Positions 1-64,000 of a DNA stretch of 64,000 bases are shown piece after piece. Below the pieces are notes generated by a model that was not told where the DNA came from, searched no databases, and worked only from the letters and a program-made list of their open reading frames with translations. Numbering within the stretch: position 1 is the stretch's first letter; the number at the start of each line of letters is the position of its first letter. The position numbers and the translations under genes are program-made. The stretch is from a virus. Taxonomy: Duplodnaviria > Caudoviricetes. The stretch spans positions 64,001 to 128,000 of IMG/VR virus record IMGVR_UViG_3300035498_000877; one strand, written 5' to 3'.

Positions 1-1
1 T

Positions 2-532
2 TCTGAGACAGATGAAGGTATTGCATTCAATGAGTCTAATCATACAGCAGAATGTATTTATGTAATGCATGATCGTTCTGGTGCACAGGTAGAACGTGCA
101 GTACTTCTTGCAGATATGTATCCAAAGGCAATCTCTCAGTCAAAGATTCTTGACATGGGTGAGGGTGGATCACATGATAATGTAACATATGATATTGCAT
201 TCAACTGTGTAGTCTATAGGTCTCCTATTATTACAGCAATTGCAAATGATCTTTTGAAGCAGTATAGAATTGTATCTAATTCACTTAACTTCAATCCTGA
301 ACTTGGTGATGCTATTTATGGTGCAAACAATACTAGCTTATTCCAGAGATCACTTGGTGCTGTTCCAGTTGATAGTGCTACAGGTACTAATATTGGTAAT
401 ACACCTGCATTCTATGCTACTAACACTCCTAAGACAGTTACTTCTGATCTTGTGGATATTAATGAAGGTAAACTTGCAGGTCAGTCTGGTCGTACGGTTA
501 GCAATGATTGGTCTAACTTCGTATCTGAATAA
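2..532 (+). CDS. 5'-truncated jumbo-phage virion protein, possibly tail tube
   Basis: Frame is open from base 2 (SETDEGIAFNESNHTAECIYVMHDRSG...). VERAVLLADMYP resembles jumbo-myophage tube proteins from memory. Confidence 0.45.
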   Translation, partial: SETDEGIAFNESNHTAECIYVMHDRSGAQVERAVLLADMYPKAISQSKILDMGEGGSHDNVTYDIAFNCVVYRSPIITAIANDLLKQYRIVSNSLNFNPELGDAIYGANNTSLFQRSLGAVPVDSATGTNIGNTPAFYATNTPKTVTSDLVDINEGKLAGQSGRTVSNDWSNFVSE

Positions 533-541
533 TTAATAATA

Positions 542-569
542 AAAGAGAGGGATATTAATCCCTCTCTTT
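542..569. terminator. Intrinsic terminator hairpin (AGAGGG...CCCTCT family)
   Basis: aaagagaggga-tattaa-tccctctcttt directly after the stop codon. Confidence 0.75.
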
Positions 570-599
570 ATTTTAACCGTTTTATTAAAAAGAAAGGAA

Positions 600-821
600 G
601 TGAATATCATGAAAATAACATGTCCAAAATGTGGCAGTGATAATATTATATCAGTTAATAATTCTCATTATATATGTAATAATCAATCTTGTATGAAAAG
701 AAATGGAACCAAGGTCCAATTTAAAATAGTCTATGATAAAGGAATTAAATTTCCATATAATCAAATATTTGTAGATAGATCAGAAAAAGAATTTTTCAAT
801 AAACCTTATCTAGTAATATAA
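600..821 (+). CDS. Small zinc-ribbon protein
   Basis: CPKC...CNNQSC; aggaag SD upstream. Confidence 0.6.
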   Translation: MNIMKITCPKCGSDNIISVNNSHYICNNQSCMKRNGTKVQFKIVYDKGIKFPYNQIFVDRSEKEFFNKPYLVI

Positions 822-834
822 AAAGAAAGAGGAG

Positions 835-1398
835 TTAATCCTCTTTCTTTTTTTCTGTTATATTTGGATTCAAATAATATGATGGTAATTTAGCTCTATA
901 TTTTGAACATACAACAAATGTTGGTTTCCATATTAAAGATGTTGGCCATGTTCCTTCAGATTTCTGTTCATCATATGCATCTATTATATTATCAATTGAT
1001 TTTTTGGTTTGTTCTTCAACAGCACACAAAGATGAATAAGCACATGTATCACAGATATAATTTATCTTTTTCTGATATTTAATATCTAATACTTTATCTA
1101 AGCTAAAATATTCACCTTCATATCCATATTCACATGGAGCAATATATCCCTCATCATGTTCATCATCTTCAATTGGTAACATATCTTTACTGATAAATGT
1201 ACCATAGAAATCAACCAGTATATCTTTATTATATTTATATCGACATGGGGTTCCATCAGATGAAGAATCACCTAGTTCATATAAATTATATTCAGCTGGT
1301 ATACTATTTCTTTCAATTCTGCTATCGCAGAAATATCCATCTACTCCTTTAATATTCATTTTACACCAGTCTTTTATTTCCATTGCATTATATCTCAT
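835..1398 (-). CDS. LPD28-like domain protein with Cys-containing C-terminus
   Basis: FCDSRIERNSIP..YNLYEL..DG.P...ILVDFYGTFI resembles large polyvalent protein domain 28. Confidence 0.55.
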   Translation of the reverse strand: MRYNAMEIKDWCKMNIKGVDGYFCDSRIERNSIPAEYNLYELGDSSSDGTPCRYKYNKDILVDFYGTFISKDMLPIEDDEHDEGYIAPCEYGYEGEYFSLDKVLDIKYQKKINYICDTCAYSSLCAVEEQTKKSIDNIIDAYDEQKSEGTWPTSLIWKPTFVVCSKYRAKLPSYYLNPNITEKKKED

Positions 1399-1400
1399 AT

Positions 1401-1535
1401 TTATATCCTTTCTTTTACTATTTTATACATTCCTCTAGCTTCTTTAAGCAGTTTCTTCTTTTTCTTTTTACATTTTTCTTTGTAGATTTTTTCTTTAGGA
1501 TTTTCTTCAAATTTTATTTTTTCAGGTTCATACAT
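1401..1535 (-). CDS. Small Lys-rich protein (44 aa, not in ORF track)
   Basis: MYEPEKIKFEENPKEKIYKEKCKKKKKKLLKEARGMYKIVKERI*; aaagga SD; abuts the next gene. Confidence 0.4.
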   Translation of the reverse strand: MYEPEKIKFEENPKEKIYKEKCKKKKKKLLKEARGMYKIVKERI

Positions 1536-1610
1536 TTTATCACATCCTTTCTATATTTATAATATATAATTATACTTATATTTAAAAAATTAAAAAGGAG
1601 GTTTTATATT

Positions 1611-2003
1611 ATGCATGAAACCATTAATTTGACACCTGTTATTGGAGCAATACTTGTATGTATCATATTTCCTCTTGTTGCTACTGGAGTAAAATATTTA
1701 TCAAGTAAAGCATCTGAAGAAAAGCTAGCAGAGATTTCACAATATGTACATATTGCTGTAACAGCAGCAGAACAATTATATCAGTCTGGTCAGATAAAAC
1801 GTGAAGAGCGTCATGAATATGTTGAATCAGTTTTAAAATCTAAAGGTATTGATATTGATTTAGATGAGATCGATGCATTAATAGAAAGTAATGTATTATA
1901 TTTGCCTAAATTACTATCACCTGTAGAATCTGTAACAGCTGAATTATCAGAAGTTAAAAATGATGATGAATCAACAACTTCAAAAGAAAATACAACTGAA
2001 TAA
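1611..2003 (+). CDS. Phage holin, LL-H family
   Basis: One N-terminal TM helix, AVTAAEQLY and IDALIESNV motifs; aggagg SD. Confidence 0.75.
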   Translation: MHETINLTPVIGAILVCIIFPLVATGVKYLSSKASEEKLAEISQYVHIAVTAAEQLYQSGQIKREERHEYVESVLKSKGIDIDLDEIDALIESNVLYLPKLLSPVESVTAELSEVKNDDESTTSKENTTE

Positions 2004-2033
2004 TAGAAGAGGGATCTTAATCCCTCTTCTATT
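2002..2033. terminator. Bidirectional terminator between convergent holin and RT
   Basis: aatagaagagggat-ctta-atccctcttctatt. Confidence 0.75.
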
Positions 2034-2035
2034 TA

Positions 2036-3199
2036 TTATATTTCTAAATATTCTAAATCATTTTCATGAATTAGCTCATAAATATAATTATAAAATTCAG
2101 GATCATCTTTTTTAATATTTTTAAGTTTCTTTTTAAAATTCTTATATTTATCATTTTCTGATATTTTAGAATGACATAATTCTATATCTACATATGGTTC
2201 AACAAAACCTTTCACCATATAATATATATCACAGTGATTTAGATTGCCCATGTATGATTCAATAGCTCTAGCATCAATTAATCGGATTCTATGATTTTTA
2301 TTAATTGTCATTGCTCTTCTAGTAAATCTCAGCATTGTTGATTTTCTAAGTTCTGTTCTATCCCTAAAAAATCTAAACCCGATAAAATCAAGATCTCTAC
2401 CATAATGAACACCATTTTGAATATAATCAAATCTAAATAATTGATAATTATGCTTTAATTCTAAATGTAAATTATCTTTTACATAATCTTGTATATTATA
2501 AAGCACATTATGTAATTTATATTTATTAGAATCAAATAAAGCCATATCATCCATAAATCTAGCATAGTGAGTAACTCCACACACTTCTTTAATCCAGTGA
2601 TCAAAATCTTGCATATAAAAATTAGCAAACCATTGGGACGTAAAAAAGCCTAATGGGAGACCATGATCTATGGTCCCCAATATGGCTTTAATCAATCTTA
2701 ATACTTTTGCATCTTTAATTTTAGTAGCTAATTTTTCATATAATATATCTTGATCAATAGAATCAAAGAAATGATGTATATCCATTTTAACACAATATTT
2801 TACATGCCGTGGGTCTTCTTTTATCCATTGTTTTATCTTTTTAGCACATTTATGTTGTCCTCTTCCAGGAATTGATGCATATGATAATTCATACATCTGA
2901 GACATTAATACAGGCATAATAGCTTGTATTAACATATGTTGAATTATCAATTCCATATATGTAGGAATATAAAGTTTTCGTTCTTTCTTAGTAGTTGGCT
3001 CAAATATTATTATAGCCGTATGTTCCTTAGGTTCATATGCTTCAGCATATTCAACTATTATAGGATAAAATGTATCAGGGTCATCTAAGATTTTTTGTAC
3101 TGATTCTCTGTCTCTCTTACGTTTTGAGGAATTTTTAATAGCTAATAATACATTCTCATAGCTAATTAAAGTATCCCATAAATTTTTATATGTTTTCAA
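2036..3199 (-). CDS. DGR reverse transcriptase
   Basis: KMDIHHFFDSI, GLPLGFFTSQWFAN (DGR-type SQ motif), YARFMDD, DFIGFRF; adjacent TR/VR pair. Confidence 0.95.
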   Translation of the reverse strand: MKTYKNLWDTLISYENVLLAIKNSSKRKRDRESVQKILDDPDTFYPIIVEYAEAYEPKEHTAIIIFEPTTKKERKLYIPTYMELIIQHMLIQAIMPVLMSQMYELSYASIPGRGQHKCAKKIKQWIKEDPRHVKYCVKMDIHHFFDSIDQDILYEKLATKIKDAKVLRLIKAILGTIDHGLPLGFFTSQWFANFYMQDFDHWIKEVCGVTHYARFMDDMALFDSNKYKLHNVLYNIQDYVKDNLHLELKHNYQLFRFDYIQNGVHYGRDLDFIGFRFFRDRTELRKSTMLRFTRRAMTINKNHRIRLIDARAIESYMGNLNHCDIYYMVKGFVEPYVDIELCHSKISENDKYKNFKKKLKNIKKDDPEFYNYIYELIHENDLEYLEI

Positions 3200-3375
3200 T
3201 TTTATCTTTTGTTATATAAATATCCAAAAAATGCCTAAAAATCACCTTGGCCACTTTCACCTTTCGGCTACTCACAGCATTTGTCGGGTCAATTTCCACC
3301 GATGGGTGTGGATGATACCGTGCATTATTATCACTTATTCCAATTCCAAAAGTAAGTACTAACTTACTTGTGATT
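3200..3375 (-). ncRNA. DGR spacer RNA between TR and RT (probable cDNA-priming structure)
   Basis: Relatively GC-rich non-coding segment (ccacacccatcggtgg...gtgagtagccgaaaggtgaaagtggcc) in the position of the DGR spacer. Confidence 0.55.
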
Positions 3376-3485
3376 TTTAGGAGAGCCGCCGTAGTTCCAG
3401 TTCGAGTCAGAAACCACACCAGAGAGATCCACGCACACCAAGCCCACATGAGACTCATTGTTCGTGTTGCCACCAAATTTCGCGA
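3376..3485 (-). repeat. DGR template repeat (TR)
   Basis: Aligns ungapped with 3994-4103. All 13 mismatches are T on + (A on the coding strand). Reads AKFGGNTNNESHVGLVCVDLSGVVSDSNWNYGGSPK in the VR frame. Confidence 0.95.
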
Positions 3486-3858
3486 TTCACACAGTACCAC
3501 CCAATATCGTTCCCTGAGCATTTGAAAATTAATAGCAATATACCTGGAATAAAAGATATATAATTTAATAGCTCACATGTCATAGCTCAGATCTTAGAAC
3601 ATTATTTGATATTTATATTTTTGAAACTTCATTAATAGTTACATAAATTATTTTATATAAAATAATTTTGATATAATTAGTAGAGTTCATTTACTCTAAA
3701 AGAAAATATAATATTATATAAATATTATATAAATATTATCTTAATATTTTCTCAATATAAATAAATATATTCTAAATATATCAAAATAATATATAATTAA
3801 ATAATATTGTATATTTTTAAAATATTTTTATTATGAATTTTATAAAAATAAATATAAA

Positions 3859-3936
3859 ATATCGAGGGAGATAATCTCCCTCGATATGATATCTTGATTT
3901 TTTATTATATAAGAGGGGACACAATAGTTTCCCCTC
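3859..3936 (-). promoter_or_regulatory. Two hairpins downstream of VR1 (DGR homing hairpin and/or terminator)
   Basis: atatcgagggaga-taa-tctccctcgatat and gagggga...tcccctc, about 35-110 bp past the target stop codon. Confidence 0.6.
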
Positions 3937-3969
3937 TCACTTCGTGATTCACCCTTTACAGATTTTCAT

Positions 3970-5493
3970 CTAAGCTGTCTTTTTAGGTAAACATTTAGGA
4001 GAGCCGCCGTAGGCCCAGAACGAGGCAGAAACCACACCAGAGAGATCCACGCACACCAAGCCCACAGGAGACTCAACGCTCGTGTCGCCACCAAAGGCCG
4101 CGACATCTACTTGAGAGTTGTTAAACCAAGCTCCAGATGTATAATAAGTTGACGCACTACCAGATACCTCTTTAATGAATATACCATTTTCAGTAAATGT
4201 CATACTCTTTAGATAACCACCATTAGTACCAGATGGTGTAGAACCAATATTAATATATCCATCACCAGTAAAGTTATATCCTTCTACTGTACTACCATCT
4301 TCGGTACCATAAGTAAGTTTTACTAACTGAGTACCTTTATTATTTATTAATCCATACATCCATCTCCATATATTACCCCAGAAATTCTCAATACCAAATA
4401 TTTTAACACCTGATACATTATCTGTTGTACCCCAGAATAAACCTTTTTGATCCATAGTACCTGATTTAATTTGTCCAGTATTAGAAGTAGATTTATAAGA
4501 ATTATTATTACCTCTACCAAATGCTGTTTTAGAATCAGTAGTCTTGCTAATTAATAGTGATAATAGTACTATTAATAACCAATCACTATATGTATTCATA
4601 CTCCATATATTGTCACCATTTTGATTATTTGCAGCTGCATATTCAGCAGTCTGTGTTGCATTAATATAATTGGCTACTGATAAACCGCTGATAGATCTTA
4701 ATACACTATCTACATTACTACCATCATATGCTGGCATATACATATATGGTACTTCATCGCCATAATTGTTTATATGAGCCCATGCATGATAATTAGTATC
4801 TACTTGTTTATTTGATATATAAACATTTACACTATCATCTGTTTGTAATACAAGTTTAAAATATACCTTTGGTATACCAACCATTACATTACCTGCAACA
4901 GTAGTATCTGAATTATATGCATCCTCTCCACTAATAGTTTTAGTATAATCATTTGGATCTAATAGATATGCCTCAGTACCATCATAATTCAACATGCATG
5001 GTCTAAGATTCTTTATAAAGAATGCATTACCCCAATCACCATAATCAAATACATCATTATCATAATCCATATGTGCTGCAGTATAATTTGTATTTTGGCC
5101 AATATATGATATCATACTATTAGGATCAGATGTCGATTGATTAAGATTGAATCCATATATTTCAGCATCCCTAATAGTTACTGTTCCAGTGTTTGAATCA
5201 CTATTAACCTCGATTACCATTTTGCTAATTAAATCATTGAACATTGTAGAAATATAATCATCTAATCCCAAATTATCCCTACCAAATTGCTTCTCTTCAT
5301 CAGTCAAATTTTGTTCTTCTGTAACATCTAATGCTTTATAATTTTCCACATTATCCAATCCAATATCGGATTTAGTAATATTATGTGGATTTGATGCTTG
5401 TATATGTTTTTCTATTCTAGTCTTACTATCCTTTTTACTTAATTTAACTAAATCACGAATTGAATTGGTACCAATATACTTATTATTACTCAT
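3970..5493 (-). CDS. DGR target: fibre/receptor-binding protein with C-type-lectin-like C-terminus
   Basis: N-terminal NPHNITKSDIGLDNVEN fibre motif; GIENFWGNIWRW CLec/FGE-type motif; VR at the 3' end. Confidence 0.85.
   Translation of the reverse strand: MSNNKYIGTNSIRDLVKLSKKDSKTRIEKHIQASNPHNITKSDIGLDNVENYKALDVTEEQNLTDEEKQFGRDNLGLDDYISTMFNDLISKMVIEVNSDSNTGTVTIRDAEIYGFNLNQSTSDPNSMISYIGQNTNYTAAHMDYDNDVFDYGDWGNAFFIKNLRPCMLNYDGTEAYLLDPNDYTKTISGEDAYNSDTTVAGNVMVGIPKVYFKLVLQTDDSVNVYISNKQVDTNYHAWAHINNYGDEVPYMYMPAYDGSNVDSVLRSISGLSVANYINATQTAEYAAANNQNGDNIWSMNTYSDWLLIVLLSLLISKTTDSKTAFGRGNNNSYKSTSNTGQIKSGTMDQKGLFWGTTDNVSGVKIFGIENFWGNIWRWMYGLINNKGTQLVKLTYGTEDGSTVEGYNFTGDGYINIGSTPSGTNGGYLKSMTFTENGIFIKEVSGSASTYYTSGAWFNNSQVDVAAFGGDTSVESPVGLVCVDLSGVVSASFWAYGGSPKCLPKKTA
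3994..4103 (-). repeat. DGR variable repeat VR1
   Basis: Encodes AAFGGDTSVESPVGLVCVDLSGVVSASFWAYGGSPK; A-to-N substitutions relative to TR. Confidence 0.95.
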
Positions 5494-5563
5494 ATTAATA
5501 CCATTCCTTTCATAATTAAATATGTTTATATAGCTATTATAAAAATGTAGGATACATCTTTAC

Positions 5564-7804
5564 TCATTGATTATCTACATATTTAGCTAGTGCTGCACAT
5601 TCCAATAGTTTTAATTCATACAACTCATTATCATCTATTACCAATAAAGCCCAATCATCTGGTACATTATTTATCCTTGGTATAAGATTAAAAGATTCAT
5701 ATTTCAAATATAAATTATTCCAATAATAAACATTAGCTAGTGCCTCAGCAATCATTTGTATACATGTGAATGTTGCTTTCTTATTTGGAGTTCCAAATAC
5801 TGTATGACCTAAGGCTGAACATGAAGCACAATCATTTCCAATTGGACAATCAAAACAAATATCATTAGTCTGAGATCTTCTAGTAATTGAATCGAGTAAT
5901 TTTAATACTTCTGAATCTTGTTCTCGTCCAACTAACCCATCATCAATATTTCCAATGCATAGATCTTTAACATCATTTCCTACAGATGTTGGCATATACC
6001 TGATACATGGATAGAATTGTCCATTAGGTCTTAATGCTAACATTGATCCAGTACCTCCACAGAAATTAGAATCATTATGTTTTGCTTCTTTATCCTCCTG
6101 CTTCTCATTAAATATAGATATATAAATATGCTCTAGATTATTAGATATTAAATATCGAGCAAGTTTCTTTAATTGATAATACTCAGTAGCTGCAGTATCT
6201 CTAGTCCATCCTTCCTCAAATACACAATTCATATTTATACATTTCATGTCATTCTTAATAAAGTCTACTACTGAATCATATAAATACATTATATTAGATG
6301 GAGCTAATGTCATCTTAGAATTTCTTTCAGAAGTATAATTCTTATTATAATGATTTAATGCTGCTATATCAATATCATATGATCCTTCTCCATTAGGTTG
6401 TATTCTACAAGAATCATGCAATTGTTTATTTCCATCTATTGATATATTGAATGAAATATTATGTGCATATTCTTTGAAGAATTCTTGTACTTCATCATCA
6501 AAATATTGCATACCATTAGAGCATATAGATAATCTATGTAAAGCAAACCAAGGATGATTTAATTTATAACACTGATCCAAAAAATATTCATAGATCTGTT
6601 TAATCAATTCAATTTCCAATAATGGCTCTCCACCAATAAATTCAATAATAATTGCAGGTGAATTATATCTATTTATATATCCATATTTATCAGCTAATAG
6701 ATTATCTACGAACTTCTTTGCAGTATCAAATGACATTCTATCATTAGTCTTATTAAACTGATAGCAGTATGTACAATTATGGACCACTGCATTATTAGCA
6801 ATATATGTATGACAAGTAGTTGTTAGATTACAAACAGTTCCAGAATCACATGCTTCTAATTTTTCAATCATAACACTATTGCTGGGGACGATCTGAATAC
6901 GTTTATCTATCAAGAAAACAAATAAATCATTATCATCTATAATTTGTTTAAATGGTTTAAATTCTCCATTTGAAGTTAAGAATGGATGATCATCTGTAAC
7001 TCTAAATAATTCTCTTCCTGAAGACTTGTCCTTCACAATATTTAGTGGCTCATACATACGCCACATATTTGTCACTATATATGGCTTAAAGTATTTGAAG
7101 TCATGATATTTTTTAGCATCACTTTCATCAATACCTAAAATTTCATCTCCACAACTAATATCTTCTATATTCTTTTCTGTCCAGTCAGCCATCAGAATTT
7201 TAGTTCCCATAGCAAAACAATTCAAAGAACATCTTTCAGTTACTTGGAAAGTAAAATTATGACAGAATACATCAGCATCGTCACCGCATCCAACTTGATC
7301 TTGTCTTTTATTTGAAAATAATTCTGGATATGCTTTAGCAATTGCATTATTATATGAATCAGTAGTAAATCTGAAATACTGATCTGGAAATATATCTAAT
7401 ACATCATTATCTGGTATCAAATTATCAACTGTTTGTAAAAATTCAACATCATCAGATAATAGTAACATCTTATATTTGCAATACATTGTATCGATTTCTA
7501 CATTCTGGATCAACATATCTTTGATTGGCATATCATTATTTTTAGATACTGATTGCAAAATATCAATTGCTATATTAGAAAACATTGATCTGAGCTGCAT
7601 ACTAGATTCAGTAAATTCTTTTCTCAAATCCGGAATCTTATCTAAATCATAATTGTGTTTAACCATATATTTCATTCTAAACAATAATGCGTCAATTTCA
7701 AGTGATAATCTATCTAATCTGTAATCTTTGTATTTCTCTAATACAAATTTATCAAATTGAACTTTGTATAATGTAATATCTTTTTCTAATAAATGAGTTT
7801 TCAT
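5564..7804 (-). CDS. Radical SAM/SPASM peptide maturase (Cxxx-repeat-target type), intein-containing
   Basis: After intein removal TFQVTERCSLNCTYCY; FIGGEPLL, SIDG, FCGG..ML..G.FYPC and CFDC...C..C SPASM cysteines. Confidence 0.85.
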   Translation of the reverse strand: MKTHLLEKDITLYKVQFDKFVLEKYKDYRLDRLSLEIDALLFRMKYMVKHNYDLDKIPDLRKEFTESSMQLRSMFSNIAIDILQSVSKNNDMPIKDMLIQNVEIDTMYCKYKMLLLSDDVEFLQTVDNLIPDNDVLDIFPDQYFRFTTDSYNNAIAKAYPELFSNKRQDQVGCGDDADVFCHNFTFQVTERCSLNCFAMGTKILMADWTEKNIEDISCGDEILGIDESDAKKYHDFKYFKPYIVTNMWRMYEPLNIVKDKSSGRELFRVTDDHPFLTSNGEFKPFKQIIDDNDLFVFLIDKRIQIVPSNSVMIEKLEACDSGTVCNLTTTCHTYIANNAVVHNCTYCYQFNKTNDRMSFDTAKKFVDNLLADKYGYINRYNSPAIIIEFIGGEPLLEIELIKQIYEYFLDQCYKLNHPWFALHRLSICSNGMQYFDDEVQEFFKEYAHNISFNISIDGNKQLHDSCRIQPNGEGSYDIDIAALNHYNKNYTSERNSKMTLAPSNIMYLYDSVVDFIKNDMKCINMNCVFEEGWTRDTAATEYYQLKKLARYLISNNLEHIYISIFNEKQEDKEAKHNDSNFCGGTGSMLALRPNGQFYPCIRYMPTSVGNDVKDLCIGNIDDGLVGREQDSEVLKLLDSITRRSQTNDICFDCPIGNDCASCSALGHTVFGTPNKKATFTCIQMIAEALANVYYWNNLYLKYESFNLIPRINNVPDDWALLVIDDNELYELKLLECAALAKYVDNQ
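6776..7219 (-). mobile_element. Mini-intein (148 aa, no endonuclease domain)
   Basis: Starts CFAMGTKILMAD, block B TDDHPF, ends YIANNAVVHN followed by +1 Cys. Confidence 0.92.
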
Positions 7805-7898
7805 TTATAAATCCCTCCTATAACATATTAGAATGAACGTTGATTAATTCGACGATTAAAATAGAAGAGGGACTAATATCCCTCTTCTATATTTTAAT

Positions 7899-9461
7899 TT
7901 ACTGATTAGAATCTTCACTATCTTTATCTTCTGAACCAGATGTTTCATCAACTGCTTTATCTTCATTTGAATCATTATCATTTTTAGTAGGTTCAGTATC
8001 TACATCTTCATCCTCTTGACCAGATTCAGTATCTTTATCTGATTCATTTGAATCTGTATTATCTGTAGGATCAGTAGTTTCAGAATTATCTGCCTCTGAT
8101 GTATCTGGTACTTCAGTTTCTTTATTATCATCTTCATTATCAGATGAATTATCACTGTTATCTGTATCTCCTTCTGATGGAGTTTCAGGAATTTCACTTT
8201 CAATAGGTGGATTCAGTATTTCATTATTGTTGTATAAATCAGTCAACTTATTAATTGCATTATATATTCCATTAAGTTGGAATTTAATTGTATCAATTTC
8301 ATTTTTGAGTTGAATATCTCCATTCTGAAGCTTCATTATTTTTGAATCAAATTCTTCAAAATTGATATCCTGTTCTTTATTTGTAGAAGCTGCTGGTACT
8401 ACTGGGACATTTGTATTAATATTAGATACTACTTCATCAGTATTATCATAAGCATCTTCTAAGAATGGAACTTGTAATACTTTTGCTATCTCAGTTGTAT
8501 CATTAACTATCATACAATCATTCTTGAATATATTAATTCTGAATACAATTCTATGACCTGGGTTAATAACAAATCTTCTATTAACATGAATTACGCCACA
8601 TGGTAATAGAGCAATCTGAGCTCTTGGATCATTAATCTCCTGAGCATGTAATATAATATTATCACCTGACTGAGTAAAGTGATAGAATCTATTGAATGAT
8701 GACATCAATGGAGGTGATATCAAACCATTAGTAGTTAATGATTCAGGACCACCAATTCTTTGAACTCTCTGATGTTCATTGTGATAGTTCCAAATATTTT
8801 TATCATTACTAAATAAATATTCTGGTATTGGATTATAAGGAACTCCTTCTGGCCAAGCTTCTCTATAAGGTTGACATTGCTGAAGCTGTTTAGCTTTAGG
8901 AACATCAGCTCTTAATGTTTCATAGAATAACTGAACTTTAGTAATTCTAAATAACATCTGTTCCATACCATATGTGAAGCTGTTAACAGTACTAACCAAT
9001 GTGCTACTGAAGTTGGTTATAAGAGCATTATCATTAATATCTCTTCCATTAATGTCAAGATAATATTCCCTATCAAATATTCTGAGATCCTCTGACATCT
9101 TTCTTAATATTTGTCCAGTATGAGAGTTTTCTATCTGATAGTTTACTCGAACAATAATTCCTCTTCTGAGAGTATTAAACTGATGATTCATTGCATATCC
9201 ATAATTAGCAATTGTATTAACCAATCTCTTATACATAGAACTATTTCCTTCAACTGCCGGTAATGAAGTACTAGCCCTTCTACCTATATCATCAATATTA
9301 AGATCTATGATTGCTCTCATTGAATCTTCTTGATTGATTGATATTTCACTTTTAATTATAGATCTATCTATCTGTGGAAACTGTTCTTTATCAGCATACT
9401 CAGATAATAGATATGGTATTCCATTCACATCAACGAATACATTTGTATGTTTATCTGACAT
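7899..9461 (-). CDS. Hypothetical (likely virion) protein with coiled coil and long acidic tail
   Basis: 520-aa ORF, aggaga SD, D/E/S/T-rich C-terminus. Confidence 0.6.
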   Translation of the reverse strand: MSDKHTNVFVDVNGIPYLLSEYADKEQFPQIDRSIIKSEISINQEDSMRAIIDLNIDDIGRRASTSLPAVEGNSSMYKRLVNTIANYGYAMNHQFNTLRRGIIVRVNYQIENSHTGQILRKMSEDLRIFDREYYLDINGRDINDNALITNFSSTLVSTVNSFTYGMEQMLFRITKVQLFYETLRADVPKAKQLQQCQPYREAWPEGVPYNPIPEYLFSNDKNIWNYHNEHQRVQRIGGPESLTTNGLISPPLMSSFNRFYHFTQSGDNIILHAQEINDPRAQIALLPCGVIHVNRRFVINPGHRIVFRINIFKNDCMIVNDTTEIAKVLQVPFLEDAYDNTDEVVSNINTNVPVVPAASTNKEQDINFEEFDSKIMKLQNGDIQLKNEIDTIKFQLNGIYNAINKLTDLYNNNEILNPPIESEIPETPSEGDTDNSDNSSDNEDDNKETEVPDTSEADNSETTDPTDNTDSNESDKDTESGQEDEDVDTEPTKNDNDSNEDKAVDETSGSEDKDSEDSNQ

Positions 9462-9504
9462 AATTTTATTCTCCTTTCAAAAAATAAATATTGTTATATT
9501 GGGG

Positions 9505-10722
9505 TTAATTCATCGATAATATCTCACGAATAATATATATAATTATTGGAGTAAATACAAATGCATCTTTACTATTATATACATTAACCAATGAATCTAT
9601 TAAATGTAAAGATATATCTTGAATTGATATTGAATCTTTCCTATTAATATATTTCCATATCATTTTTTCATACTCAGATGCAATTGGTTCTCTTCTATTA
9701 TCTAATAAAGCATTAAATGTTTTATCATTAAAATATGATAACTGAATATTATCAGCACCATAAGCTCCTGATAATCTAATTGGTTTTACAATCTGAATAT
9801 CTTCTTCACCCCATCTAAAAAAAGAAGAGTCAATATAAGCAGATGAATCAGTAATTCTGTAATAGAACTTCTGAATATCTTCATTAGGACATCCTTGTTC
9901 GAACCATCTGTATATTGATTGACTATACATCTGTGGAAGTTTACTGTCTATTACTTTATTACTTAACATAATCACATTTGCAGAATTATCATAATTCATC
10001 AGATTATGTTTTCTCATAAACTCATTTCCACAGAGATCAAAATATCTAGTTCCATTGTCATCAAATATGAAACAATTGTGACGTGGATTATAGTAAATAG
10101 CTTTATAGTTATCAATCATTACTGCAACCATTCTATTTATTTTTGATCTCAATATAAAATCATCTTTCTTAATGATTGGATTTACATTAGTACCAATTGC
10201 ATTTAAATCAGTATGATATGTTTCTACTGTTTGTTTCATTAGGTTTTCTATAGTTTCAGTAGATGTACTTTGAAGTCTATAATGTATCTTATAATATCCT
10301 TCAGTTTTCATTGTATCTACAGCAACGTCAGTAACTTCAAATACAGCATTCATCTTTAAATGATTAACTCTAAAGAAATCCATTGGTTTAGGTACTATTG
10401 TAGATGGAAGTATTATACAATCTCCTTCTACATTAATATCTTCTATCTGTTGTTCATCAGTATTATTTGGTGTAGCTTGATTAAATCCATATAATGGAAA
10501 ATTTTCAATTCTATTAAATCTCAATGGTGATTTAGATCCAAATAATTGTTCTATATTCTGAAGTCCTCTATCTACTGTAGTAGCATCATCTTTCTGTGCA
10601 AAGTATTCAGTCAATATTGCTCCATTCTCTACATATTTATTTACTTGGCTTTTTAGTCGTTGTTCATATTTAAATATATTACCATTTAACAATGGCTCTT
10701 CATTAAAAATTAATTCAGCCAT
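9505..10722 (-). CDS. Hypothetical jumbo-phage virion structural protein
   Basis: 405-aa ORF with aggaggg SD near the portal gene. Confidence 0.55.
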   Translation of the reverse strand: MAELIFNEEPLLNGNIFKYEQRLKSQVNKYVENGAILTEYFAQKDDATTVDRGLQNIEQLFGSKSPLRFNRIENFPLYGFNQATPNNTDEQQIEDINVEGDCIILPSTIVPKPMDFFRVNHLKMNAVFEVTDVAVDTMKTEGYYKIHYRLQSTSTETIENLMKQTVETYHTDLNAIGTNVNPIIKKDDFILRSKINRMVAVMIDNYKAIYYNPRHNCFIFDDNGTRYFDLCGNEFMRKHNLMNYDNSANVIMLSNKVIDSKLPQMYSQSIYRWFEQGCPNEDIQKFYYRITDSSAYIDSSFFRWGEEDIQIVKPIRLSGAYGADNIQLSYFNDKTFNALLDNRREPIASEYEKMIWKYINRKDSISIQDISLHLIDSLVNVYNSKDAFVFTPIIIYIIREILSMN

Positions 10723-10787
10723 TAATATCCCTCCTTTACTAAAGTATACTAATTAAATAGCGGTTTTTGAGTAAAAATAGGTGGACT

Positions 10788-11180
10788 TTATAGTCCACCA
10801 TCTGTGAATTCATCATCATTAAAATTATCATCTACAAAACCAGCCAATCTCGAAGCTTTTATTGTACTTATACCTATATATATCAAATCATATACTACAT
10901 GTACGAATTCATCTAGGTCTTCATATAATTCTTGCTCATCAATAAAACTCATTAATTCAGATTCTTTATCTGGATTAATATATATTATACTTGCAATTGA
11001 ATTAAAGTAATATGACATATTTATCAATCTTTTAACCAATTCAGATGTCAAATTATGATTTACTTCCGTATCTTTAGTATTAGGATACACTTCAAGTATG
11101 TCATATATGTCCGATTGTTCAAAACATAAATTTTTAAATACATCAATAATATTTTCCGAGCTATGTTGGGTGTTTTTCAT
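10788..11180 (-). CDS. Hypothetical protein
   Basis: 130-aa ORF, aggagga SD. Confidence 0.6.
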   Translation of the reverse strand: MKNTQHSSENIIDVFKNLCFEQSDIYDILEVYPNTKDTEVNHNLTSELVKRLINMSYYFNSIASIIYINPDKESELMSFIDEQELYEDLDEFVHVVYDLIYIGISTIKASRLAGFVDDNFNDDEFTDGGL

Positions 11181-11223
11181 TTTTGTAATTCCTCCTATAT
11201 TGTATCGCTAATATAATATATAA

Positions 11224-11559
11224 TCATGATAAGAAATGAATGAAACTAATTGCTGATTTAATAAATCGACCCATATTTTGTATATATTCTTCATAACTGA
11301 AATCCATTTTAGAAGCTTCATATTCAAATATCTGATAATATTCACCAGTATCATCTTTTGAAATAGCATTTGCAATTACATGCAAATTAGATATAAGATT
11401 ATGTAATGCCATGATTGTATATGTGATATCTTTCTTTTCCATCTTAGTTTCTGAGAAAACTATCCCTTCTGGTGGATTGTATTTGTAAATAGTTCTCTCT
11501 TTAATCAAAGTCATTAATGAATAATTTTCATTAATAATATGACTTATATCTATTTCCAT
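11224..11559 (-). CDS. Hypothetical protein
   Basis: 111-aa ORF, aaggaga SD. Confidence 0.6.
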   Translation of the reverse strand: MEIDISHIINENYSLMTLIKERTIYKYNPPEGIVFSETKMEKKDITYTIMALHNLISNLHVIANAISKDDTGEYYQIFEYEASKMDFSYEEYIQNMGRFIKSAISFIHFLS

Positions 11560-11696
11560 ATAAAAATCTCCTTTCTCATTTATAATATACCTTTATAATA
11601 TATTATTAAAAACAATGTAATCTTATTTATTATTATTTTTATCTCATTCCGACAGCTTATTAATTTTGAATAATTAAAAGTAAAGGAGAGTTTGAT

Positions 11697-14009
11697 ATGC
11701 CTAAGCAAGAAGATAAAATTATAGATGCCCTAAGCACTGATATAGCTGACACTGTCGGTAATATGCATGAAGATGAACTTGAAGTAATATCAAAAGAATT
11801 TGATAAAACAATGAAGGATGCTTTATCATCATTCAATTCAAATACTTTTGATGATGATGGATTTATTAAACGTATGAGAGATCTCAGTACTGATAATAAA
11901 TCTGATAAAGATATGGTAAACAACGTACTCAGTACAGTTGGAAAAGATTATATAAGTGCAGAATCATTACATCAAAATGAATTATTATTAAGAAGAGATA
12001 TAAAAAATATATGTGCTCAGTTACCTGAGATGCATGATGTAATAAATATTATTCGAGATTCAATTATTGAATGTAGTGTAGCAACTGGTGAAGTATCCAG
12101 AACACTAATATTTGAAAATCATTCTGGAAATGAAGTATACGAATCTAAAGCTAAAGAAATTGAGAAGACATATAATTTACCAATGGCAATTAAAAACTTT
12201 ATAGTTCCAAGAGGACTAGAAAGTGGAGAAATGTATATACAGGTAACTCCATATAAAAAGTTATTTGCTGAATTGGAATTAGCTAAGGAACGTAAGAGTG
12301 GTCATATAAATTATAATGGGGAAGTATTTAAAGAAAGTATTCCATATAAAGTAGCAAATTCATTCCAAGAATCTCACTCAATATATAGTAAAGAAAATCT
12401 TGATATCCTGATGGAGAGTGCGTCCAGTAATGTTAAATCTGATATTATTGATGATTATAAAACTGAAAATGGTAATGGTAAAACCATGAAGATATCAGAT
12501 GCAATTACTAAAGAAGATATTACATGTCTACTTGAGAGTATAGAAATATCAAATGGTTCTTCAGTAATGATGACTGAAATGGGTGAAGAAGGATTTGAAT
12601 CTTTTGTATATATGGAATATAATGATTATCTAAAGAAGACACAATCAAGTATTAGTAGAGATAATCATTTTATGGAAGCAATGGGAGATATCATCAGTAT
12701 TAATAATGATGAATTAGATGAGTTGGATATTGCTGCTGTGACTACCCAAAAATATAATGATATCAAAGGTGCATATGTTAAATATTTATCTCCATTACGC
12801 TTAGTACCTATTCGAATGGATAGACGTGTAATTGGATATTATTATGTGACATCAACAATGGATCTTCAAAGAAATTCTCTTCAGAAGAATGGTACTATAG
12901 ATGTATCATATCAACACTTTACAAAAGACAAGAAGATGGTAGATCAGTTAGCTTCTATTATAATAAGATCTTTTGATAAGAAGATGTTAGAGAAGAATAT
13001 CAAACTTAAAAATGAAATTGTTGAAATTATAATGGCACATAAATTTTCTGAAGGAAAATTATCTTTTATTTACATCCCAGAAAATGAAGTAGTAAGATTA
13101 GTTATTAATGAAGATGAAGATGGTAAAGGACATTCAACATTGGAACCATCTATATTTCCTGCTCGTATTACATTGATGCTCACAATGTACAATACTCTTT
13201 ATATTCTCAATAACAATCAAACTAGAATTCATTATATAAAATCATCTGGATTAAATAAAGATTATGCATCACAGATTCAGCGTACTATCAGAAAATTCCA
13301 ATCTAGAAGAATTTCAGTAGATGATATTTACTCATATTCAGGTGTATTGAATAAAGTAGGTGCAATGTCAGAAATGGTATTACCTGCCGGACGTAATGAT
13401 TATAAAGCATTGGAAACAGATACTATTGAAGCATCTAATGCTCCAATTAATACTGAATTCTTAGAGCAGAATAGAAAACAAATGTTATCTGGTACTGGTG
13501 TTCCTGCATTAATGTCTATCAATGCACTTGATGAAGTTGACTTTGCTAAGAGTTTGGAACTTGCCAATACTAGATTCTTATCAACTATATCTTCATATAA
13601 GATTGATTTCAATAATGGTATTACAGATCTATATCAACGTTTAATGAGATATACTACTGATATTGAAGAGGAAGTTATCAGAAGCTTTAAATTCAAATTC
13701 AATGCTGCTAAACAACAAGAACTTACTATTACATCTGAGATGATACAAAACTTCAATTCATTAGTAGAACTTGTAATGAGTGTTTATTACAGTAAATCAG
13801 ATATGGAAGATGAGAAAGGAAATGCATCACAGAAACAAATACATCTAAGAAAAGAATTAGCTAAAGAGTATTTACCTCAATTGAACTTTGATAGATTGGA
13901 TGAAATTGTTAAACAAGTTGAAGTAGATGCAAATGATGATATACTACAATCAAAAGTAACTCAAATCAGTATTGATCAAAATGATATTGATGAGATTACT
14001 TCTAAATAA
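11697..14009 (+). CDS. Portal protein (jumbo-phage type)
   Basis: 770 aa; GEMYIQV, YVKYLSPLRLVPI...IGYYYV, MLSGTGVP and FAKSLELANTRF match the layout of large myophage portals. Confidence 0.7.
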   Translation: MPKQEDKIIDALSTDIADTVGNMHEDELEVISKEFDKTMKDALSSFNSNTFDDDGFIKRMRDLSTDNKSDKDMVNNVLSTVGKDYISAESLHQNELLLRRDIKNICAQLPEMHDVINIIRDSIIECSVATGEVSRTLIFENHSGNEVYESKAKEIEKTYNLPMAIKNFIVPRGLESGEMYIQVTPYKKLFAELELAKERKSGHINYNGEVFKESIPYKVANSFQESHSIYSKENLDILMESASSNVKSDIIDDYKTENGNGKTMKISDAITKEDITCLLESIEISNGSSVMMTEMGEEGFESFVYMEYNDYLKKTQSSISRDNHFMEAMGDIISINNDELDELDIAAVTTQKYNDIKGAYVKYLSPLRLVPIRMDRRVIGYYYVTSTMDLQRNSLQKNGTIDVSYQHFTKDKKMVDQLASIIIRSFDKKMLEKNIKLKNEIVEIIMAHKFSEGKLSFIYIPENEVVRLVINEDEDGKGHSTLEPSIFPARITLMLTMYNTLYILNNNQTRIHYIKSSGLNKDYASQIQRTIRKFQSRRISVDDIYSYSGVLNKVGAMSEMVLPAGRNDYKALETDTIEASNAPINTEFLEQNRKQMLSGTGVPALMSINALDEVDFAKSLELANTRFLSTISSYKIDFNNGITDLYQRLMRYTTDIEEEVIRSFKFKFNAAKQQELTITSEMIQNFNSLVELVMSVYYSKSDMEDEKGNASQKQIHLRKELAKEYLPQLNFDRLDEIVKQVEVDANDDILQSKVTQISIDQNDIDEITSK

Positions 14010-14036
14010 AATAAAATATAGAAAGGAAATAAAGAA

Positions 14037-14588
14037 ATGATTGATTTACATGGTTTAAAGATGAAAGATTTAAATCAATATATGCAAGCTATTACTGAAG
14101 CTTTAGATGATGTTGACAATGATACATTAGATGCTGAAGTACCACCAGAGTTACCATCTGAAACAGATAGTGCTGAGTCATCTGGAAATAGTGAACAGGA
14201 ATTATTGGATAAACTCAATAAAGTATTTACTCCAATTCTTGTTATGCAGAAATATGAAGATGATACGTCAGATAATGTTAAAGAGTCTTTATCAGAATCA
14301 TCACTATTAACAGAAGCAAATATTGTTAAGTTTGATGATCAAACAAGGATGGCACAGTTAATAGCAACATGTGCATTATTGATAGCTCAACAAAAGAATA
14401 CAGATAAATATCAAATGTATGCTCAGGCAGCTGCAACACGCAATAAAATGAAATTGGAAATTCAAAAAGACGAATATGATGCCGCTAAAACATTAGCACA
14501 GAAGTATCTTATTAAAGTATCTACTACTAATAATAATGGAGATGCTAGAAAAGCTGCAACTAATCTATTGCCTGAGACACAGCACTAA
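14037..14588 (+). CDS. Putative head/scaffold-associated protein
   Basis: Follows portal; acidic N-terminus with xxE(S/A) sites. Confidence 0.5.
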   Translation: MIDLHGLKMKDLNQYMQAITEALDDVDNDTLDAEVPPELPSETDSAESSGNSEQELLDKLNKVFTPILVMQKYEDDTSDNVKESLSESSLLTEANIVKFDDQTRMAQLIATCALLIAQQKNTDKYQMYAQAAATRNKMKLEIQKDEYDAAKTLAQKYLIKVSTTNNNGDARKAATNLLPETQH

Positions 14589-14665
14589 TGCAAACTATTT
14601 AGTAATGAATCATATGAACCACATAATTCATAAAAATTTTTATATTCAGAAAGGAGATATATACT

Positions 14666-15850
14666 ATGACTTTTGGAGAAGTAGTATTAGAGAGTAAATT
14701 ATTTGAATACTCTAAAGAGTATTATGATTTACTAAAAGAGAGTTATGAAATATCACTGATGGAAACATACATTGAATCACTTGATTTTGTAAGAAATGGT
14801 GGATATGAATATGTTGCAGAAGCATCAGGAATTACAATTAAGACAGATAATTACTTTGTTGAGTCAGCTGACGATAATCAGTATGAGGAGCTTTGCAAAG
14901 CATATGAAGAGAAGGTTGGAAACTTCCTTGGTAATATTAAAGCAGGATTTGATAAGTTACTTAGTAAGGTAATTCCATTCTTTACGAGGATTGCAAATAA
15001 ATTTGATGCTACATGTCAGCAAGGTGATCGTCTTACTAATTATCTAAGTACAATCGAAGATGGTGGAGAAGATGCTAAACAAATTGGCGAAATAATTAAA
15101 AAATGTATTAATGATACTAAATTTGCTGGATATCTATTATCAGGCGATTCTCAAAAAGCATATAATCCGAATAAAAAATTACAATCAGTACCTCCTAAAA
15201 CTTTATTAGCAATTACTTTGGCTTCTAAATATCATGCTTTAGAGATATTATGCTCACAGGATTATGAATATTTGATTGTACAAGGTGGTGGCGATGCAGC
15301 TGTTTCACTTGATGATCTTACAAAGATATTCAAGATGGTTTCTAATGGATCTGAGGCTAAAAGAGCTGGTAATTATGGTAATGCAATAAAGAAATTAGAT
15401 TATATCCAGGAAGAAAATGCTAAAAATGGATTAAAGGTTAATATAAGTTCTGGATCTATTGAAAAGAATATTAAAGAACTTAATGAGCTCAAAGAAAAGA
15501 TTAGCAAGAAAGAAGAAAATCTATCAACTAATGGAGGATCTGATTTTGCTATTGACCATGAAGGTACTAAATCATTTGCAAATGATTTATCTCTACTTTA
15601 TAAGAGATTGACAAATACAATAGCATCAACTCTTTCTGCATATAGTGCATTGTTGGCATTTAGATCAACTACACTTAAAGCTACTGATGAGTATATCAAA
15701 GCACATCCATTACCAAAGAAAGAAGGTCCTGTATCAAAAGCAGTTAACAAGGTAAAGGGAGCAATTCACAAAAATAAAGGCGATGAAGATGATGATTTTA
15801 GTGATGATTTCTTTGATGATGACGAAGAAGATAATAATGACAAGAAGTAA
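14666..15850 (+). CDS. Putative internal head protein
   Basis: Glu-rich N-terminal propeptide-like region (VLES, LKES, FVES) followed by a helical body. Confidence 0.5.
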   Translation: MTFGEVVLESKLFEYSKEYYDLLKESYEISLMETYIESLDFVRNGGYEYVAEASGITIKTDNYFVESADDNQYEELCKAYEEKVGNFLGNIKAGFDKLLSKVIPFFTRIANKFDATCQQGDRLTNYLSTIEDGGEDAKQIGEIIKKCINDTKFAGYLLSGDSQKAYNPNKKLQSVPPKTLLAITLASKYHALEILCSQDYEYLIVQGGGDAAVSLDDLTKIFKMVSNGSEAKRAGNYGNAIKKLDYIQEENAKNGLKVNISSGSIEKNIKELNELKEKISKKEENLSTNGGSDFAIDHEGTKSFANDLSLLYKRLTNTIASTLSAYSALLAFRSTTLKATDEYIKAHPLPKKEGPVSKAVNKVKGAIHKNKGDEDDDFSDDFFDDDEEDNNDKK

Positions 15851-15893
15851 TTGAAATATGATAGGTCCTGTTATTCAGGACCTATCTTTTTAA

Positions 15894-16352
15894 TTGAGAA
15901 AGAAGTTGATTAAAATGATATATGGTACTTCAACAGTTGCTAGTGTTGTAGAAGAAAGTGTATGCAGAACTTCTAAAGATTATAAATTCACAGATATTGG
16001 AATTTATAAAGTACATTCAAATACATTATTACCAGATGTACCATTTGAGGAAGAATCAGATCAGCCATATGATATAGATGAAACTATATTTCTGAATGAT
16101 GAAGAAACTAAAATGGAATTTACAACTTTGACGGAATGCCAAAATTATATTACTGCCCGTTATATTGGTAGAGCTCCTCTGGAATGGTATGATAATAAAA
16201 CTACAACTAAGATGGGAAGACAATTTATTATGCAATGTAGAGGTGGAAAAACTGGAGATGATTATAGAATCTTTGGAACTGAAGATGCTATTCGAGGATA
16301 TAATAAGAATGCAAATGACAATAGTGAATTACCTGGAGGAGGTGAAACATAA
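15894..16352 (+). CDS. Hypothetical protein
   Basis: 152-aa ORF coupled to the next gene (TAATG). Confidence 0.55.
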   Translation: MRKKLIKMIYGTSTVASVVEESVCRTSKDYKFTDIGIYKVHSNTLLPDVPFEEESDQPYDIDETIFLNDEETKMEFTTLTECQNYITARYIGRAPLEWYDNKTTTKMGRQFIMQCRGGKTGDDYRIFGTEDAIRGYNKNANDNSELPGGGET

Positions 16353-16759
16353 TGTCAATGCCTGGAACCAATCAACCAGATATTACATATTTAGATACTT
16401 ATATTGAAGATGGTCAAAAAGCTACTATTTCACTTGCTAACTTTTATGATACTACATTGGTAAAAAATATGATTAGAGAAAATCATATTTATAGAACTGC
16501 AATGAATGATTTCTTTTTAAAACATAGAGATCAACTATCTGATTCAATTGAATTATATAGTATTCCAGATTCCATGTTTTATAGACCAAAGTCAGTTAGT
16601 CTAGATTTATATGGAACTACTGAATTATGGTTAGCATTATTAAGAGTTAATGATTTTAAATCGGTAGCTGACTTCCATTATAATGTTATAAAGGTATATA
16701 GCCCATCAGATTTATATGAGCTGATAAATATATTTTTTAAACGAGAAGGAATTCGATGA
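16352..16759 (+). CDS. Baseplate wedge protein, T4 gp53/LysM-like
   Basis: YRPKSVSLDLYGTTELWLALLRVN motif. Confidence 0.7.
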   Translation: MSMPGTNQPDITYLDTYIEDGQKATISLANFYDTTLVKNMIRENHIYRTAMNDFFLKHRDQLSDSIELYSIPDSMFYRPKSVSLDLYGTTELWLALLRVNDFKSVADFHYNVIKVYSPSDLYELINIFFKREGIR

Positions 16760-16831
16760 GATTACCACAATCTTGTAACTATTATAATAAAAAATAAAAT
16801 ATAGTAAATATCTGAAAGGAGATATAATAAA

Positions 16832-17752
16832 ATGACAAAGGATCAATTTAGTTTATTAGATGATTTACTCACCGAGTCAACGACTGATGAGAATAATGAT
16901 ACATTTGGAACTCAGCGTCATGATGTATCTATTCCAGTTCCACAGACGACTCAGCTCACTACTAAGCAACATGATGCTGCATTAACTGCATTAAAGCAGA
17001 GCTTTAAGGAAGCAGCTGATATTATTGATTCAATTATGAATGCTGAAATAGTTGATGATAAAGTATATGATGAGCAGGCTGAGTTTACAGAGAATGCACT
17101 CACAGATGCATTATATGAATCAGTAATCAATGGACCATTATTTGAGAAGGTTGATAGAACTGATAAGGAAGCTGTAAAGAATATTGTAAAAACAATTGGA
17201 CCAAAGGTTGGAAAGTTTGTTAAACAAGAGAAGACAGTGGTTTATAAACCATATAAGTTTGTTCTTAAGTTACTTACAGGAGCTGGGCTACTTGCTGCAA
17301 GTGGTGCTATTTCTACAGCTGCAGGTGTAGCTAATATGGCTGCTGCAGGCATTAACGTTGCTAAAGGTGCCGCAATTGCTACTGGAGCTATAGAAGGTGC
17401 TGCAAGTGGTGCTATTGCTACTTCAATTTCTCAATGCTGGAGTCAGCATGCATGGCAGTTTATTGGAACAATTGGATGTGAGAAAGCTGATATTCAAACA
17501 TTTGTTGATTCAATTAATAAAGAATTTGCTGAAGATCTCGGCGAATATAGAATACTTTATGTATCAACAACTCCAAATCTTGCTGATCTCTTCAGAACTA
17601 AGTTCAATTGGAAGAATCATAATCAATTCTATTTACTCTTAGTTGATAAGAAACTTCCTAAGGAAATTACAAAGGGTATTAAAGATACAGATAAGGCACT
17701 TGCTAGCTCAGGTGAAGAGAAAAAAGAAGAACCTAAAAATGATAACGAATAA
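16832..17752 (+). CDS. Putative internal head protein with Ala/Gly-rich hydrophobic segment
   Basis: LTES/LYES sites; GAGLLAASGAISTAAGVA stretch; aggaga SD. Confidence 0.5.
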   Translation: MTKDQFSLLDDLLTESTTDENNDTFGTQRHDVSIPVPQTTQLTTKQHDAALTALKQSFKEAADIIDSIMNAEIVDDKVYDEQAEFTENALTDALYESVINGPLFEKVDRTDKEAVKNIVKTIGPKVGKFVKQEKTVVYKPYKFVLKLLTGAGLLAASGAISTAAGVANMAAAGINVAKGAAIATGAIEGAASGAIATSISQCWSQHAWQFIGTIGCEKADIQTFVDSINKEFAEDLGEYRILYVSTTPNLADLFRTKFNWKNHNQFYLLLVDKKLPKEITKGIKDTDKALASSGEEKKEEPKNDNE

Positions 17753-17770
17753 TAAAAAAGAAGAGGGAGC

Positions 17771-18340
17771 TTATCCCTCTTCTTTTAACTTATTTAAGTG
17801 GTCTTGTAACTCAACTATCTCAAGCACATTGATAACAGCAATTAGATTATCATTGATATAAGTAAACTGATTATTATCAATCTGGATTTTAATTGGAAAT
17901 TCTTCTAGATCCATTTCTTCCATAAACTCATTCCAATGATTTTGCTGAAACTGAATAAATGCTTCATCAGATCCTCTTTCTCTGAATCTTCGCATAAATT
18001 CTTCCTTCACATAATCATCATTCTCTGGATATATCAGATAATAATTAATGCCATTCTCTCTCAATGCATCTCTAACGGCTTTATGAGATGATACAAATAT
18101 GATATCTTCAGCATCCATATGCTCTTTAATATGAGCAATATAGTTATTAGGGAAATCAGGATTTCTAGTATCAGTCTTATTACCCTCTTCATCATAAATC
18201 CAACTGAACAATGATGAATCAGAATCTAATATCTTTGATCCTTTCTCCTTATCTAAACACTTATCTGAATAAATCGAATAGTTATTGTAATACCATGACT
18301 TACCACATCCTGGGTATGCTGAAATAATTTTAGCTGACAT
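17771..18340 (-). CDS. P-loop NTPase / nucleotide-kinase-like protein
   Basis: IISAYPGCGKS Walker A; DSDSS. Confidence 0.7.
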   Translation of the reverse strand: MSAKIISAYPGCGKSWYYNNYSIYSDKCLDKEKGSKILDSDSSLFSWIYDEEGNKTDTRNPDFPNNYIAHIKEHMDAEDIIFVSSHKAVRDALRENGINYYLIYPENDDYVKEEFMRRFRERGSDEAFIQFQQNHWNEFMEEMDLEEFPIKIQIDNNQFTYINDNLIAVINVLEIVELQDHLNKLKEEG

Positions 18341-19264
18341 TTAGTTATCCTCCATTTTTGTATTTTTATTTATACCAGCATCAATAAAATTTTTACCATA
18401 GTCTTTCTTTGTTGTATCCAATATAATGCCTGATAAGTTCTCAGATATATTATCAATGATATCAGATGATTTACCTGCAGTTGATTTTGTATTTTTAATA
18501 ATATCATTGGCGATAGATTCTAATTTATTTATACTATCAATTGTTGGTCCTGCATCAGTTGCAGTCATTTTTTCATAATCTTTTAAATCAGATTCTACTT
18601 GTTCTCGTGATCCTGGTTCATTGCTGACTTGAACGCTTCGAACATCATCAATATTATCGGCATCATTATCAGTGATACTACTATTATTATCATTAGTGAC
18701 CATATTATCAATAATGCTACCATCATTACCTATCACCTCCTGATTATTGATATTATTATCTGAAGGTATTTTGGCTGTACTAACACAACATTCTGGATGG
18801 GTTACTTTCACAGCTGTTGTGACAGAATCTAAAAGATCATCACTTTCATCTATCACTGGATCAAGTCCTCTACCAATTTTGATTGCTTTAGTTATATTGA
18901 TAACTTTTTCTTTGGTATTTCCAGACATATCAATCCTAGCTATTACTTCATATAAATTATCTATCGAATATATAGCATTATAATGTTTCAATGATTGTGC
19001 TAATTTGTGTAATTCATCTTCAGGCTCAGGTTCACTGATATCTTTTTCCAGCTCTTCCAAGTCTTCAAAGAATTCATCCATTGGCACTTCAGTATTTTCC
19101 TTAGCTTCATCATGATCATAATCTTGAGATCTATCATTTGTATTAACTACCTGAGTAGATACTGGAATATTTGATTTAGATTTGAATGTCTTGTTAATGA
19201 AATTATGGAATTGCATCTTTAATTGGTTATCATAGATATTTCCATTATCGTCTTTAAATTTCAT
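18341..19264 (-). CDS. Hypothetical acidic protein
   Basis: 307-aa ORF, ggagga SD. Confidence 0.6.
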   Translation of the reverse strand: MKFKDDNGNIYDNQLKMQFHNFINKTFKSKSNIPVSTQVVNTNDRSQDYDHDEAKENTEVPMDEFFEDLEELEKDISEPEPEDELHKLAQSLKHYNAIYSIDNLYEVIARIDMSGNTKEKVINITKAIKIGRGLDPVIDESDDLLDSVTTAVKVTHPECCVSTAKIPSDNNINNQEVIGNDGSIIDNMVTNDNNSSITDNDADNIDDVRSVQVSNEPGSREQVESDLKDYEKMTATDAGPTIDSINKLESIANDIIKNTKSTAGKSSDIIDNISENLSGIILDTTKKDYGKNFIDAGINKNTKMEDN

Positions 19265-19273
19265 ATTATCCTC

Positions 19274-19522
19274 CTATTGTTTTGATATTTTTACATATAC
19301 TCCATCATCTTCTATTTCATCATTCTGTCCATTATCGATGATTATATTAGCATCTGGAATAGTCTTTTTACATGATGATACGAATTCATTAAATTGGCCT
19401 ATATTTTCAAAACTGTCTAACTTAATAATGAATATTTTTGTTATAGATGATGCTACCATGTTGACAATATCATCTAATTGATTTGAGTTGCTATTAACAT
19501 AATTCCTTTTTGTCATATTCAT
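19274..19522 (-). CDS. Hypothetical protein
   Basis: 82-aa ORF in a co-oriented run. Confidence 0.5.
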   Translation of the reverse strand: MNMTKRNYVNSNSNQLDDIVNMVASSITKIFIIKLDSFENIGQFNEFVSSCKKTIPDANIIIDNGQNDEIEDDGVYVKISKQ

Positions 19523-19570
19523 CTTATTTATCCCTCTTACTTTTACAAACTTTATTCATAGACTCCATAT

Positions 19571-20458
19571 TTAATTTTCTGAATATTCAAATAATTTTTT
19601 ATTATCATTACTGAATATTTCTATCTTGTACGATAATCCAGCTATTCTAATAAATCTAGAAAATATTTGAGCTGATAAAGGTTTCTTACCATTCAAAGTA
19701 GTCATCATATTATTGATAGTATAATCATCAACATTATCTGATTTTAATGTTGACTTGGTTATATTCTCCATGATTATCAATATCTTTATAATTTTCTTAA
19801 ATGGATCATCCTTAGTATTTAAAATATCATCATATTTAACAATTCCAGTATCAAATGTATTCTTTCTGTAATTATATGATAATAATCTTTTATTACCTTT
19901 ATATACAGTAACATTGTAATTTATGTGTAAAATCACATCTACCCATATACACCACTTGTCCATTCGCATAAATGTGATTTTAGATAGAGATTGATACATA
20001 TTAGTCAGTATCTTTTCTTCTATCTTTGGTCTGCACATATCTACTAGATCTACCATAGTAATATTCATTGCAGTTATTGTGCCTTTCACGCACTGTGTAA
20101 ACATATTATCTCCATCGCATAATTGAGGAACTAATATTTCATCGTTGTCACACAGCCGTTGTTTATAAAGTATCTTATTAGCTTCTTCATTTGTCAGTCT
20201 ATCAGATATATCTGATATACCAATTTTTATCATATCTTTAACATTTTTATTATTACTAAATTTAGTAATAATCTTTTTCTTCCCATCATATATAGGATAG
20301 AAACCAGTCAAAGCATCTGATGTTGTAGCAGCTCGGGAAAACATATACAGTCTTCCATCTGTTGGATCATAATACAATTTTCCTTCAAGCATATTAGGCT
20401 CATTTATATCCCCATATACTTCATATGTCTTTTTTGATCCAGCAATAATCCCGATCAT
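19571..20458 (-). CDS. Hypothetical protein
   Basis: 295-aa ORF, aaggag SD. Confidence 0.6.
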   Translation of the reverse strand: MIGIIAGSKKTYEVYGDINEPNMLEGKLYYDPTDGRLYMFSRAATTSDALTGFYPIYDGKKKIITKFSNNKNVKDMIKIGISDISDRLTNEEANKILYKQRLCDNDEILVPQLCDGDNMFTQCVKGTITAMNITMVDLVDMCRPKIEEKILTNMYQSLSKITFMRMDKWCIWVDVILHINYNVTVYKGNKRLLSYNYRKNTFDTGIVKYDDILNTKDDPFKKIIKILIIMENITKSTLKSDNVDDYTINNMMTTLNGKKPLSAQIFSRFIRIAGLSYKIEIFSNDNKKLFEYSEN

Positions 20459-20557
20459 AAAAATAAACTCCTTTCTATATTATTATACAAATATAATATA
20501 TAAGTAAAATCTTCAAGAATATAAATACAGGGGTTATATAACCCCTGTATTATTTGT

Positions 20558-21226
20558 TTATTTAAATTCATCAAACTTCGGCTGTATATCAACTATTGCT
20601 GGATTAGTGCCAGTATGTTCTACCTTATTCTTTTGATCAATAAACATATTGTACATTAATAATGATAATACATTAATATCCAATTTCTGTAAGGTGAATA
20701 ATAATGATGTCAATTCATTGAGAGTTAATAGAACAGATGACTGTTCATTATTAAATTTAATCTTTATACCCTCAATTCTATTATCATCCTGAGTTATCAC
20801 AACAGCTGACAATTCAATTGTCATAGTACCAATCATGAATACTCTACGCACCTTACTAGCAGCTTCTTCATTCAATTCTAATCGTTTTCCAGTGTATGTA
20901 TACAAATCAGGAATTAATAAATCTTTACTGATTAATTCCAATTCAGACACAAATACTGGTAGATTAAATTTAGTCATAGTTAATGTATCATTAGGATTCC
21001 ATATTGGTCTAATTCTATTACCATTCTCATCAACTGTATTTGCTCTAATGATAGATAATAATACAATTGGATATAACGCAACTGAATTACTCCTATTTCC
21101 ATCTACACTACTAATATACTCACTAGTCCTAGTATCATCCACATTAAGTCTTATCTCCAATCTGAGTTTATTAGGAATAGTTAAGCATTGATATCTTGCT
21201 GTTTGTTTCACATTTATGTCCTCCAA
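20558..21226 (-). CDS. Hypothetical protein downstream of RNAP beta
   Basis: 222-aa ORF starting 4 bp after the RNAP stop. Confidence 0.6.
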   Translation of the reverse strand: MEDINVKQTARYQCLTIPNKLRLEIRLNVDDTRTSEYISSVDGNRSNSVALYPIVLLSIIRANTVDENGNRIRPIWNPNDTLTMTKFNLPVFVSELELISKDLLIPDLYTYTGKRLELNEEAASKVRRVFMIGTMTIELSAVVITQDDNRIEGIKIKFNNEQSSVLLTLNELTSLLFTLQKLDINVLSLLMYNMFIDQKNKVEHTGTNPAIVDIQPKFDEFK

Positions 21227-21229
21227 TTT

Positions 21230-23864
21230 TTATTTTTCTTCCATTAATTGATTTTCATCAAATTTTCTATAATTATCCCTTGGATCTTTTTCTACAATAA
21301 TATCCATGGGTTCATTTGTAACTCCATATACTTTTAACTTTCCTTCAGATGCATGATATAATGCATCTAATGTTTTGTTATATTCTTCTTCTGAATCACA
21401 TACTATTCTTAATGATTCCCAATCGTCATCTAATTTTTCTTCTTCCATATACTTGGCTATTTTATAATGCATTTCGTTTTCATATAATGAATCATCAAAA
21501 TACATTGATTTCATATCACAAAATGGTGACAACTCCCCTGACTGGCCCGGATCTGAGGCACTGCCTTGTGCAAGGTCTGTCCAACCGACCATAGATGGAT
21601 GTAATATACGTTGACGAATTGGGATTCTTCTAGTATCATTTCCTCCTAGTGAATTTGGCAATTATCTTCATATTAGTTCGCAACACTAATACAGTTCCTT
21701 TATGAACTTCTCATACTCTCGTATGACAATAACCTATCTCAAGGTTAAGGTGTGTTTCCACAGTTGAGACTATATCTTTACTATATTATCTTTTACCAAT
21801 GAATATAGTACCACTCGTTTCCCATTACTCTATTCCCTGTCAGGGTTTATAGCCCTCATTAGCTTAGGGGGTACTCTACTGACTACATTGTATAGGTTAT
21901 TAGTCCATATACGTAGTTGACCGATAGTCGTTGAACTTTGTATTATTTTATTTTCACATTTTACTATTTAAAACTAAAATTAATTATACCTAGCTGCCTG
22001 TGATTGTCTAATCCTAAATGATTTTACCATCCGATAGTCGTTATACTATCTGCTACACTGTATCAGCTGCGGTTATTTAGGCTATAAAGAGTTTCCGGCA
22101 ATTAGTAGTGGTAAGGCTCGTAAATTTACTGCTATGAGGCTAGTAATAGGCAACCTTTTTTAGTGTATGTAAGGAAGGAATGAAAATCCATATCTGAATT
22201 TGATTCTGCATATCTAAGAACTCCAGATGAATATAACTTTGTTAGAAAAATATCTTCCAATTATCTTCACATAATTTCGCATGCGGATTATGTAGTTCCC
22301 TTATGAACTTCTCCTACTTTCATAGGACAACATGTTATTTCAAACATGAGGTGCATTACTGCAGTTGTGACTATATCTTCTATTATATTCTATTACCAAA
22401 TATAACAGTCTCTCGTTTCCTTTTACATATAACCATTCCATTGTTATATAACCCAATTCTACTTGGTAAGTACTCTACTGACTATATTAGTACCGTATTT
22501 CTCGAATACTATAGTTGGTCGATAGTCGATGAACACTCATCTTTACAGATGATTAGCTGCGATGATTATCCCTATTCAATACCTTTTAACTATACCTTGA
22601 GATATTACCTCTTGCCATTTATTATATTTCTATAATAATTTAGTAGTATTGACTTAGCAGGAACTTCCCGCAATTATGAGAGAATCCCCAAAGAGATTTT
22701 AGGGAATCTGAAAAGTTTTAAATAATCAGATATAAGAGCTTTATCACCCAGACTTACTATACGATTAATTCGTTTTGATACTTCAGCAGTTACAAAACTT
22801 CCTAAGTACTCATTGCATCTTAATCGCTTATTCTCCATTGATAAATTATCTTTTGCCCATAGTTTATGATAATTCTGAATTATCCATCTAAGTAAATGAT
22901 AAATATCTTGTTTATCGTAATCATTGATCTTTAATTCTTTCTTAGATACATCATCAAGTAATCTATTAAAGAATATATGTTGATATACTCCTCTACGTAC
23001 AGTATTCTTTCCACCTACTATTATCATCCACTCTTCCCAATCATCTATCTTGTCATATGAGATTTTAGTTTCTTCAAATAGTTTTATTAGACATCCTACT
23101 ATAGATCTTACATAGATTTCTTTATCAAATATATTCTTCTTCACTATAACAACAATATCACTTTTCTTTCCGCAGTCAAATTTAATTATTTTATCTGAAT
23201 CAGGATAGTTTCCATCTTTCTTTCCAACATAAATAAATTTATCCACTTCCATAAATATCAATGTCTTTGTAATACCAAGATTCGAATATATCAATAATAC
23301 ATTAATTGCATTCTTGAATATCTGAATTGTATATATTGGAATTTGATATTCATTTCCTTTGGTATCTGTAAAGTTTTCCTTTATAGTCTTTACACATATT
23401 GGCATTAGTGATTTAATTGTTACAGCTCCAAATGATGGATATAACATTTTATCTACCATCTGGTATATTAAATAACATTTCTTTCCTTTTATCATACAAT
23501 AACCATTCTCATCTATCAGTGGGATTAGAATTGGTTTCGTTAGATAGTGAACCTTTAGTACTCCATCTTTATCATGGCCAGATACTTCAATGTTTAAATA
23601 CATTACTCCACATCTAGTTTCTGATATATTTTTGATGGCCTTATTCTTATTTGCATTTCTTCTGATAACATGATCATTTACATCATACTTATCTTCATCA
23701 GGCTCCCATTCATAGCTCAATATTTTTATATTGGGCAGAATTTCAAATCCTTTAAATGCATCGAATATGTACTCTTCCAATGGTTTATCATATGACTTTT
23801 GAATTAATCCAACATTTAAATTTTCTTTGTATGGATTGGGTAATTTATTAATATATTTCTTCAT
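21230..23864 (-). CDS. Phage RNA polymerase beta subunit, N-terminal part; 3 exons (22701-23864, 22153-22257, 21230-21658), 565 aa spliced
   Basis: Splicing gives ...LFRFP|EDIFLTKLYSSGVLRY...TYTKKG|PNSLGGND...RILHPSMVGWTDL..SASDPGQSG. GKKCYLIYQMVD and NKRLRCNEY are beta-like motifs. Confidence 0.85.
21659..22152 (-). ncRNA. Group I intron (494 nt, no ORF)
   Basis: 5' exon ends in U (GGU), intron ends in G; P aattgccggaaac, Q aatcacaggcagc, R gttcaacgacta, S aagatatagtc. Confidence 0.9.
22258..22700 (-). ncRNA. Group I intron (443 nt, no ORF)
   Basis: P1 ttcccU|aaa...ttgggga; P aattgcgggaa, Q aatcatcgcagc, R gttcatcgacta, S aagatatagtc; terminal G. Confidence 0.9.
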
Positions 23865-24208
23865 GATACACCTCCTATTATATCATTATATTGATATCTA
23901 ATTGGCTCTCCTTTATTGTTGCATTTCATATTTAACAACCTCCTTTCACTTGTCCAATAAAAAATATATAATTAAAATTTTTATTAGGATCCATGTTTAT
24001 CATAATAACTGAATTTATTCTTGATAATTATCTCCTGACATCAAAAATATTAATAGTCCTAATAATATCAATAATTCTTCTCTGTTCTCTGTAATCCATT
24101 CAGTAAATTTTCCCATAACTATATACCCCCAGTAATATTATTTTTGTAATAATTATGTTCGTATAAAGAGGCGAAAAAATAGAGGGAGTTAATACTCCCT
24201 CTATCTAT

Positions 24209-25345
24209 TTACTGATTATTTTCTTTTGCTGCTCTATCAGCAATTGTTCCATATGTTGCAATGATATCATCATATAGTTGATCTAACAAGTTTTGAAGAT
24301 TTGTTTTGATTCTTTCTTTGATACTATCAGGAATAAGATTTCTGATATAATTATCAAGTGCAATAACCATTGCTGTTGTCTCTCTTCTATCTTTCCCATC
24401 ATAATTATCATAATTAGAATATGTTACTTTTGTCATGAAATATAAACAAATCATATTATTCAACTCACGATATTTTGTATCAAGAAATTTTTCTTCAAAC
24501 TTTGATAATTCAAATATGACCTTAGAAGGAATATGAATCTTATGAAGTTTATCAGATGCTCTATTAATTCTGTAATCAATATCTTTCTTGCTTCCCCATG
24601 CCTTAATTAATGATTTTTTCATTGTATCACTAATGGGTTCAGATAGAAAGTCAAGATATTTAGCCTGCTTATATTCATTTACACTAGCCAACATTTTCTC
24701 TTTCGATTCTTCATCTTCACATTCATTAGCAATTTTTTCTAACTCCAATATATGCTGCTCTTCATTCAATTCAATAAGCTTAGATCTAGACTCCTCTATA
24801 TTTCTGTATTCTTTAAGTGCAGATACATAATTAAATTGGTCATCAGCAGCTGCTTTAATACGATCCATTGTCTGCTCATGATCAACACCAATGATTGGAT
24901 GTCCTGATCCAAAGATTCCAATAACATCATCTTCAGTCATTGAATCTAAACCATTGAAGAAATTATATGTTTCTTCTGTTTGATCTTCTGTCTTAGGAGT
25001 GCAATGCTCATTATTAAAAGCCCATATCTTTTTCATCTGATCTTCAGTAATACTATATTCTTTCTTTGTCGCCTTTAAATCCTCTGACATGAGTTCAAGC
25101 ATCTCTCTGGCATTCTTAATCATATCATCAAGTTGATCTAATGTTTCAGGAGTTATTGTGCCATCTTCACCAATCAATGATACAGAATCTTCAGTATCAT
25201 CAGAATTATCAATACTCTTATTATTGTCATCAATAATCTCTTGTGATTCATCTTCACTCACTCCTTTACTCATCAAATAATCTTTCATATCTTGATCTGA
25301 TTGTGGGAATTGTACAATATTATCATCATTCTCGTTTGGTTCCAT
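24209..25345 (-). CDS. Hypothetical helical protein
   Basis: 378-aa ORF, ggagg SD, downstream of the chaperonin. Confidence 0.6.
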   Translation of the reverse strand: MEPNENDDNIVQFPQSDQDMKDYLMSKGVSEDESQEIIDDNNKSIDNSDDTEDSVSLIGEDGTITPETLDQLDDMIKNAREMLELMSEDLKATKKEYSITEDQMKKIWAFNNEHCTPKTEDQTEETYNFFNGLDSMTEDDVIGIFGSGHPIIGVDHEQTMDRIKAAADDQFNYVSALKEYRNIEESRSKLIELNEEQHILELEKIANECEDEESKEKMLASVNEYKQAKYLDFLSEPISDTMKKSLIKAWGSKKDIDYRINRASDKLHKIHIPSKVIFELSKFEEKFLDTKYRELNNMICLYFMTKVTYSNYDNYDGKDRRETTAMVIALDNYIRNLIPDSIKERIKTNLQNLLDQLYDDIIATYGTIADRAAKENNQ

Positions 25346-25359
25346 TATTGCTATACCTC

Positions 25360-27225
25360 CTATACATATGCTTCTACAGTTTCTTGATGTGAGTTATCAA
25401 CATCTGGGTCCATTACTATACATTGATTTCCTGAGATAAGGATCTTTACTAATTCAGAAGCAACTGTCAATACCATTACGTCAGTTTCAGCTGATGTTAC
25501 AATATTTTCATTGTACTCTAATGTCTCAATATCAAATACTTTCATACTCTTAATAGACTCTAAAAGTATTTCTTCTTTCTTTGCATTAGCTTCTTTATTT
25601 AATTCAGGAAGTCCTTCCTCAGTTGTATATTGCCATCTTGGAATCAATTTATGTATTCCTAATCCATCTGGACCACGAAGTACTTTTATGTATACCAACT
25701 CACATGATTTGACAATCATTTCTAATATCATAATCTCCAATATAACATCTTCTGGTATTTCACTATTTTGTGAATTATAATAAGATTGTAATTCTAATAT
25801 ACGATCAGTAGCTGCTTTTATTATACTTAACTGGCATCCTGGTACAATACCATACTTTATGGCTGATCTGATACACTTGATAACATCTTCAACTGAATCC
25901 CATATAATATTTTTCTGTAATGAGCTATCAGCTCCTATATAATAAATATATGTATTTAAATGAAGTTTCATGACTCTAGCATTAGCTTTATATATCTTTT
26001 CAGAGAATGATTGTCTTTCATTGTCTGTCTGAGATTCAATATCGCTAAGATCTTGATTAGCCCTATTGACAAGATCTTTATATCTGTCATACTCAAATAT
26101 ATCATCATCTGGTTTAAATATAGAACCATTATTACATGTCAACATAGCTGATTTAGCATGACATATTAATTGATATAATGGATATGTTTCATCTTCTAAT
26201 ATATTTTCAACCATCGTATCTGATCCATCTGCATAAATAGATGCTGTCATTTCTGTTGCTAAACTTTGTGTTATTACTTTTCCTTTTAATATAACAGCGA
26301 GATCACCAAGATCATTATCATCTACTTTAGACCGTAAATACTGAGCTGATATAAGATTTATATTTCCTTGTCTGAATTCTATAGTTGTATATTGCTGCAA
26401 TATTGTTTCACACATTAATACATCATACTGAGGAGCAATAATCAATAACTTAGATCCTTTAGCTTTCAATACTTCATTAATCTTAAATATGACATTCTGC
26501 ATGAAATCTGATTCTAATTTATGATCAAATATCATCACATAAATATCTGATTCTTCTGTACTTAAGTCTTCATTCTTTACATATGCATCACTAATTAAAT
26601 TAGCTGCAAAATCATACCCATCAATCTTCTCAACATATGATTTATTTGTAGGAGAATCTTTCTGTTTAATTGAAGGAGAAGCTGTTTCCTTGTATATATT
26701 AGCAATATTCTCACTTATCTCTTTATTACCATTACTAGAAACATATGCTAAATTATAAATAGTATCACTATCTAAATCAATTGGTTTAGAATAATCAGAT
26801 ACTCTATCACACAAATCTTTTACAACCTTATCCCAAGTATTTATAAATTGCCTTGGTAAACGGTATGAAGCATATATCTTATCTTTGCATGATTTATAGG
26901 TAGAAAATAATGCATCAGTCAATGCAATAGCTGTTGTAGTTCCATCACCTACAGTATTATTCATTTTGGTACATGGTCCCATTATTAAATTCAATATCAT
27001 TCTCTTATACTTATTATGAAAACGATAATTCTTTAATATTGAATATCCATCTTTAGTAGCTTCTGTCAATGATCCATCTAGTATAGTAGCTGATGATCCA
27101 AGTGGTCCAAGTGATTTAGATAAATTTGTAGATATTACATTGAATACTTCTTGTACCAATCCTTCAAACTCAGCTTGGGGGATAATGTTACTCTGTGTGT
27201 CATTTGAATATTTTAAAAATTCCAT
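25360..27225 (-). CDS. Phage chaperonin (GroEL/Cpn60-like)
   Basis: SLGPLG, TKDGYSIL, VGDGTTTA, GIVPG motifs. Confidence 0.9.
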   Translation of the reverse strand: MEFLKYSNDTQSNIIPQAEFEGLVQEVFNVISTNLSKSLGPLGSSATILDGSLTEATKDGYSILKNYRFHNKYKRMILNLIMGPCTKMNNTVGDGTTTAIALTDALFSTYKSCKDKIYASYRLPRQFINTWDKVVKDLCDRVSDYSKPIDLDSDTIYNLAYVSSNGNKEISENIANIYKETASPSIKQKDSPTNKSYVEKIDGYDFAANLISDAYVKNEDLSTEESDIYVMIFDHKLESDFMQNVIFKINEVLKAKGSKLLIIAPQYDVLMCETILQQYTTIEFRQGNINLISAQYLRSKVDDNDLGDLAVILKGKVITQSLATEMTASIYADGSDTMVENILEDETYPLYQLICHAKSAMLTCNNGSIFKPDDDIFEYDRYKDLVNRANQDLSDIESQTDNERQSFSEKIYKANARVMKLHLNTYIYYIGADSSLQKNIIWDSVEDVIKCIRSAIKYGIVPGCQLSIIKAATDRILELQSYYNSQNSEIPEDVILEIMILEMIVKSCELVYIKVLRGPDGLGIHKLIPRWQYTTEEGLPELNKEANAKKEEILLESIKSMKVFDIETLEYNENIVTSAETDVMVLTVASELVKILISGNQCIVMDPDVDNSHQETVEAYV

Positions 27226-27332
27226 ATTGATGTTTCCTTTCTTAATTTAATATTATCATTATTTGTAATTATATATGATTTTAATAATAACTGATTGTGG
27301 ATATTTACATTTAAAATAATAAAAAGGAGGGA

Positions 27333-27923
27333 TTGATTTTGATAGATGAAGATAAATTGTATGAACAAGCTTATGGAGATATTCCTGATACACAAATTGG
27401 AAGGGTTGAATATATATTAGGTAAAAGAGCTAATAATGAAAAGTTTAATGCTGAGATTGCTAAAGAAGGTAAAAAAATAAAAAGAATAAAATATAAGACT
27501 ATTGAATTCACAATGTGGAAAATTGTGAAACCATCTAGAAGACCTAGAGCTAATAGTCGAAGTGGATATATCAGAATGTATGTTCCGGGAGCAAGAGAAG
27601 CTGGAGATTGGTTTGAAAAATTTTGCAATGAAAATAATTTGCCATTCATAAATACCCCATGTAAATTATATATGGAAATATATGAGAAGACTCCATCTAG
27701 TTTCAGTATAAAGAATAAGGTATTAGCAGAATTGGGAATTATTAGACCATGGAAGAGAACTGGTGATTTTGATAATTATGCAAAGACAATAGCTGACTGT
27801 ATACAACATGGAATGCTTGAGGATGATTGTTTGATTATAGAATCTAAACAGCAGTTATTCTATTCGATAAAACCACATGCTCATGTTAAAATAGAATATA
27901 TGGAAAAATGGCCTGAATATTAA
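27333..27923 (+). CDS. rusA: RusA-like Holliday junction resolvase
   Basis: KPSRRPR N-terminal motif, GDFDNYAKTIADC...LEDD catalytic motif. Confidence 0.75.
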   Translation: MILIDEDKLYEQAYGDIPDTQIGRVEYILGKRANNEKFNAEIAKEGKKIKRIKYKTIEFTMWKIVKPSRRPRANSRSGYIRMYVPGAREAGDWFEKFCNENNLPFINTPCKLYMEIYEKTPSSFSIKNKVLAELGIIRPWKRTGDFDNYAKTIADCIQHGMLEDDCLIIESKQQLFYSIKPHAHVKIEYMEKWPEY

Positions 27924-27937
27924 GGAGGTGATTAATT

Positions 27938-28576
27938 ATGATGGGAAAGGATTGTGAATCTCTATTATCAGGGATTACAAGTATAAAGAAATCATTAGAT
28001 GATGGGATAGTCAGTTTGGCTGGTGAGTTAGCTAGCTCTACAGTAGTAATTGATACATCAATAAGTGTGAATGAAGATTCACACAGTGGTACATTGAAAG
28101 TAGATGAAAAAGAAAAAACAGCTTCTTCATCATCATATTTCTCAGCTGTTCAATCAGCTATATCAGAAAGTAATACTGTTATTGGACAGATGAAAACATT
28201 AGGTAGTCAGATGTATGTATCAGAACCAGAAGGATTTAACAACTCATATGGAAGTCCATGGAAAGAAATTAATAGATTATCTTCTATATTAACATCAGTA
28301 GAAACATATGCAAATGCTCACTCTACCATGAAACATGTTGGTGAGAAAGCAGGATTAATAGGACTGATGTCTATGGCTGCATCTGCATGTGTAGACGCTA
28401 AGTGGGCATTAATAACATACAATGACTATGTACAGAGAGGGTTTGATACCAAATATAATAACAATACTCCTTCAATAACATTTGCTAGAACAAAAAATAG
28501 AAGAACCACTGGAAATATTACACAGCCCATATCAGAAAATGTACATATTGCTGATGAATCTACAGATCCGTATTAA
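27938..28576 (+). CDS. Hypothetical protein
   Basis: 212-aa ORF, aaggaggt SD. Confidence 0.6.
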   Translation: MMGKDCESLLSGITSIKKSLDDGIVSLAGELASSTVVIDTSISVNEDSHSGTLKVDEKEKTASSSSYFSAVQSAISESNTVIGQMKTLGSQMYVSEPEGFNNSYGSPWKEINRLSSILTSVETYANAHSTMKHVGEKAGLIGLMSMAASACVDAKWALITYNDYVQRGFDTKYNNNTPSITFARTKNRRTTGNITQPISENVHIADESTDPY

Positions 28577-28608
28577 TACAAAAAAGAAGAGGGATTTATA
28601 TCCCTCTT

Positions 28609-28995
28609 CTAATCTTGTTTTGCTTTATAGTACTTATACAATCCATAACTGTTTATCATATCTTCTTCTGTATCTAATGCTTTATTATAAATATTTTCAA
28701 GTTGATCTATTATATCATCTTCTCTTCTGTTTTCATATATACATTCATATCTAACTTTAGAGAGCTCGGTAGATGTCAGCTCAACTAAGTGCGTAATTAA
28801 TACTAGATATACATTGTATCGCTGAATCAATAATTCACAATACTTAGCTATTTCACTATTAGATGAGACATATAACATTGCTAAGTTCAGGTACTGTGTA
28901 TATTCCTGGATTAAACCAATTGATCTCTCAGATGAACTGGTTATTGCATCAATATTGTTTTTTAATACATCTAAATGCTCTTTGTATTGTTCCAT
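28609..28995 (-). CDS. Hypothetical protein (start MEQYKEH)
   Basis: aagggga SD precedes MEQYK; the longer start overlaps the upstream gene. Confidence 0.55.
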   Translation of the reverse strand: MEQYKEHLDVLKNNIDAITSSSERSIGLIQEYTQYLNLAMLYVSSNSEIAKYCELLIQRYNVYLVLITHLVELTSTELSKVRYECIYENRREDDIIDQLENIYNKALDTEEDMINSYGLYKYYKAKQD

Positions 28996-29008
28996 ATTAT
29001 TTTCCCCT

Positions 29009-29527
29009 TTACAATTTAATTGCTTTTCTAATAATAGATGATATGTATCCTGGAAGATATTCAAGTGGTGATACATTCTCTAAATCTTTGGTAGTTGACA
29101 ATGGGTTGTCATAATCGGTATATCCATTATCACACTTAAATAGTTTCGCCTCTTCCTTATCTAAGAAAAGTATCACCCATTCTGCGATCTTGTTTTTACC
29201 AACTATATTAATCTGGTTTCCTCCATAGTAAATATGTAGTGCATAATTTCCACCTTCAAGTAATTTAATTTGTCCTGCATTCTTTTGTGCATACTCAAGA
29301 AAATCAGCATATGATAGCTGATCCTTATACCTGAGTTTATTAACTGCCTGATTCTTTGTAGCATATGTAGCTACTTTAGCTATGTTATCATTGTGAGGAG
29401 CAGATGCAATTAAGGTAAATTTTTCTTTTTCATCTCCTTCTCCATAACAGATACAGAAATCTTCAACCTCATATTTTTCCAGAGTATTGAGAATCTCTTT
29501 CATACAATCAAACTTGTTGTCCATCAT
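29009..29527 (-). CDS. Hypothetical protein
   Basis: 172-aa ORF, aggggga SD. Confidence 0.6.
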   Translation of the reverse strand: MMDNKFDCMKEILNTLEKYEVEDFCICYGEGDEKEKFTLIASAPHNDNIAKVATYATKNQAVNKLRYKDQLSYADFLEYAQKNAGQIKLLEGGNYALHIYYGGNQINIVGKNKIAEWVILFLDKEEAKLFKCDNGYTDYDNPLSTTKDLENVSPLEYLPGYISSIIRKAIKL

Positions 29528-29798
29528 TTATTTCCCCCTTAAATAAATTTTGTTCTATCATTGTTTTAATATCATAGATATTTGGATAAACTAAAATGAG
29601 TGGTACATATTTATCGTGATCACGTATTATAATTTCATCAATATGTACCGGTACTCTAATTAAATCATTATTATCCTTAATGCTTAGAAATAACGAGCTT
29701 GGTTTATTTGGGTCAATTTGAAGATATTTTCTATTTAGTATCATATCTTCTATTGATTTACTAAAACATATTCTTTGTTTCATTTTTATTTCCTCCAT
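29508..29798 (-). CDS. Hypothetical protein
   Basis: 96-aa ORF overlapping the next start. Confidence 0.5.
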   Translation of the reverse strand: MEEIKMKQRICFSKSIEDMILNRKYLQIDPNKPSSLFLSIKDNNDLIRVPVHIDEIIIRDHDKYVPLILVYPNIYDIKTMIEQNLFKGEINDGQQV

Positions 29799-29889
29799 TC
29801 AATTATATTGTAATAAACTCACTCTTTATTACATTATTAGAATATATAATTTCATAATAAAAGTATACGAACAAAAAATAGTGAGGACT

Positions 29890-30255
29890 TTAATCCTCAC
29901 TATTTTTAAATTCCTTATACAAATTATATGTATTTGTAATATCTGCTGCAACTCCATTTATGTCATCAATGAATTTATCTAACTTATTAATATACTCATC
30001 ATTTTCAATTTTTGATTTATAATCATTTATTTCTGTGGTAAGTTGAGTATATGTATTTGTTAAGTTGCTATATAAATCATCATATGACATAAATATTCCC
30101 TCAGGTTGTTCATCTGGTGTATTTTGTCCATGACCCATAGCAATCATACCATTCCATTGTTCACATATTGCATTAGAAACTTTGACAATATTTTGAACTT
30201 TCTTCTCCTCCTCTTCTATAAATTTTTCATCAAATGACATATCATTCATTGTCAT
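29890..30255 (-). CDS. Hypothetical helical protein
   Basis: 121-aa ORF, aggagg SD. Confidence 0.6.
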   Translation of the reverse strand: MTMNDMSFDEKFIEEEEKKVQNIVKVSNAICEQWNGMIAMGHGQNTPDEQPEGIFMSYDDLYSNLTNTYTQLTTEINDYKSKIENDEYINKLDKFIDDINGVAADITNTYNLYKEFKNSED

Positions 30256-30271
30256 ATTATTATACCTCCTA

Positions 30272-31414
30272 TTATATCATAGCTTTTTTAATATATTTTT
30301 CTAATTTAGATTTACTCATTGGAGTATCATACTCGATAGCTAGATACTGATAATATTTTTCTACTATTGGTACAGATGGGTCCAATATGAAATTATATGT
30401 TGTATCAGAATCATCTTCTAGTCCATTATCTATTACTTCATATGATGTTTCCTTAATAGATGTAGTGAATAGTTTTTCATTAAATAAAACTGAAGTAAGA
30501 TTCTCTTTGAATGATGGATCTAAGTTATCAGGAGTTTTAAATACCAATTTAATCTTTCCTACTTTATTACCGCTAAACAAATCAACATTCTCATCTTTAA
30601 TTCTATTAATCTCATTTATTATATTTTCTTGACTTAAATATATCTCTGATTGTGGATTATATTCATATGTCTTATAAATATAAGCTTCAGTATTTTCTAC
30701 AAATATAAATTTATCATCTTCTATAATACCATATCCTTTTGGATCTTCCTCTCCAAAACAACTTCTAAACAATGACCCTACATAATAAACTTTATCATCA
30801 ATATTAGTATATGTATGGTAGTGCCCAAATACAGTTAAGATAGAAGCATTAATTAGTTCCTGTGATTTAAATCTAGGAACTTGTTTTTCATTATTAGATT
30901 TATTATTTGATGAATATGATATTATCGAAGGCATTCCATCTTCTATTATTCCATGCCCGAATATATAGTCATACTTTTTATTACTATATAAATAGTCTTT
31001 ATAAAATTCATGTTTATCATCAATATATTCCTCAGGTAAATATAAGATATTCTTACCATCGATGCATTCTTCAGTAGCAGTATCAAATACTTTCATGTCC
31101 ACATTTTTAGAAGTTAAATGATAATTAAATAATTTATATTGATTCATCTCATGTGATTCTGTTCCATATATTATTCTAATTTTGGTATTATTTCGTTTTG
31201 ATAATCTAATTATTAGTGACATTATATTCACTGCTAGTGATATATATTCTTCATTGGCTTTAAATAGCCTGTCAAAATAATCTCCCAATATAACTATCAT
31301 ATCACATTTCTTATATCCTGCTTCTTTTTCTAATATATCAGTTACTACATGATAGAAATATTGCGTATCTTTAATTGATCCAATATGCAGATCAGCAATT
31401 AATAATATTCTCAT
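30272..31414 (-). CDS. SbcD/Mre11-like metallophosphoesterase nuclease
   Basis: IADLH, LGDYFD, GTESHE, GHG, GHYH, YVGS motifs; start reassigned to MRILL behind ggagga. Confidence 0.85.
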   Translation of the reverse strand: MRILLIADLHIGSIKDTQYFYHVVTDILEKEAGYKKCDMIVILGDYFDRLFKANEEYISLAVNIMSLIIRLSKRNNTKIRIIYGTESHEMNQYKLFNYHLTSKNVDMKVFDTATEECIDGKNILYLPEEYIDDKHEFYKDYLYSNKKYDYIFGHGIIEDGMPSIISYSSNNKSNNEKQVPRFKSQELINASILTVFGHYHTYTNIDDKVYYVGSLFRSCFGEEDPKGYGIIEDDKFIFVENTEAYIYKTYEYNPQSEIYLSQENIINEINRIKDENVDLFSGNKVGKIKLVFKTPDNLDPSFKENLTSVLFNEKLFTTSIKETSYEVIDNGLEDDSDTTYNFILDPSVPIVEKYYQYLAIEYDTPMSKSKLEKYIKKAMI

Positions 31415-31590
31415 TTTTATTCCTCCATTTATATGAAAATAATATATTATTAAAAACAATGTATTTTCACAATACAAATTTTTAAATATTAAAAATATTA
31501 TAATTACATCTAATGGAATATGACATAATAGCCTAATATTTTTGATAAAATAACTTTATAACATTTTAAAAATAGAAGGGAGAAACTATT

Positions 31591-33298
31591 ATGAGCAATA
31601 AGTACTTGGGGGGGGGATTCCCAGATTAAAAGCCTAATACAAAATATAATAAAAAATGTACCACGTGAAGAATATAGTGGTGATGATATTAAAAAGATGC
31701 GAATGCAAACGTGTAAACATGAAAATCTAATATATCAATATAATAATGATGCAACATGTACTGAAGATGGTACTGAGGATGAGATATGTAATGAATGTGG
31801 ATATACAGAAACAAAAATTAAAGTAGGATCGGCTTTAGGTCATATTTATCCATCTGAGTGGACTATCAGTAAAGAAGCTACTTGTGAAGAAGATGGTATA
31901 AAAATAAAAGTATGTACTAGATGTGGTAACGATCAGATTACTGATACTATTTTTAAATTAGGGCATAGTTATCCTGATGATTGGACTATAGTAACACCAG
32001 CATCTTGTGAAGTTGAAGGACTTAAGAAAAAGAAATGTATTAGATGTGATAATGAAATAACAGAAGTTATACCAGCATTGGAACATACATGGTCTGATAA
32101 TGGAGATGGTACTCACACATGTATTACAGAAGGTGGATGTGGTACAACAGAAGAATGTAGCCCATCAGATCCAGGAACTACATGTGAAAAATGTGGATAT
32201 GAATTCGAAGATGTTGAATTAGCAATTACAACTACATCTATAGATGGTATGGTAATTGATACTGAGTATACTAAACAATTAGAAAAGAATATTGATAAAT
32301 CAGCTAAATGGTCTATTTCATCTGGATCATTGCCTGATGGAATATCATTGTCTGAAGATGGTATCATTAGTGGTACTCCTACTACATCTGGTATTTATAC
32401 ATTCATAGTTAAATGTGTATGTGGAACTCAGGAAGCTACTAAGGAATATAGCACATCGATTGCTAAGAGAATATTTACAGTTACATTCAATGCAATGGAT
32501 GGTGAATGTTCAGAAACTACAAGACAAATCGCTGATGGTAGTACAATTGGTGAATTACCAACTGCTAGTATGGATGGAATGGTATTCGGCGGATGGTTCA
32601 CAGCTGAAACATTAGGTATGCAAGTTGATGCTCAATATACTGTAACAGCTGATGTTACACTATATGCTAGATATGGTGAAGATAGTGGTATTGTATTTGG
32701 TGATGCAACTACAACATTCAATATTGCATATAATAATGATAGAACAAATTATCAAAATCAACCATATACATTATATAGTAGAAACCATGATGGTACTACA
32801 TCATCTAACATTGTATTCCAGACGGGAATTGCATGTGCTGATGGTACTGGATCTAATAACTTATCGGCTGATAATGATGAAGTTACATTGTATATCAAAG
32901 TAACTAATAATGGAACTGCCAACTCATTTGACTTTGGTTTCGATTGTGACTCTTATATTAATACAGATGAGGATCATCTTGATAATGTTATGATAACTCG
33001 TCTTGAGAATGGTGTTCAGTTATCTGATAAGATCCAAGTTACTGTACCATATACAATGACAGCATGGATCGGTAAATATAATAGTAGAACGTCTAATAGA
33101 TATAATGATGTTGCTGTTGGATATTCAGCTGGATATGGATCTACTGCTGGTGATATGGATACTGGTTATGCTCTTACAATGTATGATTTATTTATCAATA
33201 GTGGAGCATATATCATACTTGAAGTTACATTCAAATATATTGGTACTGGAACTACAGATTCTTCATCTAGTGGAAGTGATACAGGTAATAAATCATAA
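31591..33298 (+). CDS. Surface/fibre-like protein with Cys-His repeats, Ig-like domain and Listeria-Bacteroides repeat; frameshifted at a G9 tract (31608-31616)
   Basis: ATG 31591 with aaggga SD reads MSNKYLGGGFPD*. Removing one G gives MSNKYLGGDSQIKSLIQNI... in frame with 31697..33298. ATCTEDG..C..CG repeats, SGSLPDGISL..GTPT and VTFNA..G...F.GWFT motifs. Confidence 0.75.
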
Positions 33299-33308
33299 AA
33301 TATTAATA

Positions 33309-33340
33309 AATAGAAGAGGGAATTAATTCCCTCTTCTATT
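33309..33340. terminator. Bidirectional terminator
   Basis: aatagaagagggaattaattccctcttctatt palindrome between convergent genes. Confidence 0.75.
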
Positions 33341-33352
33341 ATAATTATTATT

Positions 33353-35353
33353 TTATTTTAATACTATCTTAACTATGTTATCAGATACTCTTTTAATTAC
33401 TCTATAACCACTATCTGATTTAGTAGCTATTGAATTATCATTACATTTACAATATCCATTTACTTCACATGTACCATCATCATATACAGCAAGTACACCA
33501 AGCATACCAATAGCACTCCATTCTGGTCTATCATCTCTTTGAATATAACCTTTATCTAGATCATAATCAGGATTTACTTTATAGAACTCTACTTCTACTT
33601 CCTGATCTACTTCTTCAATAGTGGTATTACCATTTTCATCTTTAATTTCCTGCGGTACTTTAATAGTTTGCATAGTTTTTTCTTTAATATATGCCCCAAA
33701 TTCATCTTTCATGAATTTACCTTGCCACTCAGTATCAGTATTACCAAGTACACATGGATTAGCAGATACTATTCCTAGTACCCAATCTCCTTCTTTGGCA
33801 AGTACAATTTTATCTTCAGATAATGTTACAAACTTTCCTCTTCTATCTTCATTATCTGGATTACCATCTAACCATTCGAAGTACTCTGCATAGTCAGCAC
33901 CAGTTGCAGAATATGCAGCTTGAGCATATGTCGCTCCATCATAATCGACTCTAAATGCATTACTATCACCAGCTGATGTACCGTTACCAATTACAAATGC
34001 AGTGCCACTAGTATCTTTAATAGTTCCTCCAGTTGCTAATTCTGGATCATTATAATGACCTTGTGCATGTTGATAGTCTTCAGCAATGGTATACCAACCT
34101 TCTGCGTGTGAAACACCGCCATTAGCTTTAGTAGCATATCCTTCTGCATGCGATTCTCCTCCAATTGATTGTGTCCCGTAACCTTCTGCATGCGAGTAAT
34201 TTCCTTTAGCTTTACCAAATCCTTCTGCATGTGAGTAATCACCAGATGCTGTGGTACTATTACCTTCAGCATGCGATCCAGGACCAGATGCAGTAGTATA
34301 ACCACCTTCAGCATGAGAACTATTTCCTGAAGCTACTGTAGTATCACCTTCAGCATGAGAACATAAACCACTGGCAATAGTACTTTCACCCTCAGCATGC
34401 GTACTATCCTTAGTAGCTGATGTAGTATTTCCTTCAGTGTGACTATAAGTACCAGATGCTGTAGTTTTATAACCCTCTGCATGTGATGCAGTACCAGTAG
34501 CAGTAGTACCTTCACCTTCTGCATGTGAGTAATCACCAGATGCACTTACCCAACCACTTTCTTTACCATATTCACATCCTGCGCCCTCGGCATGAGAACA
34601 TGAACCTGTTGCTTCAGTACGATATCCCTCAGCATGAGAGCAAGGATCTATTGTACTGGTATCATATCCTTCAGTATGAGAATAATCACCTGATGCATAA
34701 CTATATCCTTCTGAATGTGAATATTTACCCTTAGCCTCAGAATACAGTATATCTTCAGCACTAGATCCACCATCATCAAGATGTCCACCACCCTCAGCAT
34801 GAGAATAATCACCAGAAGCTTTAGTTAAAGTACCCTCAGCATGAGATCCTTTACCACTAGCTTTAGTACCAGATCCTTCTGCATGTGAGTAATCACCAGA
34901 CGCTTCTACATATATTAGAATTTCATCATTTATATTACGCATATATCCTTCGGCATGGGAACCTTCACCGCCAGCAATTGTATCTGCACCCTCGGCATGA
35001 GAATAATCACCTGATGCTGTAGTATTATTACCTTCAGCAGTAGAACAATCTCCAGCATCTGTTTCTTTTTTTCTTCCAAGATTTATTGAAGCATCACTGT
35101 ATATTGATAGTTTAGCATATTCATCATCAGCTCCAATATTGGTTCTGATATTATCCTTTTCTTCATCAGTAAGTTCTTGTACTTCAGTAGATACTGCTTT
35201 GTAATTCTCCACATTATCCAATCCAATTGTAGATTTAGTAATATTATGTGGATTTAATGTATCAATATGCTCTTGTAATTTATTATCAACATCCTGTTTG
35301 CTTACATCAATTAGAGTCTTTATTGAATTTTCACCAGCATATTTTTTGCTCAT
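33353..35353 (-). CDS. Tail fibre/spike with about 20 SHAEG (YadA/Hep-Hag-like) repeats and a C-terminal peptidase-G2-type intramolecular chaperone
   Basis: 14-aa SHAEG repeats; ADYAEYFEW...GIVSANP...RPEWSAIGMLG; N-terminus shared with the DGR target. Confidence 0.8.
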   Translation of the reverse strand: MSKKYAGENSIKTLIDVSKQDVDNKLQEHIDTLNPHNITKSTIGLDNVENYKAVSTEVQELTDEEKDNIRTNIGADDEYAKLSIYSDASINLGRKKETDAGDCSTAEGNNTTASGDYSHAEGADTIAGGEGSHAEGYMRNINDEILIYVEASGDYSHAEGSGTKASGKGSHAEGTLTKASGDYSHAEGGGHLDDGGSSAEDILYSEAKGKYSHSEGYSYASGDYSHTEGYDTSTIDPCSHAEGYRTEATGSCSHAEGAGCEYGKESGWVSASGDYSHAEGEGTTATGTASHAEGYKTTASGTYSHTEGNTTSATKDSTHAEGESTIASGLCSHAEGDTTVASGNSSHAEGGYTTASGPGSHAEGNSTTASGDYSHAEGFGKAKGNYSHAEGYGTQSIGGESHAEGYATKANGGVSHAEGWYTIAEDYQHAQGHYNDPELATGGTIKDTSGTAFVIGNGTSAGDSNAFRVDYDGATYAQAAYSATGADYAEYFEWLDGNPDNEDRRGKFVTLSEDKIVLAKEGDWVLGIVSANPCVLGNTDTEWQGKFMKDEFGAYIKEKTMQTIKVPQEIKDENGNTTIEEVDQEVEVEFYKVNPDYDLDKGYIQRDDRPEWSAIGMLGVLAVYDDGTCEVNGYCKCNDNSIATKSDSGYRVIKRVSDNIVKIVLK

Positions 35354-35445
35354 AATAGTATATCTCCTTTCTAGTATTTATTTTGTGTTATTTAATAACT
35401 AATAGAGCTTTATAAAATGGTAAAAAATAAAGAGAGGGATTAGTA
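35347..35445 (-). repeat. Copy of the shared fibre-gene leader (hairpin arm, promoter region, RBS, ATG)
   Basis: Near-identical to 43683-43781; the RBS-proximal part also matches 45309-45388. Confidence 0.9.
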
Positions 35446-35459
35446 CCCCTCTCTTTCAG

Positions 35460-35942
35460 TTATATTCCATCAATTTCCCCATTAAACATATTTTTGAGTG
35501 TATATATTGTAGTATCAATAATATATTGATTTATGTATTCTTTTGTATATATCAGATTTTCATAATCAATATTATTAAAATTAATATCATTCTTTACTAT
35601 AGTCACAGTATCACCAAGCATTCTCTTTAGATGTTCCTTAGTAATCTTTTCTAAATCATGATTATCTGAGAATGTTCTGTATTTAACAGTAGTTACTGAT
35701 GCTATAGCTTCTCTTATAGATTTCAATAATAATTCTGAATACTCTAATATCTCTTTATCTTTAATAATTTTTTCTTTAGAAGATTCCTCTAGTTTCTTTT
35801 TTTCTAGATTATATAATTCTTCCTCCTTATCCATTAATGCATGAATCTTAATAATAAGATGAATTAGTAATATTATTAGTAATAATATAAATGCTAATCC
35901 AGCATCCATGCATGCTGTATAAACATATTCAAGTGTTTCCAT
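35460..35942 (-). CDS. Hypothetical membrane-anchored protein
   Basis: N-terminal hydrophobic helix AGLAFILLLIILLIHLII; aaggag SD. Confidence 0.6.
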   Translation of the reverse strand: METLEYVYTACMDAGLAFILLLIILLIHLIIKIHALMDKEEELYNLEKKKLEESSKEKIIKDKEILEYSELLLKSIREAIASVTTVKYRTFSDNHDLEKITKEHLKRMLGDTVTIVKNDINFNNIDYENLIYTKEYINQYIIDTTIYTLKNMFNGEIDGI

Positions 35943-35957
35943 TTCACAGTCTCCTTT

Positions 35958-38900
35958 TTATTCATCTTCTAATCTAGCAAATTTTGATAAATTATTTTTG
36001 AATAGTTGGACAATATTATCAGTTAGATGCTTTTTCTTAAATGGTATATTGTCCATAACCCATTCCATCATCTCATCATAATCATTACCAATCTCATGAG
36101 GATGTAATTTCATCCATATTACATATGTTTTGATTAATTTATTCAGATAATAATATTCGGCTTTAGTACACAATATAGTTGCATCACCAAAACGATATTC
36201 ATTAACTATTTCTTCATCTTCTGCTTGTCCAATAAATTCATCTTCATCATCTATTGTTTGCATTTCAACACCTAATGATTTAAGATAAACTTGTAATATT
36301 TCAGATGTTCTAGAAGTAAATGAATCAGGAATATTATATTTATTATCATCTGATAAAATTGCTTCATACATATATTTTCTACCATCTACTGAAGATCTAT
36401 ATAATGCAGTAATTAATGCAAAGTCTTCTGGGTTAGTTATGATCATGAAGTTGGGCATTTCATATTCGCCGAACCTGATTGGTTTGCTAGAATACCAAGA
36501 TTTACCTATCTTATTTTCATGAGATTTCTCTGGTAATCCCTCATCAGATATTGATCCAGATGAACGTACTGAGAATCCCTTTTCACCTGATTGTTTTAAC
36601 ATCATCATATACTGATATCCAATATTATCACTACCTATATAGATATCTCTACCCCACTTTGGTTTAGGTACAAATATATGATATGGAGTGAATATATCAG
36701 GATATTTTTCATATACCTGAATAATCTTATCTCTCCATGTTTTATAATCAGGCTCTGAACTATCTTCAAATGCTTCCCATCTGATATATAATGTATCATC
36801 AGTTCTTAATGTACCATCTCTATTCAAATTAATGGTACTATCAATAAATTTAACTTTCTCTCGGTCTGATAATCCATCATAAATATTTTCAAATTCTTTA
36901 GCTTCTTTTTCATTAAGTATTTTCATGATATCAAATAAGAATTCTTTACGTTCTTCATTTGTTTCCAAAGTGGCAGCATGTTTTCTAGCAATGTCTTGTA
37001 TGTATGTAACACTACCTTCAAGCATAACCATTGGAATAGTTCTATTAATAATAGCTAGAGGATTTGTAATCATATCTACTCTTTCGATAATACCTTTTGG
37101 ATGTTTAACTCCATATTTATCTACAGTATATTCCCTAGTAAGATATGGCATTTCTTCATCTGCTCTAATCTGACAAATCACTGTTTTGTCATTTCCTTCA
37201 CATAGTTCGCAACACTATGCAGTTCTCTTATGAACTTCTCATACTCTCGTATGACAATAATCTATCTCAAGGTTAAGGTGTATTTCTACAGTTGAGACTA
37301 TATCTTTAGCTCATTTATATGAACAGAGCTAGGCTTTTCCAATTAAGGGAATTTCACCCGCTACCATTAGCTTGTAGCCGTACTCCTGTTGGCTTGTTAG
37401 GCCCGAGGGATAGTCGTTGAACTTCTTTATTTTGATATACTTTACATGCATAATGCATATGTTATAATTAATTGAATTATATGAAAACATTGATCTTGTA
37501 TCAAATTAATCTTCAATAAATTCGCTTTAATATGATCTATGATATAATGAGCAATTGAATTTACAAATAACATGATTGTTATAATAAGATATTTATCTTC
37601 ATTATGATAATTATAAATTACAATTGGTAGCATTATACAGAATGCCCATTGAAATGAATGCAAATATAATGCTATAATATAATCATATTGATATAAAGGT
37701 GATGGAGCATTTTCTTCCCACCACTTTTTCTGTTTCATAGATCCCATTAATCCTTGTAAGTTAAAATCAGCAAATATGTGCATAAATAACATTGCTGAGT
37801 ATACTATATATTTTGGAATAATCATAATATCACTTCCTTTCTTATTGGAAGTATATCAAAATAAATTTAGCTGCGGATCTTCTCTATTAACTACATTATT
37901 ACTATACCTAAGGCATTACCCTTCGCCATCATTATATTACTATAATGATTTAGTAGTGTTACTTTACAAGATTTGCCCGCAATTAACCTAGTTTTACATG
38001 GGCCAAAACATACATATGCTCCCATGTCGGCCTACGATCTTTCGGCCGATGATTGCTTGTTCTTTCTTACGTACTAAAATCTCTACCATCATATTAGAGA
38101 ATACATTATCATTATATGCCCATACTGCTTGAGTATCTAGATAATTCATTGCAATTCTCTTCCAATGATTAATATTTTTATGGATATTTTTACATCCCGA
38201 TTTCAGTATCTTATTGCATATTTTATATACCTTAGTATAGAACCATCTGCTGTCATTGTAATATTGAACAAGTTGTTTATTCACTTTATTAACTTTTATA
38301 TTGGAATTATTGCAATAGATATTGATATCAATTATTTCACCATCTGCATAGAATATTTGATCTGTTTGAGCATTGATGTGAGTAAGTGAAGAATCTCTGA
38401 GATCTGAAAACATTCTAGTCTCTTTAATGGTACGAGTAGCTGCCAATATACCATTATCTATTTTATCTCCAATATTAGGAAGTCCAATATAATCGTTATT
38501 ATCCTTCCCATATAAATTCAATAGAATCGTATTTTCATTGATTGGTATTGTAATAGATTTCACATTATTAGTCACCATTCGTTTTGCAAATGATTCTGAT
38601 ACTACAATAGCATCATCCTGTACAGCTGGATCAACCCCATACAATATTCTTCCATTAATACCAACTCCAACATTCATATCTTCATCATATGATGTAGATG
38701 CATATACTAATGTATCTTTGGATATAGTTTCACCAACTTCGCATTGATCCAGAAAATCATTATCATAAGCAAATCCAAAATTTTCTGTTAGATCCTCTAC
38801 CTCTTTGCGTTCCAATACAATATACTTATCTTCTTTCTCTGAATATAGAAAGTATAGTGCCATATAAGATTTACCTTTTAACAGTTCTTCATACTTCTTA

Positions 38901-39172
38901 GCAATATCAACTACTTTGTAGTCAGTATCGGCACGAAAATAATTTGAAGATTGCTCACCTATTAGATTCTCCTTACCATCAAAGAACATAGGAAATTCTG
39001 GATTATCAATTGCTAAATGTTGAACCTTATGTTTGATATTCATGGTAGATCTCATAACATTGTTACCACCAGGAAAATCTCCTTGACCAACTAAAGCTAA
39101 TCTTTTGTTACCTTTGAGCTCTTCATTTTTCTTTTGAAGTTCGTATATAAGGTTATACTTCTCTCTAGCCAT
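35958..39172 (-). CDS. Phage RNA polymerase beta subunit, C-terminal part; 2 exons (38020-39172, 35958-37189), about 794 aa
   Basis: RSTMNIKH, QDDAIVVSES, spliced GRKIVGRHGNKTVI...EEMPYL, ITNPLAIINR, GYQYMMMLKQ, PIRFGEYE. Confidence 0.9.
37190..38019 (-). ncRNA. Group I intron (830 nt) containing a non-endonuclease ORF
   Basis: P aattgcgggcaaa, Q agatccgcagc, R gttcaacgacta, S aagatatagtc; 3' region nearly identical to intron 21659-22152. Confidence 0.88.
37442..37825 (-). CDS. Intron-encoded DUF3307-like membrane protein
   Basis: HIFADFNLQ, H..QW, HYIIDHIK, DQCFH motifs with hydrophobic helices; own SD aaggaagtg. Confidence 0.75.
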   Translation of the reverse strand: MIIPKYIVYSAMLFMHIFADFNLQGLMGSMKQKKWWEENAPSPLYQYDYIIALYLHSFQWAFCIMLPIVIYNYHNEDKYLIITIMLFVNSIAHYIIDHIKANLLKINLIQDQCFHIIQLIITYALCM

Positions 39173-39318
39173 TTTACTTATTCCTCCTTTAAAAATGTTA
39201 ATAGTAATAGTTCTCACTTACCGAAAAAGAATATATAAATAAAAATAAATATAGATCCTTAATTTTTATTCACTTTTTACAGTTTCTATAATAATATTTA
39301 AGTAAAGGAGAGAATCTT

Positions 39319-42300
39319 ATGAATATTGAATTAGTTGATATGAATAGGATTATAGGTGTTAATAAGTTAGAAGAAGTCAGTGGACCTAGATTATTTTCTT
39401 CTAAGATGACTTATGATCCTGCAGGTATATTATCGAATGAAATATTTGGTATTTCTAAACAAGATAGACGTAATACATTTGCCTATATAAATCTTAGAAG
39501 ACCTTTTATTCATCCGCATATCTATAATAATGTATTGATACCCACATATCGAAAAGCTATTGGTATTGTTGCTGGTCAGAAATATGTAAGTGTTAAAGAT
39601 GGAATTATAATAGATGATCCTGATAATGGATGGACTGGTATATCTAATTTATATTCACATTGGGATGAAATAGACTGGAAGAAAGTCAAACTCAATGAAT
39701 CCAATAATAGATCACTATTAGTGAATCTAAAAAGAGATCAAGTATTTATTGACAAGATACTAGTATCACCACCAGCCTATCGTGATGTAATGATTAGTGG
39801 TACAGTAGATTCTTCAGATCATGTCAGTGAAGTAAATGATTTATATTTAAAATTAATCAGATCAGTTGCTTTATTATCTGAGGGAGGAATGTTTGCTAGA
39901 ACACAGTATGCCACTCAGAAAAATATACAGGATACATTAGTAGCTATTTATAATTACTATAAGAATCTTATATCAAAGAAACAAGGATTGATCAGAAAGT
40001 ATTTACTAGGTAAGAGTGTTGACTATGGTACCAGATCAGTTATATCAGCTCCATCTTATAACCATGAGAGATTTGAAGATAATATAATTGATATGGATCA
40101 CTCTGCAATACCAATAGAACAATGTTGCTCTAACTTTTATCCATTTATAGAAGCATGGGTAAAAAATTTCTTTACAAGGGAAATTATTAATGATCCAAAT
40201 GTAATGACTTTTTATGACCCAGAATTGAAAAGAGAAATTACTGCATCTATTAAAGATCCAGAAATACAATTCTCTGAAAAGAATGTAAAGAAGATGATAA
40301 ATGATTACTGTTTGAATCCTGATAATAGATATAAAATAATAACAATGGATGTTGTTATTCCCACAGCTAAAGAGGATAAAATATTGAAAGCAAATCTATT
40401 ATTGAAAGGAAAAGTAATTCTTCCTAATAATGCTTCTACCCAATTAGCAAGACAACTAACAGTAACAGATATCTTATATTTGGCATGTGTTGATGTATGT
40501 GAAAAAAGACATATAATGATATCAAGATATCCTGTAGGTACAGATAAAGGAATATACTTTAATAAGATAAGAGTTCAATCAACACGTAATCATATTAAAT
40601 TAGTATTCAATGGAAAAGAATATCCTTTTTATCCAGATATACGATTAGATACTGATCATGATAAAGTAGGAATTCAATTTATTGATTCATTAGTTCTATC
40701 CAATGCTCATTTGGATGGCATGGGTAAATCAGTGCTCATGTAAAACCTTTTTAACTGCCGGGAACTCCATTAATCATAAATAACTGCAGCTAGTAGTGAT
40801 ACATAGTGTAGCAATATACATAACGGTATATGGATAGTAAAATCATTTATGATTGGATAATCATAGGCAGCCAAGTATCTATATTTATATAGATAAAGGT
40901 TCAGAGACTATCGGCCAACTATAATATGCGAGAAACTCGGTATTAATAGTCATTAGAGTAGATCTATCACGATAGATAGACCACCAATCTTGGCAGGAAG
41001 TGGAGTAATTCGAAATGGAAGGTGGGGGATATCGGTAACAGGTATTCTCTGAAGATATAGTCCAAAATTAAAGTTCTAACCCCAGTAAAATCGCTGGCTG
41101 ATTATGATGGCGATGTACTTAGCTTAAGGGGTATATGGTCCGATGAAGCTAATCAAGAAGCTGAAGAGATCATGAATAAGAAAATAAGTGTATTAAATAT
41201 TACTGGTACTAATGCTAAAGGAGTATCTAAGGAATTAGTAAACTCTATGTACGAATTAACTAAAACTATGAAAGGATCTAGATCAATCAATGAAGAAGAA
41301 ACTAAAGAATTACTTAGTATTAGTTTTAACGATATTACTAGAAGTAAACTTGCAGATTGGTTTGCTGATACAGTAGATTGTTCAGTAAAGAATCAAGCAG
41401 GTAAAAGACATTCTAGGTTTAATACATGGGATCTAATGAATGTTCCTAGAAATTATTTTTATGATGGACAACCTGCATTGACTACTACTGTAGGTAAATT
41501 TGTGTACAATAAATTTGTATTGGAAGCATCTGGAATTATTGGTGCAGTAGGATATATATCTGATACTATCAATAAAGGCAAGAATGGTGATATTGATAAT
41601 CTAGTAGGAGATCTTTTATTGAATGATAAAATTAATAAGACTCAATTCAATAATTATATTGATAGAAGAGATACTTTAGGTTATTGGATAAATGGCATGT
41701 TAGCACATACAATATCTGAAAAGATGCTTAAGCCATTACCAGAAGTTGAGAAGAAGAAAGCAGAATTAATTAAAGCACATGAAAAAGAATTAGCTGAAGG
41801 AAATATTGATGTAATGACTCAGATAAGTGATGAGCTTGTTTCTTATGCTAAAGATATACTTAAAGATGATCCTGGCATGGATCTATATACTTCGGGTGAT
41901 CTTGATTTTGGTAACAATTATAAATGTAATTCAATATTGAAAGGTGCTGTAAAGAATGAGATCACAGGTGAATATGATTTTATTGGATCATCATTTATGG
42001 ATGGTATTGAAATTAAAGATATTCCATCACATGCAAATTCAATATTGGCATCTCAATATCCTGCATCAATTGCAACTAAAGATGCTGGTTATCTCGGTAA
42101 GAAATTATTAGCATTACTTCAGATGATGGAATTAGATGAACCTGATACTGATTGTGGTACTAAACAATTGGTACCAGTAGAAATTACCAAATCTAATAAA
42201 TCCAATATGATATATTCATATATAGATGAGGGTGGCGGAAAACTCACTATGCTAGATAATTCTAATATTGGATCATATATTGGAAAGACTGTTAAAATGA

Positions 42301-42500
42301 GATCTCCTATGACATGTACTGGTCAAAAGATATGTTCTAAATGTGCTGGTAAACTATTCTATATGATAGGAGCTGAACATATTGGATTATTTGCAGTACA
42401 GATTTCACATGCTGATCTTAACTTGGCATTGAAAGCTAAACATGATGCATCAGTAAAACTTCATGTTTTTAATCCTGATGAAATCCTTGAGGATATTTAA
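39319..42500 (+). CDS. Phage RNA polymerase beta' subunit (catalytic); 2 exons (39319-40725, 41097-42500), 936 aa
   Basis: GILSNEIFG, PPAYRD, LLGKSVDYGTRSVI, SRYP; splicing restores GMG|ADYDGD; DCGT, RSPMTC, ICSKCAG. Confidence 0.92.
40726..41096 (+). ncRNA. Group I intron (371 nt) inside the catalytic DxDGD region
   Basis: P1 catgggU|...gctcatg with U.G pair; P10 aatcagt/gctgatt; P aactgccgggaa, Q aatcataggcagc, R gttcagagacta, S aagatatagtcc; terminal G. Confidence 0.92.
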
Positions 42501-42609
42501 TTATATATTATAATAGTAATGATATAGTCGGTATTATAAAAATATCGTCGGGTATACACTATGTCATTAAAAGTTATAACTTTAAATAAAAAGAAGGGAG
42601 CTCTCAAAC

Positions 42610-43389
42610 ATGAGTAAAGGAACAATCAATTTTAAAACAGCGTGCCCCAAATGCGGAACAAAATTAACGATTGATAATGTTAAAAAAGAAGATGTATTGC
42701 CGGCACCAAAACTCAGAAGTGGTCACAAACCAGCTGGTGAATTACTTCTGTACAGAGAAACAACTGAATCAATCAAACAATTTCTGATTGATAAGTGTAG
42801 GGCATATGCCCCTGATATCTCAGTTGAAATATTGACGAGATATAATGAAAAGAAACATGGAAAATCATTTGATCCACACAGATGTTATGCTTATTTCATT
42901 TTAGCAATGACAGCTAATGAAGCATTGACTGCAGAGTCAGATGATATGTATGTACGTATTGGATCTGAAGGAAATGATAATCTTTCATTCATATCTGAAA
43001 TTAAGTATCATATAATCAATAAATATCGCTGGGATAAAAAGTGGCTTTCTGATACATTAAAATCATATGCAGCAATGGAAAAGCTTGAAGCTGCATTAGG
43101 TTTAACACCAGCAATGTTATCTGAGATCAATAAGTTTTCAAATCCTACTATTATTAAATCAAATAATATAGCATGGGTTGAAGTAGCAATACAGGCTGAG
43201 AAAGTTTTGGCTGATATGTTTACTGATACATCAACAAATGAATCAATTCCATTTAAGATTAATGATATTAGACCAATATCAGAAAATAACATTCAGTATG
43301 ATATCTTGGTTGATCCAGATGCTAAGAAGATACTTACACCAGATGATTCTGTTATGTTATTGATTAAGAATAGCATTAAGAATAAATAA
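42610..43389 (+). CDS. Hypothetical protein with N-terminal CPKC
   Basis: 259-aa ORF, aagggag SD. Confidence 0.6.
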   Translation: MSKGTINFKTACPKCGTKLTIDNVKKEDVLPAPKLRSGHKPAGELLLYRETTESIKQFLIDKCRAYAPDISVEILTRYNEKKHGKSFDPHRCYAYFILAMTANEALTAESDDMYVRIGSEGNDNLSFISEIKYHIINKYRWDKKWLSDTLKSYAAMEKLEAALGLTPAMLSEINKFSNPTIIKSNNIAWVEVAIQAEKVLADMFTDTSTNESIPFKINDIRPISENNIQYDILVDPDAKKILTPDDSVMLLIKNSIKNK

Positions 43390-43411
43390 TTATTAAAGGA
43401 GATAAACATCA

Positions 43412-43666
43412 ATGGGAAAGACAGAAAAATTAACAGGTAAGGTTAAATGGTTCAATGAGCAGAAAGGATTTGGATACATCACAGCTGATGATGGAACAGA
43501 TTACTTTGTACATCGTTCAGGGATTAAGAAGGCTCATCCAAAGACAATTGTAGTATCAAATCTTGAAAAAGATGATGTTGTAGAATTTACAATTCAGGAT
43601 GCACCAAAGGGACCACAGGCAGTATCTGTTACAGTAGTAGATGATACTGATGAAGCTACAGAATAA
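43412..43666 (+). CDS. cspA: Cold-shock domain protein
   Basis: GKVKWFNEQKGFGYI, DYFVH, KGPQA. Confidence 0.9.
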   Translation: MGKTEKLTGKVKWFNEQKGFGYITADDGTDYFVHRSGIKKAHPKTIVVSNLEKDDVVEFTIQDAPKGPQAVSVTVVDDTDEATE

Positions 43667-43701
43667 TAATATAAGGGAGGGATACTAATCCCTCTCTTTA
43701 T

Positions 43702-43796
43702 TTTTTACCAATAAATAAAGCTCTATTAGTTATTAAATAACACAAAATAAATACTAGAAAGGAGATATACTATTATGAGCAAGAAGTACTTGGGGG
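43702..43796 (+). repeat. 95-bp inverted repeat, left arm
   Basis: Perfect reverse complement of 45294-45388. Confidence 0.92.
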
Positions 43797-45136
43797 GGGG
43801 TTCATTAAAATCCCTAATACAAACTATATTAACAACATTTCCAACAAGTGAAATTACTGAAGATGAAATAAATGATATGTACTATCCACCAAATGTATAT
43901 GGTTTTAGTATAGATCAAACAGCAACCAACTCAGATAGTGCTATATCATATATTGGGCAGAATGTAAATTATACTGCAGCACAAAAGACAGATGCTTACG
44001 TATTTGATTATGGGGATTGGAAAGATGCATTCTTTATAAAGAATCTTAGACCATGTATGTTGAATTATGATGGTACTGAGGCATATCTATTAGATCCAAA
44101 TGATTATAGTAAGAAATTAGATAGTACTGATTCAGATATAGATAATAGTGATTTTGCTGGAAATGTAATGGTAGGAATACCAAAAGTATATTTTAAGATA
44201 GTTAAAGTGGATGATGATCATATCAATTTTTATTTTTCAGATAAGAAAGTAGATGATAACTATCATTGTTGGGCTCATATAAATAACTATGGTGATGAAG
44301 TACCATATTATTATTTATCAATATATTTTGGGCAACTTATTGATGGAAAAATAAGATCATTTTATAATTCTAATGGACGTGAAACTAATTTTAACTTCGA
44401 TACAGGTATAAATGATTCTGGTATAGTTGATTATTATGAAAAAGGTAACAATATTAAAGATTATGCTATGGCAAATAATATAAATGGTAATAATATTTGG
44501 GGTTTAGAAACATATAGTAGTTGGTTATTAATCACGTTATTGTCTATTTTGATATTTAAGGATTCTGATATATCGGATATATATCGTCCATTTGGTTCAA
44601 CATGCATCTGGGGTAATTATCCAAAACTTATTAATGGATTTTTATTTAATATTCAGAATAGACAATTTCTAGTAAAACTTACATATGGTACTCAAGATGG
44701 TAGTACTGTAGAAGGATATAATTTTGCTGGAGATGGATATATTGAAGGCCCTATATTATCTTCTGCATTTGATCACCAAGATGACTGCAATAATACATAT
44801 TGTACTGCTCATGTTAACACTGACTATGGAGTTGATATAGGAATAACCGGTCGAGTGTCAAAAATGAAATTCACTGAGCAAGGTATTATGTTTCCAGTGG
44901 AAAGTATGCACTTTGAAGATGATACTGCGTATCGTTTTACAATATTTGCAGAATATGGTGATGTGTATGGTGACCCAATTACAGATAGAAATACGTTATA
45001 TTGTCTCGCTAATGGAAATTGCGCACTTAGCAGTAACGAAAAAATACCATATAATATGATATTTATTGGGAGTATATTTACTAATTTTTATTGTAAAACA
45101 TCTTTAATTTGTCTACCAAAAATCCAGACAAAATAA
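43775..45136 (+). CDS. Paralog of the DGR target protein; G9 tract at 43792-43800 (in frame)
   Basis: Shares YIGQN.NYTAA, FFIKNLRPCMLNYDGTEAYLLDPNDY, VKLTYGT.DGSTVEGYNF and terminal CLPK with 3970..5493. Confidence 0.85.
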   Translation: MSKKYLGGGSLKSLIQTILTTFPTSEITEDEINDMYYPPNVYGFSIDQTATNSDSAISYIGQNVNYTAAQKTDAYVFDYGDWKDAFFIKNLRPCMLNYDGTEAYLLDPNDYSKKLDSTDSDIDNSDFAGNVMVGIPKVYFKIVKVDDDHINFYFSDKKVDDNYHCWAHINNYGDEVPYYYLSIYFGQLIDGKIRSFYNSNGRETNFNFDTGINDSGIVDYYEKGNNIKDYAMANNINGNNIWGLETYSSWLLITLLSILIFKDSDISDIYRPFGSTCIWGNYPKLINGFLFNIQNRQFLVKLTYGTQDGSTVEGYNFAGDGYIEGPILSSAFDHQDDCNNTYCTAHVNTDYGVDIGITGRVSKMKFTEQGIMFPVESMHFEDDTAYRFTIFAEYGDVYGDPITDRNTLYCLANGNCALSSNEKIPYNMIFIGSIFTNFYCKTSLICLPKIQTK

Positions 45137-45148
45137 ATAATATAATAT

Positions 45149-45175
45149 TAGAAGAGGGATTTAATCCCTCTTCTA
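45149..45175. terminator. Bidirectional hairpin between the paralog and the VR2 remnant
   Basis: tagaagagggat-tta-atccctcttcta. Confidence 0.7.
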
Positions 45176-45191
45176 TATTTTTATTGATCTA

Positions 45192-45315
45192 TTAACTAAC
45201 TGATTTGGGTAGACATTTAGGAGAGCCGCCGCAGGGCCAGCCCGAGCTAGAAACCACAACACCGAGAACCACGCACAACAAGCCCACACGACGCCCCCAA
45301 GTACTTCTTGCTCAT
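45192..45315 (-). pseudogene. Internally deleted DGR target: MSKKYLG start fused out of frame to a VR copy (VR2, 45216-45296)
   Basis: VR frame reads RVGLLCVVLGVVVSSSGWPCGGSPKCLPKSVS*; 62/75 identity to TR over 45216-45290. Confidence 0.85.
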
Positions 45316-45388
45316 AATAGTATATCTCCTTTCTAGTATTTATTTTGTGTTATTTAATAACTAATAGAGCTTTATTTATTGGTAAAAA
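45294..45388 (-). repeat. 95-bp inverted repeat, right arm
   Basis: Perfect reverse complement of 43702-43796. Confidence 0.92.
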
Positions 45389-45472
45389 TGAACATTTTTT
45401 GGTTATATATTTTTAATTTAAATGACCAACATATTTATCAATTCAATATTAATAAAATTGGAGGAAGTAGAA

Positions 45473-47632
45473 ATGAGTGAATATGAAGTTTATAATTTAC
45501 CAATAATAAGAACTGTTGAAGATTGCGAAAGAGAATTTCCAGATGTGTATATAATATCTAGATTTGACACATATGAAAAATTCGATGATTTTTATTACAA
45601 GATATACTATGCAATATGTGCATGTGCAGAAATTAAAGCATGTCTTAGTTACAAAATCAAATTTAAATTTTATCCAGAAGATGAAATTATCTATGAATTA
45701 TCTATGCCAAAATTATTATTAAATATGAATTCATGGCGTCCATTAATCGAATTAAATACCATTCAAGATCACTATATTAAAAAGATAGAAGTATTAGATG
45801 AATCATATATTGTGGGTACAATGATGTCTAATAAATTACGTGTAGGGTTAGAGTCAAAAGTAATGAATGTATTAAGTGATTATGGTATTACATTTGAAAG
45901 AATATCTGAATTGCTTAAAGAATTGATTGAGAGATATCAACAAGCATCAGTAGAATTTGCATTAAGCTCTAAGGCAGCAATCATGACATATGAAAGTATA
46001 TTCCTCAATGACTATAGAAACTCTGAAAAGATTAGGGAACTAAATAATACTAAGATAAGCCAGGAATTACAGACATCTGAAGTTGAAGAAGTATTAAATA
46101 AGAAAACAGCTGAACTAATCACTGAGATGGGTAAGACAAAGAATCCAATATGGTATGTATCTAAAGCTGGTAATCATATTAAAGAGAAACAGGTACAGGA
46201 ATTATTTATATCTTATGGACAGATACCAAATGTAGATGGTAATGTTATTCCATATACAATGCAGGGAAATGGATTTTCTACTGGATATATTGATCCAGCT
46301 ACATATTATGTTGCAGCTACAGGTGCTCGATTATCTAATATTATGAATAAAGCTCACATGGGTGAAGCTGGATATCTATCACGTAACCTTATATTGGCAT
46401 CTCGTACTATGACATTATCTCATACTGTATTTGATTGCGGAACTAAGCATCTATTGAAACTCCATGTTACTGATAGTGCATTTCTTCATAGATTGGAAAA
46501 CAAATGGATCACAGAAACTCAAGGTGGTAAACTAGAATTATGCCACTATGAAAAACATAAATATCTTATTGGAAAAGATATCTATGTTAGATCACTTGTA
46601 ACATGTGCTGGAGGAAATGAAGTATGCCATATGTGTTATGGTGGCGATGCTAAACTAGTAATGAATATGCCTGGTATGGCTATATTTAATACTGAAGTAT
46701 ATTCAGAACCAGTAGGTCAGAATATCCTATCAACAAAACATCTTCTATATACAGCTGCAAATAAGATTACATTTAGTGATTCATTTAATAAATATTTTAA
46801 GTTCAATGCAGGTGATATTTATCTCAAAGATAAAGATGATTGGGATTTAGATGTTCCATTCGATCAATTATACATTAGAATAGAAGAAGGTAATGTGGTA
46901 TCAGTTAATAATAATGATATGGCTGAATATAATACCTTTGGTAATAATATTGAAAGCCCATTATTTATATATAATAATAGGACTAATGAATATGATAAAA
47001 TAGAGATTATTAATTATGAATCAATGTTTATTGATTCTGAATCTATGAGATCATTTAAATTAGTATTGGATAAGACTAATGGAAAGAAATATTATCAAAT
47101 ATCATTAGTTTCATTATCATCTGATCTTGAAGGAAGATTGATGTCAATTGATATTAAGAATAATGGATTAACTGATAATCTGTATATGATTATGGATCTT
47201 ATCAATAAGAATGCTAGAAAGTATACTGATTATAATCAGTTAGCACAAGACTTCTTTGAGAGTATGATTAAAGCTAATATTAAATGTAGACATGTGCAAG
47301 TAGAAGTCATCTTAAATAGACTGATTAGAGATACTGATAATATCTATAAGAGACCTGACTTTACTAAGTTTGAAAATCCTAAATATCAGATATTAAATCT
47401 AAATCAAGCATTATTAAATACAGATGCACCTACTATTGGATTATCATATCAGGAAGTTAAACGACAAATATTGTCAGATGCATTGTATGAAGATAAGAAT
47501 GGATCTTCATACCTCGATCCATTATACGCAAACAAAGTAAGTACTAAACATCTCAAAGAATTAATTGCTAAAGTAGCAGAAAGAAAGAGGAGAGAAAAGG
47601 ATGAACGAGAACGAAGAGAGCAAGAGGAGTAA
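45473..47632 (+). CDS. Phage RNA polymerase beta' subunit, C-terminal part (second enzyme)
   Basis: GARLS...AGYLSRNL, FDCGT, VRSLVTC...VCHMCYG, SEPVGQNILSTKH, HVQVEVIL; start MSEYEV behind ggagga. Confidence 0.85.
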   Translation: MSEYEVYNLPIIRTVEDCEREFPDVYIISRFDTYEKFDDFYYKIYYAICACAEIKACLSYKIKFKFYPEDEIIYELSMPKLLLNMNSWRPLIELNTIQDHYIKKIEVLDESYIVGTMMSNKLRVGLESKVMNVLSDYGITFERISELLKELIERYQQASVEFALSSKAAIMTYESIFLNDYRNSEKIRELNNTKISQELQTSEVEEVLNKKTAELITEMGKTKNPIWYVSKAGNHIKEKQVQELFISYGQIPNVDGNVIPYTMQGNGFSTGYIDPATYYVAATGARLSNIMNKAHMGEAGYLSRNLILASRTMTLSHTVFDCGTKHLLKLHVTDSAFLHRLENKWITETQGGKLELCHYEKHKYLIGKDIYVRSLVTCAGGNEVCHMCYGGDAKLVMNMPGMAIFNTEVYSEPVGQNILSTKHLLYTAANKITFSDSFNKYFKFNAGDIYLKDKDDWDLDVPFDQLYIRIEEGNVVSVNNNDMAEYNTFGNNIESPLFIYNNRTNEYDKIEIINYESMFIDSESMRSFKLVLDKTNGKKYYQISLVSLSSDLEGRLMSIDIKNNGLTDNLYMIMDLINKNARKYTDYNQLAQDFFESMIKANIKCRHVQVEVILNRLIRDTDNIYKRPDFTKFENPKYQILNLNQALLNTDAPTIGLSYQEVKRQILSDALYEDKNGSSYLDPLYANKVSTKHLKELIAKVAERKRREKDERERREQEE

Positions 47633-48104
47633 TGCATACCAAGGTATGATAGATGCAGTAAAGGCTGAGTCTGAAGCATTTAATAAATCTTTAAAAGAAT
47701 TAGATAAGAAGAAAAAAGAGAATCCTGATATGGAAAATGATGGTAATGAAGTAGGTTATGTTTTATATAAAGCTATTCTTGATAGTAATATTAGAATGAT
47801 GGAAACTAAACAAGTTGAGGATATCTTTAATAAACTATCAATATCAATAGGAGAAGATTCAGCTTTATCAATTGTTGCACTATTTATCACATGCATGAAT
47901 AATTCATCATATAATGCATTAACGTTTTATGATGAATTATTAAAAGGAGAATTGAATCAACAATTTGAACCTATGTGTACTAATATCAATAAAAACCATA
48001 TTGATATTCAGACGCTAACTCAGGTATTAGAGATTCATAAAAAATCTATCAGCGAATTAAAAGAAGCTATTACTATCAATAATATCAATAAAGAAATGAG
48101 GTAA
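47601..48104 (+). CDS. Hypothetical protein
   Basis: 167-aa ORF overlapping the beta' stop. Confidence 0.6.
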   Translation: MNENEESKRSNAYQGMIDAVKAESEAFNKSLKELDKKKKENPDMENDGNEVGYVLYKAILDSNIRMMETKQVEDIFNKLSISIGEDSALSIVALFITCMNNSSYNALTFYDELLKGELNQQFEPMCTNINKNHIDIQTLTQVLEIHKKSISELKEAITINNINKEMR

Positions 48105-48111
48105 ACAGAAT

Positions 48112-48447
48112 ATGGCAGATGAATGTAAAAAGTTACTAGAAGATATAGCTAATGATGTTACTGATTTTAGAGAAATACTAGAAAGATATGCTTCAGAACT
48201 TAGGAATATTGCTGATCAACTTAGATCATGTAGTGATGATATTAGAGATGAAGCTATGATTTGCTCAGATAAAAATATTGATACAATAAAGTCATTTATA
48301 GAATCATCTGGAGTAAAAACTATTGCTAAGGATAGTAAAAGCAAGAAATATTATATTTCTGAAAATGATGTTATTGAAGTTCAGAAAATAAGATTACTTA
48401 ACGAGAGTTTGCGAAGTAGTACATATAAACTGATGGATGACATATAA
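48112..48447 (+). CDS. Hypothetical helical protein (distant member of tandem family)
   Basis: LERYASELRNIADQLRSCSDDI resembles the helix in the three following genes. Confidence 0.55.
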   Translation: MADECKKLLEDIANDVTDFREILERYASELRNIADQLRSCSDDIRDEAMICSDKNIDTIKSFIESSGVKTIAKDSKSKKYYISENDVIEVQKIRLLNESLRSSTYKLMDDI

Positions 48448-48474
48448 ATCAATATAATTAAAGGAGTTGAAAAA

Positions 48475-48915
48475 ATGGATCAAGATAAATTAAAACAATT
48501 ACAAGATGAATTTGAAGTTGCAAATGCTAAATTAGATCTTGCTAATACTGTAGATATTATATCCTATTATGGTGATATTCTTATCAAATATGGTAATGAA
48601 ATTATAAAAATTGGTGAGGATATCAAAATAAACTCTTCATCAGTTGAATCTTTGATAAAATCTATAGATAGTCCTCAAAGATTGAGACCATGCGAACAAT
48701 TTGTATCATATGCTAATATTCCTTTAAAAATTCCAGCTAGTTCTATTGATAGGAAAAATATTGATATTGCTGATATTGATTCATATCAATATTTATTAAA
48801 ATATCAAAAAATGTTACATGACTCAATAAATAGATTGACTAACAAATTATCAGGAACTTCAGATGATCATCATATGAAAATTAGTACGGATGATATTATT
48901 AATGACTTAGGATAA
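48475..48915 (+). CDS. Tandem paralog 1, hypothetical
   Basis: DLANTVD...GDILIKYGNEIIKIGEDIK. Confidence 0.65.
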   Translation: MDQDKLKQLQDEFEVANAKLDLANTVDIISYYGDILIKYGNEIIKIGEDIKINSSSVESLIKSIDSPQRLRPCEQFVSYANIPLKIPASSIDRKNIDIADIDSYQYLLKYQKMLHDSINRLTNKLSGTSDDHHMKISTDDIINDLG

Positions 48916-48928
48916 TAGGAGGAATAAT

Positions 48929-49324
48929 ATGGATATAGATAAATTAAATCAATATCGTACTGATGCAAATATAAACAATATAAGATATGAGTTAGCTAAA
49001 TCAGCTGATAATATTTCAAAGTGTGGAGATTTCTTGATTGATTATGCAAATGAAATTATTAAGGTAGCCGAAGATTTGAAGAGATATTCTAAGAAAATCG
49101 AAGACAATGTGGAAAAAATTAATAATGATAAGAAAGTATCTGATGCTGCAGTATTTGTAACAGCTACTAAAACTCCACCAAATATTCCACGGCTTTTAAT
49201 TAATTTGAAAGATCCTGATATTTATAAAACTGAATCCTTAAAATATTTATATAGCTATAGTGAAAATTATAAACATGAACTCAGTGATCTTATTTCATCA
49301 ATTAATATGATTGAAAAGAGGTAA
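48929..49324 (+). CDS. Tandem paralog 2, hypothetical
   Basis: ELAKSAD...GDFLIDYANEIIKVAEDLK. Confidence 0.65.
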   Translation: MDIDKLNQYRTDANINNIRYELAKSADNISKCGDFLIDYANEIIKVAEDLKRYSKKIEDNVEKINNDKKVSDAAVFVTATKTPPNIPRLLINLKDPDIYKTESLKYLYSYSENYKHELSDLISSINMIEKR

Positions 49325-49330
49325 ATTATT

Positions 49331-49732
49331 ATGACTGAGAAAGAATTAAAACATTTTAAAGATCATGAATACATTGTTAAAGCCAGAGCTGATCTTGCAG
49401 AAACAGTTGATATGTATCAAAAAACTGGAGATTATCTAATTGAATATGGTGAAAAGATGAAAACAATGGGTGAACAATTTAAATGGTATGGTAAATCATT
49501 AGATAAGAAAATAGAAAATGTGTGCACTACTACAGATGCAGGTATCGTAAATAAACTTATCGAAGCAAGGGTCACCCCTAATGTAATACCATGTATGTAT
49601 ATTCATAGAAATATTAAGTCTGATGTGAAAGTATCGGAATCTGAGCCTGTAAATTATCTACGTGGTTTACTTGAAATAATCTCTGAACGTGTAAGAGAAA
49701 TAAGAACAATACCAAAACATTTTTGGTGTTAA
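49331..49732 (+). CDS. Tandem paralog 3, hypothetical
   Basis: DLAETVD...GDYLIEYGEKMKTMGEQFK. Confidence 0.65.
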   Translation: MTEKELKHFKDHEYIVKARADLAETVDMYQKTGDYLIEYGEKMKTMGEQFKWYGKSLDKKIENVCTTTDAGIVNKLIEARVTPNVIPCMYIHRNIKSDVKVSESEPVNYLRGLLEIISERVREIRTIPKHFWC

Positions 49733-49753
49733 GAATATAGGGAGGATAAAAAT

Positions 49754-49897
49754 ATGATTGAAGGGTTAAGTAAAGAATACATGGATATGTATCATACGAA
49801 TGAAGAAGAATTAATAGAGATGTGTGAAAAAGGAATTGATAACATTCCATTTGAATTTTATGCTAGAACTGGTTTAGATCCCGATGATATGATTTAG
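49754..49897 (+). CDS. Small acidic protein (47 aa, not in ORF track)
   Basis: gggagga SD; MIEGLSKEYMDMYHTNEEELIEMCEKG...DPDDMI*. Confidence 0.5.
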   Translation: MIEGLSKEYMDMYHTNEEELIEMCEKGIDNIPFEFYARTGLDPDDMI

Positions 49898-49937
49898 ATT
49901 AGTTTACTTATTCACCCATAATAAAAGTAGTGAGGAT

Positions 49938-50096
49938 TTATTCCTCACTACTTTTTTCTTTATTTTCTTGAGCTAATTTATTTACTTTTTCTAATACTTC
50001 TGCTTTAATATTCTCAGGAACATCATCAATTGTTCTATATCCTTTGTTTACTAAACTTGTGTAAAAATTAATTAATGCTGTTTGTTTTACTCCCAT
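49938..50096 (-). CDS. CD1375-like small phage protein (52 aa, not in ORF track)
   Basis: FYTSLVNKGYRTIDDVPENIKAEV motif; aaggag SD. Confidence 0.65.
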   Translation of the reverse strand: MGVKQTALINFYTSLVNKGYRTIDDVPENIKAEVLEKVNKLAQENKEKSSEE

Positions 50097-50184
50097 AATT
50101 GTTACTCCTTTCAATATAAATTAATTAAACTTTGGTGTTCAGAATACATCTAACATAAAAATATTAAATATTGGGGGAATAAAA

Positions 50185-51198
50185 ATGAGCAAGTATATTA
50201 AACTTCATACATTATCAGTTGGGTATAATATAGATTTAGGACAACAATTTTTTGATTTATTACATGAATATGATGAGTATATACATTCATATTTTTTCTC
50301 AGTTCATGAAAGATTTTATAACAATCCAAATCAACCTGAATTACAATATGATGATGTTATTGATAACTTAGCATTATTAAATACATATAACTATCCTGCT
50401 AATTTATTGTTCAATAATTATAATAATAAAAATTTTGAAATATATAATCATACTATTGATAAATTACTGAATGTTGGAATTAATATAAAAGCAGTAACTG
50501 TATTAGATCTTGATCTAGCAAAATTAATAAAGACTGATTTTCCACAATTAGAGATACATTCATCTGTTAGATATTTTGATACTTATTTAAGAAATTATAT
50601 GAATCTAACACCAGTTAATTTCATAGATCATATTAATGATTTCATTGGATTAATTGATGTGGTAAATCTATCTGGTACATATAGTATGTTTGATTATGAT
50701 ATTCAAAATAAATGCAGAGAGCTTGGTTTCAAAATTAAGTATATTACAAATGAAGGATGTATTAGAAATAGAGATCTGAATTATTCAAAATTTAAAGGAT
50801 ATGAAAATAATAAATGTTATAACCCTGATAAAGGATGCCAAATTTTATGCACAAATAAATTAGTTAAATCATATCCATGGTTAGAACTAGCAAGAGCTAA
50901 TTTATATAAAGAATCTATTCAATATATTGATTATGATATTCTAAAAATATCTGGTAGGAATATATCAGATATTAATAAAATCAGATCAATGTTGAATTAT
51001 TGGACATCTGATGATGGAACTAATTATATTGCAAACATATCAATGTATAATGATATTAATACATATAATATCTTTAAAGAATACATAAGGGATTCTGCAA
51101 CATGTAATGGGATGTGTAAAGAATGTAGAAAATGTGAGAAATATTATAGTAGGATGATTTTAAGTTCAACCAAATATGAAAATATATATCAAAGATAG
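50185..51198 (+). CDS. Peptidase U32-like Fe-S protein
   Basis: LEIHSSV, TNEGC, LKISGR and C-terminal CNGMCKECRKC. Confidence 0.65.
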   Translation: MSKYIKLHTLSVGYNIDLGQQFFDLLHEYDEYIHSYFFSVHERFYNNPNQPELQYDDVIDNLALLNTYNYPANLLFNNYNNKNFEIYNHTIDKLLNVGINIKAVTVLDLDLAKLIKTDFPQLEIHSSVRYFDTYLRNYMNLTPVNFIDHINDFIGLIDVVNLSGTYSMFDYDIQNKCRELGFKIKYITNEGCIRNRDLNYSKFKGYENNKCYNPDKGCQILCTNKLVKSYPWLELARANLYKESIQYIDYDILKISGRNISDINKIRSMLNYWTSDDGTNYIANISMYNDINTYNIFKEYIRDSATCNGMCKECRKCEKYYSRMILSSTKYENIYQR

Positions 51199-51225
51199 TA
51201 GTGAGTAATTACTCACTACTATCTT
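51192..51225. terminator. Perfect 34-bp palindrome between convergent U32 and rSAM genes
   Basis: aagatagtagtgagtaattactcactactatctt. Confidence 0.75.
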
Positions 51226-51232
51226 CTATAAT

Positions 51233-52351
51233 TTAATTTATTGATGGATCAATTGTGCATTTACCAACTTTAATCCTATGAACATGTTTTGTTTCTTTAT
51301 ATGATTGAATAATATTTGTTTTTGATACTTTATATATGAATTTATTTCTAATAAAATCAAATGTTGATAATATATCTTCTTGAATTGGTCCCAATCTACT
51401 GATAGACGAATGATTACAACCACCTAATCCCATTACTATATTATTTTTAACAATATCGATATTACTATCCATTACTACTTTTGAATTTATAAAGAAATCT
51501 CTATAGCTTCCATTTTTTAGTAAATGATAAGGCTCTTCACCATAATCAATTATGTCTCCAATATTAAGTGATAGAGATGAATCTTTTTCTAAAGAATATT
51601 CATCAGTACTTAACACAATATCTTTTAATAATTCTCTAAACTTAATTGATTTTAGATAATATTTATCAACTCTAAAATTAGGAATGGAACATATTTCATC
51701 AGGTTTTAATTCATTAATGCATTTATTCATATCATCAACATAAATATCCCATCCCATATCATTATCATAATTAAATAATGCAACTATATCAATATTTGCA
51801 TATCTATCATTTTCATGGAAAATATCAATAGCTTTCTTCAATTTATCAATATCATAGGGTATTCTATTTTGTTGTTTATTTGATTTTAAATCAAATGACT
51901 GAATACCAATACTCAATCGCTTAATATCCATATCATTAATTAAAAATGATAAAAATTCATCGGTTAAATCAATAGGATGAACTTCGAATGATATATTAGT
52001 CGTATTATGATATCCAGGAATATTATTTATTATTTCAATCAAAGCATCTTTATTCCATAATGATGGAGTACCTCCACCAAAATAAATTTGATCCATTTTA
52101 ACAGGAAATACATCTTTCATATTCTGAACTAAAGATACTACACTATCTTCATATATTTTTATTTTATCTTTATATTCATAATATTTGTTACTGCCAAATG
52201 CACAGAATTTACATATTGATCTGCAAAATGGAAAATCTATATATAATTCAAATTTGGTATCATCAGTTATTGGATATTCATTGAAATATCGTTTCCAATA
52301 TTCTATAAATTCACCATCATTATGTAAATAATAAGGATAATCTTTATTCAT
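51233..52351 (-). CDS. HemN-like (class C) radical SAM enzyme
   Basis: LYIDFPFCRSICKFC, IYFGGGTPS, RLSIGIQSF. Confidence 0.85.
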   Translation of the reverse strand: MNKDYPYYLHNDGEFIEYWKRYFNEYPITDDTKFELYIDFPFCRSICKFCAFGSNKYYEYKDKIKIYEDSVVSLVQNMKDVFPVKMDQIYFGGGTPSLWNKDALIEIINNIPGYHNTTNISFEVHPIDLTDEFLSFLINDMDIKRLSIGIQSFDLKSNKQQNRIPYDIDKLKKAIDIFHENDRYANIDIVALFNYDNDMGWDIYVDDMNKCINELKPDEICSIPNFRVDKYYLKSIKFRELLKDIVLSTDEYSLEKDSSLSLNIGDIIDYGEEPYHLLKNGSYRDFFINSKVVMDSNIDIVKNNIVMGLGGCNHSSISRLGPIQEDILSTFDFIRNKFIYKVSKTNIIQSYKETKHVHRIKVGKCTIDPSIN

Positions 52352-52354
52352 AAT

Positions 52355-53164
52355 TTATTCCTTTCTTACCATATTTGCAAACTCTTTTGGATATGAGCAA
52401 TATTTTTGTAATCTACATGGTCTGCATCTATTTATCATAGAACATTCATAACATTCTTTCGGAACATAAATTTGTAAACCATGTGGGCATGAATTCTTTA
52501 ATGATCCATCTGGGTATAACGTGTATATATTAGTACAATCATAACACCAGTTATTTATTCTATCAGCAATTTCTAACTCAATATTTGATTGCCATTTATT
52601 ATATAAATTACATAGCCATTGATCAGCCGATTTATAATATGATGGATCATTTTCTTCACCAACATAATGTTCAAATTTAATACACTTAACTCCCTTAATA
52701 TTCCATGTATCAACAAGTGATATAAATTCATCTATATTCATATTAAATAAATCTTTAGTTAATGTAATCATTATAGTATGAGATATTCCATTATCTGATA
52801 TAATCTTTCGATTTTTCATCCAGATATCATATTCTTTATCATTAAATCTTTTAGAATTCCAAGATGTTGATATACCATCGAATGTTTTATATATTTCTAT
52901 TAATCTATCATTTAGAATAAGTAAATTGGTTGATATACCATTTATCTTACTGATGCCATTAATATTATTAGATTCAATTATTTCATATAATCTATCAAGA
53001 TGTGTTGTAGCTTCTCCTCCAAAGATTGTTATTTGTCCATCAAATTTATTTAATTCATATAGGAATTTATCTTTATCATAAAATTCATCTCTATCTTTAG
53101 CAAAACAATGTGGACAATTTAAATTGCAGTGCCACGTGGGCACTGCATATAAATGTTTGTACAT
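52355..53164 (-). CDS. Radical SAM/SPASM-like protein
   Basis: CNLNCPHC, FGGE, C-terminal CYEC...CRPC. Confidence 0.85.
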   Translation of the reverse strand: MYKHLYAVPTWHCNLNCPHCFAKDRDEFYDKDKFLYELNKFDGQITIFGGEATTHLDRLYEIIESNNINGISKINGISTNLLILNDRLIEIYKTFDGISTSWNSKRFNDKEYDIWMKNRKIISDNGISHTIMITLTKDLFNMNIDEFISLVDTWNIKGVKCIKFEHYVGEENDPSYYKSADQWLCNLYNKWQSNIELEIADRINNWCYDCTNIYTLYPDGSLKNSCPHGLQIYVPKECYECSMINRCRPCRLQKYCSYPKEFANMVRKE

Positions 53165-53165
53165 G

Positions 53166-54146
53166 TTAAATCTCCTTTACCCATCCATATTTAATTAGCT
53201 TTGGTTTTAATTTAAGCATTTCCTCACAATGTTCTGGTGGATAATGTTTTTTCTGTGATTGACATCCATTGCATAATGCAAACAATTCACATGATGCACA
53301 TTTTTCATTGACATGATATGCAACTGGTGGATATTGTGGCACTGGTATTAAATTATTATCATTCTTATAATCTTTCAATATCTCAGGTTGTTCTTCACAG
53401 CATCCATAATAATGAAGCTTATCATCTGTATCAACATAGCAGCATCTAATTGATGATTTACATAACATGTTGATATTCAAATTACATGCATTGAAATTAT
53501 ATTTACTTGTATATATTTCATAATCACCTAATCCAGCATCTAATATTTCCATGTATTTAATAAACATCTTATATCTTGGATATGTGACTGTACATCTACC
53601 TTGTTCTGTCGCATTATTTATTCTAACTTTAGTATTTAATCTTTTTGCCAATTCAACTGTTTTTATTACAGTATCTTCATTACTCTCATCTATTACAGCA
53701 ATAAATGGTAATGTTTTATCTGAATTTATTTTTTCTCGAAATAAATTGAATATTTCAATAAACTTATCTTCAGTAAATGGAGTATCTTTATCCCATCTTC
53801 TACTTTCTCCATAATTAAAAGATGTTGTTATTCCAACATTATCATCATTGAATAGGTCAACCCATTTATCTGGATGATAATAGAATTCTTTAAGATTAGT
53901 TGTGATTGACATTGTTCCTTTTGGTGATTGTTCATGCATAATATCCAACAATTCCCAATAATAATCTGGATCGACTAATAATGGCTCTCCTCCACTCACA
54001 ACAATAGAATTTGGTTTTATTGTTCTAATTACATCTTTTATTTGTTCTGGAACACCGTTTGTTGGATGTTTAATATATAATGATCCAGCGCTACAAAATG
54101 TGCAATCAAAATTACATAAACCAGTTACTCTGATGATTAAATCCAT
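53166..54146 (-). CDS. Radical SAM/SPASM protein
   Basis: CNFDCTFC, SGGEPLL, CASCELFALCNGC. Confidence 0.88.
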   Translation of the reverse strand: MDLIIRVTGLCNFDCTFCSAGSLYIKHPTNGVPEQIKDVIRTIKPNSIVVSGGEPLLVDPDYYWELLDIMHEQSPKGTMSITTNLKEFYYHPDKWVDLFNDDNVGITTSFNYGESRRWDKDTPFTEDKFIEIFNLFREKINSDKTLPFIAVIDESNEDTVIKTVELAKRLNTKVRINNATEQGRCTVTYPRYKMFIKYMEILDAGLGDYEIYTSKYNFNACNLNINMLCKSSIRCCYVDTDDKLHYYGCCEEQPEILKDYKNDNNLIPVPQYPPVAYHVNEKCASCELFALCNGCQSQKKHYPPEHCEEMLKLKPKLIKYGWVKEI

Positions 54147-55259
54147 TTATTTAACCTCCGAATTATCAGATGTATTTATATCTTCTTCATATGGCTCGCC
54201 AACCTTGGCAATGGTCACAAATTCGTCATGATTAATTTCTTCATAACTTTTAGTGAGATCAGATATAGTAGTTCCAGTTTGATATGCATAAAATTCTGGT
54301 TGTAATATAATATTCAGTATATCAGCTGATTGATATAATTGCTTATTTCCCAATAAATCAATAATTTTATTTGATAATGATGACTCATTTGAAAAATAAA
54401 TATTGACTGGAATATATGGAATTTTTAGCATCTTAGCTATCAATATTGTAATCATTGTATCATCTTCTGGTGATGATAGAACTCCACCATTCAATCTCAT
54501 GAATAATGGGTTTTGAATTCCATTGGTTGCTATATCTATTATTTTAGCCTCAAATTCTTCTTGGGTATATGGTCCGAATGAGTATTCTTTGGTATCAATA
54601 TCTTGTGTATAAATTCCATATGGAAGTGGTTGTATTTTATATATTTCATATGGAATATTAGTACTCAAAATTGTTATTGGATCAATATATGAATCGAAGT
54701 ATTCATTATATACAAAATTAGAATTATTAAACATTGTATATTTCAATATATTTGGTAATGCAATATTGAAATTGCATGGAGTTACCTTCAATTTAGTATG
54801 ATCTAGAAAATGATCCTGTTTCTGATGGTATCCTACTATCTTACTTCGTAACATTTCATTGCGTAGATCAATTTTGAATAAACTATCAGCATCATATACA
54901 TTTACTAAAATATCTTTATTATTATTTTTTGCCCATGATAGATAATACATCAATGGAAGATATCTTTCATAATTTCCATAATATTCTGATATACCATAAC
55001 CATTAGTAATATCAGAAAAATCATAATCATTCATGTATACTGAATCAGCATCCAATAACTTATTATATTCATCAATATCATTTTTTACAAACCATGAATT
55101 TTCATCTTTGGATAATTGATCCATTTCATCAAGCGTAAGTGATATTATTTGACGTGATTTCAAATGTTGTGTTGTTTGATCTAATCGATCAATCATATAT
55201 AACTTTTTATCTAAATCAGGGGATTTATATGAATTGAGTTTCTCAGCAATTGTCTTCAT
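54147..55259 (-). CDS. Hypothetical protein of the rSAM operon (possible degenerate ParB/Srx-like segment)
   Basis: 370-aa ORF coupled on both sides; IATNGIQNPL...AKMLKIPYIPV. Confidence 0.55.
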   Translation of the reverse strand: MKTIAEKLNSYKSPDLDKKLYMIDRLDQTTQHLKSRQIISLTLDEMDQLSKDENSWFVKNDIDEYNKLLDADSVYMNDYDFSDITNGYGISEYYGNYERYLPLMYYLSWAKNNNKDILVNVYDADSLFKIDLRNEMLRSKIVGYHQKQDHFLDHTKLKVTPCNFNIALPNILKYTMFNNSNFVYNEYFDSYIDPITILSTNIPYEIYKIQPLPYGIYTQDIDTKEYSFGPYTQEEFEAKIIDIATNGIQNPLFMRLNGGVLSSPEDDTMITILIAKMLKIPYIPVNIYFSNESSLSNKIIDLLGNKQLYQSADILNIILQPEFYAYQTGTTISDLTKSYEEINHDEFVTIAKVGEPYEEDINTSDNSEVK

Positions 55260-55980
55260 TTACTTGTACCTCACTTTCTTGACTCACAATTTTCACAAAT
55301 TCAGTTATAGCATCCTTCTGAACTTCTTGTGGTGCAAATAATAATGATAGAATATTATAGAATGGCAAATTCTCAATTATTCTATGCAAATAATACTGAT
55401 TATCTTTATCATTAAATAAACTGAAATATCCTGGCTCTTGGCCTTCTATTGATTTATCATATTCAGTCAATAATAATGAAAATGTATTATATCCTGCCAA
55501 GTAATATATATTAACTATTTTTATTTCATCATCCTCAATAAATGGAACATTACTCATATCAATATAATCACCATTCGTATTATATGTTTCCATTGAATAA
55601 TAAGGTAATGAATTTATAAGCCTTCTTACTTTATTAATGAAAGATTTATTATTATTAATGAATTTAATAATTTCATCTTTGGTTAATATACTATCAAGAT
55701 ATATATTATCATCTATATAAAATGTAAGTATATTTGTCCATGTATCTGAGAATATCTTAAAGCTGATCTCAATATCAGTAGATAAATATAGTTTAAGATA
55801 TTCTTCTTTATCTTCATATGAGCAATTATCAAAATTTAATTTTGGATTTGTTCCAATATTTCTTAAAAATGTTAATGCATATTTTTTCTTTTTTTCTTCA
55901 GGAACATCAAAATTCAAATTGCTCATATCGACTTCATCATCTATTGTCGGTACCTCATTAGGGATAATTACACATTTCAT
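55243..55980 (-). CDS. Hypothetical protein of the rSAM operon
   Basis: 245-aa ORF overlapping the next gene. Confidence 0.6.
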   Translation of the reverse strand: MKCVIIPNEVPTIDDEVDMSNLNFDVPEEKKKKYALTFLRNIGTNPKLNFDNCSYEDKEEYLKLYLSTDIEISFKIFSDTWTNILTFYIDDNIYLDSILTKDEIIKFINNNKSFINKVRRLINSLPYYSMETYNTNGDYIDMSNVPFIEDDEIKIVNIYYLAGYNTFSLLLTEYDKSIEGQEPGYFSLFNDKDNQYYLHRIIENLPFYNILSLLFAPQEVQKDAITEFVKIVSQESEVQVNEDNC

Positions 55981-56011
55981 ATTTTATACAACCTTCTTTT
56001 ATTTTTATTTA

Positions 56012-56620
56012 TTACTTATAGCAACCATTATTACTATGGCAATTATGATGGCAATCAGAATGACACACTGAATGGCATATTATTATTTCTTTACTTGCTT
56101 GATGGTAACCACTATTAGCCCAAGCTGTATTTAATGCTGTATACAGATCATTCATTTTGGAAATACTCATTATATCATTTGCTTTGATTTTCCCATTTGT
56201 ATATGAAGAATTTAATGTTTTTATATATGAATCCGCAAATAATGCTCGTCCACTAGCTGAAGTCATTGTACTATATGAATGTGATCCATTTCTTGAAGAA
56301 TGATATAATCTTGTATATCTCCATGTTCCAACTCTTGTCAACATATGTGTACATTCAACCAAAAATGAGAGCATTCTTGCAGCATCAGGTTTTCCTTCAT
56401 GTACACCACTACTCTCCAAATAATTTTGAATCTGTTTTCTAAATATTGTCACATTTCCAAGTGCTTCATCTATCTCTTTATATTCAGTAGAACCATATGT
56501 ATCTACTGGCAAATTTGTGCTATGGATTAATGATGATGTAGTAATAACATCATAAACATTTGTCCAAAAACCATTTATAACATCATTATGCACTATTTTT
56601 TCCTTTGTTGCTAATGCCAT
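56012..56620 (-). CDS. Putative rSAM substrate: protein with C-terminal CHxx repeats
   Basis: Ends ICHSVCHSDCHHNCHSNNGCYK; first gene of the rSAM operon. Confidence 0.65.
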   Translation of the reverse strand: MALATKEKIVHNDVINGFWTNVYDVITTSSLIHSTNLPVDTYGSTEYKEIDEALGNVTIFRKQIQNYLESSGVHEGKPDAARMLSFLVECTHMLTRVGTWRYTRLYHSSRNGSHSYSTMTSASGRALFADSYIKTLNSSYTNGKIKANDIMSISKMNDLYTALNTAWANSGYHQASKEIIICHSVCHSDCHHNCHSNNGCYK

Positions 56621-56653
56621 AATTACCAAATCCTTTCATTTTTTTTATTTTAA

Positions 56654-56693
56654 AAAATACATAATAGGATTATATAATCCTATTATGTATTTT
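56654..56693. terminator. Perfect 40-bp palindrome between fibre genes and rSAM operon
   Basis: aaaatacataataggattatataatcctattatgtatttt. Confidence 0.65.
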
Positions 56694-56706
56694 AATATAA
56701 TATTAA

Positions 56707-57216
56707 TCAACCCCAACCAGCTCTACATCTATACCATGTAGGTTGGCTATCACCTGACAGTTTGGCATATACTTTTATACAACATTCTTCGCTTGAACTC
56801 GTATCAATCCATATTTCACCTTTGTCTACAAGTGGTGCTGATGGAGCAGATGATGCTATTGTAACTCTTACACCGTTTACTCTAGCTGAGTTTCCACCAT
56901 TTGCGGTCATTGAAGTTGGATAATCGTTTAAATCATAAAAGCTACCTGTATTAGCCACTTTATGAAGACCAGTAATCATTGTATATGGATGGGTAGCAGG
57001 ATGTGGATTATTAAGTGCACCGGTTTCTATTCCAGCTAATTTAGTTTTTTCTGCATTTGTATAATCATTAATACTAAATCCAGCTTCTGTACCATTACCA
57101 AGTTTATGATTATTAGTGCCACCTGCACCAATATGGTTGGTTAGGTCAACAATATTTTTATTCCATTTAGCTCTTTCAGCTGCACTAATATGCTCTCTAA
57201 TATCTGAATTAGCCAT
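56707..57216 (-). CDS. Short tail-fibre-associated protein
   Basis: HISAAERAKWN, NDYTNAEKTKLAGIE, LHKVANTGSFYDLND, APSAP...GEIWIDT fibre-type motifs. Confidence 0.65.
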   Translation of the reverse strand: MANSDIREHISAAERAKWNKNIVDLTNHIGAGGTNNHKLGNGTEAGFSINDYTNAEKTKLAGIETGALNNPHPATHPYTMITGLHKVANTGSFYDLNDYPTSMTANGGNSARVNGVRVTIASSAPSAPLVDKGEIWIDTSSSEECCIKVYAKLSGDSQPTWYRCRAGWG

Positions 57217-57222
57217 AGTTTA

Positions 57223-60200
57223 TCATCCTTTCTTTTTCAAATTTCTTAATGGGCTTACTGATAGCATATTTCTGAATTTTTCAATAAATTTATCAGCTCC
57301 AGTTCCAGCAATCTGTATACCAACATCATATGCATTGCCTCTATCATATTGAGATAGAGTTAACCCATTACCTTCTATTTTATCAACTGCGTCAGAAGAT
57401 ACAGTTACAGTTGCGGTATATGAAGATGTATCAAGCATAAATGAACGCATATTTGCATCTCCCGATATTGAATCTGGTATAGTAATATCCTGATTGAATG
57501 ATGAGCATTTCCATAAGAAATGATCAAGACATTGCCGTCCAGATACTCCTGGATGTATTATAGTACTACCTTCAGTCTTCTTATCTGGAATTGTTAATGG
57601 TTTATTAAATGACGTACATCCATGCAAGAATTTCATCAAACATTTATCTCCAGTTACACCACTAGGTATTGTAAGATCTTGATTAAATGACGTACATCCA
57701 TCCAGAAATCCTTCCAAGCAACGTTCTCCAGTTACACCGCTAGGTATGGTAATTGCTTGGTTGTATGATGTGCATCCTTTTAAGAATCCTTCAAGACAGC
57801 GTGCACCAGTTACACCGCTAGGTATTGTCAATGACTGATTGAATGATGTACAGCCAGCCAAGAAGTTTCTAAGAGAACCTCCTCCAGATACAGAGTCTGG
57901 TATTCTGTCAATAGATGTTAAACTTGTAAAGTTTCTTGCAAAGTTAGCTAATGATGTAATACTATATGTTTCCGGATTATCAATTTCTTTTTCTTCATAT
58001 TCATCTGGATCACCTGGATTAACTTTGTCTTTCAGTTTTTTCTCTATAACCTTTGAGCTCCAGAATGATATTTTAGTTACCTGATTCTTAGTAAATGATG
58101 ATCCACCTGCTGTTATAGTAGTATTTGCTGGTAAATTATTACTTAAATTGTATATTTCTTCTTCATTAAAAATGGATACAGTATTATTGTTGCTAAGAGT
58201 CAATTTTAAAACTTCATATTTATGAGTTGAAGGAGCATAAAAGTTAATATTAAAGTCTTGCGTATAACTTTCTCCAGTATGCTTATAATATTTATGCTCA
58301 TCCTTAGAAACTTTGTTGTATGCAGAGCCATCCCATTTATAATATTTATTATTAACATTGGATGCCAGTATATTATTATATATTTTATTAGAATCTGGAG
58401 TTATTTCATCTTTATATGCCGAATTATCAGAATCATATGATGAATAAAATGTACCTTTATACAAATATCCATTCTCAACATCTTTATCAAATTTTCCAGT
58501 TGCATACCATGTGTATTCTTCTTTTGTTCCATTTGCAACAGTAGCTCGAATTTTACATGTTCCAGCTGCAGTTGCTGTCAATACTCCATTACTAATTGAA
58601 GCATTTGTTGATCCTTTATCAACTATTGACCATGATACATCTGAATAGCTAGGAATTTCAGTATCATATGTTTGAGTATCCCTAGCAACAACTGATAAAT
58701 TAGTTTCACATTCAGGGCCTAGTACCATTCTAACATTAGTTGGGAATGATGAAGGTATATTAATAATATCTGCTACTGGAATATATTCTGGAAGGAATGT
58801 TACAGTTCTAAATGTCTCATAATTAACATAACTAGTCTCTCCGGCATCATTTACTTGCTGAATTGCTGATGCTGATTGGGTGACTTCATAAAAATCTCCA
58901 TCTTCAAAATTATAGAAGTAATCATAAGAATCTTTACTTCCCTCAGGAGCTTTATAATCCCAATCATATTCAGAATCCATTGTAACATTATAAGTTTCTT
59001 TCCATGTTGCCGCATCTTGTGTATAAGGCAAAAATTGTAATCCCATTCCACCAGTGGCATTTAATAAACCATTATCTGGATCTCTATTATTATCATTTAT
59101 ATTCCTAGAATATGAAATTATTATACCACCATCACCAGTTGATGCATTCCATGGATCTTTCTCTGCCATAGATAATATTATTGGTCTCTTAGCTCTAATG
59201 ATAGAAGGATATTCCAACTTAACATTTTCAAGATTAATATGTGCCGATGGAGCATCAGGAAATATTAATACAATTTCTACCTTAAATTCAGCATCACTTT
59301 TATTTGCACCGCCACCTTTAACAGTTGCTTTCAATTCTACAGTTTTATCATCAAATGCTTCTATATAAAAACTATCCTGAGTATCATCTTCACTACTAGA
59401 GTTAACATAATCAGGATTTTCTTCCCACCATGTTACAGAATCAGCTGCGATTGAAAGTGTTTTAGTATTTTTATCAAATGTAACATTGGCAGGAGTAGGA
59501 TTAACTAATTCCCATTCAATTGTTTTGACAGATGCAGTAGATGGTGAAACTGTTGCACTAGCTAATGAAAGTGGCTCTGATACTTTATCCCATGTACTAG
59601 GAACACCTGATATACCCTCAGCAACAATAAATGCACCATTGACACTAATTGAAAATTCTTTAGTAAAATCTTCTCCTATTGCTTTACCATTTTTTACAGT
59701 AGCTGTAATTTTTGCTACACCACTTTTAGTAGCAGTAAATATTCCATCATCATACAAAATAGCATCAGTTGATCCTTTACTCGTAATAGCAGCTGTTACA
59801 TTTGTATATGATGGATAATTGGTAACTGATGTATCCCATGATGCCACAAATTTAAGTCTACAAAATTCTCCTGAATTATATGAACCATTATATCCAGTCA
59901 TAATAATATCATTTATTGGATAATATTTATTTATTACCTGTATATCAAATACTTCTACATAGTCATATATAATTTTCGTATATGTATTTTTCTCTGCTGA
60001 ATACATGTATCTATCAGATGATGTGGCATCAATATAAATCTTATACTCTTCACCAGCAATTTCTGTTGTATAACTAGCATCTCTATAAAATTTATTACTG
60101 CTAGATACAAAGTACCCATTAACAGTCTCATATGCAGATCCCTCATTAGGTCTTAAACCATTCTTGATGGTTGCTTGTACTCTTAAATATCCAATATTGC

Positions 60201-62004
60201 TAGCTCTTAATACCTTTGATCCATTTCCTGATGCAGTTAATTTTGCTGATGTAGAAAATACATTATTATTATATAATAATTCCCAGATAATTTCTTTCTT
60301 CTCAGCATTGCTAGGTTTAACTGTTCCTGATAAAATATAATCAGTATCTGTTTCAATTACAGTTGGAACATTTTCAATACCAGTGACTCTAACATATTGC
60401 TTTATATCAATATTAAGAGTATCACTAAAGATTTCCCCATTAACAGGTGCTGTTTTTGCGACTATAGTTGATCCAGTAATATCTTTATCAATATGGATAT
60501 ATCCATGATTATCACGACTGAAATTTCCGCTACTATCTTTTGCTGAAGCAACTGGGTAATCATCTAATGCAACTATTAATGTACCTTTTTCATCCAAACG
60601 ACATAATTGATCATCAGTCTTAAGGTACCATGTTATTGATGGTAAGTCTGCATCGGTTGGAATTGGATTTGCAGTTAATTGGTATTTATTTGTTATTTCA
60701 TACACTGACGTTGATGAAGTAATTTTAATACCAGTTAATTTTGGTTTTACGATAACCTGTGAAATGCTTGTATAAACATCATTTGCACCGGGGCTAGATA
60801 ATTTACAGAAATAGTAGTAAGTTCCAGATGTTGTTGATTGAGGAATCACGTATGTCGAATTTGTTTCTCCCTCAAGCAATGTAGCACCGTTAGTACTATT
60901 AATGCTATTTCTATACCATTGATAATATATAACATCACTTGTTGATTTAGCGACAACTGATAATTGTTGATTTATATTATCAAGAGTAATATATGAATAT
61001 GATGATGGATTGGTAACAATTGTTATTACATTCTTTTTAGCAGTAATTGTAAAATCTTGTGTAAAATTAGATTTAACATTATTTGATCCATTGACTGCAT
61101 TATTCAAAGTAGCTCTAATTTTAATTGTACCTGCAGTATTTGTTAAAATTATATTATCATTGATAGCGGCAGTACCTGATACTACCGACCATATTATTGA
61201 TGATACTGAAGCATTATATGGAACCACCTGTGCCCCTGATAAATTATATGGAACTCCTGTTAATATTTCTGCAGGAACATCAATTATCTTTGTTACAGAT
61301 ACAAATGGTACATCATCGATATAATTCAAACGAAAATAAGCATTTTGACTCATATATACTAATATACATGGAGAATTTGCTGGATAAGATGAATTCATAT
61401 CAAATAATACTACAGCACAATCTAAATTAGTTTTTACAACTTGGGGATTCGATAGTTTGATTATAGTTCCATCACCCATTTGTACACCCCAATGTGATGA
61501 ATCCCGAGATATATAAAATTCAATATTGGGAGCTTGAGGGGGATATGAAAATGTTGCTAATAATTTATCAGTATTACCATTTTCATCAGTAGTAGCTCCA
61601 TAGTTATTAGTTGTGAATGCGAAATTTCCTGATGCATGCTGTTTAAAAGTAACCTGCTGATCATCCTGATATGAAATCTTAAATCTAGCAGTATCACTTC
61701 TATATACTAATAAACACGGAGAATTAGATGGGTATGATTTACTCATATCAAACTGAACAATCGCACTATCTCTATTAAGATATAAAAGTACGGGGTTTGA
61801 AAGGGGGATGATAGAACCATCCCCCATTTGTGCACCCCAGTCATTATTATCAGTACTAATATGAAAATTTATATCAGATGGCTGATGGGGAAATCCAATC
61901 GAAAACATGCATTTACTAACTTGACCATTAGTATCAGATAATCCACCAGATATGCCATCAATAGTAAATCCACAATATCCAGTTTGTTTATTAATGACTG
62001 CCAT
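57223..62004 (-). CDS. Large adhesin-like tail protein: Ig-like domains plus C-terminal 26-aa LRR-like (BspA/DUF285-like) repeats
   Basis: V.P.NA....I.W Ig motifs, YQWY..YYFC Ig, repeats of FLxGCTSFNQxLTIPSGVTGxxCL. Confidence 0.75.
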   Translation of the reverse strand: MAVINKQTGYCGFTIDGISGGLSDTNGQVSKCMFSIGFPHQPSDINFHISTDNNDWGAQMGDGSIIPLSNPVLLYLNRDSAIVQFDMSKSYPSNSPCLLVYRSDTARFKISYQDDQQVTFKQHASGNFAFTTNNYGATTDENGNTDKLLATFSYPPQAPNIEFYISRDSSHWGVQMGDGTIIKLSNPQVVKTNLDCAVVLFDMNSSYPANSPCILVYMSQNAYFRLNYIDDVPFVSVTKIIDVPAEILTGVPYNLSGAQVVPYNASVSSIIWSVVSGTAAINDNIILTNTAGTIKIRATLNNAVNGSNNVKSNFTQDFTITAKKNVITIVTNPSSYSYITLDNINQQLSVVAKSTSDVIYYQWYRNSINSTNGATLLEGETNSTYVIPQSTTSGTYYYFCKLSSPGANDVYTSISQVIVKPKLTGIKITSSTSVYEITNKYQLTANPIPTDADLPSITWYLKTDDQLCRLDEKGTLIVALDDYPVASAKDSSGNFSRDNHGYIHIDKDITGSTIVAKTAPVNGEIFSDTLNIDIKQYVRVTGIENVPTVIETDTDYILSGTVKPSNAEKKEIIWELLYNNNVFSTSAKLTASGNGSKVLRASNIGYLRVQATIKNGLRPNEGSAYETVNGYFVSSSNKFYRDASYTTEIAGEEYKIYIDATSSDRYMYSAEKNTYTKIIYDYVEVFDIQVINKYYPINDIIMTGYNGSYNSGEFCRLKFVASWDTSVTNYPSYTNVTAAITSKGSTDAILYDDGIFTATKSGVAKITATVKNGKAIGEDFTKEFSISVNGAFIVAEGISGVPSTWDKVSEPLSLASATVSPSTASVKTIEWELVNPTPANVTFDKNTKTLSIAADSVTWWEENPDYVNSSSEDDTQDSFYIEAFDDKTVELKATVKGGGANKSDAEFKVEIVLIFPDAPSAHINLENVKLEYPSIIRAKRPIILSMAEKDPWNASTGDGGIIISYSRNINDNNRDPDNGLLNATGGMGLQFLPYTQDAATWKETYNVTMDSEYDWDYKAPEGSKDSYDYFYNFEDGDFYEVTQSASAIQQVNDAGETSYVNYETFRTVTFLPEYIPVADIINIPSSFPTNVRMVLGPECETNLSVVARDTQTYDTEIPSYSDVSWSIVDKGSTNASISNGVLTATAAGTCKIRATVANGTKEEYTWYATGKFDKDVENGYLYKGTFYSSYDSDNSAYKDEITPDSNKIYNNILASNVNNKYYKWDGSAYNKVSKDEHKYYKHTGESYTQDFNINFYAPSTHKYEVLKLTLSNNNTVSIFNEEEIYNLSNNLPANTTITAGGSSFTKNQVTKISFWSSKVIEKKLKDKVNPGDPDEYEEKEIDNPETYSITSLANFARNFTSLTSIDRIPDSVSGGGSLRNFLAGCTSFNQSLTIPSGVTGARCLEGFLKGCTSYNQAITIPSGVTGERCLEGFLDGCTSFNQDLTIPSGVTGDKCLMKFLHGCTSFNKPLTIPDKKTEGSTIIHPGVSGRQCLDHFLWKCSSFNQDITIPDSISGDANMRSFMLDTSSYTATVTVSSDAVDKIEGNGLTLSQYDRGNAYDVGIQIAGTGADKFIEKFRNMLSVSPLRNLKKKG
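57430..57900 (-). repeat. Tandem ~78-bp (26-aa) coding repeats
   Basis: ccagttacacc(g/a)ctaggtat recurs at 78-bp spacing; about 6 units at protein level. Confidence 0.8.
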
Positions 62005-62019
62005 AGGTATTCCTCCTTA

Positions 62020-63999
62020 TTAAAGTTCTTTAATTGTATAATAAGCTTTGTTGGTTCTATATACAAGTTGACATGGAGAATTAGAAGCATACCAGTTATC
62101 ACCCAATGAGAATTCTGCAACAACACTTGTACTAGTTGTTGAGATTGTTGCTGAATATGTTGCTGGAATAATTGTTCCATCACCCATCTTAAGACCCCAG
62201 CAATTTGTATTAGTTGCAAAATCAACAGTAATATCATTTGCTTGCTGACTGAAGTTAATAGTAATCCATGCTCTATTAACATTTCCAGATGTTGATATAC
62301 CACCAGAACCTTGAGTGGTAACACCATTATATCCAGATAGTTTATTTATAACCGTTTCGTCGCTAGTATCTTCAGCTGGATTTGGGTTAGCCCCAATAGT
62401 GAGTCCACCATTAACAAGTAATCCAGTACCAGGAACAGGATTGATCAATCTCCAATATGTTCCATCAAATACAAATACATGAGTGAAATTCTTTCCAATC
62501 ATATAATTTGATACTGCTTCGCCAGCATATATAACTTTTGCTGCTCCAGTTCCATTGACATCCAACGTAGTATTATTATCTTTTCCACTTCTATCTTCTT
62601 CATCAAATGTTAATGAAACAGTACTACCAATTTGACGAATAAATACAACTGGATCCATATAAGTTGAAACCAATGTTGCAATCTTAGCAGCTGTATATTT
62701 ATCAGTATGACAATAACCTTTTGCAACACCAACAGCATTTCTACGTACCCACTCAGAAGATACAATTGAGTTAGAATTATCAGAGTCTTTTAATGTCTGA
62801 ATACCTGTTGGATTTTCAAGGTTCCAATTAGTTCCATCATATGTGAAAAGATAAGTATAACCAGCTCTTATCATCTCTGATAAAATATTCATTCCACCAT
62901 ACTTAATAGGCTTAGGTCCTGAACTCTCAAGGTCAGGAATATCAAGATAATAAGTATCACCAGTTTTACCATTTGCACTATCAGCTTGTTCTTTAATCGC
63001 ATCTTTACTAAATGTGATTGATACTGTAGATCCTTGCTGCATCATAAATACTGCAGGTTTAACAAACCTCATATCAAGTACTACTGTCTTTATTTTTACA
63101 TCTGTATCAGTATCACATCTACCAAATGCAACACCAACAGCATTACGTCTAACCCATTCAGTAGTTGCAATTCTATTATCATTAGAATCATCTGGAGCTA
63201 TAACAGCTCTTGGTTCTCCAGTCATTTCATACTGATTATGTTCAACATCAGGCCAATGAATAGGAGCACGAGAAATATCAGTAGGATGCCTATGATCTCC
63301 TCTAGCATAATATCCATCATCTGTACCCTTAGAAGGAGATCCATCCATCAATGGTTCAACATCAGTTGCTCTGGTATGTCCAAATACTGATACCGTTGCT
63401 CTACCAAATGTAGATCCAGAAGGAGATGTATGAACTCTAGGAGCTTTAATCTCATCTAAATATCTACCCATATTAGCTGATAATGCTGCTAATGAATCAG
63501 TAGAGTCCAGATTATCTATAACCTCAAGTCCTTCCATATCATTAATGATTTGAATGACATCGTCAATATCAGCTTTCTTAGCATTCAATATTCTACCTTG
63601 ATTTGCTGATAATGGTCTATCAGTCTCATATGATATAAGATTATCAATTACGGTATTATGAACATATTCAGTTGTAGCTATTCTGGTAGATACATCAGTT
63701 GCATTCTGTGTTGTTGTAGTAGGTGATCCTTTTAGATGTACTGACTGAGCAATTTCTGTTTCCGTAATTGAATTAGGAACAATAGTTGCTTTGATAGTAC
63801 ATGTATCCTGATCAACTTCTACATTGACATTAGTACTTAATGAACCCATATAAATTCTAATAAGTGAAGATAGATCTACTCTACGTTCACTTCCATCTGG
63901 CAATACGAGTACTAATTGATTTTCAGCTCTATCACAATATGTCTTCTCAAATATCTCAGCAATTGGGACATGTACTTCTAATAATGACCCATCTCTATA
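62020..63999 (-). CDS. Tail fibre protein (5'-truncated by window end)
   Basis: Frame is open to the window end; G.PT..T...IATTEYV, LSANQG/LSANMG, ARGDHRHP fibre motifs; internal duplication EWVRRNAVGVA. Confidence 0.75.
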   Translation of the reverse strand, partial: YRDGSLLEVHVPIAEIFEKTYCDRAENQLVLVLPDGSERRVDLSSLIRIYMGSLSTNVNVEVDQDTCTIKATIVPNSITETEIAQSVHLKGSPTTTTQNATDVSTRIATTEYVHNTVIDNLISYETDRPLSANQGRILNAKKADIDDVIQIINDMEGLEVIDNLDSTDSLAALSANMGRYLDEIKAPRVHTSPSGSTFGRATVSVFGHTRATDVEPLMDGSPSKGTDDGYYARGDHRHPTDISRAPIHWPDVEHNQYEMTGEPRAVIAPDDSNDNRIATTEWVRRNAVGVAFGRCDTDTDVKIKTVVLDMRFVKPAVFMMQQGSTVSITFSKDAIKEQADSANGKTGDTYYLDIPDLESSGPKPIKYGGMNILSEMIRAGYTYLFTYDGTNWNLENPTGIQTLKDSDNSNSIVSSEWVRRNAVGVAKGYCHTDKYTAAKIATLVSTYMDPVVFIRQIGSTVSLTFDEEDRSGKDNNTTLDVNGTGAAKVIYAGEAVSNYMIGKNFTHVFVFDGTYWRLINPVPGTGLLVNGGLTIGANPNPAEDTSDETVINKLSGYNGVTTQGSGGISTSGNVNRAWITINFSQQANDITVDFATNTNCWGLKMGDGTIIPATYSATISTTSTSVVAEFSLGDNWYASNSPCQLVYRTNKAYYTIKEL

Positions 64000-64000
64000 T

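Follow-up and report, generated by a model that had tools for sequence, protein, structure and literature searches.

A 289-kb phage genome (CheckV completeness 100%) carries, directly behind its tail-fibre genes, a run of radical-SAM genes led by a protein that ends in a ladder of Cys and His residues, which raises the question of what these enzymes act on and whether the ladder is their substrate. The window analysed here is a 64,000-nt stretch of this genome (positions 64,001 to 128,000 of IMG/VR record IMGVR_UViG_3300035498_000877). The fibre block upstream of the cassette opens with a 627-aa tail-fibre protein (62020-63903; Pfam Phage_fiber_rpt, E 1.8e-15, and tail-fibre PHROGs), continues with a giant fibre/adhesin-like protein of 1593 aa (57223-62004), and closes with a 169-aa fibre-module protein that has weak tail-fibre PHROG matches (56707-57216), all on the minus strand. 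The 1593-aa protein has positional homologues in the metagenomic relatives L001, L124, L126, L206 and L212, some homologues of it show Big_2 matches of weak or faint grade, and a Pfam search of the window's own copy returned no match. Homologues of the 169-aa protein, 52-60% identical, occur in L001, L206, L211 and L212, and within the sublineage its gene always precedes that of the tailed protein. On the same strand follow the Cys-His-tailed protein (202 aa, 56012-56620), a helical protein of unknown fold (245 aa, 55243-55980; phrog_20767), an unknown 370-aa protein (54147-55259), two core radical-SAM/SPASM enzymes, A (326 aa, 53166-54146) and B (269 aa, 52355-53164), and, as the operon's last gene, a HemN-like, class-C-like radical-SAM enzyme (372 aa, 51233-52351). 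From the 245-aa gene onward the intergenic gaps are -17, 0, 1 and 3 bp. A bidirectional terminator hairpin with a 15-16 bp stem (51191-51226) separates this unit from the convergent gene for a U32-like Fe-S protein (337 aa, 50185-51198, plus strand), here a transcription unit of its own, flanked on its other side by a second hairpin terminator (49923-49955). All genes named in a preliminary description of the locus are present at the positions it gave, and both the tight coupling of the minus-strand run and the three fibre/adhesin genes ahead of it are borne out.

The proposed substrate is the 202-aa protein. Its start is placed at an ATG because its homologues begin at ATG; the TTG at 56629 taken by the ORF lister would give 205 aa. 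The protein ends in ICHSVCHSDCHHNCHSNNGCYK, its tail (residues 188-202) consisting of four C-H-x-x units and a terminal CYK. AlphaFold2 predicts an alpha/beta body over residues 11-182 (mean pLDDT 85) and gives the tail values below 50, so that the folded body bearing a Cys/His tail, as proposed in the preliminary description, holds as a prediction, with the tail predicted to be disordered. The four-unit pattern is real rather than a chance product: back-translated, (Cys-His-x-x)x3-Cys-His occurs once in the window and in none of 100 dinucleotide-preserving shuffles. The underlying DNA is a weak 12-bp repeat with varied codons, which argues that the tail is conserved at the protein level. Exhaustive HMMER searches gathered the family into 44 representative clusters, whose 189 period-4 units carry His at +1 in 176 cases and Tyr in eight, with Ser, Asn or Asp at +3 in 81%; Tyr replaces His in some units, and Phe does so once (L124, L127). 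Phage tails hold three to eighteen units. Units of the sublineage follow C-H-[S/T]-[D/N], His being replaced by Tyr in places, and CYK forms the C terminus of the protein. The bodies, by comparison, have diverged to about 20-25% identity or below detection, and the window's protein matches representatives with a canonical RGRR-type tail only at E ~1e-5. Judged by sequence, the tail and not the body is the conserved element of the family.

The tail does not travel alone. The conserved core consists of the tailed protein, the 245-aa helical protein and the two SPASM-type enzymes, and it was recovered from about 11 metagenomic relatives, from isolates of Ralstonia, Pseudomonas and Agrobacterium jumbo phages, and from genomes of Bdellovibrionota. 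All four components occur together in the window, L001, L106, L211, L206 and L212, and a blind motif scan recovered L106 independently. L002 has the tailed protein, a counterpart of enzyme A, further radical-SAM genes that match enzyme B weakly, and a 257-aa gene assigned to the 245-aa family by alignment alone, at 23% identity. In L127 the end of the tailed gene lies at the contig edge. The 245-aa protein, modelled as all-helical (pLDDT 76) and without a match in a fold search with this model, has homologues in L001, L106, L124-L127, L206, L211, L212 and in Atu_ph07 (gp169). The tailed protein and both enzyme families are likewise found in Ralstonia phage RSF1, Pseudomonas phage pPa_SNUABM_DT01 and Agrobacterium phage Atu_ph07, in each of which a BLAST map identifies enzyme B as the counterpart of the radical-SAM gene directly before the tailed-protein gene. 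Neighbourhood co-occurrence, the check suggested in the preliminary description, thus came out in its favour: the tail-bearing protein and two SPASM radical-SAM genes lie together in every phage relative examined, given that contigs L124 and L126 stop before the enzyme genes and that the enzyme B match in L002 is weak. In all sublineage relatives the tailed-protein gene sits in the late fibre operon. Among 42 genome-collection loci, 21 have the tail protein within 6 kb of an enzyme A homologue, about 19 of them titled as Bdellovibrionota lineages; in the other half no tail gene was found in the 6-kb flanks, for which the length of the flank alone may account.

The two enzymes are best described as SPASM-type. 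Enzyme A (Pfam Radical_SAM, E 4.7e-14) and the HemN-like enzyme pass the Radical_SAM cut-off of 29.5 bits, and enzyme B falls just under it (E 2.5e-6, 28.2 bits; 29.8 when neighbouring in-frame matches are added). Both A and B carry CX3CX2C and seven invariant, SPASM-like C-terminal Cys, in agreement with the earlier assignment. Among solved structures, the enzyme A family profile matches the anaerobic sulfatase maturase 4k37 best, along the full length (E 4.9e-8), and sub-threshold matches of the family are to HxsC (six of eight members), DynA and AmcB. Those of the enzyme B family are to PapB (four of seven members, best E 8.9e-14, below cut-off), YhhB, FxsB, sulfatase maturase and HxsB (three of seven). 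TIGR03942 is matched by 4/8 enzyme A and 3/7 enzyme B family members, far below its cut-off, and GrrM and XyeB are, with AmcB, YhhB and FxsB, among the weak matches of the two families. The best sub-threshold families, HxsC, DynA and AmcB for enzyme A and PapB, YhhB, FxsB and HxsB for enzyme B, are all peptide or protein cross-linkers, though the chemistry cannot be read from homology because neither enzyme comes near the cut-off of any named family.

Where the tailed protein may end up is indicated by a distant homologue. Mass spectrometry of purified Atu_ph07 virions recovered gp170 with eight unique peptides and 35% coverage, and the cassette radical-SAM proteins gp165, gp168 and gp171, together with gp169, are absent from the virion table (PMC6102473, Table S5); the identity of gp170 was checked by its mass, 31.89 kDa. 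By sequence, gp170 shares little with the window's protein beyond the tail and a weak similarity of the body. The earlier suggestion of a virion protein stands for this homologue and carries over less directly to the window's protein, probably a virion component close to the tail fibres.

Taken together, we consider it reasonably probable that the cluster is a phage-encoded maturation cassette for the Cys-His-tailed protein. Modification of the tail by the cassette's enzymes is strongly implied by the sequence data; the act itself, its chemistry and the final role of the matured protein are what we infer. The 202-aa protein would fold into a body and leave its C-terminal C-[H/Y]-x-[D/N] units as a flexible tail, on which the 326- and 269-aa SPASM enzymes would exert 5'-deoxyadenosyl radical chemistry, with the 245-aa helical protein as a dedicated helper. 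The most likely product would be one small covalent ring per unit: either a three-residue cyclophane, in which the ring of His or Tyr is bonded to the beta-carbon of the second residue after it, or a thioether from the Cys sulfur to the Asp/Asn three positions on. The unit geometry fits the two about equally, and the presence of two enzymes would leave room for both. A His or Tyr with Asp, Asn or Ser at the second position after it matches the aromatic-x-x rule of cyclophane synthases, which act on His (PMC11499958). The triceptide synthases XyeB, GrrM, FxsB, HaaB and HtkB, SPASM radical-SAM enzymes like those of the cassette, use aromatic repeats with the acceptor two positions on and accept His and Tyr (PMC11499958), whereas their substrates are short leader-core peptides with no Cys before the aromatic, rather than the tail of a folded 200-aa protein, and no cassette match to them reaches cut-off. 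For the thioether, the closest parallels are PapB/freyrasin, the ranthipeptide and sactipeptide maturases and CrpC/CrpA, which likewise have Cys at regular intervals and, a fixed distance away, an acidic or amide acceptor. PapB substrates carry periodic Cys plus Asp, a pattern that the tail resembles by analogy, and the PapB, ranthipeptide and sactipeptide maturases form one ring per repeat, as proposed here. PapB is also treated in PMC12373016, and CrpC, which installs thioethers on the protein CrpA, is an example of such an enzyme working on an entire Cys-rich protein (PMC13692751). In contrast to the PapB type, the spacing here is C-x2-D/N and not C-x3-D, an invariant His stands beside each Cys, and no recognition (RRE) domain precedes the radical-SAM cores, all matches being below cut-off. 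At least three chemistries suit the tail, the thioether, the His/Tyr cyclophane and formylglycine; the enzymes' weak best matches include cyclophane maturases, PapB and the anaerobic sulfatase maturase. Once finished, the rigid tail would be carried by a protein that is probably built into the virion close to the fibres.

Cys and His, the two near-invariant tail positions, are also classic metal ligands, and T4 fibres have His-x-His iron sites. An unmodified ladder binding Zn, Fe, Cu or Fe-S clusters, perhaps across the subunits of an oligomer, would by itself explain the conservation of the motif, the radical-SAM enzymes then acting elsewhere, for instance on a small molecule or on the same genome's 994-aa Cxxx-repeat protein, which has about 68 Cys-to-Cys spacings of exactly four residues; since the whole genome holds only five radical-SAM genes, the cassette's enzymes could serve that protein. 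We regard this as unlikely, although it is the strongest of the alternatives: Tyr and once Phe, the latter no metal ligand, stand in for His in L124 and L127, the strict Ser/Asn/Asp at +3 is not needed for metal and fits a cross-link acceptor, and tail and enzymes stay linked across phages whose unit number ranges from three to eighteen, and in bacteria too. Somewhat less likely is an oxidation that turns the tail's Cys (or Ser) residues into formylglycine and leaves a series of aldehydes, which would react with amines and lock the protein covalently into the virion or onto a receptor. The anaerobic sulfatase maturases (PDB 4k36-4k39; TIGR03942) are minimal SPASM enzymes that modify a protein rather than a peptide, as is proposed for the cassette's enzymes, and the full-length structural match of enzyme A and the TIGR03942 matches of both families speak for them. 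Sulfatase targets carry the signature C/S-x-P/A-x-R, however, which the tail lacks; these maturases act on one residue per protein rather than on a repeat array, the scores are far under the family cut-off, and the invariant His would be left without a role. The 32-kDa gp170 is most abundant in the top gel slice (PMC6102473), which is consistent with a covalent high-mass species, and disulfides explain it equally well because the sample buffer listed in that study contains no reductant.

Radical-SAM maturation of whole proteins is characterised in sulfatases. It is also characterised for HxsA (PMC13128918) and CrpA (PMC13692751), and the statement in the preliminary description that no characterised example was known is out of date. 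The closest characterised analogue is the bacterial HXS antiphage system (Li et al., Nat Commun 2026), in which the radical-SAM pair HxsB/HxsC is required for maturation of HxsA, modified at its HxS motif, and which blocks phage DNA entry (PMC13128918). The logic of paired radical-SAM enzymes plus a helper maturing a full-length protein with short His-containing repeats is that proposed for the cassette, canonical phage C-H-x-S tails contain H-x-S, and the HxsC and HxsB matches recur, so that the matured protein might be a non-structural effector in the host envelope, for example excluding superinfecting phages by blocking entry of their DNA. Such a role appears improbable: the gene is phage-borne and sits in the late fibre operon, the Atu_ph07 homologue is a virion component and not a periplasmic defence effector, and cassette searches found neither an HxsD match nor a peptidoglycan-binding domain. 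Against the HXS models (HxsA, HxsB, HxsC and HxsD, NCBIfam TIGR03976-03979) all scores are far under cut-off (34 bits versus 268), and the cassette differs further in its C-terminal repeats with Cys always before the His, in reading H-x-D/N in the window and not H-x-S, and in its added HemN-like and U32-like genes. A last alternative is that the radical-SAM, HemN-like and U32-like enzymes modify nucleic acid, by DNA hypermodification or by hydroxylation and methylation of tRNA/rRNA, and have nothing to do with the tailed protein. U32 proteins hydroxylate tRNA and rRNA, and an Atlas structure search matched the U32-like protein to viral proteins that fuse its fold to a methyltransferase domain. 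Phage radical-SAM enzymes take part in thymidine hypermodification (PMC8989533). This reading seems very improbable, as the operons of all relatives lack kinase, glycosylase-fold transferase and other hypermodification genes, the SPASM-type Cys sets are complete in both core enzymes, whose matches are to maturases of peptides or proteins, and the linkage to the tailed protein would stay unexplained.

Within the preferred reading, maturation of the tail, the window's cluster represents a diverged, oxygen-free form of a cassette that is widely distributed among jumbo phages. The (CHxS)3-RGRR version (RSF1 ORF069-085, pPa_SNUABM_DT01, Atu_ph07 gp165-171) has a tailed protein of the same family and homologues of both core enzymes, lies near fibre genes, and includes gp169, the match of the 245-aa protein. 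It has six or more radical-SAM genes against three here; its protein ends in RGRR rather than CYK; window-type units end in D/N rather than S (28/35 units versus 13/18); and the window's phage has a G+C of about 30%. The system is thus widespread in large phages, although a literature search found no published description of it, the RSF1/DT01/Atu_ph07 version appearing only in gene lists (PMC8066314, PMC11898562). In place of the cupin and 2OG-Fe(II) oxygenases that cassettes in phages of aerobic hosts carry, the HemN-like and U32-like enzymes would serve here as sublineage-specific tailoring enzymes; the iron oxygenases of aerobic versions are absent, a 2OG-FeII_Oxy_5 search of this genome giving no match. 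At the level of family-based guesses, the former would probably add a C1 unit, as in methylation, and the latter perform oxygen-independent hydroxylation. The HemN-like enzyme stays far under the cut-offs of the HemN, HutW and HemW models, which it matches at E 1e-17 to 4e-20, and it matches PDB 1olt at E 1.3e-9; a 53% identical homologue holds the same operon position in L127, and none was found in five other cassette-bearing phage genomes checked. Counting the convergent U32-like gene into the cluster, as the preliminary description did, is justified, since in L206, L210, L211 and L212 it lies within the enzyme operon or immediately next to it; L208 has a homologue away from any cassette. 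The gene is present as described, with eight family-invariant Cys, but its product is only weakly U32-like: it scores 15.3 bits against Pfam PF01136 (cut-off 22.4), as 7/27 family members also match below cut-off, by Atlas features it scores 0.95 against a viral cluster, 28% of whose members have PF01136, and it reaches a structural TM of ~0.6 to TrhP/U32 models. Accessory as well, and confined to part of the sublineage, is the 370-aa protein, whose BLAST homologue lies in L001 only (28% identity) and whose place is taken in L127 by a 414-aa gene; an Atlas search offers a weak, ParB_N-like lead.

The parent virus record (289,234 bp, G+C 29.8%, CheckV completeness 100%) is marked as a jumbo phage by PHROG matches of two kinds, one to split multisubunit RNA-polymerase beta subunits and the other to a GroEL-like chaperonin (25360–27225). 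Several genes at 35958–47632 match the split beta-subunit PHROGs, with fibre-like genes in between. On the minus strand, a fibre gene (62020–63903; Phage_fiber_rpt, E 1.8e-15), a 1593-aa fibre-type gene (57223–62004) and a 169-aa fibre-type gene with weak tail-fibre PHROG matches (56707–57216) lead into the gene for a 202-aa protein with a C-terminal Cys-His repeat tail (the tailed protein; 56012–56620), whose ATG start is also used by its homologues. On the same strand follow two proteins of no assigned function, of 245 aa (55243–55980) and 370 aa (54147–55259), then radical-SAM enzyme A (326 aa; 53166–54146), radical-SAM enzyme B (269 aa; 52355–53164) and a HemN-like radical-SAM enzyme (372 aa; 51233–52351). 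A U32-like gene on the plus strand (50185–51198) converges on this operon; a bidirectional hairpin of 15–16 bp (51191–51226) lies between the two, and a second terminator-like hairpin (49923–49955) sits upstream of the U32-like gene. The cluster had been called tightly coupled in the preliminary description, and from the 245-aa gene onward neighbouring genes indeed overlap or sit no more than 3 bp apart. The 370-aa protein gave a weak ParB_N-like lead in the Atlas, with scores below 0.9 and a poor model. Radical-SAM genes are few in this genome: three belong to the cluster, one encodes an NrdG-like activase, and one a 746-aa protein whose C-terminal domain is of the radical-SAM type (5564–7804, minus strand; phrog_1802, E 3.8e-50). 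The last has a 1083-aa homologue in the metagenomic relative L001 (12441–15692, minus strand), 64% identical across the C-terminal part and broken up by extra intein-like segments.

The tail itself reads C-HSV-C-HSD-C-HHN-C-HSNNG-C-YK. At the DNA level it is no more than a weak 12-bp repeat, its codons being varied, and the back-translated pattern occurred in none of 100 shuffles. AlphaFold2, run on a 28-sequence alignment, predicts with confidence an alpha/beta body (mean pLDDT 85, pTM 0.79) followed by a tail disordered from residue 188; the body found no convincing match among solved folds (Foldseek best E 0.46; VIA best Z 5.0). The 245-aa protein is modelled as all-helical (pLDDT 76), and its fold search gave no usable match (best Z 3.7). 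A word-index protein search with the tailed protein returned only itself, and the phage collection yielded no match to the whole cluster by blastn or to the tailed protein by tblastn. With the 202-aa query, exhaustive HMMER recovered 44 representative clusters (E ≤1e-3), of which 18 reach 1e-10 or better. This set includes members ending in RGRR, the ending of the canonical cassettes of isolated phages, and the window's protein is thus assigned by profile to the same family as these. Conservation is much lower in the bodies than in the tails. The tails contain 1 to 12 period-4 units per protein in the representative clusters, and across 189 such units the position after Cys is nearly always His (176) or Tyr (8), the next is mainly Ser, Thr, Asn or Asp, and in 81% the third is one of Ser, Asn and Asp. 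Representatives ending in CYK like the window's protein (n = 11) carry Asp or Asn at this third position in 28 of 35 units, and RGRR-ended ones carry Ser in 13 of 18. Among the metagenomic relatives, some His residues are replaced by Tyr (L124) and one by Phe (L127). A 2975-aa protein, P0023, was set aside as unrelated, its match being confined to a repeated N-terminal helical motif. In L002, a 290-kb relative, one tail ending, C-H-x-x-C-H-C-A-R-W, stands on two different bodies (6977–7906, minus strand; 9930–10760, plus strand), one of which is a paralogue of two adjacent fibre-like proteins; the shared ending suggests that the tail acts as a portable module.

The association of the tail with the neighbouring enzymes recurs in metagenomic relatives, isolated phages and Bdellovibrionota loci. 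Searching viral contigs with enzyme A recovered L001 (51% identity) and L002 (33%). The former retains the gene order of the window, and its 265-aa tailed protein carries CHTN-CHSD-CHSN before a longer Cys-rich extension; in the latter the enzyme A counterpart adjoins another radical-SAM gene, after which comes a 276-aa protein with a C-H-x-x ending. A back-translated motif scan of viral contigs, made blind, returned mostly simple DNA repeats in junk frames, its only real hits being L001 and L106, a 231-kb contig in which a 257-aa tailed protein precedes a 245-family member, enzymes A and B and five further radical-SAM genes. A search with the 245-aa protein produced four closer relatives. In two of these (L124 and L126) the fibre gene is still followed by genes for a 160-aa protein, the tailed protein and a 245-family member; in a third (L127) a 414-aa gene comes next, then enzymes A and B and a HemN-like gene that shares 53% identity with that of the window. 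Full-length tblastn matches to enzyme A, at 29–35% identity, extend to isolated phages: the Ralstonia phages RSF1 and RSL2 and their relatives, the Burkholderia phages FLC6, FLC8 and S13, Pseudomonas pPa_SNUABM_DT01, Agrobacterium Atu_ph07 and Sinorhizobium Phosso. In RSF1, DT01 and Atu_ph07, a protein with three C-H-x-S units and an R-G/S-R-R ending is encoded immediately after a radical-SAM gene, which BLAST identifies as the enzyme B counterpart. The Atu_ph07 protein gp169, which adjoins the tailed gp170, matches the 245-aa protein. In a genome collection, many Bdellovibrionota assemblies hold enzyme A homologues (30–37% identity), some on megabase contigs. Of the 42 loci scanned in that collection, 21 encode a Cys-His-tailed protein no more than 6 kb away, and almost all of these proteins close with the canonical R-x-R-R. 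A 4.3-kb contig of the gut-anaerobe isolate Dysosmobacter segnis BX15 encodes an enzyme A homologue (34% identity) together with a partial protein bearing C-H-x-S units; the contig may be a piece of a phage and may hint at host range. The literature search found no functional study of the cassette, and genome papers on RSF1-like Burkholderia phages give its genes as lists only (PMC8066314, PMC11898562).

Both core enzymes combine a CX3CX2C radical-SAM core with seven invariant C-terminal Cys, including a SPASM-like CX2CX5CX2-3C arrangement, and by motif both families qualify as SPASM-type maturases, in which the seven Cys serve two auxiliary clusters; three of seven enzyme B family members also match the SPASM model TIGR04085. 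Each protein opens with the radical-SAM core and lacks a preceding recognition domain. The enzyme A family profile aligns weakly, though over its full length, with an anaerobic sulfatase maturase (PDB 4k37, E 4.9e-8). No NCBIfam cut-off was reached by either family, so homology does not reveal the chemistry. Below threshold, members of the enzyme A family match DynA (seven of eight), HxsC (six) and sulfatase maturase (four), and those of the enzyme B family match PapB and YhhB (four of seven each) and sulfatase maturase, FxsB, AmcB and HxsB (three each). All of the recurrent weak matches are peptide or protein maturases, and the predicted class of enzymes A and B is that of side-chain cross-linkers or oxidisers of peptides and proteins.

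The closest characterised analogue in logic is the bacterial HXS antiphage system (PMC13128918), yet no test of membership places the present cluster within it. Against HxsC (TIGR03977), enzyme A scores 34 bits, over residues 6–89 only, where the cut-off is 267.9, and the matches of its relatives all lie below threshold. Against HxsB (TIGR03978), the window's 269-aa enzyme has no match at E 0.01, and its matching relatives reach at best E 4.2e-8, again below threshold; the HxsD and HxsA models match none of eight proteins. The repeat differs as well, the window units being HSV, HSD, HHN and HSN, with H-x-S absent. Triceptide systems use aromatic-x-x repeats with a third-position acceptor, a sequence pattern that the tail units match. 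Their enzymes AmcB, YhhB, FxsB, GrrM and XyeB give sub-threshold matches only, and their substrates are short leader-core peptides, whereas here the candidate is a folded 202-aa protein. For PapB (NF047865), the best match in the enzyme B family has E 8.9e-14, while the window's own protein has none at E 0.001, and the Cys-x3-Asp spacing of PapB-type ranthipeptides contrasts with Cys-x2-Asp/Asn here. The cut-off for anaerobic sulfatase maturase (TIGR03942) is likewise not reached, some family members matching below it. Sulfatase maturases act on the motif C/S-x-P/A-x-R, which is absent from the window tail. We would class the system as a variant form of the radical-SAM maturation of proteins.

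On the most economical reading, the two SPASM enzymes would act on the tail. The geometry of a unit is compatible with two known types of reaction. In one, a His or Tyr ring would be bonded to the beta-carbon of the second residue after it; such bonds define the three-residue cyclophanes, among which His-based examples are known (PMC11499958). In the other, the Cys sulfur would form a thioether to the Asp or Asn three residues on, as in PapB-type ranthipeptides; thioethers of comparable type are made on the protein substrate CrpA (PMC13692751). A third option would be formylglycine formation. The tail might instead serve purely to bind metal, as its Cys and His residues could suggest; the replacement of His by Tyr or Phe, and the preference for Ser, Asn or Asp at the third position, lead us to favour a cross-linking role. 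These same two features do not decide between cyclophane and thioether. The preliminary description had proposed a RiPP-like pathway modifying the tail; as a hypothesis this is well supported by the comparative evidence, while the act of modification and its chemistry are what we infer.

The HemN-like enzyme falls below every equivalog cut-off (best about 72 bits against cut-offs of 205–504), and membership of HemN or the class C methyltransferases is not indicated. Its motif, CRSICKFCAF, lacks the fourth Cys of HemN (CX3CX2CXC), and its alignment to E. coli HemN (1olt) is limited to the radical-SAM core. The U32-like protein scores 15.3 bits against a PF01136 gathering cut-off of 22.4; seven of 27 family members match this model, all below threshold (best E 0.0036), and the family profile matched no solved structure among PDB sequences. 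Eight Cys are invariant across the family, at 192, 211, 218 and 222 and at 307, 311, 314 and 317; the U32 fold of TrhP, RlhA and UbiU/UbiV has a conserved four-Cys Fe-S site. In the Atlas the protein sits beside a viral cluster partly annotated as U32, and its structure reaches TM 0.58–0.60 to TrhP/U32 models and 0.73 to a radical-SAM-type barrel. The fold also matches viral proteins of 416–548 aa (TM 0.73–0.74 by query); in one cluster sharing it, 69% of members contain Methyltransf_24, which suggests that in phages the fold also occurs fused to a methyltransferase.

Five other phage genomes with the cassette lack both accessory genes, and the U32-like gene forms its own terminator-bracketed unit; on these grounds they were at one stage read as unrelated neighbours. 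Closer relatives partly overturn that reading. The HemN-like gene recurs in the enzyme operon of L127. The U32-like gene stands between enzymes A and B in L206 (where a 245-family gene comes after enzyme B and a stop/start base is shared), as two paralogues flanking enzyme A in L210, first in the enzyme operon in L212, and as two paralogues convergent on the operon end in L211, as in the window; L208 is the sole relative with a solitary copy. These contexts bear out the preliminary description, which counted this gene in the cluster, and, by gene order, mark it as a recurrent cassette member in the low-G+C sublineage. Cassettes of aerobic-host phages have cupin and 2OG-Fe(II) oxygenase genes in place of the U32-like and HemN-like genes, and 2OG-FeII_Oxy_5 has no match anywhere in the present genome. 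An oxidative tailoring step would then be common to both kinds of cassette, carried out here by an oxygen-independent enzyme. The exchange suggests that the U32-like protein may replace oxygen-dependent hydroxylases, by analogy with UbiU/UbiV in anaerobic ubiquinone synthesis. The oxygen-free variant reduces the enzyme set to the two core enzymes, pointing to a minimal chemistry.

A link to the virion comes from Atu_ph07, whose published proteome lists gp170 as a hypothetical protein of 31.89 kDa with eight unique peptides and 35% coverage (PMC6102473, Table S5). The translated tailed protein of this phage (5983–6873 of the locus) has exactly the mass in the table, and two neighbouring genes fit the numbering. 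Neither gp169 nor the cassette radical-SAM proteins gp165, gp168 and gp171 appear in that table, in which gp170 is recorded in gel slices 1–9 with a peak in slice 1 (PMC6102473). This slice, at the top of the gel, lies far above the protein's 32 kDa. The high apparent mass may reflect disulfides or other covalent links, with oligomers possible; the sample buffer as described contained no reductant (PMC6102473), so disulfides could also explain it. Family membership and a place in the fibre operon point to a probable virion location for the window's tailed protein.

Taken tentatively, and at somewhat less than even odds in our judgement, large phages would use radical chemistry to finish a virion- or fibre-associated protein, dedicated SPASM enzymes closing a small covalent ring in each Cys-His/Tyr-x-Asp/Asn unit, with oxidative tailoring by Fe/O2 enzymes in phages of aerobes and by a U32-like Fe-S protein in those of anaerobes. 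Were the tail modified in this way, no earlier structural element of a virus particle would have been matured by radical-SAM enzymes; it would be an instance of viruses applying RiPP-type radical chemistry to their own particle proteins, and would bring a new repeat substrate to the enzyme families that make cyclophanes and thioethers. Cys-aromatic repeats in protein tails would form a new substrate class for cross-linking radical-SAM enzymes. Modification would also offer a role for many unexplained jumbo-phage radical-SAM genes, which appear as list entries only in the genome descriptions of RSF1-like, Burkholderia and Agrobacterium phages. The idea is open to a direct test, since several relatives have been cultured and their virion proteomes published.

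Beyond the window, at genome positions 157545–160529 on the plus strand (93545–96529 in window numbering), lies a gene for a 994-aa Cys-repeat protein. Its middle section of about 410 residues has Cys at almost every fourth position, with 68 spacings of exactly four, the same period as that of the Cys-His tail. With only five radical-SAM genes in the genome, the cassette enzymes might serve this protein too.
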